Of a stretch of DNA of 64,000 bases, positions 1 through 64,000 are shown piece after piece (the first letter of the stretch is position 1; each line of letters begins with the position of its first letter). The DNA lies in IMG/VR virus record IMGVR_UViG_3300017917_002765, positions 1 through 64,000 of that record; one strand, given 5' to 3'. This stretch comes from a virus. The notes beneath the pieces are model-generated. The model made no database searches and had not been told where the DNA came from. It saw only the letters and a program-made list of their open reading frames with translations. The translations under genes were made by a program, and so were the position numbers.

Positions 1-111
1 ATTTTTGTTTACAAATTTCGTAATAATTAGTTTTTTCCATGTTCTAAAACATTGATAATTAATTAGTTTTGAAAAGGTGTGTCTATATACTAGTTATAAA
101 CAATAAATAAA

Positions 112-387
112 TTAAGAGTCAGGAAGTATTGAATCCTTTATCATATTTTTTGGTAAAGCCAAAAACATAAAGATACCACAAAACATAGCACTACCATACA
201 TCAATACCTCACCCAATAATTGAAAATCAGTCAATCTACCTCTCTTATATGTAATTGGTGATGTAGTATCAAGTGATTCTATATTATGTTTTCTCACATA
301 CCATCTGATTTTCAATGACCAAAAAATAAGATAAAGGTATATAGGTAGCCAATAAATCACCATTCCAATTATAATCAAGTTTTCCAT
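112..387 (-). CDS. Cassette-borne small membrane protein
   Basis: 91 aa ORF with two hydrophobic segments, between attC-like cores. Confidence 0.7.
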   Translation of the reverse strand: MENLIIIGMVIYWLPIYLYLIFWSLKIRWYVRKHNIESLDTTSPITYKRGRLTDFQLLGEVLMYGSAMFCGIFMFLALPKNMIKDSILPDS

Positions 388-405
388 TTTTAATTTATTT
401 ACAGT

Positions 406-491
406 TTATAACAGCAAATATAAGAAATAAATTTTGATTTATCTTTTTTTTTATAGGAAAAATTTACTTCTCATATTTGCAACCGTTATAA
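406..491. repeat. attC-like site 1
   Basis: ttataac-a-gcaaatataagaaataaatttt ... aaaatttacttctcatatttgc-aacc-gttataa. Confidence 0.8.
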
Positions 492-710
492 TTAATTTGA
501 AAGTCTTTTCATATAACCGCCTTTAATTCCGTTTATTATTGCTTGTTCAGTCATAGAATTTTTCCATTTTTCATATAACTTACCTTTAAATATAACATTC
601 TCAGCTTCTATATAATACCATTCAAAATTCTCTTCCTTTATTATATCTGATATAATAAACTCTTTATTGTTTTTTACATCTAAAAATCTATCACCCTTGT
701 TAATTTCCAT
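492..710 (-). CDS. Cassette-borne hypothetical protein
   Basis: 72 aa ORF filling the space between sites 1 and 2. Confidence 0.75.
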   Translation of the reverse strand: MEINKGDRFLDVKNNKEFIISDIIKEENFEWYYIEAENVIFKGKLYEKWKNSMTEQAIINGIKGGYMKRLSN

Positions 711-720
711 ATCAAACTAA

Positions 721-840
721 TTATAACAACAAATATAAAACATTTTATTCATATTTCAAAATAAAGTTTATACTAATTGTTGAGTTATTTATTCTATTTA
801 AGTTCCGTGTTAAAACGTTTTATATTTGCAACCGTTATAT
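721..840. repeat. attC-like site 2
   Basis: ttataac-aa-caaatataaaacatttta ... taaaacgttttatatttg-caacc-gttatat. Confidence 0.8.
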
Positions 841-926
841 GCAATGCTACGTTTATCCTTCGTATTAAGTTTCGTGGTTATAATCTTTTTGTTTTATTTT
901 TTCACCCACCGCACAAATATAAAAAA

Positions 927-1985
927 TTAATATTCAAAATTAAGGTAATTATTAATAATATTTTTAAAACCACTACCAAACAAATATTTTAATATTGAAT
1001 ATGGATTAGCGAAATTTTCATTAGACATATTGTATATTGGGTGTTCATCTTCATTATCTTCATCATACTCAATAAAATCGCCATATTCATCCGTTAATGG
1101 TTTTATTAAAACGTGCATAAATTTTTCCGAATCAGATTTTTCTCTAAAATCAATTAAAACATATACCATATCATTATGACTATAATTATTCCATTGCCTA
1201 TATGCGTTATCAAAACCCGAACCGTATGTGAAACACCATAATGAATTACACCCTATTGCTTTTATCCCGTCTGGAGAATCTACTCTAACAATCATTATGT
1301 TACCCTTTTCATAAATAATTTCAAAATCCTCACTTTCAGATAATTTTTTAATATCATCTCTCGTAAATTCAACACCACCAATAAAATTTTCTTTTTCATC
1401 AACAAAACGCATTAATTGTTCTAATGTCGTATTACCTTTAAACATTTTCCTTAATATTTTTATTTGTGTATCTTTATCACGATTACCCAATAATGAATAA
1501 TGACTCATAAAATATTCCAAATCATTTAAATACTTACTTAATTCTGAACTTGTCCTATCTTTACGAATATCCTCTTTTAAATTTCTCGTTGCAATTGATG
1601 GGAGTTTTTTTATTTCGGCTATAATATTTCTTCTTTTTTCTAATCCCACTATAATATTATATATGTTTGATGAATTATATACATCATATCCAATTATTGG
1701 ATATACATTTTTATTATAACTTAAAGCATCATTATACAATAATTTTAATCTTTTAATTAATTCAGTTTTATTATATGAATTCCCTTTCAAATTAAAATAA
1801 AAGTCAGAAATTAATTTTGTGTAATTATTTCCTTTGGTGATATTTAAAATTATATCTTTTTCTTCTTTAGATAATTTTCCCGTGTTAAAATAAATTTTAT
1901 CAGCTAATTGAACGTTCTCTTTCAATATTTGCTGTTCATTCAAATATTCACGTATAGTAGTTGCTATAAATTTTCTTAGTTCCAT
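927..1985 (-). CDS. Cassette-borne hypothetical phage protein
   Basis: 352 aa; N-terminus IATTIREYLNE; upstream ATATTTATA motif; GCNSLWC motif. Confidence 0.8.
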   Translation of the reverse strand: MELRKFIATTIREYLNEQQILKENVQLADKIYFNTGKLSKEEKDIILNITKGNNYTKLISDFYFNLKGNSYNKTELIKRLKLLYNDALSYNKNVYPIIGYDVYNSSNIYNIIVGLEKRRNIIAEIKKLPSIATRNLKEDIRKDRTSSELSKYLNDLEYFMSHYSLLGNRDKDTQIKILRKMFKGNTTLEQLMRFVDEKENFIGGVEFTRDDIKKLSESEDFEIIYEKGNIMIVRVDSPDGIKAIGCNSLWCFTYGSGFDNAYRQWNNYSHNDMVYVLIDFREKSDSEKFMHVLIKPLTDEYGDFIEYDEDNEDEHPIYNMSNENFANPYSILKYLFGSGFKNIINNYLNFEY

Positions 1986-2105
1986 AATAATAATAAATAG
2001 TTTTATTCTATATATAAATATTCAAATTTTAAATTTCCGCCCACAAAAAATAAAACAAAAAGGTTTATTTCTCGTATCAAGGTTTGTCTATTAAAACCGC
2101 ACTGC

Positions 2106-2233
2106 ATATAACAAGGTGTATATGTAATGTGAGGTTCAGTGGTATGTTCAAGTTCATCATTCTAATCAACATTTGAGGTTAGTCAAGTGTGATAGTTCTA
2201 ATCTCACACTACATATACACCCAACCGTTATAA
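2106..2233. repeat. attC-like site 3
   Basis: atataac-aa-ggtgtatatgtaatgtgag ... ctcacactacatatacacc-caacc-gttataa. Confidence 0.8.
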
Positions 2234-2249
2234 GCAATAAAAATTACTA

Positions 2250-2447
2250 TTAGCGTTCCTTCCCTGTCATATAATTTATTTCAATATCCTTTTTACCTGC
2301 AAGTGCGTTCTTTGCATATTCATACGCTTGTCTTACTTGTCTATCGTGGCAAGTAACACCCTTACTGCTTTCGTGGATGTTTGAAGTTATCCGTAACGCT
2401 TCAATTATCGTTTCTAATTGAAATTTGTAAATTGTAATTTCTTCCAT
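2250..2447 (-). CDS. Cassette-borne hypothetical protein
   Basis: 65 aa ORF between sites 3 and 4. Confidence 0.7.
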   Translation of the reverse strand: MEEITIYKFQLETIIEALRITSNIHESSKGVTCHDRQVRQAYEYAKNALAGKKDIEINYMTGKER

Positions 2448-2481
2448 TCTATTTAGTTTATCGTTAGTAATTTTTATCAGC

Positions 2482-2545
2482 GTATAACAGCACCTTAGCG
2501 TCAGCTTCGTTCCTCAGCCGAACGCCAAGCTGCAAAACGTTATAA
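2482..2545. repeat. attC-like site 4 (short, closest to a canonical attC)
   Basis: gtataac-a-gcaccttagcgtcagc ... gccgaacgccaagctgc-aaaac-gttataa. Confidence 0.75.
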
Positions 2546-2560
2546 CCAATACTACTTTGA

Positions 2561-2818
2561 TTAAGGATTCAAAACAATATAATTAGGTGTTGATGGTTCA
2601 AGATTAATACCTTTAACTTCATACAGTTCACCATAGTTATTTACAGTCTTAACTAAAACATTACCTTTCTTGGTTTTTCTATAAACACCAATTTTATCTT
2701 CTAAGTCATTGAAGTATAATTCACCAAATTTAACACTTGATAAAGGTAATGTAACCTCATTACCGAAAATAAACTGACTAACTCGTTCCATAATTTTATT
2801 GTTTAATTTGTTTAACAA
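2561..2818 (-). CDS. Cassette-borne hypothetical protein (start may be MERV)
   Basis: ORF between sites 4 and 5 with its own TACCTTTG promoter element at 2821-2828. Confidence 0.7.
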   Translation of the reverse strand: MLNKLNNKIMERVSQFIFGNEVTLPLSSVKFGELYFNDLEDKIGVYRKTKKGNVLVKTVNNYGELYEVKGINLEPSTPNYIVLNP

Positions 2819-2878
2819 TACAAAGGTAATAAAAATAAATGAGATAAAAAAATATTTAACAAAATAAATCCGTACTGG

Positions 2879-2973
2879 TTATAACAAGGTGTATAAGAAA
2901 GTTTGCTATCAGCATTTGTGGTTAATTTGAAAGTTCATCTAAGCAAACCTTCTCATACACCCAACCGTTATAT
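2879..2973. repeat. attC-like site 5
   Basis: ttataac-aa-ggtgtataagaaagtttgct ... agcaaaccttctcatacacc-caacc-gttatat. Confidence 0.8.
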
Positions 2974-2991
2974 TCAATATCAAAAATTTTA

Positions 2992-3201
2992 TTAATTTAC
3001 TTCACGTTTCTTAACAATGAAATGAAGACCACACCAACCACTTTTTCTCTCATCTTCTGTTGTCTGTTCCTTCCATAATTTATCTGCTTCTTTATCTGCC
3101 ATATCTTTATCAAAAAATAATAATCCTGTTGAATACTCTACATCAGGTGATTCAACTAAACCTAATCCCACTACTTTTACTATTTCAAATATATTTTTCA
3201 T
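2992..3201 (-). CDS. Cassette-borne hypothetical protein
   Basis: 69 aa ORF between sites 5 and 6. Confidence 0.7.
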   Translation of the reverse strand: MKNIFEIVKVVGLGLVESPDVEYSTGLLFFDKDMADKEADKLWKEQTTEDERKSGWCGLHFIVKKREVN

Positions 3202-3224
3202 TTGTATAAAATTTTTGATACTAA

Positions 3225-3309
3225 ATATAACAACAAATATAAGAAATAAATTTTGATTTATCTATTTTTTAATGAAAAGATTTACTTCTCATATTTGCAA
3301 ACGTTATGT
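3225..3309. repeat. attC-like site 6 (near copy of site 1)
   Basis: atataac..caaatataagaaataaa ... tttacttctcatatttgcaaac-gttatgt. Confidence 0.8.
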
Positions 3310-3313
3310 GCCA

Positions 3314-3430
3314 TTAAAGACTACCTATAATTCCAACGGCTACACCACATAAAAAGACCAGTAACCAAGCTAAGTTCCATTGCCAGTCTTTGTATTGAAA
3401 CTCTCCGTGTTTTGTTTTAATTGTTACCAT
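3314..3430 (-). CDS. Cassette-borne 38 aa membrane peptide (not in ORF track)
   Basis: Hand translation MVTIKTKHGEFQYKDWQWNLAWLLVFLCGVAVGIIGSL; fills the unit between sites 6 and 7. Confidence 0.6.
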   Translation of the reverse strand: MVTIKTKHGEFQYKDWQWNLAWLLVFLCGVAVGIIGSL

Positions 3431-3448
3431 TTTGATAAGATTAACGGC

Positions 3449-3544
3449 ACATAACAAGGGTTTTGCGTAATAGCCCTATCAAGTGTCGTGGTTAATTTTA
3501 AGTTTATACTAAGGGCTACTACGCAAAGCCCCGAACCGTTAGAC
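3449..3544. repeat. attC-like site 7
   Basis: acataac-aa-gggttttgcgtaatagccct ... agggctactacgcaaagccc-cgaacc-gttagac. Confidence 0.8.
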
Positions 3545-3787
3545 AACATTTAGAATATCTTCCAGTTCCTTAATTAACTTATCACAAGTATATTCGTAAA
3601 AATTTCTTGTTTCTGAACTTATGCTCATTCTAATCGGTGAGTTCTTATTCTTTTCAATTTCACCATAGAAATTTTTACGTTGTTCTTTCAATTGAACAAT
3701 TCGAGTAATTAAACGTTGTCTAACATCAGATATATGTAATTTTTTATCTATGTTATCAACTTCTGTGTTCTTATTATCTTTATTCAT
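3539..3787 (-). CDS. Cassette-borne hypothetical protein starting inside site 8
   Basis: LHISDV is encoded by the repeat arm; the stop codon lies in the core of site 7. Confidence 0.7.
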   Translation of the reverse strand: MNKDNKNTEVDNIDKKLHISDVRQRLITRIVQLKEQRKNFYGEIEKNKNSPIRMSISSETRNFYEYTCDKLIKELEDILNVV

Positions 3788-3848
3788 ATTTTTAAAGTTT
3801 TGTATTTCAATTTAAGAAAAAACTACATATATCTGAGTATCGTTAGAA
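3718..3848. repeat. attC-like site 8; its loop holds the start of ORF 3539..3787
   Basis: gtctaac-a-tcagatatatgtaattttt ... aaaaactacatatatctga-gtatc-gttagaa. Confidence 0.75.
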
Positions 3849-3857
3849 GTAATGAAA

Positions 3858-4088
3858 CTATTTCATAAACCCAGCATTCACCAAGTCATTAATTATCTCA
3901 TTCGCTAAATCAGCGTGATAATTCATTTCTTCAACTTCTGTTAAGTTATACATCTTTAAGCAGTTTATTACTATCTTACGAGCATCAATAGTTTCACTAC
4001 TTCTAACATCAGATATATTGGAGTTTTCTGATTCAGTTAGTCTGAACTTGTTAAATTTGTCTATGTGTTGTCTCATTTCTTTGCTCAT
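3858..4088 (-). CDS. Cassette-borne hypothetical protein starting inside site 9
   Basis: NISDV is encoded by the repeat arm. Confidence 0.7.
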   Translation of the reverse strand: MSKEMRQHIDKFNKFRLTESENSNISDVRSSETIDARKIVINCLKMYNLTEVEEMNYHADLANEIINDLVNAGFMK

Positions 4089-4144
4089 AATTTTATTTTA
4101 TATATAAATATCAGAAAACCTAAATATATCTGTAACCGTTATAT
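4001..4144. repeat. attC-like site 9; its loop holds a promoter motif and the start of ORF 3858..4088
   Basis: ttctaac-at-cagatatattggagttttctga ... tcagaaaacctaaatatatctg-taacc-gttatat. Confidence 0.75.
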
Positions 4145-4150
4145 GCAATG

Positions 4151-4411
4151 TTATTTTTGTTTTGATTTTATTAAATATTCTATTGAACTTTGATAGAAAT
4201 CATCTTTAAAAAATTTCAGTGATTCAATGATTCTACTTTCCAATTCATCGGAATTTTCTATTAGATTACTGTTATCATCCTTCGGCATACCATCATATAA
4301 TCTACCTTCTGTTGTAGTTCTTATTCTATGGTCAAAACAGAAAATTCCTTCGTCTGTGGTTATTTTTATAGTTCCACCATCGAGGAACATTTCAAATTCT
4401 TTAATTTCCAT
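4151..4411 (-). CDS. Cassette-borne hypothetical protein
   Basis: 86 aa ORF (LDGGT motif) between sites 9 and 10. Confidence 0.7.
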   Translation of the reverse strand: MEIKEFEMFLDGGTIKITTDEGIFCFDHRIRTTTEGRLYDGMPKDDNSNLIENSDELESRIIESLKFFKDDFYQSSIEYLIKSKQK

Positions 4412-4451
4412 AATTTATATTTTTTACAAGGTAAAACAAAAATAACACATC

Positions 4452-4505
4452 ATATAACAAATGATAAACAACATTAAAACGATTGTTTATCATCAGACGT
4501 TAGTT
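4452..4505. repeat. attC-like site 10
   Basis: atataac-aa-atgataaacaa ... ttgtttatcat-cagac-gttagtt. Confidence 0.75.
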
Positions 4506-4509
4506 GTAA

Positions 4510-4668
4510 TTATTCTAACCCATTACGTTCAGCCCATTCTCTATCTTTTTCTCGTTTAATTAAAGCTACATCACCTATTAAATCAATATAACTACAACTA
4601 ACATCAGATATATGTAATTTTTCATTACTCTTATCCAAGTTTTGTTCTAAATTTTTACTTTCTTCCAT
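4510..4668 (-). CDS. Cassette-borne 52 aa protein (not in ORF track)
   Basis: Hand translation MEESKNLEQNLDKSNEKLHISDVSCSYIDLIGDVALIKREKDREWAERNGLE. Confidence 0.55.
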   Translation of the reverse strand: MEESKNLEQNLDKSNEKLHISDVSCSYIDLIGDVALIKREKDREWAERNGLE

Positions 4669-4690
4669 TTTATTAAATTTTGTGTTATGT
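4596..4690. repeat. Degenerate attC-like site 11 (one arm missing)
   Basis: Left arm aactaacatcagatatatgtaatttt matches site 8. Only gttatgt remains on the right. Confidence 0.55.
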
Positions 4691-4694
4691 GCAA

Positions 4695-4904
4695 TTAATC
4701 AAACGTAACCTCTTGACTATCGGATTTATTAACGAACTTGCAAAGTTTCTTTAAATCTTCACTTGGATTTTCAAATCCTAATTGTAGGTTTTTAAGAATT
4801 GTAATCAAATCCTCTTGGGTTTTAACCTTATCCCAATCAATAACGTAATGTTTTAAGAAATACATAATTTTAAGTTTTAACTGCCTATAACAGCGTATAT
4901 ACAA
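4695..4904 (-). CDS. Cassette-borne hypothetical protein (start may be MYFLK)
   Basis: ORF between sites 11 and 12. Confidence 0.6.
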   Translation of the reverse strand: MYIRCYRQLKLKIMYFLKHYVIDWDKVKTQEDLITILKNLQLGFENPSEDLKKLCKFVNKSDSQEVTFD

Positions 4905-4979
4905 GATACACCTACAAGCATTTGTTTATAATTTGAAATTTATCGTTTGGCGTACCTCGTATATACCAAACCGTTACAC
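4885..4979. repeat. attC-like site 12
   Basis: ctataac-agc-gtatatacaagatacacc ... ggcgtacctcgtatatac-caaacc-gttacac. Confidence 0.75.
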
Positions 4980-5201
4980 AATCTGCTTGTTACAAACAGA
5001 ACAAACGCACTTACCGTTCATAATGGGAGTACCTCTAACAACACTACATGTACAAAAATTATTATCTGAACCCATTTGTAATTCCATAAATTTTTCATAC
5101 GCTTTACAAAAAGCCCAATGTTCTCTTTGTAAATCCTTATCTTCTAAGCAACGCTCAATTTGTCGCTCAAGCCAATTTACGTAAGTGTTCATTGGGTTCA
5201 A
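4974..5201 (-). CDS. Small protein with a C-terminal Cys cluster
   Basis: CTC..KCVCSVC; the stop codon overlaps the core of site 12. Confidence 0.6.
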   Translation of the reverse strand: MNPMNTYVNWLERQIERCLEDKDLQREHWAFCKAYEKFMELQMGSDNNFCTCSVVRGTPIMNGKCVCSVCNKQIV

Positions 5202-5227
5202 AGTTTAAAACAATTCGTATTTTGTTG

Positions 5228-5614
5228 TTATTTCAATTTAACAATCCACTCAACAGCTAATTCATTTGGATTCACAAGCTTGGTTGATACGTCAAACTTA
5301 CAGAAGATGTGTTTGTAGGCTTCCAATACCTTTGGTTTTAAATCGGTTGAACCAAAACCAATAACGCTTAGATTTGCTTTATAATGGCTTGAATTTGTTG
5401 TAAAAACTACCACACTCTTTGCACCAGCTTTTTTAGCATCAGAAATATTTTGTAGGATTCCATCAAGAACCTTATTTCCAGTTGATTTGGTAGGAGTTGT
5501 CTTTTTAGCAACAGTTTTGGTTGCTGTAGGTTTTACTGTTTTAGTAGCTTTGGTAGCTGTTGACTTTGTGGTTTTGCTAGCTTTGGTTGCTGTCTTTTTA
5601 GTAGATTTACTCAT
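5228..5614 (-). CDS. Protein with a histone-H1-like K/T/A-rich N-terminus
   Basis: Low-complexity TKKTATKASK repeats. Confidence 0.65.
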   Translation of the reverse strand: MSKSTKKTATKASKTTKSTATKATKTVKPTATKTVAKKTTPTKSTGNKVLDGILQNISDAKKAGAKSVVVFTTNSSHYKANLSVIGFGSTDLKPKVLEAYKHIFCKFDVSTKLVNPNELAVEWIVKLK

Positions 5615-5673
5615 TTTGTTTTTTGTTTAGAATACAAATGTATGAAATTTATTTTAGTTTTCCAAGTTTTATA

Positions 5674-6288
5674 TTACTTTTTTTTTAGAACATGCTTTAA
5701 TCGGTTATTCAACAACGTAATAGTTGCCCTAATATCCCTATAATCTTCATCAGTAAGAATTGGTTTATCTGTAAGCATATCATTAATAAGCCTCTTATTA
5801 AGATTAACATATGTGTTTTTGAGGTCATTGATTGCTAATGCAGTTAATTGAGCATTGGTGGCTTTTCCACCTTGATTCTGAACATCTTTTTCAATTAATT
5901 CTTTTCCATATCTCCTTGGCAGCTTAACTTCTTTTTTAGATTTCCTAGTTTTTTTAACTGGCTCCATGGGTTCTTCTATGGCTTCAACCACTGGTTCTTC
6001 TACCTTTACAGATACTTCACTGGTGTTGGTCAGACGTAAATATTTGTCAATTAGATTTGGCTTTGTAAGGATGATTTTGTCGAAGATGCTTCTGAGGTTT
6101 TCTTTGGTTGTATCGGACAATTTGTTTTCCTTTGAAAGTGTCCTTAGCATGTTAAAAGACATATTCGTATCATCCATTAATATAAATGTCAAATCAGAAT
6201 CTTGTTCAATAACACCAAGTGTTGCCAATTCATTATAATCCAATTCAGTTATCTTTTCTACAATTTTTGCCATTTCTTTTTTTTTCAA
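5674..6288 (-). CDS. Hypothetical protein
   Basis: 204 aa ORF. Confidence 0.7.
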   Translation of the reverse strand: MKKKEMAKIVEKITELDYNELATLGVIEQDSDLTFILMDDTNMSFNMLRTLSKENKLSDTTKENLRSIFDKIILTKPNLIDKYLRLTNTSEVSVKVEEPVVEAIEEPMEPVKKTRKSKKEVKLPRRYGKELIEKDVQNQGGKATNAQLTALAINDLKNTYVNLNKRLINDMLTDKPILTDEDYRDIRATITLLNNRLKHVLKKK

Positions 6289-6455
6289 ATGTACAAATAG
6301 TTTTTTAAATTTGCAAATAATTTTTACCTAAAAATAATTTGTAATTGAGAAATCTTTTGCTTACCTTTGTATCACTACAATACGTGTGGACCTACCACAC
6401 ATACCAGTCATGTATCTCAATGTCTAACTGACAATTGGGAAGATTCTATTACAAC

Positions 6456-6481
6456 AAAAATCCCCGTCTAAGCGGGGATTT
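6456..6481 (-). terminator. Intrinsic terminator
   Basis: AAATCCCCGC-TTA-GACGGGGATTTTT hairpin with U tract right after the stop of ORF 6485..6808. Confidence 0.7.
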
Positions 6482-6484
6482 GGA

Positions 6485-6808
6485 TTATTTTTTAGCAGTG
6501 TTGATGGCTTTTAGAACTGAAGCCCTCTCTTTATTATCAAACACGTACAAACTACCTGTTTCTTTGTTCTTTTTTCTATATAATTTTTTGCTAAATAAAG
6601 ATTCTGCTGTCTTATCACCTTTTTGTCCCAATCCAGACAATTGCATGATGTCCGCTTGGCTGGGAGAACCTAAACCTTTAAAAGCGTTTAGGATTTCGGC
6701 ATATTCAGCATCTAAACGTTTAGCACCTTTCTTTTCATCTGTTTCAGCCTCATTAATCAGAGGCATCAAAGACTCTCTTAGTTTGTCTTTTATAGTTGAT
6801 TTTTCCAT
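6485..6808 (-). CDS. Hypothetical protein, IKxxLRE N-terminal family
   Basis: IKDKLRESL; upstream GATATTTAT. Confidence 0.7.
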   Translation of the reverse strand: MEKSTIKDKLRESLMPLINEAETDEKKGAKRLDAEYAEILNAFKGLGSPSQADIMQLSGLGQKGDKTAESLFSKKLYRKKNKETGSLYVFDNKERASVLKAINTAKK

Positions 6809-6877
6809 TTATTTTCCTTTATCAAATAAATATCTGAAAGTATTGAAAAATATTAACTTTATCCTTTTATGTACACT

Positions 6878-7228
6878 TTAGTGTACATGAAGTGGTGTAT
6901 AATCATAAGTATTAAAAAACGTCTGGTTGTTCTCTAGTAACTCATTCATTTGAGTTGCGCTGAGTTCTATGTCAATGCCTTGTTTGTAAAGTATTTCTTT
7001 AATAACCACAATTCGATTATTAAGTAAAATATCTTGTTGCTCACACCAAATGTCAAATATTGATAATGCTTCAGTTTCTGATATATCAAAAATCTCGTAT
7101 ATGGACTTAATTACATCTGACAATTTCTCATCATTATCATAAATCCTATCTCTAATCAAAAAATCATTATACGTTGTTACTTTAAACCTATAGTTTTTAT
7201 TGAGATATTTCAACACGATTTCTTTCAT
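6878..7228 (-). CDS. Hypothetical protein
   Basis: 116 aa; N-terminus resembles 11527..11970 (KYLxKxY). Confidence 0.65.
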   Translation of the reverse strand: MKEIVLKYLNKNYRFKVTTYNDFLIRDRIYDNDEKLSDVIKSIYEIFDISETEALSIFDIWCEQQDILLNNRIVVIKEILYKQGIDIELSATQMNELLENNQTFFNTYDYTPLHVH

Positions 7229-7231
7229 ATA

Positions 7232-8137
7232 TTAGTTGTAATCTATGTTTGATTTCTCTAACACTTTACGAAGCTTAACAAGACTTTTCTGACGAACTTG
7301 TCTCACCATTTCACGAGTGATACCTACTTCATCACTAACATCTTTTAGGGTTCTAGGTAAATCTCCATCTAACCCAAACAAACCAACCATAATTTTACGG
7401 TCTCTTGGTTTAAGCATGTTTAAAACTTTATTCAATTCGTTCTTAACATCTTGTGTTATCAATTCGTGGTCAACAGACTTGAATGTAGAGTCGTCTGATA
7501 GCGTTTCTGACAATAAAGTACCGTCACCTTCATCTCCGCTAATATCACGGTCTAATGAATCCATATTGTAGTTGTTAAGAACATCCAAAAATTCATATTC
7601 AGAAGTTACTTTTTGAATTGAAGTTTTTTCATCAAGAGCCAAGTCTTTTCCGTATTCATTTATTACTTCTTCTATTGAAACCTTTCTACCAAGCTTTTGC
7701 TCAAGTTGATGAATTTGCTTATCCAATTTTGACAAACTATTTATTTTGTTTGCAGGTATGCGAACCAAACGACCATGTTTTGACAGGTGCTCCATGATAA
7801 CTTTACGAATCCACCAAATAGCATAAGAAATAAACTTAAAACCCATTTCTGGTTTAAAGCGTTCAGCAGCCATAATCAATCCAATATTACCCTCATTAAC
7901 AAGGTCTTCTAATGGGTTTAGTGGCGTTGCGTATTGTTTTGCAACAGAAATAACAAAACGCAAATTTCTACGAACCAATTCATTTATAGCTTCTTGGTCA
8001 CCAGCGCTAGCTTTTTGTGTATAGATAGCTTCTTCTTGTGGTGTCAATACACTGATTTCAGCAACCTCTTTAAGGTATTGGTTGAAAGAGCCATTTGCTC
8101 TATTGGTTACTTTACCTGTAATTACAAATTGTTTCAT
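7232..8137 (-). CDS. RNA polymerase sigma-70 family factor (RpoD/RpoH-like)
   Basis: NLRFVISVAKQY, DLVNEGNIGL, KFISYAIWWIR, and region 4 TLKDVS..GITREMVRQ. Confidence 0.95.
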   Translation of the reverse strand: MKQFVITGKVTNRANGSFNQYLKEVAEISVLTPQEEAIYTQKASAGDQEAINELVRRNLRFVISVAKQYATPLNPLEDLVNEGNIGLIMAAERFKPEMGFKFISYAIWWIRKVIMEHLSKHGRLVRIPANKINSLSKLDKQIHQLEQKLGRKVSIEEVINEYGKDLALDEKTSIQKVTSEYEFLDVLNNYNMDSLDRDISGDEGDGTLLSETLSDDSTFKSVDHELITQDVKNELNKVLNMLKPRDRKIMVGLFGLDGDLPRTLKDVSDEVGITREMVRQVRQKSLVKLRKVLEKSNIDYN

Positions 8138-8162
8138 TAATACTTGTTTTATAGTTAAAAAA

Positions 8163-8606
8163 TTAAGAATTCCTCTTTAAGTCTCGCTCGATGTCCTTTT
8201 CTTTAATCGAAGCTTTTTTGTCGTAGTGGTTCTTGCCCTTGGCAAGTCCAATTTCAAGTTTAATAAAACCAGTATCTGACAATATAATTGATAAGGGAAC
8301 AATAGTCAACCCTTTTTGTTTTACCTTATCATGCAATCCTGTTATTTCCTTTTTCTTTAAAAGTAATTTACGGTCTCTTAATGGTTCGTGATTGTTGTGC
8401 TGACCACCTTGTTTGTGTTCAGAAACATGCATGTTCTTGATAAATATATCTCCATCAGCAATTAGACAATATGATTCACTCATATTCACATTGTTAGCCC
8501 TGATTGACTTAACCTCAGAGCCTTTTAGTTGAATACCTGCTGTTAATTGTTCAAGTATTTGGTATTCAAAAAAGGCTCTTTTATTCTTCGTTATTAGTTT
8601 GCTCAT
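8163..8606 (-). CDS. smpB: SsrA-binding protein
   Basis: NKRAFFEY, AGIQLKGSEVKSIR, RDRKLLLKKKEI, GKNHYDKK. Confidence 0.97.
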   Translation of the reverse strand: MSKLITKNKRAFFEYQILEQLTAGIQLKGSEVKSIRANNVNMSESYCLIADGDIFIKNMHVSEHKQGGQHNNHEPLRDRKLLLKKKEITGLHDKVKQKGLTIVPLSIILSDTGFIKLEIGLAKGKNHYDKKASIKEKDIERDLKRNS

Positions 8607-8608
8607 TA

Positions 8609-8881
8609 TTATTGGTTAACTTTTACTATTTTAACATCTATTGAATCACCCACTTTATAAACCTCATTGCTTGAGGTAATAGTTGGTCCATACTTTGTGT
8701 AGAATGTCCATGTTTTATCAAGCGAAACACTATGTGAATTGCTAACTGATATTGAATCGATTCTGACTCTTTCGACTCTATATTTTAACGGAGGTGTATT
8801 TATAGAGAAATATATTAAACTAGAAAAAAAAGCTATTATTATTACTGTTAGAACATATTCTTTAATGTTGGAGAGTTTCAT
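8609..8881 (-). CDS. Membrane-anchored hypothetical protein
   Basis: N-terminal TM segment. Confidence 0.6.
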   Translation of the reverse strand: MKLSNIKEYVLTVIIIAFFSSLIYFSINTPPLKYRVERVRIDSISVSNSHSVSLDKTWTFYTKYGPTITSSNEVYKVGDSIDVKIVKVNQ

Positions 8882-8977
8882 AATTACAAAGGTAATAAAT
8901 CAATTTGATATAACCAAATATTTTTAAAACTTTTTTTGCAAAGTCTTAAAAATTATGGTTAAAACAAATCATTTCTA

Positions 8978-9700
8978 TTATACTTTACCTATTTTTGGTT
9001 GTCCATCCTCAATGATAAGATATTGTCTTTCATCTAGACAGTCTATTAATATTAAGTTTTCTTTATCAAGTATTGTCAGTTCTCTCACAGAAGTATGACC
9101 AACAACACAAACAATTTCTTCAACCATATTCTTAACCAAAGATTGTGGCCTAACCCATATCGGTCCTTGAGTAATATCATTACCACTTTGACTGAAGTTA
9201 TTACCCATAGAAAACCCAAATACTCTTGGTTGAAACTTCAAATAGTCATTAAGAATTTGTATCATCACTTCGTCAACCAACGGGTTTATGTTGTTTGGTG
9301 CCAATACCGTTTTAACCCATGTCTTGGTTAACCCAGCATGGCTAAAGAAAAACTTATCGTGCTTATAACAGATTTGAAGATGACCGTCTTGTATTGCCTT
9401 TTCCACATGTTGCCCTATGTCTATGGCATAACCAGCTTGATAACCAGAATAGGTTTCTCCAATACCACGTATATAATGGTAATCGTGATTACCAATCAAT
9501 GTAACCACTTTATCAGGATTGGCTTCTTTAAAAGCAATTATCTCTTTAAAGTTTTCAATCTGTCTGTTTCCGCTATATCCTTTATTGTGAGAGTCAAAAT
9601 AATCACCTACAAAAATAAAAAGGTCAACGTCTTTTTCCGCTTCAACAATCTCTTTCCATATAGACCTACCATGAATGTCACCCAAGCAAACTAATTTCAT
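8978..9700 (-). CDS. Calcineurin-like metallophosphoesterase
   Basis: GDIHG, GDYFD, GNHD, SHAG, GHT. Confidence 0.9.
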   Translation of the reverse strand: MKLVCLGDIHGRSIWKEIVEAEKDVDLFIFVGDYFDSHNKGYSGNRQIENFKEIIAFKEANPDKVVTLIGNHDYHYIRGIGETYSGYQAGYAIDIGQHVEKAIQDGHLQICYKHDKFFFSHAGLTKTWVKTVLAPNNINPLVDEVMIQILNDYLKFQPRVFGFSMGNNFSQSGNDITQGPIWVRPQSLVKNMVEEIVCVVGHTSVRELTILDKENLILIDCLDERQYLIIEDGQPKIGKV

Positions 9701-9709
9701 ACTTTTATT

Positions 9710-9979
9710 TTAACAACGATATAATACACCATCCTCATCTCTCCCTAATCCATTAAACGGTGGTTTGGTATAATCTGGTAACCATTCATGAACAGTAAAT
9801 CCATGTTGTTGACCAAGTGCTTGAAGAGTTGGCTTGTTATCAATTTTAGCTGCTTCATGGTCAAACAAATTATGAAGCTTATTCATAATAACATTTGTCT
9901 TGGATATATTAAACCCATCTTCACCAATAGCGTCAATGTAACCATCAAGCCAAATTACGAAAGTTTGTAATTTATCCAT
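9710..9979 (-). CDS. Hypothetical protein (paralog of 9983..10261)
   Basis: FVIWLDGY ... ends RC. Confidence 0.65.
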   Translation of the reverse strand: MDKLQTFVIWLDGYIDAIGEDGFNISKTNVIMNKLHNLFDHEAAKIDNKPTLQALGQQHGFTVHEWLPDYTKPPFNGLGRDEDGVLYRC

Positions 9980-9982
9980 AGC

Positions 9983-10261
9983 TTAACATCTTATTAAATC
10001 TTTATCGCTTGAGCTAGGTTTTACCGAGCTAGTAGGTTTGTGTGTTATGTTTAGACCATTTAAAGGGTCTTTGCCATCATAAATATTCTGTAAGATTGCT
10101 TGAACAATCTTATTATCAGAATATGATGGGTCAATCTCATGTAAGAATACCAACTTTAAATGGTTCTTAATGGTTTTTACCTGCTCAGGTGTCAATGCTT
10201 TATTGGGTTCTGATAATTCAAAAAACCCTTGAAGCCAGTATACAAATTGGTCGCTCCGCAT
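9983..10261 (-). CDS. Hypothetical phage protein
   Basis: FVYWLQGFFE..IKNHLKLVF ... ends RC. Confidence 0.7.
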   Translation of the reverse strand: MRSDQFVYWLQGFFELSEPNKALTPEQVKTIKNHLKLVFLHEIDPSYSDNKIVQAILQNIYDGKDPLNGLNITHKPTSSVKPSSSDKDLIRC

Positions 10262-10404
10262 CTTAATTAATTTTATTTGTTATTATATTTTTTATTTAAA
10301 ACCACCAGCTGATTTACTCAAACCAGTTAAACAATTACTAATATTTGTTTTTTTTTATAGTTATAATTTAGGTTTACCAAGAAAAAAATCAAAATATTTA
10401 GAAA

Positions 10405-11061
10405 TTATAAATTAATAATAATAGGTGGGTTAATCATAACATAATTATCATTTAATAAACTAGCGTTGACTAATTTTACACCATTTTCAGTTTCAAATAA
10501 CCCATAAGCCTCATGTATATGTCCGCACACATGCAATTTCAATTCCTTTAATTCAGATACCTTATTTCTAAGTATTGGACAACCAGTGGCTTCACCTCTT
10601 GATGTTAAATCCAAATAGCCTCTTATTGGTCCGTGTGTTATCAGAATATTTGTGTCCAATGGAATCTTGTCCCAATGGGCACCAATTTTTTCTGACGTTC
10701 TATTAAAAGCCCAATTAAAAAAGTATGGTTGGATTGGACTACCCCATATCTTAATCCCATCAATTTCTACACCACTATCATTCAGATATGTTACGCTTGG
10801 ATATCTGTTTAGTAATTCTTCAATCAGTTCTGGACTAGTACGTTCAAAATAGAAATCGTGGTTACCAGCAATTAACAGCTTATGCTTAAATGGCAACTTT
10901 GAATACCATTCCATAAAGTCAATAATTTCACGTTCTTCCCCTCTACTTGAAACGTCACCTGAATGGATACACATATCAATGTCACCATCAGCGTTTTCAA
11001 CAAACCTGCTAGGAATTTCTTTGTGTTTAGTATGCGTATCGCTTATACAAATTATCTTCAT
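10405..11061 (-). CDS. Metallophosphoesterase (MPPED/239FB-like)
   Basis: SDTH, HSGD, AGNHD, THGP, GHIHE. Confidence 0.9.
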   Translation of the reverse strand: MKIICISDTHTKHKEIPSRFVENADGDIDMCIHSGDVSSRGEEREIIDFMEWYSKLPFKHKLLIAGNHDFYFERTSPELIEELLNRYPSVTYLNDSGVEIDGIKIWGSPIQPYFFNWAFNRTSEKIGAHWDKIPLDTNILITHGPIRGYLDLTSRGEATGCPILRNKVSELKELKLHVCGHIHEAYGLFETENGVKLVNASLLNDNYVMINPPIIINL

Positions 11062-11498
11062 TGATTAATAAATTTTCTTCCATTCTTCAACAGCTCTTCA
11101 AGCTCCCAAGAACGATAGTCATCATAATAAGTTTTAATTGCCATTCGTTTGAAATCGTCCTCAAGAGTGGTTCCGAACATGCCTTTTAGTTCACCAAGTT
11201 CAACTTCTAATTCTTCTTTATAACGCTCCAAATCTTGGATTTCATCTCGAAGTTCTTCCAATTCGTATTCTTTATCATCACAATTTGGGAAGTCTCCATC
11301 CAAAGCTAAGAATAGTTCTTCGCTATACAATTTAAGTGTTGTATTTAATTCACGTTCTGAAGTTGTTGTACTTATTGCTCCAACAACAGGGCCGCTATCC
11401 CTAAAGTTATTCTTTAAAAATGTCATGAACAATTCCTTAAATTGTTCAAATGGAAATTCTTGTGTGTCTGCCATTTTATATTTTTTACAAAAGTACAA
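11058..11498 (-). CDS. Hypothetical coiled-coil protein
   Basis: 146 aa ORF. Confidence 0.65.
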   Translation of the reverse strand: MYFCKKYKMADTQEFPFEQFKELFMTFLKNNFRDSGPVVGAISTTTSERELNTTLKLYSEELFLALDGDFPNCDDKEYELEELRDEIQDLERYKEELEVELGELKGMFGTTLEDDFKRMAIKTYYDDYRSWELEELLKNGRKFINQ

Positions 11499-11526
11499 TA
11501 AATTTTCTAAACCAACAAGCTTTTGG

Positions 11527-11970
11527 TTAAAAATTTTTCATCATTCTTTCAGTAACTTCAATTACTTTTTCATCATACCATTTATCAAAAAAGTATTTTA
11601 ACGTATGTAAGTTAGTGCGTTTGTCATTAGAATACATTGTTAACAAAGTAGGGTCTATATCTCCATATAATTTATGACGCACCACCCAACTAGTCGGCCC
11701 CAATTTTAATTCACAATCATTTAAGAATTTATCAAAATTATTAGAAAATGATTTTAATTTTTTATCAAACCAAGTGTCAAAATATTTAGTAACTTCGCTA
11801 ACACCACTAAACACTGTATTAACTTCTTTTTCTATATCAATACGGTTATACATATCTGGTTTACCCAAAGCAGCTATTTTAAATTCGGCTTCTTTTTTAG
11901 AATAAGTATGTACAATAACTGTATAGTATTTGTCTAAGTATTTATTTACCAAATATTCATCATCCGTCAT
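11527..11970 (-). CDS. Hypothetical protein
   Basis: 147 aa ORF. Confidence 0.65.
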   Translation of the reverse strand: MTDDEYLVNKYLDKYYTVIVHTYSKKEAEFKIAALGKPDMYNRIDIEKEVNTVFSGVSEVTKYFDTWFDKKLKSFSNNFDKFLNDCELKLGPTSWVVRHKLYGDIDPTLLTMYSNDKRTNLHTLKYFFDKWYDEKVIEVTERMMKNF

Positions 11971-13949
11971 ATTCTAAGTAACGTTAAATTGATGTTTTTC
12001 TTTTCAACATCAACTGACTTAACAACTACCATAACTTCGTCACCAAGCCTTATTTTTTCTCCAGTGTTCATTCCTTTTACGCAATAGTTATTCACATCGG
12101 CAGTAAATGAATCTCCACCAATGTCCACTAATCTCACAAGACCTTCACACTTGTTTTCTTGTATCTCAACAAATAACCCATATTCAGCAACAGAGGTTAC
12201 CAATCCTCTATATATCTTACCCACATTGTTATTCATGTAGATACATTGCATATACTTGATTGAATCCCTCTCAGCTTTCTGCGCTTTCTTTTCCCTCTCA
12301 GAAAGGTAATTACACTTGGTTTCCAACTTTTCTAATTTAGGTTCTGGTTTACTTTCAAGGTATCTAGCCAATAACCTATGAACCATAACGTCAGGATAAC
12401 GTCTGATTGGGCTTGTAAAGTGAGCATAGTCTTTGAACCCTAATCCATAGTGACCTATGTTTTGTGTTCTGTAATCAGCTTTCTGCATGGTTCTAACCAC
12501 AAGGTTATTAATCATGTTTTCTTCTGGCTTACCCTTTACATCTTCTAGCAATTGGTTTAGCGTTCTGGTTATTTCAACTGGGTCTTGTGTTTTAATCTCG
12601 TAACCAAATTGCTTGATGAACTCTTTAAGACTATTCAATTTATCTTCATCTGGTTTATCATGCGCACGGTTAACCATTGGTAACTTCTTATCATTGATGA
12701 ACTTTGCAACGTGCCTGTTGGCCAATAGCATGTATTCTTCAATCAATTTGTTAGCATCTTTGCTTTCCTTGAAAATGATGTCCACTGGTTTATTGTGTTC
12801 ATCCAACTTAAATCTTACTTCACTCTTGTCAAATGATATACTACCCTTTGATAAACGAACTTTACGCATCTTCTTCGCAATCTTATCCAAATGAATAATA
12901 GCGTTAGTTAAATTAGTAGCTTTAATTAAATTTTCATCTACTCTTTCATTGATACTAAAATCAACAAGACCAATTTTTTTATATAGTCTACTTAAACCAT
13001 TAAAATCTTTCCATTCAATTATTTCTTGAGCTTCCTCGTATGTAAATCTGTGGTCGGAGTGAATTATGGTTCTTCCAAACCATTCTTCAACTACATGTCC
13101 ATTGTGGTCCAATTTGAACACCGCTGAAAAGCATAGTTTATCTTCGTGTGGTCTAAGACTACATAAGCCATTAGAAAGCCTCTCAGGAAGCATTGGAACA
13201 CATCTGTCAACCAAATAGACAGAAGTACCTCTTCGGTATGCTTCCTTGTCTAATTCGGTGTCTGGACGCAAATAATGACTAACATCCGCTATGTGAACAC
13301 CAACCTCCATGAAACAATCAACCCATTGAACGCTAAGAGCGTCATCAAAGTCTTTTGCGTTTAATGGGTCAATGGTGAATGTCAATACATCACGCATATC
13401 CCTACGCTTATCAATCTCTGATTGTGGTATGGTTTCTGGTATTGCTTCTGATTCAGCTATTATATCAGCATCGAAATCATACGGTAAACCATATTCTTCA
13501 AGTATGGAATGAATCTCTGTTTCATGTTCACCAGAGTCACCAATGATACGAATTATTTCCCCATTAGGGTTTTTGGCATCATCTTTCCATTCAACCAACT
13601 TAGCAACAACTTTTTGACCATCTTTGGCTCCTAGTATTTTGCTTATCGGTATATAAAAGTCAATTGGCAGCTTATTACTATCTGGTATAAAGAAAGCGTA
13701 TCGTGGACTTATTTGAATTGTTCCTACAAATTCATCTCTGAATCTTTCGATGATTTCAATAACTTCACCTTCAATAGAACGGCCATTGCCTTCTATCACT
13801 CTTATCTTAACCGAATCAAGGTGTAATGCTTTATTTGTGTTGTTTTTGTGAATGTAAATGTCTTTTGGTAAATCCGTATTTACTAAGTAAGCGGAACCGC
13901 TTGCGTTCATGCTAAGTCTACCAGAAATTATATCACCTATATTAATCAT
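11967..13949 (-). CDS. rnr: Ribonuclease R
   Basis: TIDPLNAKDFDDA, HIADVSHY, HFTSPIRRYPD, C-terminal S1 domain. Confidence 0.95.
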   Translation of the reverse strand: MINIGDIISGRLSMNASGSAYLVNTDLPKDIYIHKNNTNKALHLDSVKIRVIEGNGRSIEGEVIEIIERFRDEFVGTIQISPRYAFFIPDSNKLPIDFYIPISKILGAKDGQKVVAKLVEWKDDAKNPNGEIIRIIGDSGEHETEIHSILEEYGLPYDFDADIIAESEAIPETIPQSEIDKRRDMRDVLTFTIDPLNAKDFDDALSVQWVDCFMEVGVHIADVSHYLRPDTELDKEAYRRGTSVYLVDRCVPMLPERLSNGLCSLRPHEDKLCFSAVFKLDHNGHVVEEWFGRTIIHSDHRFTYEEAQEIIEWKDFNGLSRLYKKIGLVDFSINERVDENLIKATNLTNAIIHLDKIAKKMRKVRLSKGSISFDKSEVRFKLDEHNKPVDIIFKESKDANKLIEEYMLLANRHVAKFINDKKLPMVNRAHDKPDEDKLNSLKEFIKQFGYEIKTQDPVEITRTLNQLLEDVKGKPEENMINNLVVRTMQKADYRTQNIGHYGLGFKDYAHFTSPIRRYPDVMVHRLLARYLESKPEPKLEKLETKCNYLSEREKKAQKAERDSIKYMQCIYMNNNVGKIYRGLVTSVAEYGLFVEIQENKCEGLVRLVDIGGDSFTADVNNYCVKGMNTGEKIRLGDEVMVVVKSVDVEKKNINLTLLRI

Positions 13950-13986
13950 AAAACAAAGATACTAAAATCTTTTCATTTTTACAAAT

Positions 13987-14014
13987 AATAAACCCACTTT
14001 TCAGTGGGTTTATT
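13987..14014. terminator. Terminator-like hairpin
   Basis: aataaacccact-tttc-agtgggtttatt. Confidence 0.6.
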
Positions 14015-14015
14015 T

Positions 14016-14534
14016 TTAGTCTTGTCCAGAAAATACAACATTAATTTTAAAATCAGTAATTTTACCTTCTAATGACATTTTTTTACCCCATTGTTCAAAT
14101 AAACCAACGTGTTCTAGTCTATCCTCCCACATTTCTATTTCACAATTTGGATACTTATCTACCAATGAGTTAAGTGTTTTAATCTTAAAATCATCAGTGC
14201 TACCACCAGTATTATAATGATATTCATCAAAAGTCAATCCATTTTCATCCAACACTTTTTTAACTGTATCACCTAATTTGACCATTCTACCTGTTAATAA
14301 AACCATAAGAGTATTTGGGTTTGATTTTTCTGTTTTATAATCACTCAACACACTCTGTATTACAGGCATCTCAAATATAGATGTGTCCAATGAATCAGCT
14401 TGTCCCCACCAACCTTTATGCGGCCACGGTTTACCAGTTTTTTTTTCGTAAGTTATTCGACCAGTTTCTGGGAGTGGGGTCATAATTAACGTACCATCAA
14501 AATCAAAAACACTTAATTTAGTAATTTTGTCCAT
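14016..14534 (-). CDS. HAD phosphatase, Swiss-Army-Knife RNA-repair-like
   Basis: FDFDGTL, GWW, LLTGR, FK, WEDR..H. Confidence 0.8.
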   Translation of the reverse strand: MDKITKLSVFDFDGTLIMTPLPETGRITYEKKTGKPWPHKGWWGQADSLDTSIFEMPVIQSVLSDYKTEKSNPNTLMVLLTGRMVKLGDTVKKVLDENGLTFDEYHYNTGGSTDDFKIKTLNSLVDKYPNCEIEMWEDRLEHVGLFEQWGKKMSLEGKITDFKINVVFSGQD

Positions 14535-14549
14535 AATTTTAAATCTAAT

Positions 14550-15041
14550 TTATTTCTTTTTAGGTCTAATAGTAACAAACATACGTTTGTTTTCAAGAAT
14601 TGGTAATGATTCAGCTAAACCATGTTCTTCAACAGCATTAACCATATTTAACATTATTAATTCTCCTTTTGTTATATAAGTCATTTCACGACCTTTAAAC
14701 TGCATAGTAATCTTAACTTTATGACCCTTATCTAAAAAATCAATCATGTGTTTTATACGATAACTTAAGTCGTTTTCTGAAGTATTTGGACCCACTTTAA
14801 TTTCTTTTAGTTCAGGTGTTTTTTGTTTCTCCTTTTTACTTTGTTCGTATAAAAACTTTTCATAATTCATAAGTTTGCAAACTGGTGGAGTTGCATTGCT
14901 CGACATTAAAACCAAGTCTAAACTTTGTTCGTTAGATAATTTTAAAGCATCGCTGATAGACATGATTCCAAAATCAACTACTCTGACTTCACGAGCCTTA
15001 ATTTCTTCGTTAATGTAGTGTTGTTTTTTGTTTTTATTCAT
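14550..15041 (-). CDS. infC: Translation initiation factor IF-3
   Basis: INEEIKAREVRVV, LDLV..PPVCKLMNY, KEIK, FKGRE. Confidence 0.95.
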   Translation of the reverse strand: MNKNKKQHYINEEIKAREVRVVDFGIMSISDALKLSNEQSLDLVLMSSNATPPVCKLMNYEKFLYEQSKKEKQKTPELKEIKVGPNTSENDLSYRIKHMIDFLDKGHKVKITMQFKGREMTYITKGELIMLNMVNAVEEHGLAESLPILENKRMFVTIRPKKK

Positions 15042-15045
15042 TATT

Positions 15046-15234
15046 TTAATTTAAGCTAGGGTTTGTAATGGAATTATTATCAATATCATCATTGTCCTCA
15101 TCATTAGTTATATTAATCATTTCTATAACACCATCAAGTTCGTCTAAAACTGTAACTTCTAACGAACCAGTTATATCATCATATACAGCTACTATTAAAT
15201 ATTCACCAAAATTTATATTTTTTGTTAATTTCAT
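15046..15234 (-). CDS. Small acidic hypothetical protein
   Basis: 62 aa ORF in operon context. Confidence 0.55.
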   Translation of the reverse strand: MKLTKNINFGEYLIVAVYDDITGSLEVTVLDELDGVIEMINITNDEDNDDIDNNSITNPSLN

Positions 15235-15245
15235 GATAGTTTATC

Positions 15246-15698
15246 TTAATATACTTTTTTTAATTTGGAAAAAATTTCATCAATCAAATAAGATTGTGTT
15301 TCGTGTAACATCTCTTTAGCTTCATTTAAGCTAACCCATTTAAAATCATCCATCTCAAAAAAACTATCACCATCATTTGATACCATTGACATACATTTTA
15401 TTTCAAAACTTTTCAAATTAACAGAAGGATTTTCTTCTTCTAAAAATAAAAAAGATGCAAGTGCTTTATTACCATGTTTATAATCAACCATAGGTAAAGC
15501 TATAAAATTTAAATCTTTTGTTAATAAAATGTTAGTTTCTTCATATGTTTCACGAATAGCAGCATCCAAAAGGCTCTCATCACTCTCCACCCTACCCTTT
15601 GGTATACTCCAAAAGTTTGGGTTATGATTTGTGGGATGACAAACCAACAATTCATTATTATTGTTAATTAAAAAGATACCTGACGATATTGTTTTCAT
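15246..15698 (-). CDS. NUDIX hydrolase
   Basis: Nudix box PKGRVESDESLLDAAIRETYEETN. Confidence 0.9.
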   Translation of the reverse strand: MKTISSGIFLINNNNELLVCHPTNHNPNFWSIPKGRVESDESLLDAAIRETYEETNILLTKDLNFIALPMVDYKHGNKALASFLFLEEENPSVNLKSFEIKCMSMVSNDGDSFFEMDDFKWVSLNEAKEMLHETQSYLIDEIFSKLKKVY

Positions 15699-15741
15699 TA
15701 TGTTACAAATGTACTAAATGTTTTTTATATTTTACAACTTT

Positions 15742-17331
15742 TTAATTTAAAGTTGTAAATTCTCCATTAATAAAAGTAATATGTTGAGCACGGCCATCCT
15801 CATGTATGATAACATGTGATTGTAACCAAGTGCTTGGTCCTAAGTTATATCCAACACGCATGTTGGTTGATGTTCCCACAGCCAATGCACCATCTTTACG
15901 ACCTGGTGTGTGATAATGACCAACAACAATTTTTGTATTCAGCCTTCTAAATTGTAAAAGTGAACCACGACTACCATTAGAACCAATGTCACCATGCTGA
16001 CCTAATTCCCATCCACCCTTAACCTTGTAAGAGTCGGTTCTGCTTAATGTGATAAACTTAGGATATTTCTGTTTAATCAAGGCTGGAATAACACCATCAA
16101 CAGATGTAGGATTGCTTGCATGTTGCTCAAGCAATATGTCTGATAATTGCATATATAATCTTGAGTTTTTGAATGTTGGTTGTTTCTTCCAATCCTCATT
16201 CTTTAACCATCTATCCAAGAAATCATCATGATTACTACGTACAATAACCACATTCTTATATTTCTCAAATGGTTTTAAGGAATTCATCATAATATCAAGC
16301 TCTTTATTCAAATCATTGGTTCCGTTTACTTCTTTACCATACTGAACGAAAGGGTCTTTCATTTGATGATGCGATATTGAATCACCATCAAAAACATCGT
16401 GTAATACAACATGATTAGGTTTAACTTTATCCATAAGTTTTAACGTGGAATTAATCACGTTTTGGTCGTGATGACCGAAATGCACATCCCCAAGGATAAT
16501 AGCTTCAATTGAATTTATTTTACTAACTTTTCCACCATCAACTCGATAATACAAATCTGTAAAAGCACCAGTCTTATCATCAGCTGTAACTTGGCGGACA
16601 AAGAATACATCTTTGTCTTTTATTTCAACGACAACAAAACCTAATGTGTGGTGAAACTCACCTTTCTTACCAGCCTTTGAATCAGTGTAATTCTTTACAG
16701 TAACAGCACCAGTGGTGAGCATCATCTTTGGCTTAGAACTTTCAAGCACTGGTATCATTTCTAATTGAACCTTGGGACTGCCAAATATACAAGAGTTTAT
16801 ACCACTCATACCTTGCATACCACTCATAGGATTGGTTGCCGTTGGTTGAATCTTAACATCAGACATAATCGACACATACTTGTGAATGTCATGTCGGTTA
16901 GCATCAGCATATTTGATGATTTCTTCTACCCAATTTTCTTCACTTTGCTGACCAGCCGTGAAGATAGAAGTAGGGTTTTTGTAGCGACCAAGTATGATGT
17001 GAATATCAGCATCAATCTCTTTGGCATAAGCTTCTATGTTCTCATAAAGTCCTTTATGGACCCTAGTGTTGTTTTGACCCCAAGTGATTATGAATCGTTT
17101 TTTGGTTTTGTCAAACTTACGTTGCTTAGCAATTGTATATTGCTCAGGCTCAGCATCAGTTTTTTCTTTAAGACCAAGTCTTTCACTAACCCATTTTCTT
17201 ATTGTTCTTTCAGTAACACCCATTTCTTCTGAAAGCATAAAAGCTCTTTTTTCCCATGAGATGTTTGATTTCTCAGAGTAAACTTTTTTAATCCTGTCTA
17301 CTTGTTCATCTGTTAATTTATTAAAATTCAT
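15742..17331 (-). CDS. HTH plus metallophosphoesterase phage protein
   Basis: N-terminal HTH (GVTERTIRKW); GDVH, HDVFD, SNHD, HGD, GHYH. Confidence 0.8.
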   Translation of the reverse strand: MNFNKLTDEQVDRIKKVYSEKSNISWEKRAFMLSEEMGVTERTIRKWVSERLGLKEKTDAEPEQYTIAKQRKFDKTKKRFIITWGQNNTRVHKGLYENIEAYAKEIDADIHIILGRYKNPTSIFTAGQQSEENWVEEIIKYADANRHDIHKYVSIMSDVKIQPTATNPMSGMQGMSGINSCIFGSPKVQLEMIPVLESSKPKMMLTTGAVTVKNYTDSKAGKKGEFHHTLGFVVVEIKDKDVFFVRQVTADDKTGAFTDLYYRVDGGKVSKINSIEAIILGDVHFGHHDQNVINSTLKLMDKVKPNHVVLHDVFDGDSISHHQMKDPFVQYGKEVNGTNDLNKELDIMMNSLKPFEKYKNVVIVRSNHDDFLDRWLKNEDWKKQPTFKNSRLYMQLSDILLEQHASNPTSVDGVIPALIKQKYPKFITLSRTDSYKVKGGWELGQHGDIGSNGSRGSLLQFRRLNTKIVVGHYHTPGRKDGALAVGTSTNMRVGYNLGPSTWLQSHVIIHEDGRAQHITFINGEFTTLN

Positions 17332-18332
17332 TTTGAATTTTTAAGACGATTGTTATTTTTTAAAGTTTCATAACTGTAAAGTCTATCAGTCGCATAAATG
17401 GCTGTGGATATTCTTTCAGCAATGCTTATTGTTTTAATCTTTTTCATAGCATCGATTTCTTTCTCATTAAGACTTGTTTTTAAACCTAGTGAGTTACTCA
17501 ATACCAATTCAGTCAATTTTGAGTTGGCTATATTCTCATACGCCTTTCCAGACAACACACCGTGACTTATAATCGCTCTAACACTTTTGGCTCCATTGTC
17601 CAACAAAACTTCAGCAGCTTTACAAAGAGTCCCAGCTGTATCAACCATGTCATCAAGGATGACAACGTCTTTACCTTTAACATCACCTATGATAACCATC
17701 TTATCAACTTCATTGGCTTTGCTTCTGGTTTTATCCATCATGACAATGTTAAGTTCGTGACCTAGTTTAGCTACTTGGTCTCTGACACCCTTAACTCGTT
17801 TACCAGACCCAGCGTCTGGACCACATAGAATAGTGTCTTCTGTAACGATTGAGCCAATATAATCATCGAACACATTTTTACCCTCAATGTGTGTCACAGG
17901 TATTTCAAAAAAACCTTGAATCTGGTTGGCATGTAAATCATATGTTATGATTGATGTGGCACCGCAAGCTTCCAACATCTTTGCCATTACCTTTGCACCT
18001 ATTGGACCTCTAACTTGGTCTTTTTTGTCTTGACGGGCATATGGGAAATAAGGTAATATCGGGATGATTTCGCTAGCGGATGCTCTTTTTGCTGCATCAA
18101 TAGATAATTGAAGCTCAATTATTTTGTCACTGGTATCTGGACTTGTTAGTAAATAAACTCTGCGACCACGAATGGTATTTGGGAAATCAATACACAATTC
18201 ACCATCTGAAAACTTTTGTTCATTTAACAAACCTAAGCTAATGCTTAAAAGATTTTTACCAGTCTGACATTTGGTAATGATTTCATTGGCCAAATCCAAA
18301 CGATTATCAATTGAAAATAGAATAGACTCCAT
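17328..18332 (-). CDS. prs: Ribose-phosphate pyrophosphokinase
   Basis: FSDGE, PYFPYARQDK, DLHANQIQGFF, DDMVDTAGTL. Confidence 0.92.
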   Translation of the reverse strand: MESILFSIDNRLDLANEIITKCQTGKNLLSISLGLLNEQKFSDGELCIDFPNTIRGRRVYLLTSPDTSDKIIELQLSIDAAKRASASEIIPILPYFPYARQDKKDQVRGPIGAKVMAKMLEACGATSIITYDLHANQIQGFFEIPVTHIEGKNVFDDYIGSIVTEDTILCGPDAGSGKRVKGVRDQVAKLGHELNIVMMDKTRSKANEVDKMVIIGDVKGKDVVILDDMVDTAGTLCKAAEVLLDNGAKSVRAIISHGVLSGKAYENIANSKLTELVLSNSLGLKTSLNEKEIDAMKKIKTISIAERISTAIYATDRLYSYETLKNNNRLKNSK

Positions 18333-18335
18333 ATT

Positions 18336-18530
18336 TTATTTTGAAGTTCTTACAAAATATATCCAACCAGAATCTGAATTCTTGGTTAATATATCTGCAA
18401 TTTCTTGAGCCTTCTCTTTGTTATCTAATTCCCATACTTCTGAATGTGAGTCAATTAAAACAACTTCAACCGTTTGACCTTGTTCAATCATTCTCTTAAC
18501 AATCATGTAGCTTTCTAATCTTTCTTGCAT
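18336..18530 (-). CDS. Hypothetical phage protein
   Basis: 64 aa; NSDSGWIY motif. Confidence 0.6.
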   Translation of the reverse strand: MQERLESYMIVKRMIEQGQTVEVVLIDSHSEVWELDNKEKAQEIADILTKNSDSGWIYFVRTSK

Positions 18531-18580
18531 TTTATTTTTTGTTTAAAGCAAATGTACGATAAAAAATTGAATTAACCAAA

Positions 18581-18946
18581 TTAACCTTTAATTTTTTTCC
18601 AGTCACGGAGGTGCCAACGAGTCTTATATTTCCCTAATTCAAAATGACCATTATATAAAATGACATCCAGAGCCATTGGTAACTCAGAATATAGTTTATC
18701 CCAAGCAGCTTTCTGTTCATCTGTATAATCAACAAAATCTTCTTGAGAAAAAGGGTCGATATTTTTTGATTTACCGTTTAATATTAAATCAATGGCTTCA
18801 TATATTGTATCAAAACCAAATGGTGGAGCTATTTCATCACCGTCATCACCTTTATTTACTATGATTTTATTATCATCAATACTCCAACGTAAATGTTTTA
18901 ATAACTTTACGTGTTCTTCTTTTAATTCAAATATTATTGCACTCAT
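18581..18946 (-). CDS. Hypothetical protein
   Basis: 121 aa ORF. Confidence 0.65.
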   Translation of the reverse strand: MSAIIFELKEEHVKLLKHLRWSIDDNKIIVNKGDDGDEIAPPFGFDTIYEAIDLILNGKSKNIDPFSQEDFVDYTDEQKAAWDKLYSELPMALDVILYNGHFELGKYKTRWHLRDWKKIKG

Positions 18947-18952
18947 ATTATA

Positions 18953-19135
18953 TTATTTTCCGTTGTAAATTTTATCAAAATCATTTCTTTTCATAGAATA
19001 ATAAACCTTATCGTGCTTAAAGTATACAGTATCACCAAAATAATTCACATTCTTTGGTGTCCAAGTTTTTAAATCTTCAATCTTTAGATTTTTTTCCGTT
19101 TCGTTAGCAACGCCTACTTTAACTGTTATGTCCAT
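18953..19135 (-). CDS. Hypothetical protein
   Basis: 60 aa ORF. Confidence 0.55.
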   Translation of the reverse strand: MDITVKVGVANETEKNLKIEDLKTWTPKNVNYFGDTVYFKHDKVYYSMKRNDFDKIYNGK

Positions 19136-19400
19136 AGTTAATTATTAAAACTTTTTTATTATTTTTTTTAGCTTTATTTATAGAATCCAATGTTCCACTG
19201 CTAATACCGTCCCAAAAGGCAACTATTAACTCTGATTCATTTACTATATCTGTATTTCTAATCATACCAGCTGATTTACCATATTTATCCCAGTCAGGTA
19301 TAAATATCTTAGTTGGTATATTATTTTCTTTAGCATATTCTTCACCTAAAGAATCAGCACCCTTAGCACCACCAATTTTTAACTTTTTATAAGTTTCCAT
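19119..19400 (-). pseudogene. SLOG/YspA-like (DUF2493) protein, C-terminal fragment
   Basis: GGAKGAD, DWDKYGKSAGMIRN, AFWDG..SGT; the N-terminal GSR motif is missing. Confidence 0.75.
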
Positions 19401-19449
19401 ATATTTATATCACAAAGGTACTAATAAATTTTTAAATAAACAAAAAAAA

Positions 19450-20139
19450 ATGGAAAAAGTTAAAATTTATGGGTTAAAAGACCCAAACACAAACGAAATT
19501 AGATATGTCGGTAAAACAGAATTACCATTAGAAAAAAGATTATATTATCATATATGGGATTTAAAAAGATGTACTAATAAACACAAAATCAATTGGTTTA
19601 ATAAATTATTAAGTAATAACGAAAAACCAATAATATTTTTAATCGAAGAAGTAGATTTTAATGTTTGGAAACAAAAAGAAAAATATTGGATTAATGAAAT
19701 GAGAAAAAATGGATGTGATTTAGTAAACTACACTGATGGTGGTGATGGGTATACATCTGAGTGGTTAAAAAAACTTTGGCAAAATAAAGAATACCGTGAT
19801 TTTCATACAAATAGAGTTACTGGTGATAAAAACCCTTTTTTTGGAAAAACACACTCAGAAGAAACTAAAAATATTCTAAGAGTTAAATGCCCTAAAAGAG
19901 GAAAAGAACATGGTTGTTTTGGTAAATCTAAAACAGAAAAAGAAAAAATTAATTTAAGAAATAAACAACCAAATTTAAAAAAAGTTAAACGAATGACGTT
20001 AACTGGTGAAGTTATCGATGTTTGGATTGGTCTTAGATTTATGTGTAAGGAATTAAACTTGGATGATGCTGCTGTTATAAGGGTTATTAAAGGTAAAAAT
20101 AAGCACCACAAAAAATTTATATTTGCTTATGTTGAGTAG
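19450..20139 (+). CDS. GIY-YIG homing endonuclease with NUMOD3
   Basis: KIYGLKDP..IRYVGKT, LVNYTDGGDG, NPFFGKTHSEETK. Confidence 0.88.
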   Translation: MEKVKIYGLKDPNTNEIRYVGKTELPLEKRLYYHIWDLKRCTNKHKINWFNKLLSNNEKPIIFLIEEVDFNVWKQKEKYWINEMRKNGCDLVNYTDGGDGYTSEWLKKLWQNKEYRDFHTNRVTGDKNPFFGKTHSEETKNILRVKCPKRGKEHGCFGKSKTEKEKINLRNKQPNLKKVKRMTLTGEVIDVWIGLRFMCKELNLDDAAVIRVIKGKNKHHKKFIFAYVE

Positions 20140-20227
20140 CAACCAGACTTATTTCTATTTTTGATAGAGTTTCTTTTAATAGTGTGTAATCACTAAAACC
20201 ACGACTACCTATTACAGCTACTTTCAT
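20117..20227 (-). pseudogene. SLOG/YspA-like protein, N-terminal fragment (not in ORF track)
   Basis: Hand translation MKVAVIGSRGFSDYTLLKETLSKIEISLV-ATQHKQI; completes the fragment at 19119..19400. Confidence 0.75.
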
Positions 20228-20230
20228 TTT

Positions 20231-21553
20231 CTATTTTACGTTGAACCCTAACGATTTTCTGTCTTTTTCTACTTGGCTAGCGTAGAAACCTTTATACGAT
20301 TCACTTATGAGACTAATCGTATCTTCTATACCCCAATTCTCATCATCATCAGACATTTCTTTTATGTTGTCAGCCAAATTTGCAATAAATGCACCTGTGA
20401 TGTTAACCTTTCTTCCATTAATCGTACCAGTTAAAGCATCATATACTTCTTGTATACGCCATTTTTCTGGTAAATGAATATTACAAACTTTGATGATTTG
20501 TTCTTCATTCAAGAAGCTGTAATCCAAAGTGAAATTAAATCTACCTGGTCTTTCAGCAGCCTTATCAACAAGACCTTTGTCATTAGTAGATGCCAACAAG
20601 CTAATCTTACGCTTCTTAACACCATCGAAGAATGATAAGAACTGACCCAATAGTCTGGTGTAGCTTCCGTTATCACGTGAACCTAAGTAAAGGTCAATAT
20701 CGTCCATGATGATTACACCATTCTCAAATACTTCACACGCTTCAAGAATTGACGCTAAGTCATCTGATGTATCGAAGTCTGGAATAATGAAAGTTGCGTT
20801 AGGTATTAGTCTTCTGGCAATCTCACGGATTGATTCAGTTTTTCCAGTGCCTGGTTCTCCATTCAACAAGTAACGAGCAGTCCCACCCTTCAATACTCTT
20901 GAAATAAAGTGGTCGATAAATTTCTTCTGAACATCATTTAAAATAAGTTCATTACTAGATTCTTTGATGTCGATTATTTCAATACCTTTGAATCGGTTTT
21001 CACGCAATTTAACCTTGATACACTTACCTTTGTATTCGGAATTATTAAAAGCCAAGGCAATTACCTTTTTGAAGCGCTCGTCAAACTCTTTGTGGCTGAT
21101 ACCTTTTTTAACACTCATGTTAAACTGAATGTTTAATTCATTTCGGTTATCAATATACATCTTTGTTTGGAAAATGTATTCATTGTCATCACCTTCTATT
21201 TTGCCCATGAACCAAAAAGAACCTGTGATTTCAAATACACCACCAAATAAAACTCTATTGACATTTTCTACCTGACCATAAGAGGTAATGGTTATTTCTT
21301 TATGTTTACCTTTATAACACGAATGCAGATAAGAGTTAAGCATTGCGAATTCGATGAATGTAATTTCTTCTGTTTGTGATTGCGCAGTATAATCATCCTC
21401 ATCCTCATCCACATCTTCATCATCAATAGGTTCATCCTCTAAAGATGCGATAAATCTTTCTGCATCTTCTTCACTATTTATTACGACTCTTTCAACATTT
21501 CTATTGGCTATGCTTGCCAATATGTCTTGAACTGATTTTGTTTTTTTTGCCAT
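20231..21553 (-). CDS. AAA+ ATPase
   Basis: GEPGTGKT, IIMDDID, STN, RPGRF. Confidence 0.9.
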   Translation of the reverse strand: MAKKTKSVQDILASIANRNVERVVINSEEDAERFIASLEDEPIDDEDVDEDEDDYTAQSQTEEITFIEFAMLNSYLHSCYKGKHKEITITSYGQVENVNRVLFGGVFEITGSFWFMGKIEGDDNEYIFQTKMYIDNRNELNIQFNMSVKKGISHKEFDERFKKVIALAFNNSEYKGKCIKVKLRENRFKGIEIIDIKESSNELILNDVQKKFIDHFISRVLKGGTARYLLNGEPGTGKTESIREIARRLIPNATFIIPDFDTSDDLASILEACEVFENGVIIMDDIDLYLGSRDNGSYTRLLGQFLSFFDGVKKRKISLLASTNDKGLVDKAAERPGRFNFTLDYSFLNEEQIIKVCNIHLPEKWRIQEVYDALTGTINGRKVNITGAFIANLADNIKEMSDDDENWGIEDTISLISESYKGFYASQVEKDRKSLGFNVK

Positions 21554-21598
21554 ATTTTTGTTCTATTGTTTTAGTTAATTTATGTAATATATTTTGGC

Positions 21599-22186
21599 TC
21601 ATTCACCATTCTCCATTTTAGCTTTTAGTTTTGCTAAAATATCACTTGACTCACCCAAAGAAAATGTCGTAACATTCTTTGGCTTGGCTATCTTCCTAAC
21701 TTTTTCTTGTACTTGAGAATCCTGAATCTCTTGCACTCTCTCCACAAAAGATGACCTGCGAATACCATATAAAAGCCAATTGATATGCTTGTCACCTTTT
21801 AAAGATTTAGTGATAACCCAATTGTAAAACTCTTGTGCTACACCATAAGACATAAATGTTGTAGTGTCTTTTCCAGTTACACCCAAAGCTCGTTCTCCTA
21901 TTAACTTTGACACTGGAGATTCAACCTTATCCTCAGAAAACATTGATTTCATATGAGCCATTATGTCATCTTTAAATTCATCTGTGTTGATTCCTTGTAT
22001 AATATCTTGCACTGAAACCAATTGTTTATTGGTTATAGCACATTTGAAATTATCCTTGGGTTTTTCAAACACTTTAACAATGTTGGTGACTGGTAAATAA
22101 GACCTGACCAAATGATTGATGAAATTTTTGGATTTAGGGTTAGATAACATAGCATCTAAACTACTATGAATTTGTTCTTTAGTCAT
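21599..22186 (-). CDS. Hypothetical protein
   Basis: 195 aa ORF. Confidence 0.7.
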   Translation of the reverse strand: MTKEQIHSSLDAMLSNPKSKNFINHLVRSYLPVTNIVKVFEKPKDNFKCAITNKQLVSVQDIIQGINTDEFKDDIMAHMKSMFSEDKVESPVSKLIGERALGVTGKDTTTFMSYGVAQEFYNWVITKSLKGDKHINWLLYGIRRSSFVERVQEIQDSQVQEKVRKIAKPKNVTTFSLGESSDILAKLKAKMENGE

Positions 22187-22196
22187 GTGTTACTTA

Positions 22197-22562
22197 TTAA
22201 GATAATAATTGAAAAGTTAAAAATAATTGTATGTAGTGTAGAACTTGGTCAAAACCAACGCTAACAAAAAAATTATGATAATCACCCTTGGCCCACAATT
22301 TACTATTAAGTCTACTAGTAAAATAATCTGTCACCCAATGACAAATAAATGTAATAGGCATGAAAAGAGCTAACATGAGATAATTACCAGTTAAAATTGC
22401 GTATATATTTGAGACTATCAACCATACAGTACTATAAGACAAAACATGCTCAGTTAAAGCTTCATTGCTTTTGCTTTTATTAACAGCTTGCCAATGTGTT
22501 TGCAAGACAAAATCAGAAAACCAATGGATTAAAATAATCAAAAAAATTATAGTTAAACTCAT
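22197..22562 (-). CDS. DUF3307-like membrane protein
   Basis: HWFSDFVLQ, HWVTD, DQVLH. Confidence 0.8.
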   Translation of the reverse strand: MSLTIIFLIILIHWFSDFVLQTHWQAVNKSKSNEALTEHVLSYSTVWLIVSNIYAILTGNYLMLALFMPITFICHWVTDYFTSRLNSKLWAKGDYHNFFVSVGFDQVLHYIQLFLTFQLLS

Positions 22563-22993
22563 ACCGCTATCTTTTCAAGAATTATCCTATTTACTACCTT
22601 ATTATCAAAAGATTTACCCTTTTGTTCTTTATTAAACACACCCATCAAAAACCCTTGGTTTTTATTTATACCATCTCTACTAACTAATTCATCAACAATA
22701 ACTCTAATCTCATCTTCACTCATCAATGTAGGTAGATATGCTTGCAAATATGAAAGTTCAGCTGTTTGTTCTGTAACATCTTGACCAAGTTTTTTCTTAG
22801 CTTCAATAGTTTCATTAATTCCTTTTTCAAAAGACTTAACAACCTTAAGAACATTTTCATCAGTAGAGGGGATAAGTTTACCTTCTTGTGTTTGAATCGC
22901 TCCTTTCAAGACACCTAAAAAATTCTTTTTTTCGAAGTTTTTGGTTTTGTATGCTTCCATAAAGTCAGCATTGATTTTTTCTTTTAAACTCAT
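22559..22993 (-). CDS. GatB/YqeY domain protein
   Basis: LKEKINADF.EA.K ... EL..LQAYLP.LMSEDEI. Confidence 0.85.
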   Translation of the reverse strand: MSLKEKINADFMEAYKTKNFEKKNFLGVLKGAIQTQEGKLIPSTDENVLKVVKSFEKGINETIEAKKKLGQDVTEQTAELSYLQAYLPTLMSEDEIRVIVDELVSRDGINKNQGFLMGVFNKEQKGKSFDNKVVNRIILEKIAV

Positions 22994-23068
22994 TGTTTTT
23001 GTTTTCCCAATTAAGTAATTGATTACGCTACAAAGGTACTACATTTTTCAATCAAATGCAAGTCTATC

Positions 23069-23572
23069 TCAAGAATATTTTTCATAGTATTCAAAAACAA
23101 ACTTGTATCCGTTTTCTTCCATTACATCACTAGAATTAACAAGTTTCCACTTGGTTCTGTCAAAACCTTCAAGATATACATCACCATCAATTTCAGCCAA
23201 TATTCTAGTCAAATAAAGTTTGTTAGCATATGGAAAAGATTTCTTATATATTTCACCACCACCAATAACAAAAACATCATCGTTATTTTTAGCAGAAATA
23301 AACAAATTCAATAAATAATATAAGTCAGTATAGACTGCACAAGTATCATTGTAGAACTCTTTGTTTCTAGTAACAACCATGTTTAATCTGTTAGGCAAAG
23401 GTCTGAACCTTGGAGGAAGACTATCCCAACATTTACGACCCATAATAACAATGGACCCATCTGTAATTCGCTTAAAATTTTTTAAATCAGTTGGGAGCCT
23501 CCAAGGAATATCATTTCCTTTGCCAATTATATTGTTGCTTGACACAGCAACTATTATGTTAATGTTTGACAT
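23069..23572 (-). CDS. folA: Dihydrofolate reductase
   Basis: IGKGNDIPWRLPTDL, IMGRK, RPLPNR, VIGGGEIY. Confidence 0.95.
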   Translation of the reverse strand: MSNINIIVAVSSNNIIGKGNDIPWRLPTDLKNFKRITDGSIVIMGRKCWDSLPPRFRPLPNRLNMVVTRNKEFYNDTCAVYTDLYYLLNLFISAKNNDDVFVIGGGEIYKKSFPYANKLYLTRILAEIDGDVYLEGFDRTKWKLVNSSDVMEENGYKFVFEYYEKYS

Positions 23573-23780
23573 TTCTTTTTATTAATATTTCACCATTTTC
23601 TTCCGTAATTGATTCTAATGTGTCTTTACCATATGTGGCAACATCAAAAACGACTGAACGATTTTGGTTTATCCAACGCTTAAAAATGAGTTCACCCTTA
23701 GCATTGAATAAATAAAGTTCATTTCCATGTATTTCTTTTCTAAAAGTTCCTCTTGTAAATTCTGAATTAAACATTTTCAA
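23559..23780 (-). CDS. Hypothetical protein
   Basis: 73 aa ORF. Confidence 0.6.
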   Translation of the reverse strand: MKMFNSEFTRGTFRKEIHGNELYLFNAKGELIFKRWINQNRSVVFDVATYGKDTLESITEENGEILIKRNVKH

Positions 23781-23955
23781 GTTCTGACTTTTTTAAATTA
23801 ATAAGAGTTAATAAATGTGTATAAAATGAATAATCACAATACTTTTTTAAATAAAGCAAAACATATTTTTCCGCAGATTTTAATTGTTCTTGCGTCTTAC
23901 AAGATGAGATTACTTTTATTGTTTTGTCCTCTGTTTTTAATTTCATGTTATTCAT
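23767..23955 (-). CDS. Hypothetical phage protein
   Basis: KVISSC.T..QL..A..Y motif. Confidence 0.6.
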   Translation of the reverse strand: MNNMKLKTEDKTIKVISSCKTQEQLKSAEKYVLLYLKKYCDYSFYTHLLTLINLKKSELENV

Positions 23956-23959
23956 TTAA

Positions 23960-24184
23960 CTAATTTTTAACACACTTATCACAATATAATGGAGGTGCTT
24001 GACCTATCGGAGTGGATATGTAATCTTCATCACCTACGCCACGTCTTTCTATCACCACACAATTACCATCAGAGTCTAAATCACTCTCTTTACATGAAAC
24101 ATAACACATCATACAAGAACATCTATTACAAAGAGCAACTGGATTTCCACCATTAAATTTTATAATTGGTTTTAGTACATCCAT
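23960..24184 (-). CDS. Small Cys-rich protein
   Basis: KFNGG..ALCNRC ... YCDKC. Confidence 0.6.
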   Translation of the reverse strand: MDVLKPIIKFNGGNPVALCNRCSCMMCYVSCKESDLDSDGNCVVIERRGVGDEDYISTPIGQAPPLYCDKCVKN

Positions 24185-24203
24185 AAAAACGTATTAATAA
24201 ATA

Positions 24204-24491
24204 TTACTCCTGTTCACCTTGTTTTGTCATCAAGGTGTTTAAGTGGTCAATAGCTGTTTTTAACATGTCATCCTTTTTACCATAACCATTTTGGTCCACA
24301 ACCATAACCAAAGAACAAAAGGCTTCAAAAGCACACGAAACGTCCTGTAAAATCATTGTTTTAGCATCTTCTGGTGTTTGCGGTAAAGGAATGTCATTTG
24401 GTTTTTTAAACATCATAACCTTTTCTCTAGTAGTATCGACATCAATAATCAATATATTCTTCATAAAGTTTAATTTTAAACAAAAATACAC
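24204..24491 (-). CDS. Hypothetical protein
   Basis: 95 aa ORF. Confidence 0.6.
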   Translation of the reverse strand: MYFCLKLNFMKNILIIDVDTTREKVMMFKKPNDIPLPQTPEDAKTMILQDVSCAFEAFCSLVMVVDQNGYGKKDDMLKTAIDHLNTLMTKQGEQE

Positions 24492-24536
24492 ATTTTTTTT
24501 TAGACTATCAAGTATTTATAACAAAAAGATAAAAAC

Positions 24537-24686
24537 ATGGCAAAAAAAGAAAAAAAAGCCGAAGTTTCAGTAGGTTTAAAAAAAGTTAAAGTAAACAGAA
24601 AAGGTATTCACGCTAAGAAAAAAGCTTCTTATAGCAAACATTCAAAGAATTACTTGAAGAGATACAAAGGTCAGGGTAGAGGTTAA
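24537..24686 (+). CDS. Small basic phage protein ending YxGQGR (not in ORF track)
   Basis: MAKKEKKAEVSVGLKKVKVNRKGIHAKKKASYSKHSKNYLKRYKGQGRG; upstream GTATTTATA motif. Confidence 0.7.
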   Translation: MAKKEKKAEVSVGLKKVKVNRKGIHAKKKASYSKHSKNYLKRYKGQGRG

Positions 24687-24774
24687 CCTTAATTAATATG
24701 TGTAAGGTTCTTTAACTTTAAAATTAAAGCTTTTGTTGTTTTAATTATAAGAGTTATTAACATTATTGTTACCA

Positions 24775-25992
24775 TTAGTGTTGTAATAAGTAGCTTATTT
24801 TTACATCTTTTCTTTGCGCACCTATATCACTATCACCAGTAGGTAAAACAATCAAATTATATTGAAACTTGTCCCCTTCTTTCGTAGGTAATTCGTCTGT
24901 GAACACTAAACTTTCTCTTGTAACATTATCTTTTTTACCGTAAATTTTAAAAATAATGTCTTTTAAACGTTCACCAGAATCTTCCGTTTTAAATATTGGT
25001 AACCCATCATCAGCTTTAACATAATGAGCTCCCTTTTTTAAGAAAATATCTTTATCTGCCCAAATATTTTTAGGGACATTAGTTGCTCTTTTTACTGTAT
25101 CACCTAATGTTTTATCAACCAATTGCTTTTCATCAGAATAAGCATCAGTAGAAAAATTAATAACAAAATCTTTATTATCATTTAATTCTATAACATATTT
25201 ACCTTTTTTTGTATAGGCATATGATTTGACATTATAACCTTTTTCTAAAAGTTCTTTAGTGGCTTCTTTTGCAATCTGTAAATACTTGTCACCAAAGAAA
25301 TCACCAGCGTCATTCCATCTAATTAAAAGCTGTCGTTTAACGCTTCTACCAATAGAAGCTTGTTTATTTCTTTCAGCAAAAACAGATAATTCTTGTATAA
25401 CCCTTTCTTTATATCTTTCTGGATTATTTAACATCAAATTTATTCTCCTAGTCAATTTCATTGTTTTTGAATCATCCATACCATAAAAACCTTTTCTTGC
25501 ATAACAAAGAGCAACACAAGCACCAGCACCAGGACAAGAATTTACCGCAACGAATCTTTTATGCTCAATGTCATAAACAATAGCTATTAAAGCTGGTAAA
25601 CCAGTGTTTACAGTAAGTTGTGGTCTACCTATATCACTCTTTTCCATTTTTGGATTATGGTCAAATATGGTTTCTGGTTCAGCAGTTAAATTTTCAATGA
25701 ACTTATCTAAATTTATATTACCGCTTTTATCAATAACACCTTCAATTGAACCTCTGGTTACAATAACATCTTCAATATCCGTAGTTTTAGGTTTAGCCTT
25801 TCTACGTTTTACTTTATCTTTTTCTGATTTTTCTTTATTCGCATTTAAACGATTTAATTCGTCAGTTAACCATTCAGCAACTTTTTCTGGTCTTAAACAA
25901 GCATGTCTAACATCACCAAAAACACCTTCGAAATCTATTTCATCTAGTTTTTGTTTAAATTCCAATGATTCTCTAAGTAATTTCTTAATCAT
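24775..25992 (-). CDS. Gp88-like protein (Cys-cluster)
   Basis: SCPGAGACVALCYARKG, RWNDAGDF, YAYTK; IKKLLRE N-terminus. Confidence 0.75.
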   Translation of the reverse strand: MIKKLLRESLEFKQKLDEIDFEGVFGDVRHACLRPEKVAEWLTDELNRLNANKEKSEKDKVKRRKAKPKTTDIEDVIVTRGSIEGVIDKSGNINLDKFIENLTAEPETIFDHNPKMEKSDIGRPQLTVNTGLPALIAIVYDIEHKRFVAVNSCPGAGACVALCYARKGFYGMDDSKTMKLTRRINLMLNNPERYKERVIQELSVFAERNKQASIGRSVKRQLLIRWNDAGDFFGDKYLQIAKEATKELLEKGYNVKSYAYTKKGKYVIELNDNKDFVINFSTDAYSDEKQLVDKTLGDTVKRATNVPKNIWADKDIFLKKGAHYVKADDGLPIFKTEDSGERLKDIIFKIYGKKDNVTRESLVFTDELPTKEGDKFQYNLIVLPTGDSDIGAQRKDVKISYLLQH

Positions 25993-26029
25993 ATTTACTT
26001 TTTAATATAAATATCCAATCAAATTTCAA

Positions 26030-26629
26030 TTATTGAAAATCATAAGTTTTTTTTGTTCCATCAACTTTTGAGTAAACAATATCACTAACAGTAGATTTTA
26101 TATCTTTCAACTCATTCAATTTCTTAATGTATTTGTCAGCCATATTAGGTTTAACATACGCTATTGTACAGTGTGGGTGATAATTTGGATAACTTGTCGT
26201 ATGAGGAAACTTCCTGAACTCTTTGTTTAATTTATGCATATCTTCACTTTCAACATCAAACTTTAATACTTCAAATAGTTCATTTTTGAAAGCTGAAATA
26301 CCCTTAAAAGACAACTCTGGTTTTTTCATTTTGGCTATTTGCTTTTCAATATCAGCATCAGGTATATCACCATGTAAACCAAATAAAACCGTTACGTGAG
26401 GCTCCGTTTCTCTACCATATGTTGGGTCATCTTCTGGTTGATATAAGTCTTCATCCTTGATTATACTAGATAATTTATCCCAATCTTTTTGGTCAATTTC
26501 TAAATTAACCATCAAACAACCATATTCGTTTTTATGCGTTGTTTTTTTGTGTTTACCTTCTAGTAAAGCTTTTCTAAGCGTTTGTTTAATGTCCATAATT
26601 AAAAATATCTCATTTCTACAAAAAGGCAA
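26030..26629 (-). CDS. 2H phosphoesterase (Acb1/T4 57B-like candidate); likely start MDIK
   Basis: Two HxT motifs, PHVTV and PHCTI. Confidence 0.75.
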   Translation of the reverse strand: MPFCRNEIFLIMDIKQTLRKALLEGKHKKTTHKNEYGCLMVNLEIDQKDWDKLSSIIKDEDLYQPEDDPTYGRETEPHVTVLFGLHGDIPDADIEKQIAKMKKPELSFKGISAFKNELFEVLKFDVESEDMHKLNKEFRKFPHTTSYPNYHPHCTIAYVKPNMADKYIKKLNELKDIKSTVSDIVYSKVDGTKKTYDFQ

Positions 26630-26702
26630 TAAAAAAAGCCGACATAATATCGGCTTAATTTATCACTTGGAGCAAATCAGAGATGAGTCCTCGGTCTTGT
26701 TA

Positions 26703-26948
26703 TTATTTTCCAAATTCTACTAAAGCTAAATTAATATCTGCTTCAGATAGTTCAAAAACATCAGTTGACCATTTCCCACCCCAAGCTATAATAAACTTGT
26801 CTTTTTCGTGTCTGTTTTTTAACGCATCTAATTTTTGAGATGTGCTTGAATAGAAGCTAATGTTTCTATCACAATCAATTTTAACTAATGGGTTTAGTTT
26901 GCTTTCAAAGCAATACGTAATAGGCGATATTTCAGTAAAATGTCTCAT
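26703..26948 (-). CDS. Hypothetical protein
   Basis: W.GKW.TDVF motif. Confidence 0.6.
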   Translation of the reverse strand: MRHFTEISPITYCFESKLNPLVKIDCDRNISFYSSTSQKLDALKNRHEKDKFIIAWGGKWSTDVFELSEADINLALVEFGK

Positions 26949-26958
26949 ATTTTATGTT

Positions 26959-27189
26959 TTAGGATACAAAGGTATAAAATTTATTTGACATTTCCAAATC
27001 TTGTTGAATTATTTCACTAATATTATCAAATGTTATTTGATTTAGAATACCAAATACCATGTGATATTGACCATTGCCTTGTGGAAATAAAGTAATACAA
27101 ACACGATAACCTCGATGGTTTGAATACTGAACCCAGATTCTTCTGAATTGAGGATAAGCGACTTCTAATTGCAATTCTAATTCTCTCAT
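26959..27189 (-). CDS. Hypothetical protein
   Basis: 76 aa ORF. Confidence 0.55.
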   Translation of the reverse strand: MRELELQLEVAYPQFRRIWVQYSNHRGYRVCITLFPQGNGQYHMVFGILNQITFDNISEIIQQDLEMSNKFYTFVS

Positions 27190-27202
27190 TATTTTAGTAT
27201 TT

Positions 27203-27293
27203 TGGTGTCTCTGGAGGGATTCGAACCCACGATGGTGCTTTCACACGTCAGCTTAAAAGGCTGTTCCGTTCGGCCAGCTACGGGAACAGAGAC
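27203..27293 (-). tRNA. tRNA-Lys(UUU), long variable arm, encoded CCA
   Basis: Acceptor gtctctg/cagagac; loop ctTTTaa; T-loop ttcgaat. Confidence 0.8.
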
Positions 27294-27298
27294 ATTTG

Positions 27299-27372
27299 TT
27301 GACGTGATGGGAGTTGAACCCACATAAATCTCCTTAAGAGGGAGTTCCGAATGCCTTTACGGGTACACGTCA
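27299..27372 (-). tRNA. tRNA-Lys(CUU)
   Basis: Acceptor tgacgtg/cacgtca; ctcc-ctCTTaa-ggag. Confidence 0.75.
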
Positions 27373-27380
27373 GTGTTTAG

Positions 27381-27453
27381 TGTCCCCGACAGGGTTCGAA
27401 CCTGTGACCTACTGGTTAAAATCCAGTTGCTCTACCTACTAAGCTACGGAGAC
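27381..27453 (-). tRNA. tRNA-Lys(UUU)
   Basis: ctgg-atTTTaa-ccag; canonical T arm. Confidence 0.85.
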
Positions 27454-27575
27454 ATAATATTCCTATTAAGCACCCGTAGCTATTTAACCACAGATGCCTT
27501 TAACGTTTGGATTTTCGTTTAGATTTGAAGGTCATCTTTTTCATAATGTGTTTTTTTTTGTTGTTAATAATTTTG

Positions 27576-27647
27576 AGCATCATACAGAAATCGAATCTGC
27601 GTCCCCACATTGGCAATGTGGTATAATAGCCACTATACGAATGATGC
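27576..27647 (-). tRNA. tRNA-Gly(GCC)
   Basis: ccaca-ttGCCaa-tgtgg; U73. Confidence 0.9.
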
Positions 27648-27750
27648 ATGGAGCAACCTCAGATAACAAATTTCCTATTGCTAGTTTTTGGAGTTATCCT
27701 CTGGTTGCGTGTTAAGTTTTAATTTTCACCAGTCTTAACAACTGGCTGAG

Positions 27751-27822
27751 AGCAGACAACGGGTCTCGAACCCGCCCCCGAACTTTGGAAGACTCCCGTG
27801 CCACCAACAACACCTTGTCTGC
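27751..27822 (-). tRNA. tRNA-Gly(UCC), weak anticodon stem
   Basis: Acceptor gcagaca/tgtctgc; U73; loop ctTCCaa. Confidence 0.75.
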
Positions 27823-27869
27823 ATTTGACTTTCTGACCTCCTTCATACGGAGTTCAAAGTCTAATACCA

Positions 27870-27955
27870 TGGAGCCGAAGGAGGGACTCGAACCCCCGAT
27901 GTTCTTTCGATGGCTGATTACAAATCAGCTGCTGTCGCCACTGAGCCACTTCGGC
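27870..27955 (-). tRNA. tRNA-Thr(UGU), long variable region, encoded CCA
   Basis: gctga-ttTGTaa-tcagc. Confidence 0.88.
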
Positions 27956-28014
27956 ATTAATGACTTTCTATGCTACGGTTGTTCACCGTCTATGAAAATC
28001 TAACAGTCTAGAAG

Positions 28015-28100
28015 TGGGGGAGGAGGGATTCGAACCCCCTGAGTTTCTTATGTGCCAGATTTACAGTCTGGTGCCCATCCGCCATCTGAGCAGCTCCCCC
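28015..28100 (-). tRNA. tRNA-Tyr(GUA)
   Basis: ccaga-ctGTAaa-tctgg; long variable arm. Confidence 0.9.
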
Positions 28101-28172
28101 AAAAACAGAGTGATGTTTTCGATTCAAAATAAAAGTTTGATGATTGTTAATTTGCTGAAATCACTCTTCTTG

Positions 28173-28259
28173 TTGCGCCAATAGGATTTTAACCTATACC
28201 TAGGGTTTTTCAACCACCAAGTTCAAAGGGTAATACCCTGCCAGTTAGGCGATAGCGCA
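28173..28259 (-). tRNA. Atypical tRNA-Gln(UUG)-like RNA
   Basis: Acceptor tgcgcta/tggcgca; ctTTGaa within an enlarged loop; extra GAAA hairpin; T-loop ttaaaat. Confidence 0.55.
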
Positions 28260-28265
28260 GTGTTG

Positions 28266-28336
28266 TTGTCCCGACACGATTCGAACGTATATCAAAGGCT
28301 TCAAAGACCCTTATTCTGCCATTAAACTACAGGACA
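28266..28336 (-). tRNA. tRNA-Gln(UUG)
   Basis: agggt-ctTTGaa-gcctt. Confidence 0.85.
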
Positions 28337-28344
28337 ATATTTTG

Positions 28345-28417
28345 TAGAGTAGAGAGGACTCGAACCTCCAACCTTACGGTCCCAAACCGTATAATCTACC
28401 AATTGATATACTACTCT
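28345..28417 (-). tRNA. tRNA-Pro(UGG)
   Basis: tacgg-ttTGGga-ccgta. Confidence 0.88.
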
Positions 28418-28473
28418 ATGAAAATCCAACATTTCAAATAACACTCGGTCAATATTTTACTTGGTGACCAACC

Positions 28474-28516
28474 AAAAACAAAAAACCCTAGTCTGGTTTT
28501 ATTTAGACTAGGGTTT
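28474..28516 (-). terminator. Attenuator terminator of the Pro/Gln/Tyr/Thr/Gly/Lys tRNA operon
   Basis: AAACCCTAGTCT-loop-AGACTAGGGTTTTTTGTTTTT. Confidence 0.85.
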
Positions 28517-28539
28517 GCGTTTTCTTTCTTTTACTTGGT

Positions 28540-28641
28540 TTAACTCCAACTTTTATGAAGAGACATGCATACACCTAGTCCTACTCGGCCTTGTTTGCCT
28601 TGCGGATACTGTTTACCTGTATATGTGGTTGTCGTTTTCAT
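28540..28641 (-). CDS. Leader peptide sensing K/T/Y/G/Q/P (33 aa, not in ORF track)
   Basis: MKTTTTYTGKQYPQGKQGRVGLGVCMSLHKSWS; contains GGACTAGG, complementary to the terminator 5' arm. Confidence 0.85.
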   Translation of the reverse strand: MKTTTTYTGKQYPQGKQGRVGLGVCMSLHKSWS

Positions 28642-28696
28642 AAGATTTTTTTATCTTTGTTTTTAAATAAATATGCTTTTGTTTATAAAAGTAATG

Positions 28697-28727
28697 CAAA
28701 GGTACTAAACTTTTTTCAATTTGTCAA
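28697..28727 (-). promoter_or_regulatory. Promoter TTGACA-N17-TACCTTTG
   Basis: Bacteroidota -7 element TAnnTTTG; the same architecture precedes all four leaders. Confidence 0.75.
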
Positions 28728-28731
28728 GTTT

Positions 28732-29199
28732 TTAATCAGATTTTTTTTCTGATTTTTTTGGACGACCTCTTTTTTTCTTTGGAGGATTTAATTTATCACG
28801 AAGCTCAGCAGCTTTCAAATAATCTTCATTCGCTAGTGCTTCTTCTAATTGTTCTTGTAGTAATTTTTGGTTAACAACTTTTTTCCCTTTTGGTGAATTT
28901 GTAAATGGTTTATCACTTACAACAAGTTTAACAATATCACCTTCTGGTGTATGCCAAATTTTTTTCTCATAAAAAACAACCCCATCAGAATATGTTTCAA
29001 TCTTATCTGGTTCACCAAGACTATCATCCATTTGTTTTTCTAAATTTTCATCAATATTAGGTATATTTTGGAAATTCATCAGCATATCCATCATTTTTCT
29101 AATCTCTTCCTTCATATTACCTATTTCAATAAATGGGTTTATGGAATTATTTCTTTTTCTGAAAAATTCATTAAATAAATCGTCAAAATTTTTATCCAT
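28732..29199 (-). CDS. UvrB/UvrC-motif protein with AT-hook-like tail
   Basis: LEEALANEDYLKAAELRD; KRGRPKK. Confidence 0.75.
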   Translation of the reverse strand: MDKNFDDLFNEFFRKRNNSINPFIEIGNMKEEIRKMMDMLMNFQNIPNIDENLEKQMDDSLGEPDKIETYSDGVVFYEKKIWHTPEGDIVKLVVSDKPFTNSPKGKKVVNQKLLQEQLEEALANEDYLKAAELRDKLNPPKKKRGRPKKSEKKSD

Positions 29200-29632
29200 G
29201 TTTTTTTAGTTTTGATTTTATGTTATTATGTGTGGTTTTTAAATTAAACGAAAAAACTTTTAAAATATTTATATTATAAAAATACATAAACATAGCAAAA
29301 AATATACCAGCCAATACGTACATAAAACTCATCGTCATCCAATAGTCATGTGTTATACAATTAATACCATAAACTACCAAATCATAACCAAACGGGTTTA
29401 AAAACAAAGCAATTGTTATTAGCCAATTCCCAAGGTTTGTTTTATCCACCTTGAAGGAAAGATAAGACAGCCCAAAGAATAGGGCCGCAAACGCATATAA
29501 CACGCACATTGTATACCAATAGTCGTTGGTTAATTGTGTCAGTTTGTACACCAAAATATCGAACCCAAATGGGTTGAGAAAAGTTGCTATCGTTAAGCAA
29601 ACTGTCCCCATCATCTTTCTGTTTATCACCAT
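29192..29632 (-). CDS. Membrane protein with internal duplication
   Basis: Two copies of FLNPFG[FY]D..VY..T.DYW.TM. Confidence 0.75.
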   Translation of the reverse strand: MVINRKMMGTVCLTIATFLNPFGFDILVYKLTQLTNDYWYTMCVLYAFAALFFGLSYLSFKVDKTNLGNWLITIALFLNPFGYDLVVYGINCITHDYWMTMSFMYVLAGIFFAMFMYFYNINILKVFSFNLKTTHNNIKSKLKKHG

Positions 29633-29736
29633 CCATTCGTTTATATTTTAGTTCAATAGGATTAAATTATTTAGCCCTACTTTTATCGGTTTTACCTAGT
29701 ATAAGCGAAACAACTCAATGCTTCACTTACAAATGA

Positions 29737-29913
29737 TTACATAACTACAGTTGTATCGGTAGTAACACATGTGTCAACCGCTGGTAGGCTAGTAGTGTCA
29801 ACACAAACTTCAGTGCTATCTGTTGTTGAAACCTCTGCCTCAGAACCAACTGGACTGCACGATGCTAATACCAAAACAAACACTGCAATGATTGCGAAGA
29901 ATACTTTTTTCAT
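29737..29913 (-). CDS. Small lipoprotein (not in ORF track)
   Basis: MKKVFFAIIAVFVLVLASC lipobox followed by a D/T/S-rich tail. Confidence 0.65.
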   Translation of the reverse strand: MKKVFFAIIAVFVLVLASCSPVGSEAEVSTTDSTEVCVDTTSLPAVDTCVTTDTTVVM

Positions 29914-29994
29914 TGTTCTTGTTTTTTGTTTTTAGTTATCGCTTTTGGCGTTTATAAATATTATTTTAATACAAATTTACTAATAAATATTGAT

Positions 29995-30246
29995 TTAGTC
30001 AAGAAAATCACCAACATTATTTTGATAAACCCATAAATGGTTGTACATATTTAAAATGGTTATTTCCAATTGAAATGCTGGTGTATGTTCACTTTTAAAT
30101 CGGTCTAAATTAATCTTAAACTCAAAAAATGTTAGCCCATCTTTAAAGTCTCTGATAAAGGAAAAAAGTTGAACTTCATAGTTCCATTTTTTCCATAATT
30201 GGCCGTAAAAAACTAATCCTATATTCATATGTTTTTTAGTTAACAA
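29995..30246 (-). CDS. Hypothetical protein
   Basis: 83 aa ORF. Confidence 0.55.
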   Translation of the reverse strand: MLTKKHMNIGLVFYGQLWKKWNYEVQLFSFIRDFKDGLTFFEFKINLDRFKSEHTPAFQLEITILNMYNHLWVYQNNVGDFLD

Positions 30247-30416
30247 GAACAGAGGCTTGTGGGAATCTCACCTTGGTCCTAGGACCTTTACACTATTTCA
30301 CCCCCTGTACATGGATTATTTAGACCCATTGGATGCCCGTGGTCAGCCACAGCTCTTTTTGGTTATATCCCAAATGAGGGAAAGGGAGCCACCCTAGTGC
30401 TACACAAGCTTGTTCT
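30246..30416 (-). ncRNA. Candidate structured RNA
   Basis: GC-richer intergenic block with terminal pairing agaac-agcttgtg / cacaagc-gttct. Confidence 0.45.
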
Positions 30417-30423
30417 ATTATAG

Positions 30424-30508
30424 TGGGCAGGGGTGGACTCGAACCACCAATCAATTTAACCAATTGTAGACCCGATTAAACTGGCTTTTTCCCGCTAGCT
30501 ACCCGCCC
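30424..30508 (-). tRNA. tRNA-like RNA with a 12-bp extended anticodon arm
   Basis: Acceptor gggcggg/cctgccc; T arm ggtgg-ttcgagt-ccacc; arm cagtttaatcgg-gtctacaa-ttggttaaattg. Confidence 0.65.
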
Positions 30509-30509
30509 A

Positions 30510-30609
30510 TTTCAGATGCTTTACACCATGTTAACCCAGTGTTTAGCTTAGCCACCTTTGACATGTGTGACCTTCGTCTTGTCATCGACATTTCCGATAC
30601 GTTCTGAAA
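30510..30609 (-). ncRNA. Candidate structured RNA
   Basis: Closing stem tttcaga/tctgaaa between two tRNA-like genes. Confidence 0.3.
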
Positions 30610-30626
30610 CACACCGCACAAATATG

Positions 30627-30699
30627 TGGGACGGGATGGAGTCGAACCACCGACACGTGCCTCTTCAGGGCACTGCTCTACCAACTGAGCTACCGTCCC
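30627..30699 (-). tRNA. tRNA-Phe(GAA)
   Basis: gtgcc-ctGAAga-ggcac. Confidence 0.92.
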
Positions 30700-30702
30700 A
30701 AA

Positions 30703-30832
30703 AACCGAGGATAGCTTTTCGGAATCTAATATGGTTACCCATACTTAACACACCATTAGAGAGCTGAGCATTACTGCTTATCCTTAGTGTGTACCTCTAG
30801 AAGCGTCTCTCCACGCTTGCTATCCCACTGGT
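30703..30832 (-). ncRNA. Candidate structured RNA
   Basis: Closing ggatagc/gctatcc; internal hairpin aagcgt-ggagag-acgctt. Confidence 0.45.
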
Positions 30833-30847
30833 TCTTTCGGTCTAGGA

Positions 30848-31063
30848 TTAGTTAGTCGTTACTGAACGATTTCTACGAGTCCTTGTTGAAGCTTCAACAT
30901 CACTTCTAAGATAATCGTTAGGAAGTTCACCATTCCTTTTCATTGCGGCCAATACACCAGCAAATGTCATACGTGGCACACCAAGTCTTTCAGCCATATA
31001 AGCATTTGTACGCTTGTGGCCACATTGTAGGATGTACGCTCTGATTTGTTTTGAAGTTTTCAT
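30848..31063 (-). CDS. Small HTH-like protein
   Basis: NAYMAERLGVPRMT. Confidence 0.6.
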   Translation of the reverse strand: MKTSKQIRAYILQCGHKRTNAYMAERLGVPRMTFAGVLAAMKRNGELPNDYLRSDVEASTRTRRNRSVTTN

Positions 31064-31387
31064 AAAATTTGTTTTTTGTTTATGTTGTTATTTATTATGA
31101 TGCAAAGGTACGATTTAGTTTTTTATTGTGCAAGTTTTCTTAAAAATTTTTTTTAGTCTAAATAAACACCAAAGTAATAGATACACATTAAATCATAGGA
31201 AACACCAAAATCATAAATCTTTTTAAATGTGACCATATCATCAGCACCCAATGCTTTTTTAGCAGCATTAAGTATTACATCACCAATCGCTTGTAGAATA
31301 ATTTTCTTCATAACGCAAAGGTACTAAAAAGATTTTGAAGATGCAAGCTTTAAAACAAAAAAAAAAACCCCTAATTAGGGGCTTTTG

Positions 31388-31509
31388 CGGACGTAAGCCG
31401 ATTCGAACGGCTACCTCTTGCGGGACAGGCAAAAATAAAGATTGGGTTGCTGAAATCATCTTTGTCAAGATGACCTTTTTAAATTATGCTACCATTACAC
31501 CATACGTCC
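31388..31509 (-). tRNA. tRNA-Asp(GUC) with an insertion of about 51 nt between the D arm and anticodon arm
   Basis: Acceptor ggacgta/tacgtcc; G73; D arm gtgt-aatggta-gcat; ttgc-ctGTCcc-gcaa; T arm agccg-ttcgaat-cggct. Confidence 0.7.
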
Positions 31510-31511
31510 AT

Positions 31512-31808
31512 TTATTCTTCTTCAATAGGAAAACAAAAGTCTTCCATTTCTTCATCACTAAATTGTTGTAGGTACAAATTAAGATTTGTTTTAAAATCAT
31601 AATCAAAGTCAATCAATTCATTTGTTAATTCTTCCCATTCACCAAACTTCAAAGCAAATTCTTTTAAATTTTTATCAATCTTAGCCACGTATTCATAAAA
31701 AGACCAAAAAGATATTTCAATAAATGTATTATCAATTAGAAAACACCTAAAATAACTTTCTTCTTTTTCTGTGAATACGAATTCATAATTTCGAATTAGG
31801 TTTATCAT
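31512..31808 (-). CDS. Acidic hypothetical protein
   Basis: 98 aa ORF. Confidence 0.6.
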   Translation of the reverse strand: MINLIRNYEFVFTEKEESYFRCFLIDNTFIEISFWSFYEYVAKIDKNLKEFALKFGEWEELTNELIDFDYDFKTNLNLYLQQFSDEEMEDFCFPIEEE

Positions 31809-31874
31809 ACTTTTTTAATACAAAAATACTAAAAAATTTTATACCAAACAACTATATTTTATCCAAATAATTAG

Positions 31875-31948
31875 TGGAGAGTTGGGGAATTGAACCCCAC
31901 ACACGATGATTGCAAATCATTGTCGCCAGCCTTGGTACATGACTCCCC
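31875..31948 (-). tRNA. tRNA-Ala(UGC)
   Basis: G3:U70 pair; loop ttTGCaa. Confidence 0.9.
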
Positions 31949-31951
31949 GTT

Positions 31952-32056
31952 AAAAACTAAATAGGTCTTCGTCTCTCCTAGCTGGCCCACAAAGCCCGAC
32001 TCGAACGGGAATGCTAGCAACCCAATCCAGCTTGCCCAAAAGGGTATTTAGTTTTT
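31952..32056 (-). ncRNA. Candidate structured RNA containing a tRNA-type T loop
   Basis: 12-bp closing stem aaaaactaaata/tatttagttttt; agctgg/ccagct; cccg-ttcgagt-cggg. Confidence 0.55.
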
Positions 32057-32057
32057 G

Positions 32058-32129
32058 CGGTCTATAAGGGAATCGAACCCTTACCACATCATAGACAGTG
32101 ATGTATCCTAGCCATTGGACCAATAGACC
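32058..32129 (-). tRNA. tRNA-Asp(GUC)
   Basis: catca-ctGTCta-tgatg; G73. Confidence 0.9.
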
Positions 32130-32139
32130 GTATTAAAAG

Positions 32140-32211
32140 TAGCCCCAACGGGAATCGAACCCGTCTTTTTAGGTTGAAAACCTAACGTCCTAACCGATAG
32201 ACGATAGGGCC
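32140..32211 (-). tRNA. tRNA-Glu(UUC)
   Basis: ttagg-ttTTCaa-cctaa. Confidence 0.9.
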
Positions 32212-32217
32212 ATTTTG

Positions 32218-32290
32218 TGGTGAGAAAGGGTGTCGAACCCTTATCTCTGGTTTTTCAGACCAGCGCATAGACCACCTTTGCTATCTCACC
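32218..32290 (-). tRNA. tRNA-Phe(GAA)
   Basis: ctggt-ctGAAaa-accag. Confidence 0.9.
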
Positions 32291-32302
32291 ATATTTTAAA
32301 AC

Positions 32303-32334
32303 AAAAAAGCTTGGTCATTTCTGGCCAAGCTTTT
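32303..32334 (-). terminator. Attenuator terminator of the Phe/Glu/Asp/Ala tRNA operon
   Basis: AAAAGCTTGGCCA-GAAA-TGACCAAGCTTTTTT. Confidence 0.85.
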
Positions 32335-32357
32335 CATCTATTTATTAAACTTTGAGT

Positions 32358-32450
32358 TTACTTTTTAGACAATAGTTGACCACCTAGGCTTTTATCAGCC
32401 TCGGCTGCGAATTCAAACGCAAAATCAAATATGTTAGCAAAAGTTCTCAT
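32358..32450 (-). CDS. Leader peptide sensing F/A/D/E (30 aa, not in ORF track)
   Basis: MRTFANIFDFAFEFAAEADKSLGGQLLSKK; TGGTCAA can pair with TTGGCCA in the terminator. Confidence 0.85.
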   Translation of the reverse strand: MRTFANIFDFAFEFAAEADKSLGGQLLSKK

Positions 32451-32496
32451 TGTTTTTGTTTTTAATTAAATATCTACTTGTTTTAAAAAGTTATTG

Positions 32497-32527
32497 CAAA
32501 TGTACTAAGTATTTTTGAATTTGTCAA
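32497..32527 (-). promoter_or_regulatory. Promoter TTGACA-N17-TACATTTG
   Basis: Same architecture as the other leader promoters. Confidence 0.75.
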
Positions 32528-32540
32528 GTTTTTTGTAAAA

Positions 32541-33572
32541 TTATTTTAATATACCAACTAGAGTTGCAATCGAATTAACTAATTTTATATAAACACCACT
32601 AGGTTGTGTATCAATATCTTCTATACTTTGACCAGCTAAATTATAATAATAAACTCTTTTAATATAATCATCAAACTTTACAGATACCACATTTGAATAT
32701 ACAAAATTACCGTCAAAATCAACTTGTTTTAAACGATAATAATAAGTATTACCTTTTATAACTTCAAAATCATCAAAAGAATATGATTTTAAAGTACTAG
32801 AGTTCCCATGACCATTAACCCATCCAACTAATTCAAAATAAGATGAATTCAAACTTCTTTGGATTTCAAAACCATTATTATTGACCTCAGAATTTGTTTT
32901 CCAAGTTAAATGTGAATATTTATTTTCTATATTTTCAGCATTGAAAGATGAAAGACTTACAGGTAATGCTGTTCCTGAATTAATTAAAGTCCATTTACGA
33001 TTAGAAGCAAAACCTATGGTGTCTGTGGAAGAACCAATACTATATAAAGCTGTCGATGAATTTACCCAAACACTTGATGGATTATAATAATTTAAAACCA
33101 AATCATTGTAGTTATATGGTATATCATTTATATCATAAGTTAAAGTTACGGTAGCAACTGGTTTGGTTGTAAAATTTGATAAATCTATTGTCCAATATCT
33201 ATTAATACTACTAGAATTATAATACGAAGTATTTGATGTAACAGCTGTATCAACGTTAGAAAATTTTATTGAGCTTCCATCACCAGCATTTGTAATGTTT
33301 AAATAAATTGGTAAATAAACGCTTGAATATGATATAAATGGTACAATATATGTTCCTTTATTATTTTGTATATTCCATTCAACAAAACCACCCATTGTAT
33401 CTGGCACATAAAACCCACCACCAGATGAATAAATTGATGACACGCTTGTATCACAAACATAAACGTTACCACCAGATTTTAAAGTAATATAAGATTGGTT
33501 ATCTATAAAAATTGATTGTGCATTGATGAAAGCACAAATCAAAACAAACATAAATGTGATTAACTTTTTCAT
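32541..33572 (-). CDS. Secreted Bacteroidota-type protein with T9SS-substrate-like C-terminus
   Basis: Signal peptide; LPVSLSSF..W.T.SE.NN.GFEIQRS..YYYRLKQVDFDG; YNLAGQ..GVYI. Confidence 0.75.
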   Translation of the reverse strand: MKKLITFMFVLICAFINAQSIFIDNQSYITLKSGGNVYVCDTSVSSIYSSGGGFYVPDTMGGFVEWNIQNNKGTYIVPFISYSSVYLPIYLNITNAGDGSSIKFSNVDTAVTSNTSYYNSSSINRYWTIDLSNFTTKPVATVTLTYDINDIPYNYNDLVLNYYNPSSVWVNSSTALYSIGSSTDTIGFASNRKWTLINSGTALPVSLSSFNAENIENKYSHLTWKTNSEVNNNGFEIQRSLNSSYFELVGWVNGHGNSSTLKSYSFDDFEVIKGNTYYYRLKQVDFDGNFVYSNVVSVKFDDYIKRVYYYNLAGQSIEDIDTQPSGVYIKLVNSIATLVGILK

Positions 33573-33574
33573 AA

Positions 33575-34921
33575 TTAATTCCTAATAATTAATACGTGTA
33601 AGCTACCTTGTCTAGCAGCTGTATTAGCTGATGAAACGTTAGCACTAACACCAGCAGTATAAACGGTTCTAACGTCAATTGTGTGTGAACCAGCACTTAA
33701 AGCTTGAAATGATGTTAATGTCCATTGATTACCTGTATTTGTAACATTTGAGCCAGAACCTGAATTAGCCGCAGTAACTCTTGTATAACTACCATTTGTT
33801 GGATATGAGCCATCAATGAATATTGCAAAATCTAATGTAGAATACCCAGTACTAGATGTGCTGTTTGTATTAAATGTACCATCAGTATAAATCATAACAA
33901 AACAATTTGAAGGTATCGTAAGTGTTGTTGTTAGACCTGGTATTGTGGTAAATGTTGTTGTAGATGTTGTAACCAATAATGTAGAACTACCGTAAACTGA
34001 TGTTACTGAATTTCCAAGTGCAGACCATGATAAACCACCAGAACCATCATTTCTAAGAAAAGTATTTGCTGTGCCTTGAGCTGTTGGTAGCGTCATTGAA
34101 TATGAAGTTGTAGTTGTGCCACCGTTAATCGTTACGGTATTGCTATTGGTTGAATTAGCGAATCTTAAACTTCCATCAATAGCACTGGCATTATTACCTA
34201 ATATAAAACCTGTATAGTTAGGTGAAGCAGTAGAGGAAAATCTACCTAATTCTTTATTGGCCACCACAAAACCAAATGAATTGGTCCCAGACCTATAAAT
34301 GCCAGAGTTAGCGTCATTATTAAATCTAATAGCTGGTGTTCCTGTACCACCGTCATTAACTATAACCCCACTATTTGTTTTTATGGCTCCAACAACATCC
34401 AATTTAACACTTGGTGAAGTGGTGCCTATACCAACTGAAGTCCCATCATTATAAATGTTTGAATTGTTTAACACCCACTGAGTCCCATCCCAATATGTTG
34501 TATTACCAGTTGCAGCACCAGAACCTATTAAACCAGTAGCTCCTTGGTTACCCTGTGCACCAGTAGCTCCTTGATTACCCTGTGGGCCAGTAGGACCTTG
34601 ATTACCTGTGGGACCTTGTGGACCTGTAGGCCCCTGTGCACCTGTAGGACCTTGATTACCTGTAGGACCCTGTACACCTGTAGGACCTTGATTACCTGTG
34701 GGACCTTGTGCCCCAACATTTCCATTTATTATTGGTAATCTGATTACTTTTCCAGTATTTGTAACCCCAATGTATTGGGAGTCTAGACCACTTACACCTC
34801 TTATTGTTAAGTCTCCATTAATATCAAGTGTTGTTTGTGGTGAATTTGTGTTTATACCCACATTTTGAGCAAAAACATTAATCGTTAATAAAACGAAAAG
34901 GATTGATAAAATTTTTTTCAT
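33575..34921 (-). CDS. Secreted collagen-repeat / fibre-like protein
   Basis: Signal peptide, [12 protein letters not shown] repeats, VGIGTTSP motif. Confidence 0.8.
34526..34715 (-). repeat. Collagen G-X-Y coding tandem repeat
   Basis: Repeated GPTGNQ/GAQ/GAT units. Confidence 0.9.
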
Positions 34922-34962
34922 GTCTGATTTTTATCATAAGTATATTAAATAATTCAACTAAG

Positions 34963-35301
34963 TCAAATATTTGATATATTTTTATTAATAATTTTTTTTA
35001 ATTTTTTTTGAGTTAACAATTCTAATAAGACATCCCCATGACATGGTTTTGGTTTACAAAAACATCCAAGGGTTTTCCCTTCAAGTTCATCCAAAGAGTC
35101 CATTAACTCTGGTGTATTTAAAATGTATTCTTTATATTTTGAAATTGCCTCTTCTGATGTTTCTACAATTTCAGAAGCTAGTGTTTCTTTATCTCGTATT
35201 GTCGTGTATGGATTCCCCCATTTTGACCCCCTTCCAATATATACATCATATGATTGTTTGTTTATATTAACAACCTTTGTAACAGAATTTGTATTAACCA
35301 C
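34963..35301 (-). CDS. DUF4326-like protein
   Basis: YIGRGSKWGNPY, LGCFCKPKPCHGDVL. Confidence 0.85.
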   Translation of the reverse strand: MVNTNSVTKVVNINKQSYDVYIGRGSKWGNPYTTIRDKETLASEIVETSEEAISKYKEYILNTPELMDSLDELEGKTLGCFCKPKPCHGDVLLELLTQKKLKKIINKNISNI

Positions 35302-35307
35302 TAAAAA

Positions 35308-35682
35308 TTATTTGTTTTTAGAAAATATCCAAGTGAAAAAAATATGAAAAATAAACGTAAATACTGGATAACACAATAATAACCATGGGTTTAATGTAGC
35401 AATCGTTAAAGATATTATTAAAGAAAATTCTCTAATTAATCCAAATAAATGCCAAGCATCTGTTAATGAAACAAAAATTGTTGTGCTTCCAATGAAAGCT
35501 TCACCCTGTTTTGGGTCCCCGTTTTTATATTTTCTTTTCCAAGAAGTTTTAGGATTCCAAAAATCACCTAAATCCTTAAAAATACTTTTTGAAAAATGAA
35601 ATTGTATTTTATCTTGAATTGCTTTACATATACCAGAAACAATTACAAAAAAGAATACCAAAATATATTGCCAAATTTCCAC
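35308..35682 (-). CDS. Membrane protein (Bacteroidota-phage type)
   Basis: SWKRKYK.GD...F..STT.FV..TDAWHL. Confidence 0.7.
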   Translation of the reverse strand: MEIWQYILVFFFVIVSGICKAIQDKIQFHFSKSIFKDLGDFWNPKTSWKRKYKNGDPKQGEAFIGSTTIFVSLTDAWHLFGLIREFSLIISLTIATLNPWLLLCYPVFTFIFHIFFTWIFSKNK

Positions 35683-35688
35683 AATATT

Positions 35689-35964
35689 TTATTTTTTTAG
35701 ATATTCATTATATAATGTCCTTACAATCAAACCAATAAAACAAATCGCAAAGATGCAAATTGGCCAAATCCATGACATATTTTCTAACCATTGAAAATCT
35801 CCAGAATTTCTTTTTTCAATTGGTATAGAAATAAAAATTAACCATGGTGTCATCATCAATAAAAATATAGGTATCATTATTGATAAACCAATAAATGTTA
35901 CATTTGAACTTTTCTCACTAAAGAAAAAATATATAGATTCAATAAATTTTTTTTTAATTTTCAT
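35689..35964 (-). CDS. Membrane protein
   Basis: Two TM segments. Confidence 0.6.
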   Translation of the reverse strand: MKIKKKFIESIYFFFSEKSSNVTFIGLSIMIPIFLLMMTPWLIFISIPIEKRNSGDFQWLENMSWIWPICIFAICFIGLIVRTLYNEYLKK

Positions 35965-36011
35965 AACGTATTTTTATAATAAATATTTTGATTAATAAAG
36001 AAAGTCTAAAG

Positions 36012-36093
36012 TAGGGATAGAGGGACTCGAACCCCCACGCCTTTCGGCACTACATCCTAAGTGTAGCGTGTCTACCAATTCCACCATATCCCC
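36012..36093 (-). tRNA. tRNA-Leu(UAG)
   Basis: ctaca-ctTAGga-tgtag; long variable arm. Confidence 0.92.
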
Positions 36094-36149
36094 ATAGAGT
36101 GTAGTAGCTGGTACCTAGCTTGTGGTTACTACACATTTTATCCACTTTG

Positions 36150-36233
36150 TAGCCAAGGAGGGAATCGAACCCCCACGCCCTTTCGAGCACCAGATTTTGA
36201 GTCTGGCGTGTCTACCTGTTCCACCACTTGGCC
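36150..36233 (-). tRNA. tRNA-Leu(CAA)
   Basis: ccaga-ctCAAaa-tctgg. Confidence 0.92.
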
Positions 36234-36237
36234 ATTT

Positions 36238-36305
36238 CGGAAGGCGTACTCATTAGAGATACTTCCGTCAGTTACGTTGCTTTCGCAAGAGGCTTTACTG
36301 AGCAC
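36238..36305 (-). ncRNA. Candidate compact pseudoknotted RNA between Leu tRNAs
   Basis: gtgctca/tgagtac, cggaag/cttccg, ttgc-gaaa-gcaa. Confidence 0.4.
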
Positions 36306-36309
36306 CATG

Positions 36310-36395
36310 TACCGAGAGTGGGACTCGAACCCACACGACCTTTTAGGGTCACAGCATTTTAAGTGCTGCGTGTCTACCTGTTCCACCATCTCGGC
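36310..36395 (-). tRNA. tRNA-Leu(UAA)
   Basis: cagca-ctTAAaa-tgctg. Confidence 0.92.
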
Positions 36396-36455
36396 ATTAC
36401 GTTACAAAGGTACAAATAATTATCTTATTTTGCAAATCCTATGCAACTTTTTTTG

Positions 36456-36540
36456 TAGGTCCACCCAGATTCGAACTGGGATTATACTTCTCGTCTCCAC
36501 TTTGTAAGAGTGGGATGTTTAGCCATTACACCATGGACCT
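36456..36540 (-). tRNA. tRNA-Val(UAC), long variable region
   Basis: ccact-ctTACaa-agtgg; 16-nt variable segment. Confidence 0.85.
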
Positions 36541-36549
36541 ATTTTATTG

Positions 36550-36621
36550 AGTCCCCAATTGGATTTGAACCAATGTAAGAGATTTTGCAGACCTCTGCCT
36601 AAGCCACTCGACCATAGGGAC
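36550..36621 (-). tRNA. tRNA-Cys(GCA)
   Basis: gaggt-ctGCAaa-atctc; U73. Confidence 0.9.
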
Positions 36622-36623
36622 AT

Positions 36624-36654
36624 AAAAAAAGCCTATCTTTTTAGGATAGGCTTT
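36624..36654 (-). terminator. Attenuator terminator of the Cys/Val/Leu tRNA operon
   Basis: AAAGCCTATC-loop-GATAGGCTTTTTTT. Confidence 0.85.
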
Positions 36655-36682
36655 CTAGTATTTTCAGTTTATGATTACTTAC

Positions 36683-36757
36683 TTAACAAGCAAAGCCCAC
36701 CCAGTCTGCTACTAGCAAACATAAGACAAGGACTAAATTTGTTAATGACGTTTTCAT
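36683..36757 (-). CDS. Leader peptide sensing L/V/C (24 aa, not in ORF track)
   Basis: MKTSLTNLVLVLCLLVADWVGFAC; GGGTGGGCTTT pairs with AAAGCCTATCC. Confidence 0.85.
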   Translation of the reverse strand: MKTSLTNLVLVLCLLVADWVGFAC

Positions 36758-36786
36758 TGTTTTTTGTCGTTTTTAATAAATATACA

Positions 36787-36817
36787 CAAAGGTACAAAAA
36801 GTTTTTCAATTTGTCAA
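36787..36817 (-). promoter_or_regulatory. Promoter TTGACA-N17-TACCTTTG
   Basis: Same architecture as the other leader promoters. Confidence 0.75.
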
Positions 36818-36857
36818 GTTTTTTAAAAGAAAAAATGTATTTATAGATAAAAAGTGT

Positions 36858-37601
36858 ATGAAAATACTTGAAACCTATAATACCATTTTAAAAGAAGCTG
36901 AAATAGAAGCTTGTGTTAAAAAGTTTGGTTATGAGCTTTTTGGTGATGAATTAGGCGGCAAGGAAAAAAATACTGGAATTGAAAATAAGTATCTTGATGA
37001 CATACGAGATTTTACTGATAATAAATATGGTCAAGAAATAGACCCAGATTTTGTAAAAGCTATCAAAACATTAAAATCTTGCGCTCAACAATATCCAGAA
37101 ATTCTTATTCCAGACAAAACAAAAGTATATCGTGGTTTAACAATACCAATTAAAACATTTGTTGAAAAAAAGACATTCATAGATTTGAATAAACCCTTTC
37201 CTTACACATACACAGCCAAAAGTAAAATTCAAAGTTGGTCTACAAACTTTGATGCCGCTTCAATTTTTGGTAACCATGATATGCTAAATGAATATGCAGC
37301 TACTTTAAACATAGCTGATTATCAAACACCAGAAGCTAGAAAAAAATTATTGGGGGATGTAATTGATAATAATTTAAGAGCAGCTTTTGTTCTTGAGTAC
37401 CAAACCAATTCAAGCGAATTTATCTTTAAAGCTAATTACTTTAGAATTCTATCAAGAGCTTATCATGAAGACGAAGTTATTAGGTTGACAAACAAACCTA
37501 TTAATGTTTTGGCCAAATTTAATGACCATACAGATGTATTTTTAACTTACAAAAGCATTCAGCTTATACGTATTATTAATAAAGCAATATCTGAGCTTTA
37601 A
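36858..37601 (+). CDS. Putative ADP-ribosyltransferase-fold protein
   Basis: R-S-E-like motifs VYRG, SWST, EDEV. Confidence 0.55.
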   Translation: MKILETYNTILKEAEIEACVKKFGYELFGDELGGKEKNTGIENKYLDDIRDFTDNKYGQEIDPDFVKAIKTLKSCAQQYPEILIPDKTKVYRGLTIPIKTFVEKKTFIDLNKPFPYTYTAKSKIQSWSTNFDAASIFGNHDMLNEYAATLNIADYQTPEARKKLLGDVIDNNLRAAFVLEYQTNSSEFIFKANYFRILSRAYHEDEVIRLTNKPINVLAKFNDHTDVFLTYKSIQLIRIINKAISEL

Positions 37602-37638
37602 ACTTTACTTATCTAAACCCTTAGAATAATTTGTTACT

Positions 37639-37965
37639 ATGGGATACGTATACCTTTTACTAGAAGTAGACAAAGATGGGAATGAACGCCATAAAATTGG
37701 TTTCTCTAAAAACCATCCAGATAAAAGAGTAAAACAGTTAGCTACTGGTAACTCTAATGTTATTAGTGTCTTGAACTACTATGAAACCAAAAACTACAGG
37801 AAAATAGAAAAATGGTTACATAGTGATTTTAGACAACAAAAAACAGAATCAGACAATGAATGGTTTACACTTACAAATGACCAAGTTTTTGGTTTCTTAG
37901 ATAGGTGCAAATGGATAGACGAAACAGTTACAATGCTTTTGGAACAGAACCCTTTTTATAAATGA
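37639..37965 (+). CDS. GIY-YIG / T5orf172-like protein
   Basis: GYVYL..HKIG.S..P..R..QL.TGN..IE..LH..EWF. Confidence 0.85.
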   Translation: MGYVYLLLEVDKDGNERHKIGFSKNHPDKRVKQLATGNSNVISVLNYYETKNYRKIEKWLHSDFRQQKTESDNEWFTLTNDQVFGFLDRCKWIDETVTMLLEQNPFYK

Positions 37966-37967
37966 GT

Positions 37968-38486
37968 TTAATTAAACAATTCCTTATATAGTTTCAAAAA
38001 CTCTTTCTTAGCCTTATTGGGGTTCCAACATTCAAATTCTTTGTTGTCATTAACCGCCAAATTTTCCCATTCAATCAATAGCATTTTTCTATCAATCCTT
38101 TTAACATTGGTATTCAACGGCCATTCCAAATCATACTTTTCAAAGATAACTGTCATCAGCTTATTTTCATAAGCCTTGTATTCACCCATTCTGGCTTTGA
38201 TTGGTGTCGGCATGTCTAAAAGATATGCTTCACTTGCGTCATGTAACAAAGCCTTCTTTTTGTCTTTCTTTGACTTCGCTAGTCTAGCACATAATACACT
38301 GTGTTGCGCAACAGAGTAATGGCGATTTAGATGACCACCAAATCTAGGCAGTCTTGACAGAGCATGTGCGATGTCTTCAATTTTAATCGTGTCTGGGTTT
38401 GTATCAAATACGTTTACAAATGCTCCAGAGCTTGTTCTAATGCTACCTTCTGGAGCACCATCAATATTAGTATTATTTTTTTTCAT
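37968..38486 (-). CDS. HD-domain nucleotidase (YfbR/YfdR-like)
   Basis: DIAHALS..RFGGH..YSVAQHS..LLHDASEAY. Confidence 0.88.
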   Translation of the reverse strand: MKKNNTNIDGAPEGSIRTSSGAFVNVFDTNPDTIKIEDIAHALSRLPRFGGHLNRHYSVAQHSVLCARLAKSKKDKKKALLHDASEAYLLDMPTPIKARMGEYKAYENKLMTVIFEKYDLEWPLNTNVKRIDRKMLLIEWENLAVNDNKEFECWNPNKAKKEFLKLYKELFN

Positions 38487-38607
38487 TTTATCTGTTTTAT
38501 CTTTTTAAATAAACTTCAAAATCACTGTATATGTGTTTTTAAGTGCTCTACCTCCCATTATTATGTTATTTAAACAAAGGTACGTAAAAGAAATCTAATT
38601 TCCAAAT

Positions 38608-39660
38608 TTAAACGTTTAAATTTGCTTTTTCAATGATTTCACTGGCAGAATACTTACCTTTTAAAGAGTCAGCGAAGTAAATTTTATCAATAGTCATACC
38701 TTTTGTTAATTTAGCAAGTTCTTCATCGCCAAGGATAGATAGTCTTGTCTCATAAGAAGGTGGTGTTATTTCCCTAACAAATTTAAACCTAGATGAGCGT
38801 AATTTAATTGAATCGTCAATCTTGTTTATATCATTAGCTGTCATGATAAATACAACTTGTTTGTAATCATTGTAAATGCCATCTAATGCATTTATTACAG
38901 CATCAAATGTAAACTTTACGTTTTCATTTTTTAAAATGCACTCTCTCTTGTTAAAATAGTTATCAAAATCTTCAAATAAAACGATACATTTTTCTGGTAT
39001 TGAACTGAACATCAATAATATGTCTAGGTTGCTAAAATCAGGGCTAAAATAAATGGTATAAATAGGTAACGAAAACTTTTGAGATAAATACTTTACAAGC
39101 CTTGTCTTGCCTGTACCTGGTTTACCATACAATAAACAACCAGTCTTTGATTTCTTATGCGATAACATATCTTGTATATCAGCTTCAATGTCTTCATACA
39201 AATGTTTATCAATAGTTATATTAGGTTCAGCGACAACTATCTCACCTAATTTATCAGAACCATAAGGCTGTAGCAACATGACATTGATGCTATCATTCAC
39301 TTTTGAAGCCTCTATGATATAGTCTTTTACCTTCTGTTTTTGCCATCTAAAAAAATAAATTTCAGATACTATATCTTTGCTTTGCCATCCAGCATTTAAA
39401 AGTCTTTCGTTTCTTTTAAAAAAAATAAAACACCCATCCAAAACGCAAAACACTTCATAAATTGAGGGGTACTTCTTGTTTAGTGAGATTTCGTTATTCA
39501 ATTCAAACTTTAATTTTGATTCTTCTCTAATTTTTTCAATTAGTATTTTGCTTAAGTTATCATCTAACCTACAACTTTGAGAAATTATAAACTTAAAGAA
39601 AGCCCAAATAGAAAAAAGCGTAGATGCTACTACACCAATAATAGATAGAAATGTTGTCAT
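38608..39660 (-). CDS. Membrane-anchored BCS1-like AAA ATPase
   Basis: N-terminal TM, GKPGTGKT, FEDFD, INALDG. Confidence 0.85.
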   Translation of the reverse strand: MTTFLSIIGVVASTLFSIWAFFKFIISQSCRLDDNLSKILIEKIREESKLKFELNNEISLNKKYPSIYEVFCVLDGCFIFFKRNERLLNAGWQSKDIVSEIYFFRWQKQKVKDYIIEASKVNDSINVMLLQPYGSDKLGEIVVAEPNITIDKHLYEDIEADIQDMLSHKKSKTGCLLYGKPGTGKTRLVKYLSQKFSLPIYTIYFSPDFSNLDILLMFSSIPEKCIVLFEDFDNYFNKRECILKNENVKFTFDAVINALDGIYNDYKQVVFIMTANDINKIDDSIKLRSSRFKFVREITPPSYETRLSILGDEELAKLTKGMTIDKIYFADSLKGKYSASEIIEKANLNV

Positions 39661-40175
39661 ATAAATCCTTTTTTTACTAATCTGTGTATGTATTGAGAAT
39701 GGAACAAATTCTTATCATTCGCATAACCAATTGTTAAATGCAGTCCCCAGAATGGCTTTCCTAAACCCAATTCAGCTCTTATACCGTGTAGTTCGTGACG
39801 GCTTTCCTCAGCAACCCTTAACCACCAGTGTTTATCATCTGTTTTAGGTGTCAATTCTACGGTTATTGGAACCGTTTGATTATCCCACTTAGCCTTTACC
39901 TTATTCCACATGTCATCAACTTCTTTTACAGATTTTTTACCGTTTTGAGTCAAGTCTCTAAGACTATCGTTGATGAATGAAATGTGACCACCACGCAATG
40001 GTTTATTAAGTTCAAGATTGAATCTCTTTTTAATAAACCAAGCGTAATAATCGGTTATATCCCCATTAAAATTAATCATGGCGATTCTTTTCCACGAGGC
40101 TTGATTACGGTGCTTTTTGGTTCTATCTTCTGGTTCAAACTTAATCTTACCACAAATAGTTACTTTGTCTTGCAT
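39657..40175 (-). CDS. 2H phosphoesterase-like protein
   Basis: HISF and HLTI motifs. Confidence 0.6.
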   Translation of the reverse strand: MQDKVTICGKIKFEPEDRTKKHRNQASWKRIAMINFNGDITDYYAWFIKKRFNLELNKPLRGGHISFINDSLRDLTQNGKKSVKEVDDMWNKVKAKWDNQTVPITVELTPKTDDKHWWLRVAEESRHELHGIRAELGLGKPFWGLHLTIGYANDKNLFHSQYIHRLVKKGFI

Positions 40176-40900
40176 TACGCTAATCTAAATGGTTTTAAGT
40201 ATTCTCTTAAAAAAGCATTTTTTTCTCCACCTATCTTATCTAACCAATGTTTATAATTTTGAGAATTTCTATTTTCCAATTCTTCCAATTGTTTTTCACT
40301 TGGTTTTCTTCTGCTATAAGGAAGTGTTTCTGGTACGAAATCTGGATAAATAGTTTTGTTGAAAACTCTCTCATCAACCAAAAACACAAATGCAGTCAAT
40401 TGATTACCCAAATCTGGTTCATAAAAAGTAGCAACTAATATGCCAGCATCGTAAAAAGATTTTAGATGTTTATTTAGCGTACCAGCACAAGTTTCAGAGT
40501 TGTTTGTGGTACCACCATTAAGGATAATAAATGTTTTGTCTTTTTGCGCCCACTTATCATATATTTTTTCTATTGAACCAGCACCCTTAACATTTTGTCC
40601 AAACTCAACAACAGCATGTCCAAATTGAATACCAGCGTGTATTGTACCACATAATTGATATGCGACTAAACCATACATACGATACTCTAAATATTTATCT
40701 GTTTTTCGTTGTAAAGAATTTGGTTTAACTTTACATTTACTTAAATGTTTAATAAACTCATCTTTAGTTATTTTTTTCTCAAAAAAATATTCTTCGGGAG
40801 TTAATTGTGAATCTGAATACCATTCACCCACATCTAAAACTCTAATATTACTATTTATACACCAATTATACGAAGTATTTATATTGTTATCATTTTCCAT
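40175..40900 (-). CDS. Peptidyl-tRNA hydrolase PTH2-like phage protein
   Basis: GIQFGHAVVE, W...KTFIILNGG, FYEPDLGNQLTA. Confidence 0.65.
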   Translation of the reverse strand: MENDNNINTSYNWCINSNIRVLDVGEWYSDSQLTPEEYFFEKKITKDEFIKHLSKCKVKPNSLQRKTDKYLEYRMYGLVAYQLCGTIHAGIQFGHAVVEFGQNVKGAGSIEKIYDKWAQKDKTFIILNGGTTNNSETCAGTLNKHLKSFYDAGILVATFYEPDLGNQLTAFVFLVDERVFNKTIYPDFVPETLPYSRRKPSEKQLEELENRNSQNYKHWLDKIGGEKNAFLREYLKPFRLA

Positions 40901-41640
40901 CCTATTGTATTTTTTGCGTTTATTCTTTTACCAATTATTTCTTTATAAGTTATAAAAACATTTTGATTGTTTTTTAATACATGGTATTGTAATTTATTAA
41001 TCTTACAAAATTCTTGTAATTTTTTAGCACCTAATATTTTATATTCATCTTTGTTAGGTGAGATTAATAAATAAGTTTTAACATCAGACCTAATTACTGA
41101 ATTGTTTGAACCTTTTCTTTTTTTACCATTTTCAATTATTTTTTTACGACCCTCATCTGTTAACTTTATTAAACCATTTTTATGTAAATTTTTAACAGAT
41201 TCTTTTTGTTTTAAACTTGTTGTTTTTCCATACATTGGGTTCTTTTCACCTTTTTTAGCTTCGCTTAATTTTTTTCTTGATTGTTCGGTTCTTTTATAAC
41301 CCACTTCACCTCCTTCAGTCATATTACACAACGTACCAGTTTCAATGTCAATTCTACCAATTAAATCGATTAATATTTTTTCATAAACTAAAGATTCATT
41401 TTCTGTTATTGATTCGATTAGTTTATATCTAATAGGTTCAAAACCATCGTTTAAAATTTTTCTTAATTTATTATAAAATAAACTATTTTTATTAACATTA
41501 ATTAAATGATGATTTATCCTATTTCTAGTTCCTTTACCAATGTACATTGGTTCATAATTAAACTTATATTTACCATACACGTATTCACCCTTTTTTCTTG
41601 GGTCTAAATAAACATAAACATAATATTTTTTTTCGTCCAT
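40879..41640 (-). CDS. GIY-YIG homing endonuclease with NUMOD3
   Basis: YYVYVYLDP..YIGKG..R, LCNMTEGGE, NPMYGK. Confidence 0.88.
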   Translation of the reverse strand: MDEKKYYVYVYLDPRKKGEYVYGKYKFNYEPMYIGKGTRNRINHHLINVNKNSLFYNKLRKILNDGFEPIRYKLIESITENESLVYEKILIDLIGRIDIETGTLCNMTEGGEVGYKRTEQSRKKLSEAKKGEKNPMYGKTTSLKQKESVKNLHKNGLIKLTDEGRKKIIENGKKRKGSNNSVIRSDVKTYLLISPNKDEYKILGAKKLQEFCKINKLQYHVLKNNQNVFITYKEIIGKRINAKNTIGWKMITI

Positions 41641-41681
41641 AATATTCTTTTATTATAAATATCATGGTTTTGGTAAAAAGT

Positions 41682-41954
41682 TTAAATAATACAAAAAAAT
41701 TGTTGAATAGGGCTTAAGTTATAAGGTACTAAACCATACATTCGATATTCTAAATACATTTCAGTTTTACGTGGTTGTGAGTTTGGTTTTACTTTGCATT
41801 TGCTCAACGCTTCCAAAAATTCATTTTTTGGCATTCTTGGGAATTCAAAAAAGTGCTTTTCCTTTGAGCCAAACCATTCCAATGGCCATTCATTGAGGAC
41901 AAGTATTCTTACGTTAGCTTCCGAGCACCATTCATAAGGTGTTTTTAAAATCAT
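41682..41954 (-). pseudogene. Orphaned N-terminal half of the PTH2-like gene
   Basis: LSKCKVKPNS..RKT..YLEYRMYGLV is shared with 40175..40900; the ORF breaks off after SPIQQ. Confidence 0.8.
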
Positions 41955-42027
41955 ACTATTTTATTTTAGTAACACAAAAATACTAAATAAAATTGAAACT
42001 AACAAATAAAAGTTTAAATATCTAAAC

Positions 42028-42483
42028 TTAATGGGTATTGTCAATGTGTTTCTTTAGCCAAGTTCTATATTTGCTCCTTAATCTATCTTTAAACAAAAAC
42101 CATTTCAAATCTATACTCCACCACAATTTAGTGAAAAAAGTTGGTATATCAAACCCATCCTCATCATACTCATACTCAACACAAGGATATGGTCGACCAC
42201 GTTCATCTATATAAATCCAATAACCTTCTTATTTGGTAATAGGGTCCATATATTCATCACCTTCAAATTCTACCCATCGCCAATCTTTGCCTTCAACGCC
42301 TTCTGGCATATCAGTAGGTAAATGTTCTTGTGGTTTGGCATAGTTCCAATTACACGAACACCCTATTTTGTTTTCTACGGAAATTACACAATCATCGCAT
42401 GAAAATGGGTTTGAATCTTTAGCGTAACCAGATAAGTAATACCATACAGCCATTTTACCGCAATCACATTTATACTTTGCCAT
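42028..42483 (-). pseudogene. Cys-rich hypothetical protein with an in-frame TAA at 42229-42231
   Basis: The frame continues past the stop as EGYWIYIDERGRPYPCVEY... to 42028. Confidence 0.6.
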
Positions 42484-42931
42484 TTTTTTGTTTTTCAGTT
42501 TGTAATTCTTCAAAGCTTAAAAGACCTTTTCCATATTTTTCCATTCTATCGGTATATCTATTTTTAACTCTTTGAGAAATAGGAATTGGGTTCCCTTCTT
42601 CGTCTATGTGCACAAATTTAATATTTGTATGCACAACAACGTCTTGTTTACCAGTATAAACATTATGTTTACGAACTTCAACGTAAAGTGTTATTGACGT
42701 GTTACCGAACTCTTTCACCGTGGCATAACATTTAATAATGTTGCCAACTTTAACAGGGTTTTTAAACACCAATTCGTCAATTTTTACTGTCACCATTCTT
42801 GGTGAATCACATATCTGAGCAGCATAAGCTGCTGATGCCAAATCAATTATTGACATCATTTCACCACCAAACATATTTGAATGGACACCCAACTGATTAG
42901 CTGTGCAAATATTTGTTGTTACCAATTCCAT
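42470..42931 (-). CDS. Acyl-CoA thioesterase (hotdog fold)
   Basis: NMFGG..D, VT..D...F..PV.VG, G.TS, FV.ID..G.P. Confidence 0.88.
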   Translation of the reverse strand: MELVTTNICTANQLGVHSNMFGGEMMSIIDLASAAYAAQICDSPRMVTVKIDELVFKNPVKVGNIIKCYATVKEFGNTSITLYVEVRKHNVYTGKQDVVVHTNIKFVHIDEEGNPIPISQRVKNRYTDRMEKYGKGLLSFEELQTEKQKNGKV

Positions 42932-42932
42932 T

Positions 42933-43136
42933 TTACCACTGTCTCGTGTCGTCCTTAAATAAATTTGGATTGTTCTTTAACCAAGCCATAAAAGTTGGTT
43001 GAAGATTTGGTGGCAACGGATAGCCATTCATATAAACAACATCCATTACCACTTCAATCTCCTGACCAGCCTGTAGATTGACACCTTTCATTACTTCGGT
43101 GTCTTGTTTCAATTTGTATACTTTATTTGTCATCAT
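42933..43136 (-). CDS. Hypothetical protein
   Basis: 67 aa ORF. Confidence 0.6.
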   Translation of the reverse strand: MMTNKVYKLKQDTEVMKGVNLQAGQEIEVVMDVVYMNGYPLPPNLQPTFMAWLKNNPNLFKDDTRQW

Positions 43137-43171
43137 GATGCAATTATACTACTTGTTTTAATAAAAATCAA

Positions 43172-44221
43172 CTATGAAACAGGTAATTTGAAAAACATTT
43201 CTCTTACCTTGGTTGAAACATACTTGTTTACGTCCTTTGGTTCAAGATTATTTTTTACAAGAGTATCCGTTTCTTCCTTGATGATGTCCTCGTTAATCCA
43301 TCGCATAACTTCACCCATTTTCTTAACATCAACTGGTTCGTTATTAGGAAACACCTTTTCAATTGCTTGGTTGAAACGGCTTTCAGTTACAGCATAATCA
43401 ACAAATTCTCTAATTGAATTAATTTTTTCAACATCGACTTCAGCCAATTTCTTCACCTTACTTGAAGAGTGCTTGTCACCCTTTAGCTTGAAACGGTGAA
43501 CTACATTCTTATCAATACATGACCACACAATACCTTCACCGATACCTGAGAAACCAAACGCCTTGGCAACTGGGCATTCTTCCTCAACAGCTAGTGTCAA
43601 CTCACCCAACTTATTTTGAACCAATTCTGGACGGTTAAAATCGATATCAATGCTGTATGTAGGGAAATCATCAATATTATAAATACGGGCTTCTGGTGCT
43701 CTCAAATAAGTGTAATCAACCCAGTATGCTGATGGTTGAATTTCGGAACCTTCAATTGGGGACGGAGAAATCTTTACACCAAAGATAAAAAATGATTTTG
43801 GAAGATTGGTTATTCCAACACCCTTTTGGATATTGCCACCGCACCATTCACCGTAAATACTGATAGTGTTTTGAGTTGGGTCCACATAAGGGATTGTTTT
43901 ATCAATAACTTGTGCGAACAACTCTTGAAACACTGCTTTATTTGACTCAGCGAAAAACGCAAAACCAGCGTTGTCTTGTTCTGGTGTAATGATGTTTTCA
44001 CGTGACTGATACCACATACCGTCATTCTGATTGTAGCAAACACCAGCATTGGTCCCGTGGAGCTTTACCGTACCCTTAAAGGTAAGTGTAGGCTTTGTTC
44101 GTGTTGTGTCATAAACAGGTTCACCATTTTCAAGTAAACCAACAAAGTTGTATTGACGATTAATACCAGCAATTACGTTTCTGAATTGTTCAATACTAGG
44201 AAAAGAAATGTGTTTTTTCAT
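43172..44221 (-). CDS. RNA ligase, Rnl2 family
   Basis: Motif I KLHGTN, YGEW.G..IQKGV, GEGIV, FKLK. Confidence 0.85.
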   Translation of the reverse strand: MKKHISFPSIEQFRNVIAGINRQYNFVGLLENGEPVYDTTRTKPTLTFKGTVKLHGTNAGVCYNQNDGMWYQSRENIITPEQDNAGFAFFAESNKAVFQELFAQVIDKTIPYVDPTQNTISIYGEWCGGNIQKGVGITNLPKSFFIFGVKISPSPIEGSEIQPSAYWVDYTYLRAPEARIYNIDDFPTYSIDIDFNRPELVQNKLGELTLAVEEECPVAKAFGFSGIGEGIVWSCIDKNVVHRFKLKGDKHSSSKVKKLAEVDVEKINSIREFVDYAVTESRFNQAIEKVFPNNEPVDVKKMGEVMRWINEDIIKEETDTLVKNNLEPKDVNKYVSTKVREMFFKLPVS

Positions 44222-44231
44222 TTTTATATTT

Positions 44232-45647
44232 TTAATTAGTTGCTAATTGTTTAACCATGTCTTCGATATTCTTTATGTTATCTAAAGAATCTGCTTCTGT
44301 TTTATCATCACGAATTTCCATAAATGCTGGGTATAATAGAGAGTAATTACCATCTTTGTCTTTTGACAAACCATTACATTTAACCTTAACAATCTTACCC
44401 ATAAGTTCTGGTTGATTTTCAGTAATATAAATCATCATATCTTCTTTGATACCTTGAGGGCGAGTTTTAACCAACCCATCTGATGATTCGCAATTAAGAC
44501 TTGAAATAACATCTTCGTTTTTTGTTCCTTTGGCACCATAGTTGAAACCAACAATTTTAAGGTCCAAATCCATTTCAAGTTTCATTTTGATTTGCCAATT
44601 AGGTTTACCATCTTTCCACTCACCATCGTAAGCTTTCAATATTGTTCCTTCTTGTGGCACCCCATCAATTTCAGTGGCCAATACTTCTTGAAAGTGTTCC
44701 ATCGCTTCACCATATGTCTTAACAAACTTGGAGTTAATTAAACTAACCATTGTTGAGCTTGACAGACTAATAAGACTAGAAGCATTGTTCAAACGAATGT
44801 AATAGGGGTTCTTTGATTTTTTTTCAAAGTATTCATCAACAGTTATCATATCCCATACGGTGTAACGAACATTATTAAGCGCTGTTTTAAAACTACCGTG
44901 TTTCTTCTCAAATGTAGCGATTTTCTTTTGCGTTTCAGATTCTGTGCGCTCATTACGTTTACCTTGAATATCAATCAAAGAAGCAATGATACCGTTGCTC
45001 TCATAACGAGGAACACCATCCATGGTTAATTCACCGTTTAATACACAATCTTGAAATAAAGCTAATTCAGAAACAAATTTAGCACCAGTTAACACGGTTG
45101 GTTCTCCACTACGACTCTCAAGTTCAACTTCACCGCTACGAATAATAGCATTGCAATAACGGCCATCCATTTTTATTTGAGAAAAGCCGCCTTTCCCTTT
45201 TTTAAAGACTTCACGAGCCTTTTTCTCATCGAATGAAATCGCACCCATATATTTGGTTTCTTCGATAAGGTCTTTGAAAACCTTATTGATAAACGTAGTT
45301 CCCATTCCAATCTTGCAATCCTTTTCAATAATACGCTCAATGATGTATGCATCTTCAGAAGACACCCCACTTAAAAGCGTTATAAGCCAATTAATAGCTT
45401 CACTACCAGTGTAAGTTCTATCAGTAATAAATTTCAACCCATCTAATGCCCATTCTAAGCTTTCACCACCATTGTTGTCTGGAGTATAGTCTGGAAGTTG
45501 CTTTATAAAGAACTTTACCCTCTTTGAATCAGCCATATAAAGCACACGCTTTAACAGTTCGTTATCTTTATACTTTTTAAGGATTTCCATTTTTTGGTTT
45601 GTGCTGGAAACTCCTGCAATTTCGTCAAAAATGTTTTTTATGGTCAT
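44232..45647 (-). CDS. ATP-dependent DNA ligase
   Basis: KMDGRY, LNGEL, WD, EGTILK, KMK, C-terminal OB domain (SLLYP.F...R.DK). Confidence 0.92.
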   Translation of the reverse strand: MTIKNIFDEIAGVSSTNQKMEILKKYKDNELLKRVLYMADSKRVKFFIKQLPDYTPDNNGGESLEWALDGLKFITDRTYTGSEAINWLITLLSGVSSEDAYIIERIIEKDCKIGMGTTFINKVFKDLIEETKYMGAISFDEKKAREVFKKGKGGFSQIKMDGRYCNAIIRSGEVELESRSGEPTVLTGAKFVSELALFQDCVLNGELTMDGVPRYESNGIIASLIDIQGKRNERTESETQKKIATFEKKHGSFKTALNNVRYTVWDMITVDEYFEKKSKNPYYIRLNNASSLISLSSSTMVSLINSKFVKTYGEAMEHFQEVLATEIDGVPQEGTILKAYDGEWKDGKPNWQIKMKLEMDLDLKIVGFNYGAKGTKNEDVISSLNCESSDGLVKTRPQGIKEDMMIYITENQPELMGKIVKVKCNGLSKDKDGNYSLLYPAFMEIRDDKTEADSLDNIKNIEDMVKQLATN

Positions 45648-45734
45648 GTTTTTGTTTTGTGATTACAAATGTAAATAATTTTTTTGAAACTACAAAATTT
45701 TTATTTGATATAAATAATAAACTACCTAAGAATC

Positions 45735-46691
45735 TTATAGCATTTTGTATAACGTTTTGTCGTCATAATTAAAGATGAAGTCTTGAACCGAAGCAATCTT
45801 ACCATCATTTAAACCGAAGTATAAACCAGTAAAATTCTTAACACCATACTTACCACACACATTAAATACAGCCTCAGCAAATCTCTTCTTCTCTTGTGGT
45901 GTGATGTTCTTTGGGCGTTTATCTTGTAACTCAACCCAAACATTATTCAACTTATCAACCAACACGTCATAGTTAACCTTTAACTTATACAACTCATCCT
46001 TACGGTCTGGGAATGTAGCAGCAAATTCTTCTATTTCGTTGGTTTTAACGATAGCTATGATGTTGTGTTCAGCTGTCTTTCCTTTCAAGTGGTGAACCGC
46101 AACATAAGCTGGGTTCTTTATCTTTACTCGGTTATGGTTAGCATCAACCACAACATAACCTTCATCGTGCCAAACCATGTTCTCAAACGTCTTCAATAGC
46201 GCACCAACGTTCTTGATGTTCAAGTCATATGCCTTAACTCGTGGAACACCCAAAGACTCAGCTATCGCTGTTAATTCGTCAAATGACACTTCTTCAAGTG
46301 TTTCAAGGTTACGAACTGTCAACAAAGACGCTGATGATTCACCGTGTGGTTTAACAACGATGTTATATGGGGTAGTCAATTCAAATACGTAAGTATAACC
46401 TTTAGTAAACTTAGATGCATCTAAACCATACTTATCCTTAACAGTTGTCCAGAATAGTTGGTTGAAGGTTGTACCCAACTTGTTGTTTACTTCACCTTCA
46501 CCTTCGGCAGTACCAGTGGTACCAGCATACCAAACGTTTTTATTCCAGTCGAAATAAACTTGTATACAAGAATTATGCACCAATATGTTATTAGCAAAAA
46601 AATTATTATGTGTTTTTGTTTGTATATCGTATCGTTTTGAATTGGAGTCAATCTTTTTAATTGATTTTATTTTAACCAGCTTATTTTCCAT
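45735..46691 (-). CDS. Split intein C-part (aa 1-40) fused to the C-terminal part of a Rnl1-type RNA ligase
   Basis: YDIQT..HNNFFANNILVHN|S; then FEL.TP.N.VV, EGYVV, RVKIKNP.Y. Confidence 0.9.
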   Translation of the reverse strand: MENKLVKIKSIKKIDSNSKRYDIQTKTHNNFFANNILVHNSCIQVYFDWNKNVWYAGTTGTAEGEGEVNNKLGTTFNQLFWTTVKDKYGLDASKFTKGYTYVFELTTPYNIVVKPHGESSASLLTVRNLETLEEVSFDELTAIAESLGVPRVKAYDLNIKNVGALLKTFENMVWHDEGYVVVDANHNRVKIKNPAYVAVHHLKGKTAEHNIIAIVKTNEIEEFAATFPDRKDELYKLKVNYDVLVDKLNNVWVELQDKRPKNITPQEKKRFAEAVFNVCGKYGVKNFTGLYFGLNDGKIASVQDFIFNYDDKTLYKML

Positions 46692-47628
46692 TTTTTATTT
46701 CATTTATTTTGTTCAAAATAATAATACCTAATTCAACATCAGTTAATTTGTTTATATCATTTTCCCACAAAGGTAAAACAAAATATCCGTGTTTCAAAGC
46801 ATTTAACCTTTTTTTTTCATCTTTTTTCCAAACATCCTTAGCTGTTATTTGTTTTTTACACCCTTTTTTATTTGGAAAAGGTATTATATCTGCTGGTTTA
46901 TATTTTTTTGGGTTGGCGTGCCAAAAATCACCATTAACTTCTATTATTAATTTAACTCCATCGATTTTATAATCATAAAATTTGTTTTTAATCTCAAATT
47001 GTGGTGTGTAAATAATACCTAAATTAAATAGAACATCACCTATTCTTTTTTCTATCGAACTTAATTTACCTCGTTGACTATTTAATTTCCTAACCCATTC
47101 AGCCTTACCAACATTGTCTAAGTAATCCCAACCACTAAGACGTTTTTTACCGTATATTTTTTCGTTTATCGTTGAAAATAACTTAATTGTTTCTGGGTCT
47201 TTAAAAACATTATCAACACCATAATGTTTAAGAAACGTTTCTTTTTTCTTTTCCTTTATTTTTAAACTACTAGATACATTATCTACACCATATTTTTCCT
47301 TACAAGTTTTTACATATTTATCCCTAACACTTTTTTGTTGTGCAATCTCTGATATTTTCTTTAGTTTGACCCCGTTCAATCTTAACAATAATGTTAGACT
47401 TTTATTAGGTATCTTATATTTATTAACCAAAGAAAATACAGAACCATCATTTTCATAATCTTTAATTATGTTTTTAATTTTATTTTCGTCAAGTTTAAAC
47501 CTTACTTTTAAAACAAAAAACTCTAACTCATCGTTAGAGTTGAAAGAATTAGAATGAGAGTTTTTAATATGTAATTTAAACATTTTACTATCAAACTCCG
47601 TATTACATTTATCACATTTAATCTTCAT
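46681..47628 (-). CDS. Free-standing Vsr/DUF559-like PD-(D/E)xK homing endonuclease
   Basis: KYGVDNV repeats; SSIE..YD..IEVNGDFWH..D..K...A...GY....WE. Confidence 0.85.
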   Translation of the reverse strand: MKIKCDKCNTEFDSKMFKLHIKNSHSNSFNSNDELEFFVLKVRFKLDENKIKNIIKDYENDGSVFSLVNKYKIPNKSLTLLLRLNGVKLKKISEIAQQKSVRDKYVKTCKEKYGVDNVSSSLKIKEKKKETFLKHYGVDNVFKDPETIKLFSTINEKIYGKKRLSGWDYLDNVGKAEWVRKLNSQRGKLSSIEKRIGDVLFNLGIIYTPQFEIKNKFYDYKIDGVKLIIEVNGDFWHANPKKYKPADIIPFPNKKGCKKQITAKDVWKKDEKKRLNALKHGYFVLPLWENDINKLTDVELGIIILNKINEIKNGK

Positions 47629-47685
47629 AATATTTATTTTATTATAAATATATGAAATCTTAGAAAAATTTGAATATCGTCAAAT

Positions 47686-48276
47686 TTATTTAGTAGTTAT
47701 TAAAACTTCATCACCCTCAGATAAATCCTCAACTTTACGATAACAAGATAACTTTGGTAACCAAACTCTGTGGTTTCCAGTTAATTTTATTGTTTCACCA
47801 TTTTCCATTTCTATTTCATACCAGTTGTTAATATTATTTTTAACAGAATGTGCCAGTATTTCATCAAAAACGATTTCGTTTTTTTCTATATCGTAAGATA
47901 ATACTTTACCAGAATATTTAGTATCACAAATTTCTTTAATACTTTTTTCACCAACTTCTGTTATTAGGATAGTTGTCTCATCAAGACAACCGTCCAATTT
48001 TTCAAGAACATGAGCAGTGTTCCAATCTATCTTGTGTGCGTTGCCTTCTTCTGAATTGAAAAATTTGGTGAACGCCAATGACATTACCTTCCAAGTATCT
48101 TTTTCAAGGACAAGTCCACGACATTCTTGAACTTCTGGCTTAGCCATAAGTGTTGGACTACATAATTGGTCATATTTCAACAATACTTTTGTATCATAAA
48201 CCCTAGTTTTAAGGTCAAATGCAAGTATGGTTTTAGCCAATCCGTTCTCTTTGATGTATTTTTGTATTGCTAACAT
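47686..48276 (-). CDS. Rnl1-type RNA ligase N-part (aa 1-96) fused to a split intein N-part (aa 97-196)
   Basis: ECRGLV, KFFN, EKLDG|CLDETT; intein block B LTGNHRVW; ends L.EGDEV. Confidence 0.9.
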   Translation of the reverse strand: MLAIQKYIKENGLAKTILAFDLKTRVYDTKVLLKYDQLCSPTLMAKPEVQECRGLVLEKDTWKVMSLAFTKFFNSEEGNAHKIDWNTAHVLEKLDGCLDETTILITEVGEKSIKEICDTKYSGKVLSYDIEKNEIVFDEILAHSVKNNINNWYEIEMENGETIKLTGNHRVWLPKLSCYRKVEDLSEGDEVLITTK

Positions 48277-48325
48277 AATTCGTATTTAGAATACAAATGT
48301 AATAATTTTTTTTGTAAATTACAAA

Positions 48326-48583
48326 CTATTGATTAAGAATAAATTTTCCAGTTGTTTTGTATATATATGTATCTCTTAGTGAATTACCAACTATTAATAT
48401 CGAAGTGTCTTTTTTATCTTCAGAAAGATACATATAGCCACCAATTGGTAATTCTAAATCAAAAAAACAAGATGAAAATTTTTTATCAGGACACTCTAAT
48501 TTATATTGAAAATTATTTTCATAGTGTGTAAGCGTACCAGCTTGACAAAAAAAACTAATAATTGTTGCAATAACTATTTTCAT
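48326..48583 (-). CDS. Hypothetical secreted protein
   Basis: 85 aa; hydrophobic N-terminus. Confidence 0.5.
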   Translation of the reverse strand: MKIVIATIISFFCQAGTLTHYENNFQYKLECPDKKFSSCFFDLELPIGGYMYLSEDKKDTSILIVGNSLRDTYIYKTTGKFILNQ

Positions 48584-48597
48584 GGTTAAAAATTTAG

Positions 48598-48670
48598 TAG
48601 TCCCAGAGGGATTCGAACCCCCATAAAGAGCTTAGAAGGCTCTTGTCCTAATCCATTGAACGATGGGACC
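48598..48670 (-). tRNA. tRNA-Arg(UCU)
   Basis: agagc-ctTCTaa-gctct; near copy of 54201..54271. Confidence 0.9.
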
Positions 48671-48678
48671 GTAAAAAA

Positions 48679-49023
48679 TTAACCTAATGGTGCTTCACCT
48701 TTATCTCCTCGAAGCTTGTTTATCTGTTTAATGATTTCATCATATGAAACACTATTAGCTTTTTTCTTTAAATATTCGGTTATATCACTTTTGTTCTCTT
48801 CTAACCCATCTAAAAGTTTTTTTGCAGTGTACATACTTGTTAATTGACCTAACTCATATGTTTCATCTTCAGTCATAATTGTACCAGCTAGCAAAATCAT
48901 AAAATTACCAGATTGGCTGATACAAAAATCTTTTCTTTCCATTCCTTCATCAACCAAAACCTTACCCATTTCTAGAAACATAGCACTAAGCTCTAAACGT
49001 CTATTTATATTTTCTTTTTCCAT
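48679..49023 (-). CDS. Hypothetical protein
   Basis: 114 aa ORF. Confidence 0.65.
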   Translation of the reverse strand: MEKENINRRLELSAMFLEMGKVLVDEGMERKDFCISQSGNFMILLAGTIMTEDETYELGQLTSMYTAKKLLDGLEENKSDITEYLKKKANSVSYDEIIKQINKLRGDKGEAPLG

Positions 49024-49060
49024 TAAGCAAATATACTACTATTTTTAATAATATGCAAGT

Positions 49061-49990
49061 TTACTTCACAATTTCTGTTACAAAACCAGTAATAAAAAAT
49101 GGTTTAACATCTTGCCATTTGGTGATATCATTCGACAACACTGGTTTACCGCCATCTGGGTTTACAGCAATCGTAACGTGAGGAATAGCGTTTTTAGATG
49201 GATACCCTTCAACTTGTACTGCCATAGCCATATCAGACAGACCAACTTTTGTCACCTTCAAAATGACTTCCTTGCCAATGTCAGTCTTATCCTTTAACTC
49301 ACCCATTGTTATTGTCATGTGGTGGGCATAAGTCTTCCAACCATCTGGAATTTCCAATACAAATCGCTCAAGCAATTTATTGTGTGAAGCCTTATCCAGA
49401 AGAACACAAGAATACAGTACGTTTGATTTATTATACATGTCTTTAGAATCCAAAACACTTTTAAGGGTAAGAGGTCCTTGTGCTGTGTGACTAGCAATCA
49501 TAGCTTCAATCCTTTCTAACGGAACGCCATGAGTGTTTCTAGCAGCCAATTGTGTAGCCTCAAGTCCAGCGGTACCAACATCAACAAATTTTATGTTGTT
49601 ATCAGCAAAACCCATTTCAAGAGCCGCTACAACATATGCTTTTGGTTCGTTTTGCTTAATGTTTGTGTTGTCAACAATAACTGGTGTAATCCCAGCTTTC
49701 ATCGAAGTAATTGCATCTTTTAAATTTTGTGAGTGAACCTTGCTTAGAGCACTAAAATCACCAGTAGCAATCATCTTAGCAAAAAACTCAAGATAATCAC
49801 CAGATTTCTCAATAACATCGTCTGTTGAATGAATTTTACCTTGACCTACAAGTGATTTAGCCTTGGTTGATTTTCCAGCTCCAGGTATCCCACGCATAAC
49901 AATAAGCTCTTGGTTAGGTCTGGTTACAGACACGCCCAATGAGTTTTTTTCTGAACCCTCACGCAGTATTTCTTTGATTTTTTCTTTCAT
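49061..49990 (-). CDS. Polynucleotide kinase plus cyclic phosphodiesterase (Trl1-like healing enzyme)
   Basis: RGIPGAGKST, STDD, VDNTN, RNTHGVP; C-terminal 2H motifs HMTI and HVTI. Confidence 0.85.
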   Translation of the reverse strand: MKEKIKEILREGSEKNSLGVSVTRPNQELIVMRGIPGAGKSTKAKSLVGQGKIHSTDDVIEKSGDYLEFFAKMIATGDFSALSKVHSQNLKDAITSMKAGITPVIVDNTNIKQNEPKAYVVAALEMGFADNNIKFVDVGTAGLEATQLAARNTHGVPLERIEAMIASHTAQGPLTLKSVLDSKDMYNKSNVLYSCVLLDKASHNKLLERFVLEIPDGWKTYAHHMTITMGELKDKTDIGKEVILKVTKVGLSDMAMAVQVEGYPSKNAIPHVTIAVNPDGGKPVLSNDITKWQDVKPFFITGFVTEIVK

Positions 49991-50036
49991 ATTTGCAAAG
50001 GTACAAAAAATTTATGGGGTTTCCAAATTAATTTTA

Positions 50037-50354
50037 CTATTTCTTTCGATTCAAAAATATATAAGAAACCAAAGTGATTAAGCCAATTACAATAAAAGAT
50101 TTAGCAAAAAATAACGGAATGTCATATAATTCATGAAGCATCCAAAAAATATTCATCATAACCCAAGAAGAGAAAATTCCAGTCGAGGAAATGAATTTTT
50201 TTGTTTTGAATAATATGTATACTGTTAATAAAAAAGTCGGAATCACCATTATGGTTGCCAATAATTTCCATTTTAAAAGCCAACAAATATCTTTTAACAA
50301 CCAGAAACTAAAGTGAAGAAAATCTAGCTTATTTTCCTCTTGAACCATTTTCAA
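50037..50354 (-). CDS. Membrane protein
   Basis: H..FWLLKDICW; several TM segments. Confidence 0.65.
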   Translation of the reverse strand: MKMVQEENKLDFLHFSFWLLKDICWLLKWKLLATIMVIPTFLLTVYILFKTKKFISSTGIFSSWVMMNIFWMLHELYDIPLFFAKSFIVIGLITLVSYIFLNRKK

Positions 50355-50721
50355 TTATTTCCATTTTTTCACCATTTCTATCTATTAATATGTATTCACA
50401 CTTTATTAAACCAAACTTATCTAAATGGTCTAACACTTCATTGGCCGTAAAGCATGAGCAAGAGTAAATATCAAATTGAAACATTGGAGGAGAGTATTTT
50501 TCCCAAATGTGTATTGAGGCATGTGAAGTGGCTAACGTTACCGTTCCAGTTAAACCCTCATTTCCTTCCTCAGAAACATAAACTGAGGTTGGCCCAGCCA
50601 CAACAACCATTCTAACTTTTTCAACTAACTCTGTAAACCATTTATTTAAAACATCAACTTCTGATGGCGGATTTTTAACGTATCCTTTAACGATTAAGTG
50701 AAGGTGATTTGGAACAAACAT
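50329..50721 (-). CDS. S-adenosylmethionine decarboxylase proenzyme-like
   Basis: G.T....LATSHASIHIW..D.YSC. Confidence 0.8.
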   Translation of the reverse strand: MFVPNHLHLIVKGYVKNPPSEVDVLNKWFTELVEKVRMVVVAGPTSVYVSEEGNEGLTGTVTLATSHASIHIWEKYSPPMFQFDIYSCSCFTANEVLDHLDKFGLIKCEYILIDRNGEKMEIIENGSRGK

Positions 50722-50766
50722 TCTGAATTTTACAAATAAATATGTTGTTTATTAGAAAAATAATTA

Positions 50767-51366
50767 TTAATTATCTTCAACACTTACAAGTTCTATTATG
50801 TTAGGATTGTAAACAATAATGTGGTTACCCTCACCTTGATGTCTTGGTACGATTATACCATCTATACCCATCTTAACCATATTTCTAACATATTCAACTG
50901 GTTCGTATCGATAAAATTCAATCCATATTTGTTGAGCCAAATCTTTTTCAGTATCATTATAATCTATTGAACTATCTACAGCCATTGTTAGCCCTTTATA
51001 TGGGTTTATATCAAAATTTTGAGCAGTAGCTTTCCAATCTGGTGCCATACGCATCACTTTGGTTGTGAATGCTTTCCATTTCGATGGAACCAATGGTGTC
51101 ATATCCATCAACTTTCTTGGGGAGAGTTTTACAGTGTATATTTTATTGCCGTAAACTTCAGCTTCTTCTTTAACCGTTGTAAAATAAATTCCAGGTCCTT
51201 CTTGGTCCATAGCTTCAGCTCCACCTACAAACTCATCTGAAAAACGTTTAATTTCAGCTTTGGTTCCGTGGAATACAGTATAAGAGCCACCTTTGGTGAT
51301 TTCATGAATAAGTGATTCTCGAAGTCTTTTAGTTATTAAGTCTTTCATTTTAATATACGTCATCAC
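50767..51366 (-). CDS. ADP-ribosyltransferase-fold (ART-PolyVal-like) protein
   Basis: VFHGT, GPGIYFT....A..YG, GIDGII; LRESL N-terminus. Confidence 0.65.
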   Translation of the reverse strand: MMTYIKMKDLITKRLRESLIHEITKGGSYTVFHGTKAEIKRFSDEFVGGAEAMDQEGPGIYFTTVKEEAEVYGNKIYTVKLSPRKLMDMTPLVPSKWKAFTTKVMRMAPDWKATAQNFDINPYKGLTMAVDSSIDYNDTEKDLAQQIWIEFYRYEPVEYVRNMVKMGIDGIIVPRHQGEGNHIIVYNPNIIELVSVEDN

Positions 51367-52516
51367 TAATATTATTGTATTCTTTTTTTTCCTCTGGTGT
51401 TAATTCTCTATTTATGTTGTTCAATAGCTTTTCTTTAATATCATCACTTAACCTCCAAGATATACTAATAGCGTACTCCAAGAAAGTCATATCATCAATT
51501 TTGTTTTTTGGGTTATATATAATGTTTAAATACCCATCTTCAATCATTTGTTCTAATTCACCTCTTTCTGGAAAATTTTCTAATGTTTCATTCTGAATCC
51601 TTCTCTGTATTGATGAATAGTATAATTGTTTTATTTTGTTATCGAGTTTATCCAAATGAAATCTATTAAAATAAAAATTACTTCTGTTTAACACTAATAA
51701 TTTCAAATTATTCGGTAATGATAAAAATTCATCAACAGATATTTTTTCACCTCTTAATATACTAGTTTCAATGTCTTTATAATCTAAACCTATAACACTT
51801 TTTTTAATATGACAAAACGTATCTGGATTTTTAACTGGAATTGGTTTATCAGAAACTTTTGACATGTCATATATAACAGAGCCATGGATAGTATTATCAA
51901 ACATTGATATTCCACTTACATTAACACCGTTAAATCCATTGTATTCCATAATTCTAGTTGACATAGAAGCTAAGTTGCTTTTATCCTTCATGTCTTTAGC
52001 CGCTAATTTAACCATTTCAATATAATCACGGTAATTTGGAATTTTTAAACCAAGTTTGTTTATATTGTGTTTAATTTTTAAATAAAGGTTACTAAAATAT
52101 TTGTCCATTTCAAACTTAGAATCATGAATTGAAACAACAAGGTGAAAGCTTTGGTTAATTAATTTTAATGTTTCATATAACATCTCACCATGTTCATTAG
52201 ATTTGACTCTGAATAAATTTTTGTATATATCAAAATCAACACGATATGCTTTTTGGAATTCGGTTAATTCTTTTTTATGAACATCAACATTACCATATTC
52301 TTTATCAAACTCCCTAAAATCCCTATGTTTACAATTATAAGTAGAAAAATAAACACCAGAACCAAAATGACCTGTATGCCTACCACTCATCATAACTATA
52401 TTATCAGAACCATATGGTTTTATGTTCTTTAAATCAGAACCTAATTGGCCAATATGATAATTAAACTCGGCTTCATTTAATTCTTTCCTTAAAAGTTGTT
52501 TGATAAAATCTTTCAT
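51350..52516 (-). CDS. Putative ART-fold protein
   Basis: YH..., FGSGVYFS, GFNGV; IKQLLR N-terminus. Confidence 0.5.
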   Translation of the reverse strand: MKDFIKQLLRKELNEAEFNYHIGQLGSDLKNIKPYGSDNIVMMSGRHTGHFGSGVYFSTYNCKHRDFREFDKEYGNVDVHKKELTEFQKAYRVDFDIYKNLFRVKSNEHGEMLYETLKLINQSFHLVVSIHDSKFEMDKYFSNLYLKIKHNINKLGLKIPNYRDYIEMVKLAAKDMKDKSNLASMSTRIMEYNGFNGVNVSGISMFDNTIHGSVIYDMSKVSDKPIPVKNPDTFCHIKKSVIGLDYKDIETSILRGEKISVDEFLSLPNNLKLLVLNRSNFYFNRFHLDKLDNKIKQLYYSSIQRRIQNETLENFPERGELEQMIEDGYLNIIYNPKNKIDDMTFLEYAISISWRLSDDIKEKLLNNINRELTPEEKKEYNNISDDVY

Positions 52517-54042
52517 TAGATTAAATTAAGTTTCCTTCTAAGCCTTTCTTTTAACTCTTCTTTAGATAACTCATTAAATTCTTTTTCAAGACCTAATACT
52601 TTTGCAATATCGTTTGGTGTTACACGTGAACCATGAGAATGGCTTCCCATTCCTTCATCAATAGTCTTCATTTTCTGATTAACATAATCAATAAGATAAT
52701 TTGTAACCTTTGAAACCTCCTCAAATACCTTAATCATATTTTTTTCATCAGCACCCCATAAGACGGTATAATTTAAGGATGTTGTTTTTAAATCAAAACC
52801 AAAAGCATACATAAACATCCAAGCACTTAATTCTGCTTGTTGTTCAACAACATCTCTAGAATTTTTTCCAATGAAGAAAGAACCAGAAGCTCCACCTTTG
52901 GAAGACAGGTATGACTGATGTAACAATTCATGAGTTATTTCGTGAGCAAGTGTTTTGGTTAAACCAACATCATTCCCTTCATTTTTCAATATCTTTATCA
53001 ATCCATTTGCACTAACACCTCTAGAACCACCTAAGTCATCAACCAATTCTGTTTTAATACCATTATCATTACAAAATTCTAATAAGGATTTATATATTGG
53101 TCTTACATCATCAGAAATCATATTTTCTTCAAACCATTTAATGTTTTTTGAAGCTTCTTCTGCGGACTTAATATAATCTGTTTTCCCTTCTATTTGTGTT
53201 GTATCAGAAACATCATAAACCGCAACTAACTTAAATTTATTAGCCTGTACGCTACCTTTTGTTATTGCGTCCAACTTAAATTTTTCATTTGGCGTTAAAT
53301 CGTCCCTTTTTATTTTTCCTACCTTTTTAAAAAAGTCTTGTTTTTCTTTTTCAACTTGTTCTTTTGATTTATATAGTTTCTTACCTTCAGGTGCCCAAAT
53401 TGCAATAGGTTTTGCATTAGGATTAACATTTCTATTATATTTGTCTAACCAATCTAGTTTCCCATAAACCTTTTTGGCATTTGGTTTTTGTAAATAAATC
53501 AAAAGCGTATTAGCTAATGAGAATCCTCTTCCTTGTGCGGCTCTAATATCAATTAGCTTTCTCATTATATCCTTAAATTGCTCATCATCTTTGATATTTA
53601 CAAGCATATTTCTAAAGTTATTTAACTTCGTTTTAATCGCTTCTTCATCTTCCTTGGTGAAATTTAATTCTGGGATTTGAGTTAAGTCTTCTGTTTCAAT
53701 TGTTTGAATTAATCTGTCAATGTCGGTGATTAATTTTTTAGCATCTTCACCACTAACACTTAAATAATCGTTTAGATGGTTTATTGCGGATTTTATATCA
53801 TCTATAGTAGTTTTGTTTTCAAACCAAAAATAAGTTTTAATTAATTTATTATATTTTCCGCCATTATTACCAAGAATAGATTTTCCAGCATCACTAAATA
53901 TTAAAGCATTTTCTTCTTCTGTACTAGCTTTTAACATAATAATTGGAATTTCTCTTCCGTCTTTTGTTTTAAATAAGCTTTTTACTAATTTAAAATCTTC
54001 AAAAATTAACTTTTTCATATTTTTTTTTATAATAAATATCAC
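52516..54042 (-). CDS. ArdC-like ssDNA-binding domain plus zincin (HExxH) protein
   Basis: FS..NTLLI..Q.PNA, AIWAP, VYDVSDT, AHEITHELLH, EQQAE. Confidence 0.8.
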   Translation of the reverse strand: MIFIIKKNMKKLIFEDFKLVKSLFKTKDGREIPIIMLKASTEEENALIFSDAGKSILGNNGGKYNKLIKTYFWFENKTTIDDIKSAINHLNDYLSVSGEDAKKLITDIDRLIQTIETEDLTQIPELNFTKEDEEAIKTKLNNFRNMLVNIKDDEQFKDIMRKLIDIRAAQGRGFSLANTLLIYLQKPNAKKVYGKLDWLDKYNRNVNPNAKPIAIWAPEGKKLYKSKEQVEKEKQDFFKKVGKIKRDDLTPNEKFKLDAITKGSVQANKFKLVAVYDVSDTTQIEGKTDYIKSAEEASKNIKWFEENMISDDVRPIYKSLLEFCNDNGIKTELVDDLGGSRGVSANGLIKILKNEGNDVGLTKTLAHEITHELLHQSYLSSKGGASGSFFIGKNSRDVVEQQAELSAWMFMYAFGFDLKTTSLNYTVLWGADEKNMIKVFEEVSKVTNYLIDYVNQKMKTIDEGMGSHSHGSRVTPNDIAKVLGLEKEFNELSKEELKERLRRKLNLI

Positions 54043-54105
54043 AATTTATTTAGTTAATTCATTTATGTATGCAATTAAATGTGGAAACATATTGGTTATT
54101 TAAAG

Positions 54106-54194
54106 CGGAGAATTGGTTAATCGAAAACCATGCGGTTTTTGGCCGCACCCATTGTTTAGCAAACAAGTCTGGGACCCTGCCCAGTTAATTCTCC
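54106..54194 (-). tRNA. tRNA-Ser(GCU)
   Basis: ttgt-ttGCTaa-acaa; long variable arm; G73. Confidence 0.88.
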
Positions 54195-54200
54195 ATATTG

Positions 54201-54271
54201 TAGTCCCAGAGGGACTCGAACCCCCATAAAGAGCTTAGAAGGCTCTTGTCCTTCCGTTGAACGATGGGACT
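54201..54271 (-). tRNA. tRNA-Arg(UCU)
   Basis: agagc-ctTCTaa-gctct. Confidence 0.9.
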
Positions 54272-54278
54272 ATTATAG

Positions 54279-54358
54279 TACAGACGGAGGGACTCGAACC
54301 CCCATTTACAACTCCATTTACGGTTACTAAGTTCGTAGCTTAGCTCGGTTACGTCTGC
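54279..54358 (-). tRNA. Atypical tRNA-Arg(ACG) lacking a normal D arm
   Basis: Acceptor gcagacg/cgtctgt; only 8 nt before ctaag-ctACGaa-cttag; long variable region. Confidence 0.7.
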
Positions 54359-54363
54359 ATTTG

Positions 54364-54433
54364 TTGCGTGGAACGGAGCCGAACCGTCTTACTCTGCCTT
54401 ATGAGAGCTGAGCCTTTTCCAATAAGCCACGCA
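54364..54433 (-). tRNA. Atypical tRNA-Met(CAU)
   Basis: Acceptor tgcgtgg/ccacgca; loop ctCATaa; irregular D and anticodon stems. Confidence 0.65.
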
Positions 54434-54438
54434 ATGTG

Positions 54439-54509
54439 CTCAGATGTAGGGAATCGAACCCTATTCCTACGAGTTAACAGCTCGTTGCTCGCCATTGAGC
54501 TTCATCTGA
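54439..54509 (-). tRNA. tRNA-Asn(GUU)
   Basis: acgag-ctGTTaa-ctcgt; G73. Confidence 0.9.
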
Positions 54510-54515
54510 ATGTTG

Positions 54516-54600
54516 CGGATTGGATAGGATTCGAACCTATGTGAACCTTACGGCCTTCGTGTTAACAGCACGCTGCTCTGACCAACTGAGCTACCAATCC
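54516..54600 (-). tRNA. tRNA-Asn(GUU), long variable arm
   Basis: cgtg-ctGTTaa-cacg; ggcc-gtaa-ggtt arm. Confidence 0.85.
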
Positions 54601-54608
54601 ATATTTTG

Positions 54609-54684
54609 TCTTGAGGGTGGGACTCGAACCCACACGTGCGAAGATATAAGCTTCCCAGTCTGACCAGTTGACTATTACCTCAAG
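54609..54684 (-). tRNA. tRNA-Ile(UAU)
   Basis: gaag-ctTATat-cttc; A73. Confidence 0.8.
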
Positions 54685-54693
54685 AATTTAAAG

Positions 54694-54777
54694 TTGTGAG
54701 GGTGGGAGTCGAACCCACCTATAGAAATTAATCTCCAGTGTATCAGACTGGTGCCCAAACCGCTAGACCACCTCACA
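54694..54777 (-). tRNA. tRNA-Ile(GAU), long variable region
   Basis: ccagt-ctGATac-actgg. Confidence 0.85.
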
Positions 54778-54890
54778 ATAATTTATTTTAATTTCCTAAA
54801 CCATAAACCGCCCCAGTTTATTATTATATTCACTAGCATCCATCTCTGTGGAGACCAAACAATTGTTTGGTGACGGTTAAAGTTTAAAAG

Positions 54891-54963
54891 GGTGCTATAG
54901 GAGTTTCGAAATCCCGACCTCTGGTTCCACAAACCAGCGCTCTGCCTCTGAGCTAATAGCACC
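54891..54963 (-). tRNA. tRNA-His(GUG)
   Basis: G-1:C73; ctggt-ttGTGga-accag. Confidence 0.9.
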
Positions 54964-55054
54964 ATGTTTGAAAGTGTAATTTACTGCACTTTTCATGTTA
55001 AATAAGCTTTTTATATCAGTTATTTAGTCTGATAGTGTAATTTATTACACTTTG

Positions 55055-55128
55055 GGTGTAGGACGATAGTCGAACTCGCAACTACAAGGCTCACAACCTA
55101 GCGTTATACCGTTAAATCTACCTACACC
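55055..55128 (-). tRNA. tRNA-His(GUG), atypical T arm
   Basis: G-1:C73; loop ttGTGag. Confidence 0.75.
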
Positions 55129-55205
55129 ATATAAGACCACCCCGTAAGTGGTCAGGACAAACACGTCTTTGTCTGGACAGCGATATTTCCCTTTGGGAAT
55201 ACTAG

Positions 55206-55292
55206 AGGAAGGTGGAGGACCCGACCCCCTGACGGCTCATCACCGCCACCCTAATTTTCAAGACTAGTTTTGCTCCATGCAAGGCACCTTCC
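55206..55292 (-). tRNA. tRNA-Ser(UGA), atypical T loop
   Basis: ctagt-ctTGAaa-attag; long variable arm; T loop gtcgggt. Confidence 0.75.
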
Positions 55293-55297
55293 ATTAG

Positions 55298-55380
55298 CAC
55301 ACTCGGTAGAAGTCGAATCTACAACCATTTAATCCTAAGAACAGATTTGGAGTCTGTTGGTCACGCCCATGAGCGAGTGT
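55298..55380 (-). tRNA. Atypical tRNA-Trp(CCA)
   Basis: aacaga-ctCCAaa-tctgtt; small D loop; long variable region. Confidence 0.7.
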
Positions 55381-55385
55381 ATATG

Positions 55386-55456
55386 CACACCTGCTTCGAC
55401 TTGAACGAAGAACGTCCGTTTTGGAGACGGAAATTTTACCATTAAACTACAGATGT
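55386..55456 (-). tRNA. tRNA-Trp(CCA)
   Basis: tccgt-ctCCAaa-acgga; G73. Confidence 0.88.
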
Positions 55457-55517
55457 ATAATAACCAATATGTCAAATAACGTCTGACCAATATTTTATTT
55501 GGTGGTCAACCAAAAAT

Positions 55518-55553
55518 AAAAAACCCGACCTAGATTTTTATCTGAGTCGGGTT
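55518..55553 (-). terminator. Attenuator terminator of the Trp/Ser/His/Ile/Asn/Met/Arg tRNA operon
   Basis: AACCCGACTCAGAT-loop-ATCTAGGTCGGGTTTTTT. Confidence 0.85.
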
Positions 55554-55576
55554 CTTCTTTTTTATTTGTTTGTTTC

Positions 55577-55678
55577 TTAAAAATCACATAAGAAACTTAC
55601 AGACATAGCCGACTCAAATGGATTGCTATTGCGTCTCCACATGCTAATCGAATTAATATGTATGTTTATGTTTCTCAT
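55577..55678 (-). CDS. Leader peptide sensing R/N/I/H/S/M/W (33 aa, not in ORF track)
   Basis: MRNINIHINSISMWRRNSNPFESAMSVSFLCDF; TGAGTCGG is perfectly complementary to CCGACTCA in the terminator. Confidence 0.87.
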   Translation of the reverse strand: MRNINIHINSISMWRRNSNPFESAMSVSFLCDF

Positions 55679-55742
55679 TGTTTTTGTTTTGTGGGTTTCC
55701 CCTGTTTTTTATTAAATATGTGCTTTTTCTTAAAAGTTAATG

Positions 55743-55773
55743 CAAATGTACTAACTATTTTTCAATTTGTCAA
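55743..55773 (-). promoter_or_regulatory. Promoter TTGACA-N17-TACATTTG
   Basis: Same architecture as the other leader promoters. Confidence 0.75.
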
Positions 55774-55791
55774 GTTTTTTGCAAAATATTT

Positions 55792-57072
55792 TTATGAAAC
55801 GTCAAATTCGTCCAAATATACTGTAACTTCTGGGTGATTAGTTTCAAGATAAGAAACAACTTGCCTAGGGTCCTTGGTTAATGGAATATCCGTTCCGAAT
55901 TTTTGATTGAATTCTTCTACTGTACGTATTTTTTGTTGTTCGCCATTTTTATAAATGATATATATACCATATATGGTATTAGTTACGGCACCCATATATT
56001 CTGGTCTAGAAACCAATATTCTATCTACTCCATCGAATAATGATTGTTCTTCCTCATATGGGTTTATACCATACTGTACTTCTCTAGAAGCTTTTTCATA
56101 GTCTTCACCATCATACTCATTAATTTGATTTTTAATCCAATAGTTCAATCCTTTCCAATATATTGCATCAAAACTATCTTTATGCTCTTCACCATCAAAA
56201 ACTACTGTAACATAAATTTTATTCCACTTATGTTTTGAAATTAAATCTTCAACTATTGACATGGTATCGTCAAAATCAAAATTAGACTCAATAGTGTCTA
56301 TTTCATAATCAATTGAACCATCTGGACCATTATGATAATGTTTATCTTCTATTTTTGTCATATCATTATCATAATCTAAGGTTACTAACATATCTGAAAC
56401 ACCAGTTGATGTTCCTTCATCCATTTTCATCATTGAAGTCTCATCTATATCATATTTAACACCATCATCATATACTTCACCTAAACTATTCGGGTCTAAC
56501 TTGGTTAAATACATATTTAATTCATAGGTACCAGAATCCATTCTATATATTTGTATTGCTAAAAATCTATTTTTGGTTGGCTGACCTTTGTGGTTAAGGT
56601 GTATATTATCTTTTTTATTTTCACCATATTTAACACCACCAAACGTAAATTTATTAAAACCATTTTCAGGGATTTCAAAATAATTGTTTTCAACATATTT
56701 TTGAGCTTCATCTAAAGCTGATGCTAATGTTTTATGATATACCTCGTAATCTTTTGATTTTAAAACAGAACCAACACTTCTTGATTCTTCATCAATACCT
56801 AAACCAAAACTAGCTACTGTTGTGTCAGCATCATAAAAATCAGAAACAATGTATTTATCAGAGCCAATTTGGTTTATGTGTTTAGCAACACCACCTTCTT
56901 CGTCAGAAATTCTTTTGGCTTCAGCTTTTGCTTCTTCAAAAGACATTCCATAGCTTTCATCTAATCTTTTTATTTTGTTAAAATTTTTTGAAAATGATTC
57001 AACAATTGCTTTTTCTCTATCAGCCAATATAGCTTTCTTTTTAGCTTCAGTTAAAAATTCTTTCTTTTTCAT
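55792..57072 (-). CDS. Hypothetical modular phage protein
   Basis: 426 aa; IQIYRMDSGTYELNMY motif; upstream GATATTTAT. Confidence 0.7.
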   Translation of the reverse strand: MKKKEFLTEAKKKAILADREKAIVESFSKNFNKIKRLDESYGMSFEEAKAEAKRISDEEGGVAKHINQIGSDKYIVSDFYDADTTVASFGLGIDEESRSVGSVLKSKDYEVYHKTLASALDEAQKYVENNYFEIPENGFNKFTFGGVKYGENKKDNIHLNHKGQPTKNRFLAIQIYRMDSGTYELNMYLTKLDPNSLGEVYDDGVKYDIDETSMMKMDEGTSTGVSDMLVTLDYDNDMTKIEDKHYHNGPDGSIDYEIDTIESNFDFDDTMSIVEDLISKHKWNKIYVTVVFDGEEHKDSFDAIYWKGLNYWIKNQINEYDGEDYEKASREVQYGINPYEEEQSLFDGVDRILVSRPEYMGAVTNTIYGIYIIYKNGEQQKIRTVEEFNQKFGTDIPLTKDPRQVVSYLETNHPEVTVYLDEFDVS

Positions 57073-57213
57073 AGCAGTATTTTAAGATAAATATCTAAAA
57101 CCCCAATAAAAGTTATGTGTTCTTTCTTTTCACAAAACTTCTTTTAACATTAACTGTCTTTCTTTTGTTTGTGCTGCCTTCACGAACAGTTATTGTTCTT
57201 TTGTGTGTTGCCA

Positions 57214-57594
57214 TTAGTAATCTTCGTCTTCAAATTCATCGTTATCATTATCATCGTAATATCCATCTTCTTCATCATCAAGAAGTTCTTCTTCCTCATC
57301 TTCTACAAGCCCTTCAAGATGTTCCACATGAATGAATATACCAAAACCTTCATTAAATGTCTTGTTGATTGCTTTGTATTCTTCGTTAGATATTTCTTTG
57401 AAGTCAAGCCTTGATAAATAATCATCACCGTCAGCGAATTCTAATGAATAATTTGTTAGTGGATAATCAAATGACCATTTGATACTTTGTGCTATCGATT
57501 CTAAGTATTCTACTTCTTTATCGGTCATTGCTTTGAAGCCAGATATCTCTACATCGTTAATCTGGTCGTTAAAAGTAACTAGATATTTTGCCAT
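57214..57594 (-). CDS. Hypothetical protein with acidic tail
   Basis: 126 aa ORF. Confidence 0.65.
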   Translation of the reverse strand: MAKYLVTFNDQINDVEISGFKAMTDKEVEYLESIAQSIKWSFDYPLTNYSLEFADGDDYLSRLDFKEISNEEYKAINKTFNEGFGIFIHVEHLEGLVEDEEEELLDDEEDGYYDDNDNDEFEDEDY

Positions 57595-57632
57595 ATGACA
57601 TAAATATATGGTATCACAAAAAAGAATAAATA

Positions 57633-57827
57633 CTACAATAATTTTTTGAAATTGTCCGTCTCCATTTGTTGAATCGCTTTACCAACTTCTGGACCACTAA
57701 CAGTTAGTCTAAACTTTTGAAAAGCTGTCATTAGCTTTTCATCAATTCCCTCAGCCTTAGCAAATGCAAGCAACTTATCTGGTAATACACCATCATTTTG
57801 CTCCGCTCTTTTAATGCGTATTCCATG
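57633..57827 (-). pseudogene. Start-less remnant, possibly a tRNA nucleotidyltransferase C-terminus
   Basis: Open frame ...FRLTVSGPEVGKAIQQMETDNFKKLL* directly after the purA stop. Confidence 0.3.
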
Positions 57828-58832
57828 TTAAATGTCGTATGGTGTTGTACTAAATGTTATTCTTTTTATTGTCGAACAAGCTGTGGATATTTTATCAGCA
57901 ATGTAAGTTTGAAATTCTTCACTAGTTTTGAAAACTAAAATCTCATGGTTTTCATACATCTTAAATTCACCAACTTGTTCTAAAATGTCCAATTTATTTA
58001 TTACTAAATCCGTAACACCATTAATTGTTATCGCTTTAATAATGTCATCTAAATTGAACCAATTGACTTGCCGTTTTCTACCAGTTGTCGCACCAAACTC
58101 TTGGCCAAATTCTCTAATTTTTTCAAAAACTTCTGAAGGCTCCTCAAATTTTTTGGCACCAACATATGTTCTATATGCTTTGGCTACGCCATATATATTT
58201 CTAATTGTTTGGGGCGGGAATCCATTCAATATTGTTGAACCAACAGTGCAATGTGAACTAGTCACATACGGATAATCACCCCAATCAATGTCCAATTCAA
58301 ACCCCTGAGCGCCTTCAAATAGAATCTTAACATTTTCATTTGAAACATGAAGGTCATACAAATCAAATATAAATGATTTCAAACTATCTTCACTTTCAGC
58401 TCTCTTCCCAATTCTAGCATACTTGTCACGATAAGCTGGACCTATACCTTGTTTTGTGGTTCCTATTCTTGAATCTTTCCCGTCTTCTTCCAAGTGTTCA
58501 TCAGTTATTATATGAACTCTCTTATCAATCATTAAATTAGATTTTACATCAAACCCAAGCTGTTCTAAGTCTTCAATTTCTTTGAACAGCTTATCAACGT
58601 TTACAACACAACCAAGACCAATTATAGACTTAATACCATATAACACACCACATGGTATAAAATGTGTAACCACTTTTTGTCCATTGTGATAAATAGTATG
58701 TCCAGCGTTTCCACCACCATTATATCTAATAACATGCGTGAATTCTCCTTTGCTCAATAAAGAATGTGTTACTTTACCTTTGCCAGTATCACCAGCTTGT
58801 AAGTCAACAACTACATCAGCGTATTTAACCAT
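57828..58832 (-). CDS. purA: Adenylosuccinate synthetase
   Basis: GDTGKGK, GGGNAGHT, GTT..GIGPAY.DK, EGAQG, GATTGRKR. Confidence 0.9.
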   Translation of the reverse strand: MVKYADVVVDLQAGDTGKGKVTHSLLSKGEFTHVIRYNGGGNAGHTIYHNGQKVVTHFIPCGVLYGIKSIIGLGCVVNVDKLFKEIEDLEQLGFDVKSNLMIDKRVHIITDEHLEEDGKDSRIGTTKQGIGPAYRDKYARIGKRAESEDSLKSFIFDLYDLHVSNENVKILFEGAQGFELDIDWGDYPYVTSSHCTVGSTILNGFPPQTIRNIYGVAKAYRTYVGAKKFEEPSEVFEKIREFGQEFGATTGRKRQVNWFNLDDIIKAITINGVTDLVINKLDILEQVGEFKMYENHEILVFKTSEEFQTYIADKISTACSTIKRITFSTTPYDI

Positions 58833-58835
58833 AAA

Positions 58836-59042
58836 TCAATTTTTAAAAATAATTGAACCCAACCGTAACACCTTCTCCTTAAACTCTTCAAAGGTTCCGT
58901 TATTTTCAAGAATAACATCGGCACAAGATTTATCGATATTAAAAGAACTTGCTGGTTCTTCTGGTAATCTTCCAGTTGCATCAACCCATATGATTAGGTC
59001 AAACAACCCTTGACGCATACACTCACTTATTTCCTCTCTATC
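58836..59042 (-). pseudogene. C-terminal remnant of a P-loop nucleotide kinase-like phage gene
   Basis: DREEI..C...GLFDLIIWVDA..RLP.E..SS..ADVILENNGT; no Walker A or N-terminus. Confidence 0.55.
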
Positions 59043-59652
59043 ACAAACTAAATTCACTAATCGTTTCATCGACAGATTTATATAAATTATTAATACCATT
59101 ATTATTATTAATTATTTTATTAAATTTTTGATAATTGTCTAATTCAATTTCAGAAATATGATTTAAGTTTCTTGTTGAATTTTCTCTAACACACATTGGG
59201 TCACCTTCTAGCCTAATCATAATACCACCATGTTCTAAAATATAATTAGCTTCATTTATAAATCTAACATCTGGTATAATAATTATTATTCCATTATTCA
59301 ACTTACCATTTAATTCCTCATCAAAAAGCGATTTAACCCATATATCTTCGTCAAATTTAAACCTGAATAATTCGGTACCTAGTAATTGTAAAATTTCACC
59401 AACAGTTTTATTATATTGTGGAAGAAATATATTTTTTTGTTCTTGTGTGTAATTTCTAATTTCATTACAAAATGGCTGACCCTTTTCATGTGTTATAGTC
59501 ATTTTAACACCAGTTATAGTTTCAGTTATCAACCTTAATTTATCAGCCATAGCATGTCGTTCTACTTTAGAATTTAATTTTTTGGCTAATATTTCAGCAA
59601 AAGTATCTTTACCACTTCCAATTTTTCCAGAAATACCTATAATTTTTTTCAT
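59041..59652 (-). CDS. Deoxynucleoside monophosphate kinase
   Basis: GISGKIGSGKDT, LQLLGTE, DVRFINE, HISE. Confidence 0.9.
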   Translation of the reverse strand: MKKIIGISGKIGSGKDTFAEILAKKLNSKVERHAMADKLRLITETITGVKMTITHEKGQPFCNEIRNYTQEQKNIFLPQYNKTVGEILQLLGTELFRFKFDEDIWVKSLFDEELNGKLNNGIIIIIPDVRFINEANYILEHGGIMIRLEGDPMCVRENSTRNLNHISEIELDNYQKFNKIINNNNGINNLYKSVDETISEFSL

Positions 59653-59932
59653 ATCATTTATATTTTATCTAAGTTAGATACAAAAATACTATTTATTTGT
59701 CAATTAAACAACTATTGACAATAAAATAATTAACTCTATATTTTAAACATGAAAGATTATAAAATCATCACCATCTCGTTATCACCAGACATCATAAAAA
59801 AACTGGATGAAGGCAATTTCAATAAGTCTAAATTAATTGATTCACTTTTAACAAAATATTTCTCTAAAAAGTAATAATTTTATTACTTTTATATATTTTC
59901 TAGATATTTATTAGTATAAAACACATACTAAT

Positions 59933-60106
59933 ATGGGAAGAAAAACAAAAACACTTGATGAGAAGAAAGGTAAACTAAGCATCACCGTTTCAACAACTAA
60001 CTATCAAAAAATGATAGAAGAAAAAGGTATTAACAAATCCAAACTAATTAATTGGTTATTGGAAGAATATTTTAATTCAATTTACGATGGAGACAAAAAT
60101 ATGTAA
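59933..60106 (+). CDS. Small ribbon-helix-helix-like protein (not in ORF track)
   Basis: MGRK..KGKLSITVS..INKSKLINWLLEEYF; overlaps the start of the HNH gene. Confidence 0.6.
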   Translation: MGRKTKTLDEKKGKLSITVSTTNYQKMIEEKGINKSKLINWLLEEYFNSIYDGDKNM

Positions 60107-60737
60107 ATCTTGTAACCTTACTCTAACTCTGGATAAATTTAGTAAAGATAATGGTAATAACGATAAACTAAAAAATACCTGTAAACAATGTTGTTCTTTA
60201 AAGAATGCTGAATGGTGTAAAAATAATAAAGAAAAGAGAACTTGTTACCAAAAAGAATATAAAATTAAAAATAGCGAACATTTAAAAGAATACAATAAAA
60301 AAATTAACAACGAGTTTAAATTAAAACACGGTGTTTCTAGACATACTTTATGGGACAGAAATAATAAAGATAAGCGTAAAAAATCGCTAAAAGCTAGATT
60401 AAAAAATCCAGTAGAAGCTTTAAAATACAAGTTAAGAAGTTCTTTTAATTCAATCTTTAGGTATAAAGGATATACCAAAAAACATAAATCACATCATATA
60501 CTTGGCTGTACATTTGAAGAATTTAAAACATACTTGGAATCAAAATTCGACCCTTGGATGAACTGGGATAATCGTGGTTTATATAATGGTGAGCCAAATT
60601 ATGGTTGGGATATTGACCATATAATACCAATATCATCAGCGGTAACTGAAGAAGATGTGATAAGATTAAATCATTATTCTAATCTTCAACCGCTATGTAG
60701 CAAAATTAATAGAGATATTAAGAAAAATAATTTTTGA
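60087..60737 (+). CDS. HNH-type homing endonuclease
   Basis: CKSC..CKQC; LGC....K.YLE, WDIDHIIP, NHYSNLQPL. Confidence 0.85.
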   Translation: METKICKSCNLTLTLDKFSKDNGNNDKLKNTCKQCCSLKNAEWCKNNKEKRTCYQKEYKIKNSEHLKEYNKKINNEFKLKHGVSRHTLWDRNNKDKRKKSLKARLKNPVEALKYKLRSSFNSIFRYKGYTKKHKSHHILGCTFEEFKTYLESKFDPWMNWDNRGLYNGEPNYGWDIDHIIPISSAVTEEDVIRLNHYSNLQPLCSKINRDIKKNNF

Positions 60738-60861
60738 AATAAACAAGTGGAACAAGATAAAAAAGCAAACCCCACCGAAGTGGGGCTTGTATTAGTTCAG
60801 AATAGGTTTTGTTAACTGTTTTGCTTAATAGTTTTTTTTAATTGCTGAATCTATTCTTTAG

Positions 60862-60930
60862 AACCCCTGATAGGATTTGAACCTATATCTCCCCCTAATA
60901 TTGGGGCTCTAGCAATTGAGCTACAGAGGT
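60862..60930 (-). tRNA. tRNA-like RNA with a shortened anticodon arm (loop aaTATta)
   Basis: Intact acceptor, D and T arms; anticodon stem only 3-4 bp; no U33. Confidence 0.55.
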
Positions 60931-60974
60931 ATAATAAAGAAAAACCTGTTTTTCAGGAATTACATTCTTTTTAG

Positions 60975-61046
60975 TAGCGGGGGATGGAATCGAACCACCG
61001 ACCTCTAGGTTATGAGCCTAGCGAGCTACCACTGCTCCACCCCGCA
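60975..61046 (-). tRNA. Initiator-type tRNA-Met(CAU)
   Basis: 1:72 mismatch; gcggggtggagcag 5' end; ctagg-ctCATaa-cctag. Confidence 0.88.
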
Positions 61047-61052
61047 ATATTG

Positions 61053-61121
61053 TAGAAGAGAAAGGCCTTGAACCTTTATTTCCGCCCCCATGGGCGTTGT
61101 CTTTCCTTAGACGACTCCTCT
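61053..61121 (-). tRNA. tRNA-like RNA with an aberrant anticodon loop (Pro-like)
   Basis: Acceptor agaggag/ctcttct; cgcc-catggg-ggcg; T arm aaagg-ttcaagg-ccttt. Confidence 0.5.
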
Positions 61122-61130
61122 ATGTATCCC

Positions 61131-61308
61131 AAGATAGTTGTTCGTATTTATTTTACATGACTCCCGTTTACATGGTGATAATTTATTACTCGACTCCACA
61201 TCGAGGCAGATTTGGTTACTATGGTGCCGCTCTTTCGAGTTAGACCATAATGAGAGTCTAGCTTACTCCCTTTTTCCACTGTAGTTTTGTTTTTGCAGAA
61301 CCTATCTT
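61131..61308 (-). ncRNA. Candidate structured RNA
   Basis: Closing aagatag/ctatctt; internal tatgg/ccata and ctc-gaaa-gag hairpins. Confidence 0.45.
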
Positions 61309-61354
61309 TTTTGGATATTTTAGATTAACAAAGAACGTTGTGTTAATATATATG

Positions 61355-61385
61355 CAAAGGTACGAAGAAAAATTGTATTTGTCAA
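61355..61385 (-). promoter_or_regulatory. Promoter TTGACA-N17-TACCTTTG for the fMet cluster
   Basis: Same motif, followed by boxA-like GTTCTTTG. Confidence 0.7.
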
Positions 61386-61408
61386 GTTTTTTTAAAAAAA
61401 AATTTTTG

Positions 61409-61678
61409 TTATTGATTTTTTTCTATTTTAAAATTCCTAACCAATGGTTTGTTTGTCAATGGATTTACAATTACAAAAATTGATTGTTTTTTGTCAATTT
61501 GATGAACAAGATTAATAACTTCAAAATATTGGTCATCTAACCATATGAATTCATCTTTTCTAGGTATAATTTCAAAAGGAAGGTTTCTTTTTAGAATTTC
61601 CCATTTACTATTTAGTAGTGTTACAGTATATTTTTTTCTAAACATACTATAATATAATACAAGATTTGGTAAAATCAA
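61409..61678 (-). CDS. Hypothetical protein (likely start MFRKK)
   Basis: PR..E.I..YFEV..VH. Confidence 0.6.
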   Translation of the reverse strand: MILPNLVLYYSMFRKKYTVTLLNSKWEILKRNLPFEIIPRKDEFIWLDDQYFEVINLVHQIDKKQSIFVIVNPLTNKPLVRNFKIEKNQ

Positions 61679-61720
61679 GTATTTATAGGAAACAATAACA
61701 AATATAAAAATTCAAAGAAC

Positions 61721-61810
61721 ATGTACACAGTAACTAACGGTTGCGGTTGTGGTAAACCAAAACAAACAACAGTTGTTAAACCAGTTGCACCTCCAAAACC
61801 TAACTCATGA
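61721..61810 (+). CDS. 29 aa peptide with a GCGCG motif (not in ORF track)
   Basis: MYTVTNGCGCGKPKQTTVVKPVAPPKPNS; upstream GTATTTATA; downstream terminator. Confidence 0.45.
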   Translation: MYTVTNGCGCGKPKQTTVVKPVAPPKPNS

Positions 61811-61826
61811 TTTTAGAGGTTTATTA

Positions 61827-61847
61827 AAGGGGCGAAAGCCCCTTTTT
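61827..61847. terminator. Bidirectional intrinsic terminator
   Basis: aaaggggc-gaaa-gccccttttt. Confidence 0.8.
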
Positions 61848-61885
61848 GTTTTGACTAACCTTAGATAAGCAACAAAAGTCAAGTG

Positions 61886-62241
61886 TGGAGCATATGGGAG
61901 TCGAACCCATGTCTTGAATACTCTTCAAAAGCTTTCTACATGTTTATCACAGAATTTTCTAATTCTTCGAAATAGGTCGATGTGTCAACGATTAACGACC
62001 AAAACCGAATGGACTACCATTATGTCGTGGAACATACCACGATGAAGCGATTTATCGCTATCAGCTATATTAGGCTACAGCAAGCTCTCCAGCGAAACTG
62101 CAAGCAGCTTCGTCAAGGAAATTTTCAGATACAACAAAATCGTTGCCATTTAAAAAGTTCAATAGCCAGTTTAAAGTGCTTCCATCTAGCACTACATGCT
62201 TACTAATTACGACTATATTCAGTCAATACCTTTAATGCCCC
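61886..62241 (-). ncRNA. ssrA: tmRNA
   Basis: 5' GGGGCAT pairs with 3' ATGCTCC-A with G3:U70; T loop ttcgact; tag ORF 62147..62070 GNDFVVSENFLDEAACSFAGELAVA*. Confidence 0.92.
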
Positions 62242-62416
62242 ATAAATAAAGAACGTGTGTAGGTTATAAATATGTGGTTATTTTAAAAAGACCACATGTT
62301 TTCCTCAACAATACAAAGGTACTAAATCTTTTTTGATTATGCAAATATTTTTTTTATTTATTTTTATTAGTCTCCACGATATTTACTAATACAAATAGCC
62401 AAATTAAACTATTACT

Positions 62417-63310
62417 ATGAAATCAAAAACATTTATTTATGGATTAAAAGAAGCTAATTCAGATGAAATAAAATACATCGGAAAAGCAGATAACCCAAAA
62501 AACAGATTGATTCGCCATAAATCTGACGCTAAAAGAAATAATAAAACAAAAAAAGAAAAATGGATTGTAAAATGTATCAAAAATAATATTAAAATAGATA
62601 TTGTCATATTAGAAGAGGTTGAATATTCAAAATGGCCAAAATCTGAAATGTACTGGATTGAAAAATATGGTTTAAAAAAATTAAAAAATCATTCAAATGG
62701 TGGTAAAGGTGGGAATATTAAAAAATATAAAATTACTTATGATAGTACAAAAGAATGGATATCCATAAATTTACCACAAATAGATAGTCAAACAAAATGG
62801 AATAAAAATAAAAAATATTTACCAAATTTTATACCTAAAAAACCAGATTTAGTTTTTAAAAACAACGGATGGGTTTCTTGGGGTGACTTCCTAACGACTA
62901 ATAATATTAGTAATAATAAAAAAATATTTTTATCATACGAAGAATGTAAATTATTTGCGAAAGAAAATAACATTAATAGTCAAAGTAATTGGGCTGAATT
63001 TATTAAAGTAAATAAAAAAACAATACCAACCAACGTCCCAAAATCACCAGAACATGTTTATAAAAATAAAGGGTGGGTTTCTTGGTCTGAATTTTTAGAT
63101 AACAACTTTATTCATCATTCTAAAATATCTTATGTTGATTTTAAAACATTAAAAGAAGAAGTAAAAAAGTATGGTGTTAAAACAAAAAATAATTTTTATA
63201 TTTTTAAAAAAACTTTAAAAAAAATAAATGGGTGTGATATTCCATCACACCCAGAAAGAGTATATAAAAATAATTGGTTGTCTTGGACAGATTTTTTAAC
63301 TGAAAATTAA
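62417..63310 (+). CDS. GIY-YIG homing endonuclease with C-terminal repeats
   Basis: FIYGL..KYIGK...R; three P..V[YF]KN.GW.SW..FL repeats. Confidence 0.85.
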   Translation: MKSKTFIYGLKEANSDEIKYIGKADNPKNRLIRHKSDAKRNNKTKKEKWIVKCIKNNIKIDIVILEEVEYSKWPKSEMYWIEKYGLKKLKNHSNGGKGGNIKKYKITYDSTKEWISINLPQIDSQTKWNKNKKYLPNFIPKKPDLVFKNNGWVSWGDFLTTNNISNNKKIFLSYEECKLFAKENNINSQSNWAEFIKVNKKTIPTNVPKSPEHVYKNKGWVSWSEFLDNNFIHHSKISYVDFKTLKEEVKKYGVKTKNNFYIFKKTLKKINGCDIPSHPERVYKNNWLSWTDFLTEN

Positions 63311-63314
63311 AACT

Positions 63315-63977
63315 CTATTTTTTGTTTAATTTTGTTTTACTAATAATAATTTCATCAATTAAACCGTATTCTTTAGCTTCTAAAGAATCTAACCAATAAT
63401 CTCTGTCTGAATCAATCAATATTGTCTCTTTATCTTTACCAGTTGTATTAGATAATATTTCAAACAATACGTTATTATATTTTTCAGCTTCTCTGAGAGA
63501 AATTCTCATGTCTTGAACCTTACCCTCAGCTCCGCTACTAACGGTGTGTAACATAACCCTACTATTTTTTAATGAATACCGCTTACCTTTAGTACCAGAT
63601 GATAAAATAACAGATGCCATACTAGCACATAACCCCATATTTATTGTTTTAACATCAGAACTGATATAATTCATCACATCAATAATACCTAGACCACTTA
63701 AAACACTACCCCCAGGTGAAGATATATGTAATGTTATATCATTCTTTTCAAGATTGTCTAAAAACAATAATTGAGCTTGTGTTATCGATGCCATAGAATC
63801 ATTAACAGGCCCGTATAAATGTAATATACGGTCCATCATCATTCTTGAAAAGATATCCATTTGCGTTACACGCATTTCTCTTTCTTCAAGAATGTATGGT
63901 GTCAAAGAAGCATTTGCACCGTAAAGCTTTTCTTGTAATTGTTCCCATTGATAAAACTCAATAGGGCTGATACCCAT
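63315..63977 (-). CDS. clpP: ATP-dependent Clp protease proteolytic subunit (start may lie beyond the window edge)
   Basis: DIFSR...RI, SPGGSV, ASMAS, MLH, DRD.WL...EA..YGLID. Confidence 0.95.
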   Translation of the reverse strand: MGISPIEFYQWEQLQEKLYGANASLTPYILEEREMRVTQMDIFSRMMMDRILHLYGPVNDSMASITQAQLLFLDNLEKNDITLHISSPGGSVLSGLGIIDVMNYISSDVKTINMGLCASMASVILSSGTKGKRYSLKNSRVMLHTVSSGAEGKVQDMRISLREAEKYNNVLFEILSNTTGKDKETILIDSDRDYWLDSLEAKEYGLIDEIIISKTKLNKK

Positions 63978-64000
63978 ATGCTTTATGGCGTAGTCTCTAA

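Follow-up and report, generated by a model that had tools for sequence, protein, structure and literature searches.

A unit of about 190 nt in all, made of a promoter, a leader and a terminator and standing ahead of a block of five tRNA genes in a large uncultured freshwater phage, has the features of a ribosome-mediated transcription attenuator of the leader-peptide type known from trp and ilv operons. From the sequence we put the probability that it controls the phage tRNA operon in this way at roughly 70%. The phage would then probably make its Cys, Val and Leu tRNAs mainly when the codons for these amino acids are being decoded slowly. Computation and comparison with homologues establish the leader ORF and its composition, the terminator and the alternative pairing, and also the conservation, covariation and geometry of these elements. 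We infer the translation of the leader ORF, the stalling of the ribosome and the regulated read-through.

Genome setting and layout of the leader unit

The window, as we call the whole stretch of 64,000 nucleotides analyzed here, is the first 64 kb of a virus record of 136,575 bp. All 29 of its tRNA genes, like its tmRNA, are on the minus strand; they stand among phage-type genes for an RNase II/R-like protein, a DNA ligase, AAA ATPases, DUF4326 and T5orf172. The elements of the unit and of the operon behind it are as follows.

36787..36817, minus strand: promoter TTGACA-N17-TACCTTTG, a strict promoter match inside the box AAAACTTGACAAAT...GTACCTTTG
36683..36757, minus strand: leader ORF, 24 codons plus TAA, peptide MKTSLTNLVLVLCLLVADWVGFAC
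36710..36736, minus strand: control codons 8-16, LVLVLCLLV, Leu, Val and Cys throughout
36704..36720, minus strand: hairpin P1, ORF nucleotides 38-54, codons 13-18
36692..36702, minus strand: strand X (GGGUGGGCUUU), the antiterminator strand, ending 6 nt ahead of the stop codon
36624..36654, minus strand: intrinsic terminator with 5' arm 36654-36645, loop 36644-36638, 3' arm 36637-36628 and U-run 36630-36624
36549..36621, minus strand: tRNA-Cys(gca), the first gene behind the terminator
36455..36540, minus strand: tRNA-Val(tac), 86 nt, with a long variable arm
36405..36435, minus strand: internal promoter-like site TTGCAA-N17-TACCTTTG, 9 nt before tRNA-Leu(taa)
36395-36309, minus strand: tRNA-Leu(taa), third tRNA downstream
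36233-36149, minus strand: tRNA-Leu(caa), fourth tRNA downstream
36093-36011, minus strand: tRNA-Leu(tag), fifth tRNA downstream

The box AAAACTTGACAAAT...GTACCTTTG stands at the head of each of the genome's five tRNA transcription units. The TAnnTTTG promoter follows a Bacteroidota-type consensus, and judged by it the host is probably of Bacteroidota type. An A-rich 5' leader lies between the promoter (36817-36787) and the ORF, a spacer of 28 nt separates the ORF from the terminator hairpin (AAAGCCTATC/GATAGGCTTT plus U7, folding energy -15.9 kcal/mol), and only 2 nt lie between the end of the U-run and tRNA-Cys. The ORF reads ATG AAA ACG TCA TTA ACA AAT TTA GTC CTT GTC TTA TGT TTG CTA GTA GCA GAC TGG GTG GGC TTT GCT TGT TAA. 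An earlier note on this DNA, made from the letters alone, had quoted codons 8-16 and a peptide length of 24 aa, and both were confirmed in 36757-36683; the downstream genes that it had named, for Cys(gca), Val(tac) and the Leu isoacceptors UAA, CAA and UAG, are all present.

The run of nine residues drawn from Leu, Val and Cys is exceptional in this genome. It was found in one of the 530 small ATG ORFs, where the next longest such run is 6, and in none of the 36,449 nine-residue windows in ORFs of at least 100 aa. RNA run X21, the one RNA run with sequence from this stretch, yielded a contig that spans 36097-36344 and differs at 2 positions. It also yielded small fragments on the tRNAs and two of the upstream divergent ORF (36916-36958 and 37316-37351); none of its contigs covers the leader, which says neither that the leader is expressed nor that it is unexpressed. 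A variant DNA contig in X2 covers 36682-36986 with 51 differences and 5 gaps. The differences listed all lie upstream of 36736, and this contig was not counted as evidence.

Leader composition and the tRNA content of the blocks

The 12-mer AACTTGACAAAT has five copies in the genome, every one on the minus strand and ahead of a tRNA block, and four of the five blocks that it heads continue with a short ORF, then a terminator, then tRNAs. The four leaders precede these tRNA sets.

Leader MKTTTTYTGKQYPQGKQG...: Pro, Gln, Tyr, Thr, Gly and Lys tRNAs
Leader MRTFANIFDFAFEFAAEAD...: Phe, Glu, Asp and Ala tRNAs
Leader LVLVLCLLV (unit 3): Cys, Val and Leu tRNAs
Leader MRNINIHINSISMWRRNSN...: Trp, His, Ile, Asn and Arg tRNAs

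Residues 2-18 of the leaders fall within the tRNA set of their own block in 17/17, 13/17, 10/17 and 13/17 cases (four leaders in block order) and within the sets of the other blocks in 0-3/17. Each of the four leaders is the top outlier for its own set among the 530 small ATG ORFs of the genome.

The same relation holds in other lineages. An automatic scan of all fetched loci gave 56 units of promoter, short ORF, terminator and tRNA, 37 of them distinct, and three of the distinct units represent leader classes that are absent from the window. The leader of L086 (...IINIEAIGYAYEAG...) is made up of I/E/A/G/Y and precedes tRNAs for Glu, Tyr, Glu, Ile, Gly and Ala, while that of L106 (...RIERREE...) is of R/E type and precedes Glu, Arg, Glu and Arg. 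The third, L112, is an L/V/F/R relative of the L/V leader which has lost Cys and gained Phe and Arg; its tRNAs are Phe, Phe, Val, Leu, Val, Val, Arg and Leu, with no tRNA-Cys, and its own X and arm fit at -14.7 kcal/mol. Among the 5040 permutations for seven leader classes, the true assignment of leaders to tRNA sets ranks first, with no tie.

These matches bear on a quite different reading, in which the ORF codes for a short hydrophobic peptide of membrane or signal-like type and has its own terminator, the tRNAs are made by unregulated leak and from the internal promoter, and the composition match is incidental. The hydrophobic core between polar residues and the conserved length fit such a peptide, an L/V/C-rich 24-mer taken alone does resemble a small membrane peptide, and an internal promoter does exist. 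However, the three sister leaders are not hydrophobic although promoter, layout and terminator are common to all four; in L112 the leader's loss of Cys and its gain of Phe and Arg go along with the change of the tRNA set; covariation at the RNA level links the C-terminal part of the ORF to the terminator arm; and no promoter was found inside the tRNA block in four of the six homologues examined. We therefore consider the membrane-peptide explanation very unlikely.

Conservation of the unit in related phages

A first route to homologues led from the 426-aa protein adjoining the Trp/His block to uncultured relatives that carry a tmRNA and tRNA blocks. BLAST within the records of these relatives gave two homologues of the L/V/C leader and a pattern scan gave four more. 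Since the pattern scan had fixed part of the leader, a leader-independent collection was made, with a conserved ORF of about 101 aa that lies just downstream of tRNA-Cys in the relatives as the query. This unbiased set comprised 32 loci. The unit stands directly before tRNA-Cys in 20 of them, and the 12 loci without it have another tRNA context or no tRNA-Cys. The 20 loci, the window and one BLAST match make up a homologue set of 22 units, 18 of them distinct.

An ORF of 24-26 codons with an L/V/C-rich core is common to the 18 distinct units. In every one X ends 4-9 nt before the stop codon, the terminator follows the stop at 21-29 nt with an energy between -14.2 and -19.4 kcal/mol, and the U-run is 2-16 nt from tRNA-Cys. 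The longest L/V/C run stops at codon 16-19 in 16 of the 18, 1-3 codons ahead of X; in L099 and L107 the core is broken by a Ser codon. Among the first six aligned sequences no substitution at codons 10-16 leads outside Leu, Val and Cys, even where, as in CTT/TTA swaps, two bases have to change, and in the wider homologue set the core is interrupted by a Ser or Asn codon in several lineages. Insertions and deletions in the ORF are mostly multiples of three. Comparison thus supports the L/V/C leader-peptide attenuator proposed in the earlier note, with the ORF in 18/18, covariation in both helices and a composition that follows tRNA content. That note had also named what would speak against its proposal, namely homologues in which the ORF is a truncated secreted protein and the terminator pairing is unconserved, and the homologues show neither.

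Several other searches gave no further relatives of the unit. The promoter pattern CTTGACAAAT-N14-GTACNTTTG returned no relatives from viral contigs, with a single chance match inside a coding region; in metagenome contigs it returned 48 loci, one of which has tRNAs right behind the promoter and none of which has the leader unit. The divergent neighbour protein (247 aa, 36858-37601) had no match in viral contigs, and a distant blastn search of GenBank phages matched generic tRNA stretches only. Two ORFs inside the operon of the relatives had nothing above threshold in Pfam.

Terminator, antiterminator and P1 helices

The 11-bp pairing that had been noticed for 36702-36692 was confirmed: GGGTGGGCTTT (36702-36692) pairs with AAAGCCTATCC (36654-36644) over 11 bp, 2 of them G-U, at -16.0 kcal/mol (RNAduplex). 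An equally good pairing with the terminator 5' arm occurs in 2 of 6068 45-nt windows of the genome, a null that includes the strands of the locus itself. The antiterminator strands of units 1 and 4 are also rare by this measure (12/6068 and 19/6068), while the candidate of unit 2 is not significant, with 669 of 6068 genome windows as good. Leaders and terminator arms compared within the window give a duplex matrix that is not cleanly diagonal, and the X of unit 3, which is G-rich, pairs about equally well with all four arms. For this reason the window matrix was not used as evidence and was replaced by the genome-wide null and by a matrix of homologues.

Covariation was assessed in 16 sequences aligned by MAFFT without any fitting to the structure. 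Compensatory changes were found in 7 of the 11 pairs of the terminator helix, with 93.2% of cells paired, and in 5 of the 9 pairs of the antiterminator helix between X and the 5' arm, with 89.6% of cells paired. Hairpin P1, which adjoins X, has 6 pairs, 97.9% of cells paired and 2 compensatory pairs (AU/GC in 4 rows, UA/CG in 2); it could possibly serve as an RNA polymerase pause hairpin. When partners were displaced by 1-3 columns, 31-54% of cells were paired. The observed covariation score was reached by none of 500 shuffles, a figure that overstates independence since the homologues are related to each other.

In the matrix of homologues the duplex of X with the 5' arm averages -12.69 kcal/mol for cognate and -10.14 kcal/mol for non-cognate combinations, and the cognate mean was reached in 0 of 20,000 permutations. 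L083 (X UGGUCGGACU, arm AGUCCGA) and L084 (X UUUCGGG, arm CCCGAAG) each have an X that fits its own arm only. These two, with entirely different strands, are the clearest independent events. For a protector helix between codons 9-12 and X there was no covariation support, each observed measure being reached by 429-482 of 500 shuffles, and a helix that sequesters X forms in two of six folds only.

Ribosome position and the proposed switch

The nascent transcripts of six homologues were folded with an imposed ribosome footprint. With the A site at codons 6-16 the terminator 5' arm already has an upstream partner (P = 0.54-0.99) at the stage when the 3' arm is still to be made, in all six sequences. 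Capture of the 5' arm by X has P = 0.77-0.99 with the A site up to codon 15 and P of at most 0.16, again in six of six, with the A site at codon 20 or beyond or at the stop. The switch point therefore lies between A-site codons 16 and 20, just past the L/V/C run. Judged by this dependence of capture on A-site position, the run ends at the last stall positions that leave X free.

The working of such an attenuator would be as follows. Transcription would start from the strong promoter (36817-36787) and the 24-codon leader would be translated as it is made. If codons 8-16 were read smoothly, the ribosome would reach the end of the ORF and cover X (36702-36692), the terminator hairpin (36654-36628 plus U7) would form, and RNA polymerase would halt 2 nt before tRNA-Cys. 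If charged Leu, Val or Cys tRNAs were scarce, the ribosome would linger on the control codons and X would stay free; free X would pair with the emerging 5' arm of the terminator, no terminator would form, and polymerase would read through into the genes for the Cys, Val and three Leu tRNAs. The tRNAs so made would end the stalling, closing a negative feedback loop.

In the full transcript at equilibrium the terminator is preferred (P about 1) in four of the six homologues, whatever the position of the ribosome, so antitermination would have to be kinetic. The favoured terminator could also mean that the hairpin is a constitutive partial terminator, or an element of RNA processing or stability, which sets a fixed ratio of leader to tRNA while the alternative pairing has no regulatory role; RNA run X21 gave no transcript of regulated read-through either. 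Against this, without selection on the X:5'-arm helix it is difficult to account for the compensatory changes in five of its nine pairs or for the cognate-specific pairing seen in L083 and L084, which leaves a constitutive hairpin very unlikely indeed.

Without a ribosome X is free and the antiterminator has P = 0.77-0.86 in four of the six homologues. The default state may thus be read-through, and the signal may be general translation. The same switch would then answer to the availability of ribosomes, to any slowing or to stress, instead of to the supply of Leu, Val and Cys tRNAs. Besides the folding without a ribosome, the absence of covariation in the protector helix would suit a general sensor, and so would the nearest functional parallel, the trn array of Anabaena, which according to the available text of two papers answers general translational stress (PMC8421152, PMC10272220). 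A general sensor has no need of a composition match, however, and such a match is found in all four units of the window and follows the tRNA content in other lineages. We regard general sensing as unlikely, and amino acid-specific attenuation as the better account of the unit.

If attenuation by the leader is correct, a translating ribosome measures tRNA supply directly and feeds back on tRNA transcription block by block, in phages, by means of a compact, modular and codon-specific sensor of about 190 nt. It would bear on the question of when, and for what reason, phages express their tRNA genes, and would tie phage tRNAs to host tRNA depletion in a way open to test. A wider proposal, to which we give about even odds, is that a clade of large freshwater phages runs closed-loop tRNA control in which leaders co-evolve with tRNAs and poll each amino acid group separately, so that only the lacking blocks are transcribed. 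A host defence that degrades or depletes tRNAs, or host shut-off, could be one trigger of such control. The 37 distinct units in the fetched loci make a large family, whose natural variation acts like a mutagenesis series.

Relation to known attenuators and tRNA operons

Leader-peptide attenuation is textbook knowledge for amino acid operons, while for tRNA genes control is usually assumed to act at the promoter. Multivalent leader-peptide attenuators govern the branched-chain amino acid operons of enterobacteria, with ilvGMEDA/ilvL, ilvBN/ivbL and leu/leuL as examples. The phage leader resembles the ilv and leu leaders in being short and Leu/Val-rich, in its intrinsic terminator and ribosome-position-dependent antiterminator, and in combining several amino acids in one leader. 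It differs from them in controlling genes for Cys, Val and Leu tRNAs where the bacterial leaders control biosynthesis enzymes, in including Cys, and in having no common sequence with them. In E. coli the pheST operon with its pheM leader is a case where leader-peptide attenuation acts on a part of the translation machinery that is tied to the sensed tRNA. Its product is an aminoacyl-tRNA synthetase and one amino acid is sensed, whereas the phage unit would govern tRNAs themselves.

The best non-tRNA match in Rfam is RF01859 Phe_leader, with 36622-36747 aligned to model positions 1-125 of 125. At 28.9 bits against a gathering threshold of 55 (E = 0.0048) the phage leader is not a member of this family, and no Rfam family matched the leader at gathering. 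The overall layout of Phe_leader is consistent with the phage leader, while control codons and regulated genes differ. T-boxes, which bind tRNA directly and without translation, also let tRNA status pick between terminator and antiterminator before translation-related genes. No T-box was matched at gathering in the window, nor at E up to 10 in 36560-36860, and, unlike a T-box, the phage leader has a conserved ORF.

The trn operon of Anabaena sp. PCC 7120, a long tRNA array, is induced under translational stress, and the available text places its regulation at the promoter, where direct repeats are bound by the repressor TrcR (PMC8421152, PMC10272220). The strings 'attenuat', 'leader peptide' and 'terminator' have no occurrence in the available text of PMC8421152. 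As far as these texts describe it, the Anabaena operon is like the proposed phage system in that accessory tRNA genes stay silent until translation is impaired, and unlike it in being bacterial and in using a promoter-bound repressor. A survey of bacterial attenuators makes no mention of tRNA genes in its available part (PMC2965389), and our search of full-text literature found no published leader-peptide or attenuator control of tRNA genes or of phage tRNAs. The genes behind the phage unit are five tRNA genes and not the usual biosynthesis or aminoacyl-tRNA synthetase targets, and in this it would depart from the leader-peptide attenuators known.

Leucine isoacceptors, valine codons and the internal promoter

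The earlier note had further matched the Leu codons TTA, TTG and CTA/CTT to the three downstream Leu isoacceptors, and this part of its proposal was not supported. Genome usage of Leu codons is TTA 51%, TTG 20.5%, CTT 17.5% and CTA 8.3%, from which about 87% of random sets of six Leu codons would hold both UUR and CUN codons, so that separate sensing of three isoacceptors is no better supported than by chance. Nor does TTG track tRNA-Leu(caa): among the 18 leaders both are present in 3, TTG only in 8, tRNA-Leu(caa) only in 1 and neither in 6.

A CTA codon is found in all 18 leaders, at the loop region of the conserved hairpin P1, and its conservation can therefore be explained by RNA structure. 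Among Val codons of the leaders GTT accounts for 3 of 80, as compared with 59% in the genome. Since these Val codons lie in paired RNA segments, no conclusion on tRNA sensing is drawn from the avoidance of GTT.

The second TACCTTTG that had been pointed out near the Leu tRNAs is present at 36412-36405 and is a genuine match to the phage promoter consensus. It forms part of TTGCAA-N17-TACCTTTG (36435-36405); strict promoter matches number 12 in the 136,575 bp of the genome, this site included, and every one lies on the minus strand. As the site stands 9 nt before tRNA-Leu(taa), the Leu tRNAs of the window phage may partly escape the switch. One relative has a similar promoter site before tRNA-Leu(tag).

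Variation of putatively gated operons among relatives

Operons in which tRNA genes lie behind a leader ORF and a terminator (gated operons) vary among related uncultured phages, whose fetched loci carry L-numbers here. Relatives were found to carry a pair of conserved ORFs inside the gated operon, one of 106-115 aa and the other of about 101 aa:

L074:1081-1672, two-ORF insert between tRNA-Cys and tRNA-Val
L075:5545-6175, same insert
L076:6194-6836, same insert
L077:6060-6672, same insert

Neither ORF matched a Pfam family above threshold, and both are absent from the window. Further leader classes were also identified, their make-up following a different tRNA set:

L086, leader class I/E/A/G/Y
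L106, leader class R/E
L112, leader class L/V/F/R, no Cys

One relative (L056) has a tandem pair of leaders of the type found ahead of the Trp/His block, at positions 8980 and 10523. In L074 (the same as L091), the promoter of the Phe/Glu/Asp block (about 3087-3117) lies 59 nt 5' of tRNA-Phe with no leader; gating is therefore not universal across blocks and relatives.

Non-coding elements ahead of tRNA genes

The promoter that heads the tRNA operons occurs a fifth time in the window:

61388-61358, minus strand, fifth promoter copy

In the region 61046-61388 (minus strand), about 300 nt of non-coding sequence without a leader ORF separate this copy from tRNA-Met. This stretch is also kept in relatives L051, L054, L057, L060 and L062 and is a candidate structured RNA; a search of it against Rfam returned zero families at gathering. 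Among the four leader-bearing tRNA blocks, units 1 and 4 contain an element of about 60 nt located after the terminator U-run and ahead of the first tRNA:

28420-28480, minus strand, unit 1
55457-55517, minus strand, unit 4

The two elements resemble each other, and the GGTCA...TGACC of one versus the GACCA...TGGTC of the other looks like a compensatory swap. Units 2 and 3 do not have this element.

Unusual tRNAs and other RNA-related genes

The tRNA-Val(tac) of the window (36455-36540, minus strand) measures 86 nt and has a long variable arm, unusual for tRNA-Val. It shares 90.5% identity with a stretch that the uncultured 735-kb phage LR756501 carries in a tRNA array. Other long tRNAs of the window (85-91 nt) are Lys(ttt), Thr, Asn, Ile and Asp(atc). 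Rfam gave three tRNA-like sites (33-46 bits):

28173-28259, minus strand
54279-54358, minus strand
60862-60930, minus strand

ARAGORN made no call at these sites at default settings; relaxed settings produced odd calls, namely an intron-containing Gln, Leu(tag) and an undetermined anticodon. No tRNA with anticodon CTA was found in the window. Loci L057, L060 and L062 have one (labeled 'Pyl' by ARAGORN), possibly an amber suppressor.

The phage that encodes the regulated tRNA blocks also encodes an RNase II/R-family protein and its own tmRNA:

11967-13949, minus strand, RNase II/R-family protein with RNB, CSD2 and S1 domains
61885-62241, minus strand, tmRNA

Follow-up and report, generated by a model that had tools for sequence, protein, structure and literature searches.

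The window (the whole stretch of DNA analysed here, 64,000 nucleotides) carries on its minus strand a promoter, an untranslated leader, a short open reading frame (ORF), an intrinsic terminator and an array of tRNA genes. The promoter (55743..55773) consists of TTGACA (55773-55768), a 17-nt spacer and TACATTTG (55750-55743), and is the best sigma-70-like match within 48000-56000. It has a TAnnTTTG box, inferred from the motif alone to be of the Bacteroidota type. The promoter motif TTGACAAAT[TC][GC]AAAAA occurs exactly four times in the 136,575-bp genome, always preceding a leader and a tRNA array, and the four copies are near-invariant when aligned. The 5′ untranslated leader (55679..55742, start unmapped) is A-rich, contains a conserved ATATTTAWT..AAAAAC block and has no Shine-Dalgarno sequence.

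The leader ORF (55678..55577) has 33 codons followed by TAA and encodes MRNINIHINSISMWRRNSNPFESAMSVSFLCDF. Its codons 1-19 (55622..55678), here termed regulatory, are all drawn from the set W/S/H/I/N/M/R. Region 1 (55634..55665), the predicted protector strand, lies within them, and region 2 (55608..55620, CAUUUGAGUCGGC), the 5′ strand of the antiterminator, occupies codons 20-24. A small hairpin, GUUUCUUA..UAAGAAAC (55572..55596, about -7 kcal/mol), holds the stop codon and is located in the antiterminator loop. The intrinsic terminator (regions 3 and 4, 55512..55553) reads AACCCGACUCAGAU-AAAA-AUCUAGGUCGGGUU (55553-55522) and then T6-A-T5, with a hairpin energy of -17.3 kcal/mol by RNAfold. 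It was not listed by a simple consensus terminator scan, because its inner stem lacks a G-C pair. Directly before the first tRNA gene lies a conserved post-terminator hairpin, TTGACC..GGTCA, with the motif GTTATTTGACATATTG (55461..55511). The copy in a paralogous unit described below (unit 1, 28478-28425) has GGTCA..TGACC, a compensatory swap, and the motif also precedes tRNA-Trp in one relative (L145).

The array itself (54105..55456) comprises 13 tRNA-like genes, identified with ARAGORN, Rfam and relaxed thresholds, in the order Trp, CCA-long-arm, Ser-UGA, His, His, Ile-GAU, Ile-UAU, Asn, Asn, Met-CAU, Arg-ACG-like, Arg-UCU, Ser-GCU. Seven of the 13 are called by ARAGORN at its defaults (Trp, both His, Ile-GAU, both Asn and Arg-UCU), and one further gene (54279-54358) passes the Rfam gathering score. 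The other five are sub-threshold or atypical and were detected at relaxed thresholds only: the gene with a CCA anticodon and a long variable arm (55382-55297), Ser-UGA (55292-55205), Ile-UAU (54684-54608; 28.6 bits in Rfam against a cut-off of 29), Met-CAU (54434-54363) and Ser-GCU (54194-54105). The identity of the gene at 54358-54278 as Arg-ACG is inferred from sequence alone, through manual interpretation of CTACGAA as the loop and CTAAG/CTTAG as its closing stem; the ARAGORN fold of the gene differs and is reported as 'Leu-tag'. Weak Rfam matches at E 0.8-1 on the opposite strand of 54050-55800 are ascribed to chance.

Leader codons and tRNA arrays in four paralogous units

The unit is one of four paralogous promoter-leader-terminator-tRNA array units in a 136.6-kb phage genome. 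The four arrays divide all 20 amino acids among themselves (6+4+3+7), and the units are typed accordingly: T1 for P/Q/Y/T/G/K, T2 for F/E/D/A, T3 for C/V/L and T4 for W/S/H/I/N/M/R, the type of the window leader. All are on the minus strand. Unit 1 (28474..28727) has a leader beginning MKTTTTYTGKQYPQGKQG (ATG 28641), a terminator at 28515-28484 and an array (28417-27203) of Pro, Gln, one unassigned gene, Tyr, Thr, two Gly and three Lys. The leader of unit 2 (32300..32527) begins MRTFANIFDFAFEFAAEAD (ATG 32450), its terminator is at 32332-32307, and its array (32290-31874) encodes Phe, Glu, Asp and Ala. In unit 3 (36623..36817) a leader beginning MKTSLTNLVLVLCLLV (ATG 36757) and a terminator at 36653-36629 precede Cys, Val and three Leu genes (36621-36011).

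Each leader favours the amino acids of the array behind it. Codons 1-19 of the window leader are restricted to M/R/N/I/H/S/W, the specificities of its 13-gene array, so that 18/18 codons at positions 2-19 are own-set (binomial P about 6e-10), while the runner-up for this set among 1105 small ATG ORFs genome-wide reaches 14/18. Its three paralogs score 17/18, 14/18 and 10/18 at these positions, and each leader scored against the other three sets yields only 0-3 codons. Three of the leaders are the sole top own-set outlier among the 1105 ORFs; the C/V/L leader ties with others at 10 own-set codons, and one ORF reaches 11. The regulatory codons are rarer than expected from genome usage. Chance is excluded as the origin of the window leader's codon composition, and the match between codons and tRNAs is taken as shown.

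Downstream of the window array, in the same orientation, are genes for tRNA repair, encoding a kinase-CPD protein and an Rnl1-type ligase. By tblastn, the repair genes that follow array 4 in the window genome also follow it in a relative, G004. The suggestion that another relative (G001, locus L089) uses a type T4 leader to drive tRNA-repair genes was rejected; we regard G001 as a variant, or an assembly, without the tRNA array.

Terminator, antiterminator and predicted protector

Within region 2, TGAGTCGG (55616-55609) is exactly complementary to CCGACTCA (55550-55543) in the terminator; with one G.U allowed, the helix grows to 11 bp. The duplex of region 2 with the terminator arm has an energy of -16.3 kcal/mol against a shuffle mean of -6.7; of 200 dinucleotide-shuffled versions of the ORF, none pairs as strongly. 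In minimum free energy (MFE) folds region 1 is the predicted partner of region 2, the antiterminator strand pairing with codons 10-14 in this unit. Protector pairing with codons about 6-15 is likewise predicted in 25 of the 26 folded relatives of types T1, T3 and T4, the exception being L136. The first-pass annotation of this locus had described the leader as an attenuator with an 8-bp complement between leader and terminator and a possible ATAGC/GCTAT protector hairpin. The complement held, and the attenuator anatomy with matching tRNAs is supported by its parts, the four paralogs and the related clade. We treat the anatomy as shown, with the protector pairing in it a prediction. The ATAGC/GCTAT pairing failed, appearing in no predicted fold; the predicted protector uses codons 10-14 instead.

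Folds of the nascent transcript of the four units indicate that the antiterminator strand holds the 5′ arm of the terminator until the ribosomal A site has moved past about codon 16-19, and that the arm is released from there on. On this model region 2 is predicted to be free only if the ribosome stalls at about codon 17 or before, and the effective stall window is predicted to be approximately codons 5-17. Equilibrium folding with ribosome masks, done for this unit and unit 2, gave no switch: the full transcript forms the terminator with P about 1.0 at any ribosome position. Because equilibrium folding always yields the terminator, the switch can only be kinetic, as in classical attenuators; kinetic switching is thus an inference and has not been shown. 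The stop codon is about 30 nt past region 2 in this unit and in unit 1. A ribosome at the stop therefore leaves region 2 uncovered, and termination without a stall depends on re-pairing of regions 1 and 2; the predicted protector pairing does re-form with the ribosome positioned at the stop codon.

Leaders of related phages

Relatives were collected from uncultured phage contigs by the promoter motif alone, which gave 29 distinct leaders. (The first promoter pattern applied to viral contigs returned 112 loci, only five of them relevant; looser or other patterns did better.) At codons 8-17 of these leaders 280/290 codons are own-set: 70/70 for T1, 29/30 for T2, 81/90 for T3 and 100/100 for T4. 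Codons 4-7 are frequently off-set in T1 and T3 leaders. The reading frame is open in all 29 and in additional T4 leaders fetched by a leader-DNA pattern, and T1 and T3 preserve it across their regulatory codons, since alignment gaps there are of 3 or 6 columns; one in-frame insertion gives L141 an own-set Leu codon. The 10 promoter-retrieved T4 homologs and the pattern-fetched set together make 34 distinct leader/terminator combinations. The pattern used for this extended set fixes ATACATAT, TCGATT and TGGAGACG, so that the set is uninformative on conservation of those codons.

A hairpin followed by a T-run is present in 30/30 complete promoter-retrieved instances, its 5′ arm beginning 21-29 nt past the leader stop (21-36 nt once the extended T4 set is included). 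Two complete 360-kb phage genomes have all four leader types, each before the matching array, and the system is kept in phages ranging from 136 kb to 368 kb. The match of leader codons to tRNAs recurs throughout a clade of related phages, and its conservation is shown. In T4 leaders the amino acid varies in 4 of 13 regulatory columns, and the alternatives (I/M, H/I/N, N/S and M/N/S) are all within the set, which we interpret as selection for set membership rather than for one specific peptide.

The match does not extend to fine-scale co-evolution of leader and array, for some relatives have extra tRNAs without added leader codons. These are His in L161 (T1), Met in L159 (T2), Thr in L169, L172 and L173, Tyr in L184, L185, L187 and L189, and Pro and Gly in L198. 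Searches yielded no cultured relative: compared with cultured phages by blastn, 54000-57100 gave matches to pieces of tRNA only, and neither the kinase-CPD protein nor the leader peptide retrieved any relative by tblastn. The nearest chromosomal relatives of an RNB (RNase II/R-family) protein are from Bacteroidota, at 43-50% identity. A Bacteroidota host is only inferred, from these relatives and from the promoter type described above.

The first-pass annotation had also stated that codons 1-19 are limited to seven tRNA specificities, which held, and had listed codon-to-anticodon matches (ATA, ATT, AGA, CGC, TCG and AGC), every one of which is present. From these it suggested that individual tRNA species are sensed and proposed codon-level conservation in homologous leaders as a check. 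That check was made. All 10 distinct promoter-retrieved T4 leaders keep both Arg boxes (AGA and CGY), both Ser boxes (TCG and AGY) and both Ile types (ATA and ATT), and the synonymous changes observed remain in the decoding box of one tRNA (CGC/CGT, AGC/AGT). The suggestion therefore held in part. Selection at the codon level cannot be separated from constraint on RNA structure, because the predicted protector helix is built from these nucleotides, and because the leaders share ancestry.

The antiterminator strand and the terminator arm vary together. Duplexes of cognate pairs lie between -8 and -17.6 kcal/mol, whereas arms of other types average -5.6 to -11.2, and only 52 of 602 non-cognate pairs equal the cognate one. 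Strand and arm change jointly across many sequence classes among the 34 T4 combinations, including GAGUCGG/CCGACUC, GGUCAAGG/CCUUGACC, GUCGGGU/ACCCGAC, GAAUUCGG/CCGAAUUC, GAGACG/CGUCUC and AGCAGGU/ACCUGAC; the C-terminal part of the leader peptide varies along with the class. Dissimilar non-cognate arms equal the cognate arm in 68 of 849 cases among the T4 combinations. These duplex cross-controls replaced pair counting for T4, because MAFFT misaligned the two T4 subfamilies by one column. For T3, counting gave 98.9% of cells paired in the terminator helix, with compensatory changes at four pairs, a result reached by 0-2 of 500 shuffles. The T3 antiterminator does not co-vary above shuffles (86.9% versus 84.5% paired, equalled by 41/500), and that of T2 is weak: for L131, 18 of 26 non-cognate arms pair equally well. 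Co-variation of antiterminator and terminator, assessed in silico only, is strong across sequence classes and is taken as shown.

Interpretation and comparison with known systems

The likely function of the unit is that of a ribosome-mediated (leader-peptide) transcription attenuator gating a phage tRNA operon; no expression or ribosome data bear on it, and no RNA run is listed as covering 54100-55800. The promoter would fire and the 33-codon leader would be translated during transcription. Should one matching aminoacyl-tRNA be scarce, decoding would slow at Ile ATA/ATT, His CAT, Asn AAY, Ser TCG/AGC, Met, Trp or Arg AGA/CGC, and the ribosome would stall inside region 1. The stall would liberate region 2 (55620-55608) to pair with the 5′ arm of the terminator ahead of synthesis of the 3′ arm, and RNA polymerase would read through into the 13 tRNA genes. 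With fast decoding the ribosome would reach the stop codon, regions 1 and 2 would re-pair behind it, the terminator would form and transcription would end. Translation of the leader, coupling of transcription to translation in the host and the kinetic competition are all inferred, as is the cause of tRNA scarcity, which may be poor host supply, host shut-off or a tRNA-cleaving defence. Since the tRNAs made from the operon decode the test codons of its own leader, the circuit would feed back negatively on decoding capacity, and the four units would jointly cover all 20 amino acids.

A bolder reading is possible, though we hold it with less confidence. The four units may form a four-channel sensor of decoding capacity in a clade of large phages, with channels for all 20 amino acids and probably for single isoacceptors, which the phage would use for counter-defence. 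Depletion or cleavage of host tRNAs, whether by anticodon nucleases or through host shut-off, would stall the leader ribosome and open the matching array of replacement tRNAs; read-through may also open the downstream kinase-CPD and Rnl1 ligase genes, and the system would close when decoding recovers.

Among rival explanations, the nearest is that the attenuator reports amino-acid supply through tRNA charging and so couples phage tRNA output to host nutrition. Attenuators of the trp/his type read aminoacyl-tRNA and are blind to whether a tRNA is uncharged or absent, and the mixed codon sets resemble those of the multivalent ilv and thr leaders. We nevertheless judge this unlikely: extra tRNA cannot relieve amino-acid starvation, so the feedback would be purposeless; the codon sets fit the tRNA content of each array one-to-one rather than biosynthetic families; for Arg, Ser, Leu and Ile the leaders draw on both codon boxes, paralleling the encoded isoacceptors; and tRNA-repair genes follow in the same orientation. 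There is still less support for regarding the short ORFs as functional micropeptides, with the terminator ending a small transcript and the tRNAs transcribed from elsewhere. The peptides are conserved, and that of T3 (LVLVLCLLV) resembles a membrane segment. However, residues that replace one another at variable positions always belong to the set served by the downstream tRNAs, the C-terminal halves are wholly replaced in step with the terminator sequence, and four distinct peptides match four distinct arrays; moreover, in units 2 and 3 only about 2-10 nt separate the end of the T-run from the first tRNA, so that a second promoter cannot fit.

The remaining two explanations also appear very unlikely. 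One is a riboregulator acting through RNA alone or a bound protein, such as a T-box-like direct sensor of tRNA, with the ORF incidental; it is favoured by the existence of alternative helices and by the overlap of conserved codons with the predicted protector helix. Against it, Rfam at gathering score finds no family in the window besides tRNA and tmRNA, and over 54050-55800 even a cut-off of E<=1 brings up neither a T-box nor a leader family. The open frame in promoter-retrieved and pattern-fetched leaders, the T1/T3 gaps of 3 or 6 columns and the constant gap of 21-36 nt from stop codon to terminator 5′ arm also speak against it, as does the conservation of amino-acid set membership, not nucleotide sequence. 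The other is a constitutive partial terminator that merely damps tRNA output without a conditional switch. The terminator is indeed favoured in every equilibrium fold, but this account leaves the codon/tRNA match unexplained and offers no reason for a co-varying antiterminator strand right behind the regulatory codons.

If leader-peptide attenuation of the tRNA operon is true, a virus gauges how its cell decodes particular codons and replenishes those tRNAs on demand. This would help to explain how phage tRNA arrays are regulated and sorted by amino acid, and would provide a natural multi-input sensor of tRNA availability, reusable as a reporter for tRNA-targeting immunity or antibiotics. No paper on leader-peptide control of tRNA genes was found in the full-text literature searched, which covers few subscription journals, and to our knowledge leader-peptide attenuation has been described only for operons of amino-acid biosynthesis and aminoacyl-tRNA synthetases.

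Multivalent leader-peptide attenuators are familiar from ilvGMEDA (Leu/Val/Ile) and thr (Thr/Ile), alongside trp, his, leu and pheA. The phage unit resembles these enterobacterial systems in its short leader ORF, inferred to be translated, with consecutive regulatory codons, in antiterminator 2:3 and terminator 3:4 ending in a T-run, and in a protector 1:2 that is predicted for it. Several amino acids likewise share one leader, and aminoacyl-tRNA supply would be read by ribosome stalling. The phage unit differs in regulating tRNA genes rather than biosynthetic enzymes, so that the sensor would read its own products, and in being phage-borne, with up to seven amino acids in a leader and four units that tile all 20. 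The stop codon of the window unit is some 30 nt beyond region 2, and Rfam release 15 leader families (His, Leu, Thr, Trp and others) have no match at gathering score in the window. The pheM leader attenuates pheST, an aminoacyl-tRNA synthetase operon of E. coli, and is thus also a case of leader-peptide attenuation of a component of the translation apparatus; it senses a single amino acid (Phe), controls a protein product and is cellular rather than viral. T-box riboswitches (RF00230) are similar in conditional leader termination responding to the state of a specific tRNA. Without any translation, they bind uncharged tRNA directly by means of a single specifier codon together with the T-box sequence, whereas the phage unit has a conserved ORF and no T-box match.

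Two further systems concern tRNA arrays themselves. The long tRNA array of Anabaena sp. PCC 7120 (the trn operon) is silent until translational stress induces it (PMC8421152, PMC10272220), and is likewise a supplementary array expressed on demand when translation is impaired. It is bacterial and is controlled by a protein repressor, TrcR, of the ribbon-helix-helix family (PMC8421152, PMC10272220), while the phage unit has a leader ORF and a terminator; the terms 'leader peptide' and 'attenuat' each occur 0 times in the text of the two papers examined. The tRNA sets of phages T4 and T5 and of vibriophage replace host tRNAs lost to shut-off or anticodon nucleases. These too are phage-borne arrays adjoining tRNA-repair enzymes; in the accounts of them, as far as the literature was searched, no sensing or feedback element precedes the arrays. 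The novelty proposed for the present unit is that a known attenuation device is set before tRNA genes; the inferred mechanism itself is that of the textbook.

The fourth leader and its tRNA array

The virus record is a single contig of 136,575 bp and 31% G+C, of which the window is a part; every tRNA gene of the window, and the tmRNA gene, lies on the minus strand. On that strand unit 4 opens with a promoter (55773-55743; TTGACA-17 nt-TACATTTG) and an A-rich untranslated stretch without a Shine-Dalgarno sequence. There follow a leader ORF of 33 codons (55678-55577; MRNINIHINSISMWRRNSNPFESAMSVSFLCDF), a terminator hairpin (55553-55522; AACCCGACUCAGAU/AUCUAGGUCGGGUU, -17.3 kcal/mol, then T6AT5) and, starting approximately 55 nt after the terminator and extending to 54105, tRNA-Trp and twelve more tRNA-like genes. 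The specificities of the array are Trp, Ser, His, Ile, Asn, Met and Arg, and leader codons 1-19 specify no amino acid outside these. Seven of the 13 genes are called by ARAGORN at default settings, one more at the Rfam gathering score and five at relaxed thresholds only; several are atypical. The first-pass annotation had placed the leader correctly and had correctly noted an 8-bp complement between leader and terminator; its claim that codons 1-19 are restricted to the specificities of the array also held, on the sequence and the tRNA calls.

Variable arms of 10-18 nt are common in class I tRNAs (Asn, Ile, Val, Thr, Lys) at 54105-55456, 27203-28417 and 36455-36540. The tRNA-like gene at 55382-55297 has a long arm and a CCA anticodon, a feature shared by relatives; the D arm is reduced in the Arg-ACG-like gene at 54358-54278, and the anticodon is not clear at 28172-28259. 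A hairpin 3′ of the terminators is conserved in units 4 and 1 (55461-55511 and 28425-28478, minus strand), the two copies differing by a compensatory swap (TTGACC..GGTCA versus GGTCA..TGACC), and a GTTATTTGA motif lies directly 5′ of the first tRNA in both units and, in the related phage locus L145, also before tRNA-Trp. Hairpin and motif may serve as a signal for processing or anti-termination.

A phage tmRNA (tag GNDFVVSENFLDEAACSFAGELAVA) and tRNA-Met lie within 60861-62241 (minus strand), with tRNA-like genes lacking a usable anticodon flanking the latter (60861-60930 and 61052-61121); the cluster has the same promoter type (at approximately 61386) and no leader ORF. ARAGORN reports a stop-codon anticodon, TTA, at 30423-30508 (ambiguous, alternatively ATC), and CTA and TTA anticodons in the relative G004 (5408-5481 and 10006-10096); such genes could be suppressor tRNAs. 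Between a 71-aa ORF and tRNA-Phe (30699), a structured-looking, G+C-richer stretch of about 150 nt (30700-30860, minus strand) lacks a leader ORF and matches nothing in Rfam at the gathering score.

Leader codons here and among relatives

The promoter motif TTGACAAAT[TC][GC]AAAAA occurs in exactly four copies genome-wide, each with a short ORF, a terminator and then a tRNA array downstream. Leader T1 (MKTTTTYTGKQYPQGKQG..) precedes an array for Pro, Gln, Tyr, Thr, Gly and Lys; T2 (..FDFAFEFAAEAD..) one for Phe, Glu, Asp and Ala; T3 (..LVLVLCLLV..) one for Cys, Val and Leu; and T4, the leader of unit 4, its Trp, Ser, His, Ile, Asn, Met and Arg array. The 20 amino acids are thus split among four arrays with zero overlap. 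Codons for amino acids carried by a leader's own array (own-set codons) fill 17/18, 14/18, 10/18 and 18/18 of positions 2-19 in T1 to T4, with binomial probabilities of 5e-8, 9e-7, 9e-5 and 6e-10 when expectation is taken from the phage's own amino-acid usage; the same codons score 0-3 against the other three sets. Compared with 1105 ATG ORFs of 20-60 codons from the six reading frames of the genome, three of the four leaders are the single top outlier for their own set, that of unit 4 scoring 18 and its runner-up 14. The C/V/L leader, at 10, is tied with four other ORFs, and one ORF is higher at 11.

No related cultured phage was found. IMG/VR was scanned with the promoter alone, a retrieval unbiased with respect to the leader, and the contigs retrieved carry all four leader types with the matching array behind each; codons 8-17 of their 29 distinct peptides are own-set in 70/70 (T1), 29/30 (T2), 81/90 (T3) and 100/100 (T4) cases. 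Amino-acid changes occur among homologs in four of the 13 T4 regulatory columns, with alternatives that are all own-set (I/M, H/I/N, N/S, M/N/S), as expected for regulatory codons and not for a functional peptide. A second scan of viral contigs, with conserved leader DNA as query, found T4 leaders preceded by different promoter variants, on contigs reaching 368 kb in length. Two complete 360-kb genomes, searched for a small ORF and terminator upstream of tRNA arrays and then for own-set-rich small ORFs, both yielded all four leader types, again with matching arrays. Some relatives' arrays hold extra tRNAs without corresponding leader codons.

Most T4 relatives (among them loci L089, at 2348-2545, L145, L160 and L025) have, between the terminator and the first tRNA, a conserved ORF of some 60 aa (approximate consensus M.ELVRKLG...DFD..V..Y.K.A...GYHGELRF), which would there be co-regulated with the array; it has no Pfam match and is absent from the window. 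The 21,951 bp contig of L089 (G001) has retained promoter, leader and terminator of T4 together with this ORF, 65 aa long here, and is missing the tRNA array, so that the leader directly adjoins kinase-CPD and RNA-ligase genes; the array was either deleted in nature or lost in assembly.

The predicted RNA switch

We refer to the protector strand, antiterminator strand, terminator 5′ arm and terminator 3′ arm as regions 1-4. In nascent-transcript folds of all four units, with the terminator 3′ arm not yet transcribed, the 5′ arm is held by the strand just 3′ of the regulatory codons (nt 59-71, 55620-55608, in unit 4). It is predicted to be held while the ribosome A site is no farther than approximately codon 16-19, and freed beyond. 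The unit 4 antiterminator has 11 bp and -16.3 kcal/mol; shuffled ORFs average -6.7, with 0/200 as good. Cognate antiterminators and terminators fit far better than those of other types, equally good non-cognate pairs numbering 52/602. Strand and arm co-change through many sequence classes in 34 distinct T4 leader/terminator combinations, across which the N-terminal regulatory part is constant and the C-terminal peptide rewritten; in the T4 cross-control 68/849 dissimilar non-cognate arms were equally good, and for 15/34 leaders no arm was better. The T3 terminator helix has four compensatory pairs; within-type co-variation of the T3 antiterminator is not significant, and the T2 antiterminator is weak. 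As long as the terminator has not been transcribed, a protector helix between the antiterminator strand and codons ~6-15 is predicted in 25/26 folded T1/T3/T4 instances (the exception being locus L136), and with the ribosome placed at the stop codon both protector and terminator are predicted to form. The unit 4 stop codon is approximately 30 nt past region 2, which is therefore not masked by a ribosome there.

Unit 4 is likely a classical four-region leader-peptide attenuator. A ribosome stalling in region 1, the regulatory codons, would free region 2, which would capture region 3, and transcription would run on into the tRNA genes; a ribosome reaching the stop codon would let 1:2 and 3:4 form, and transcription would terminate. 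The loop would be self-limiting, since the operon's products are the tRNAs decoding the test codons. Anatomy, codon statistics, conservation and co-variation of the units are shown, and support the attenuator interpretation made in the first pass; leader translation, transcription-translation coupling in the host and kinetic competition are inferred for unit 4, for which there are no RNA data, and the physiological trigger is not identified.

The equilibrium fold of the complete leader gives a terminator probability of approximately 1.0 at every ribosome position, with no flip; the switch must therefore rest on folding order, as in the trp case. A further question is whether individual isoacceptors are sensed, as had been proposed on the ground that codon choice mirrors the isoacceptors present. 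The mirroring held: the leader has AGA and CGC (Arg), TCG and AGC (Ser), and ATA and ATT (Ile), which correspond to the array's Arg-UCU/ACG, Ser-UGA/GCU and Ile-UAU/GAU, and all 10 distinct promoter-retrieved T4 leaders keep both Arg boxes, both Ser boxes and both Ile codon types. The synonymous changes observed (CGC/CGT, AGC/AGT) fall inside one tRNA's box. In phage genes TCG, CGC and AGC are rare (3.2%, 2.0% and 7.4% of codons for their amino acids), and the regulatory codons of the four leaders are rarer than expected (mean ln relative frequency -1.33 versus -0.85; 0/20,000 draws as low). This pattern fits isoacceptor sensing or sensitivity tuning, but selection on codons cannot be told apart from structural constraint here: the bases concerned also form part of the predicted protector helix, and the leaders have a common descent.

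Neighbouring genes, host and known systems

Downstream of the unit 4 array, in the same orientation, lie genes that could form a tRNA-repair set (45735-49990, minus strand), a possibility inferred from sequence alone: a kinase-CPD protein (49061-49990; Pfam AAA_33 and tRNA_lig_CPD), a single tRNA-Arg-UCU (48597-48670) and an Rnl1-type RNA ligase, with a 109-aa ORF also in the region. The ligase match falls into two pieces (48273-47983 and 46535-45990). In the approximately 1.4 kb between them are an ORF resembling an endonuclease and an intein-splicing match below threshold, so that an intein or some other insertion may interrupt the gene. The phage also encodes an RNB-family exoribonuclease of full length (11967-13949, minus strand; RNase II/R type, with CSD and S1 domains). 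Its closest chromosomal relatives, 43-50% identical, are from Flavobacteriaceae and other members of the Bacteroidota. The TAnnTTTG box of the promoter would fit that phylum as well. DNA runs in which the unit 4 locus occurs come mostly from freshwater metagenomes.

Among Rfam families only tRNA and tmRNA match, and full-text searches of the literature turned up no paper that describes leader peptides controlling tRNA genes. Of published systems the closest is the trn array of Anabaena, which translational stress induces (PMC8421152, PMC10272220); the terms 'leader peptide' and 'attenuat' are absent from both papers. That array is controlled by a repressor, TrcR; unit 4 has a leader ORF and terminator. 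Like the trp attenuator, the unit 4 switch would depend on the order of folding, and unit 4 is probably a known attenuation mechanism in a new form, set before tRNA genes.
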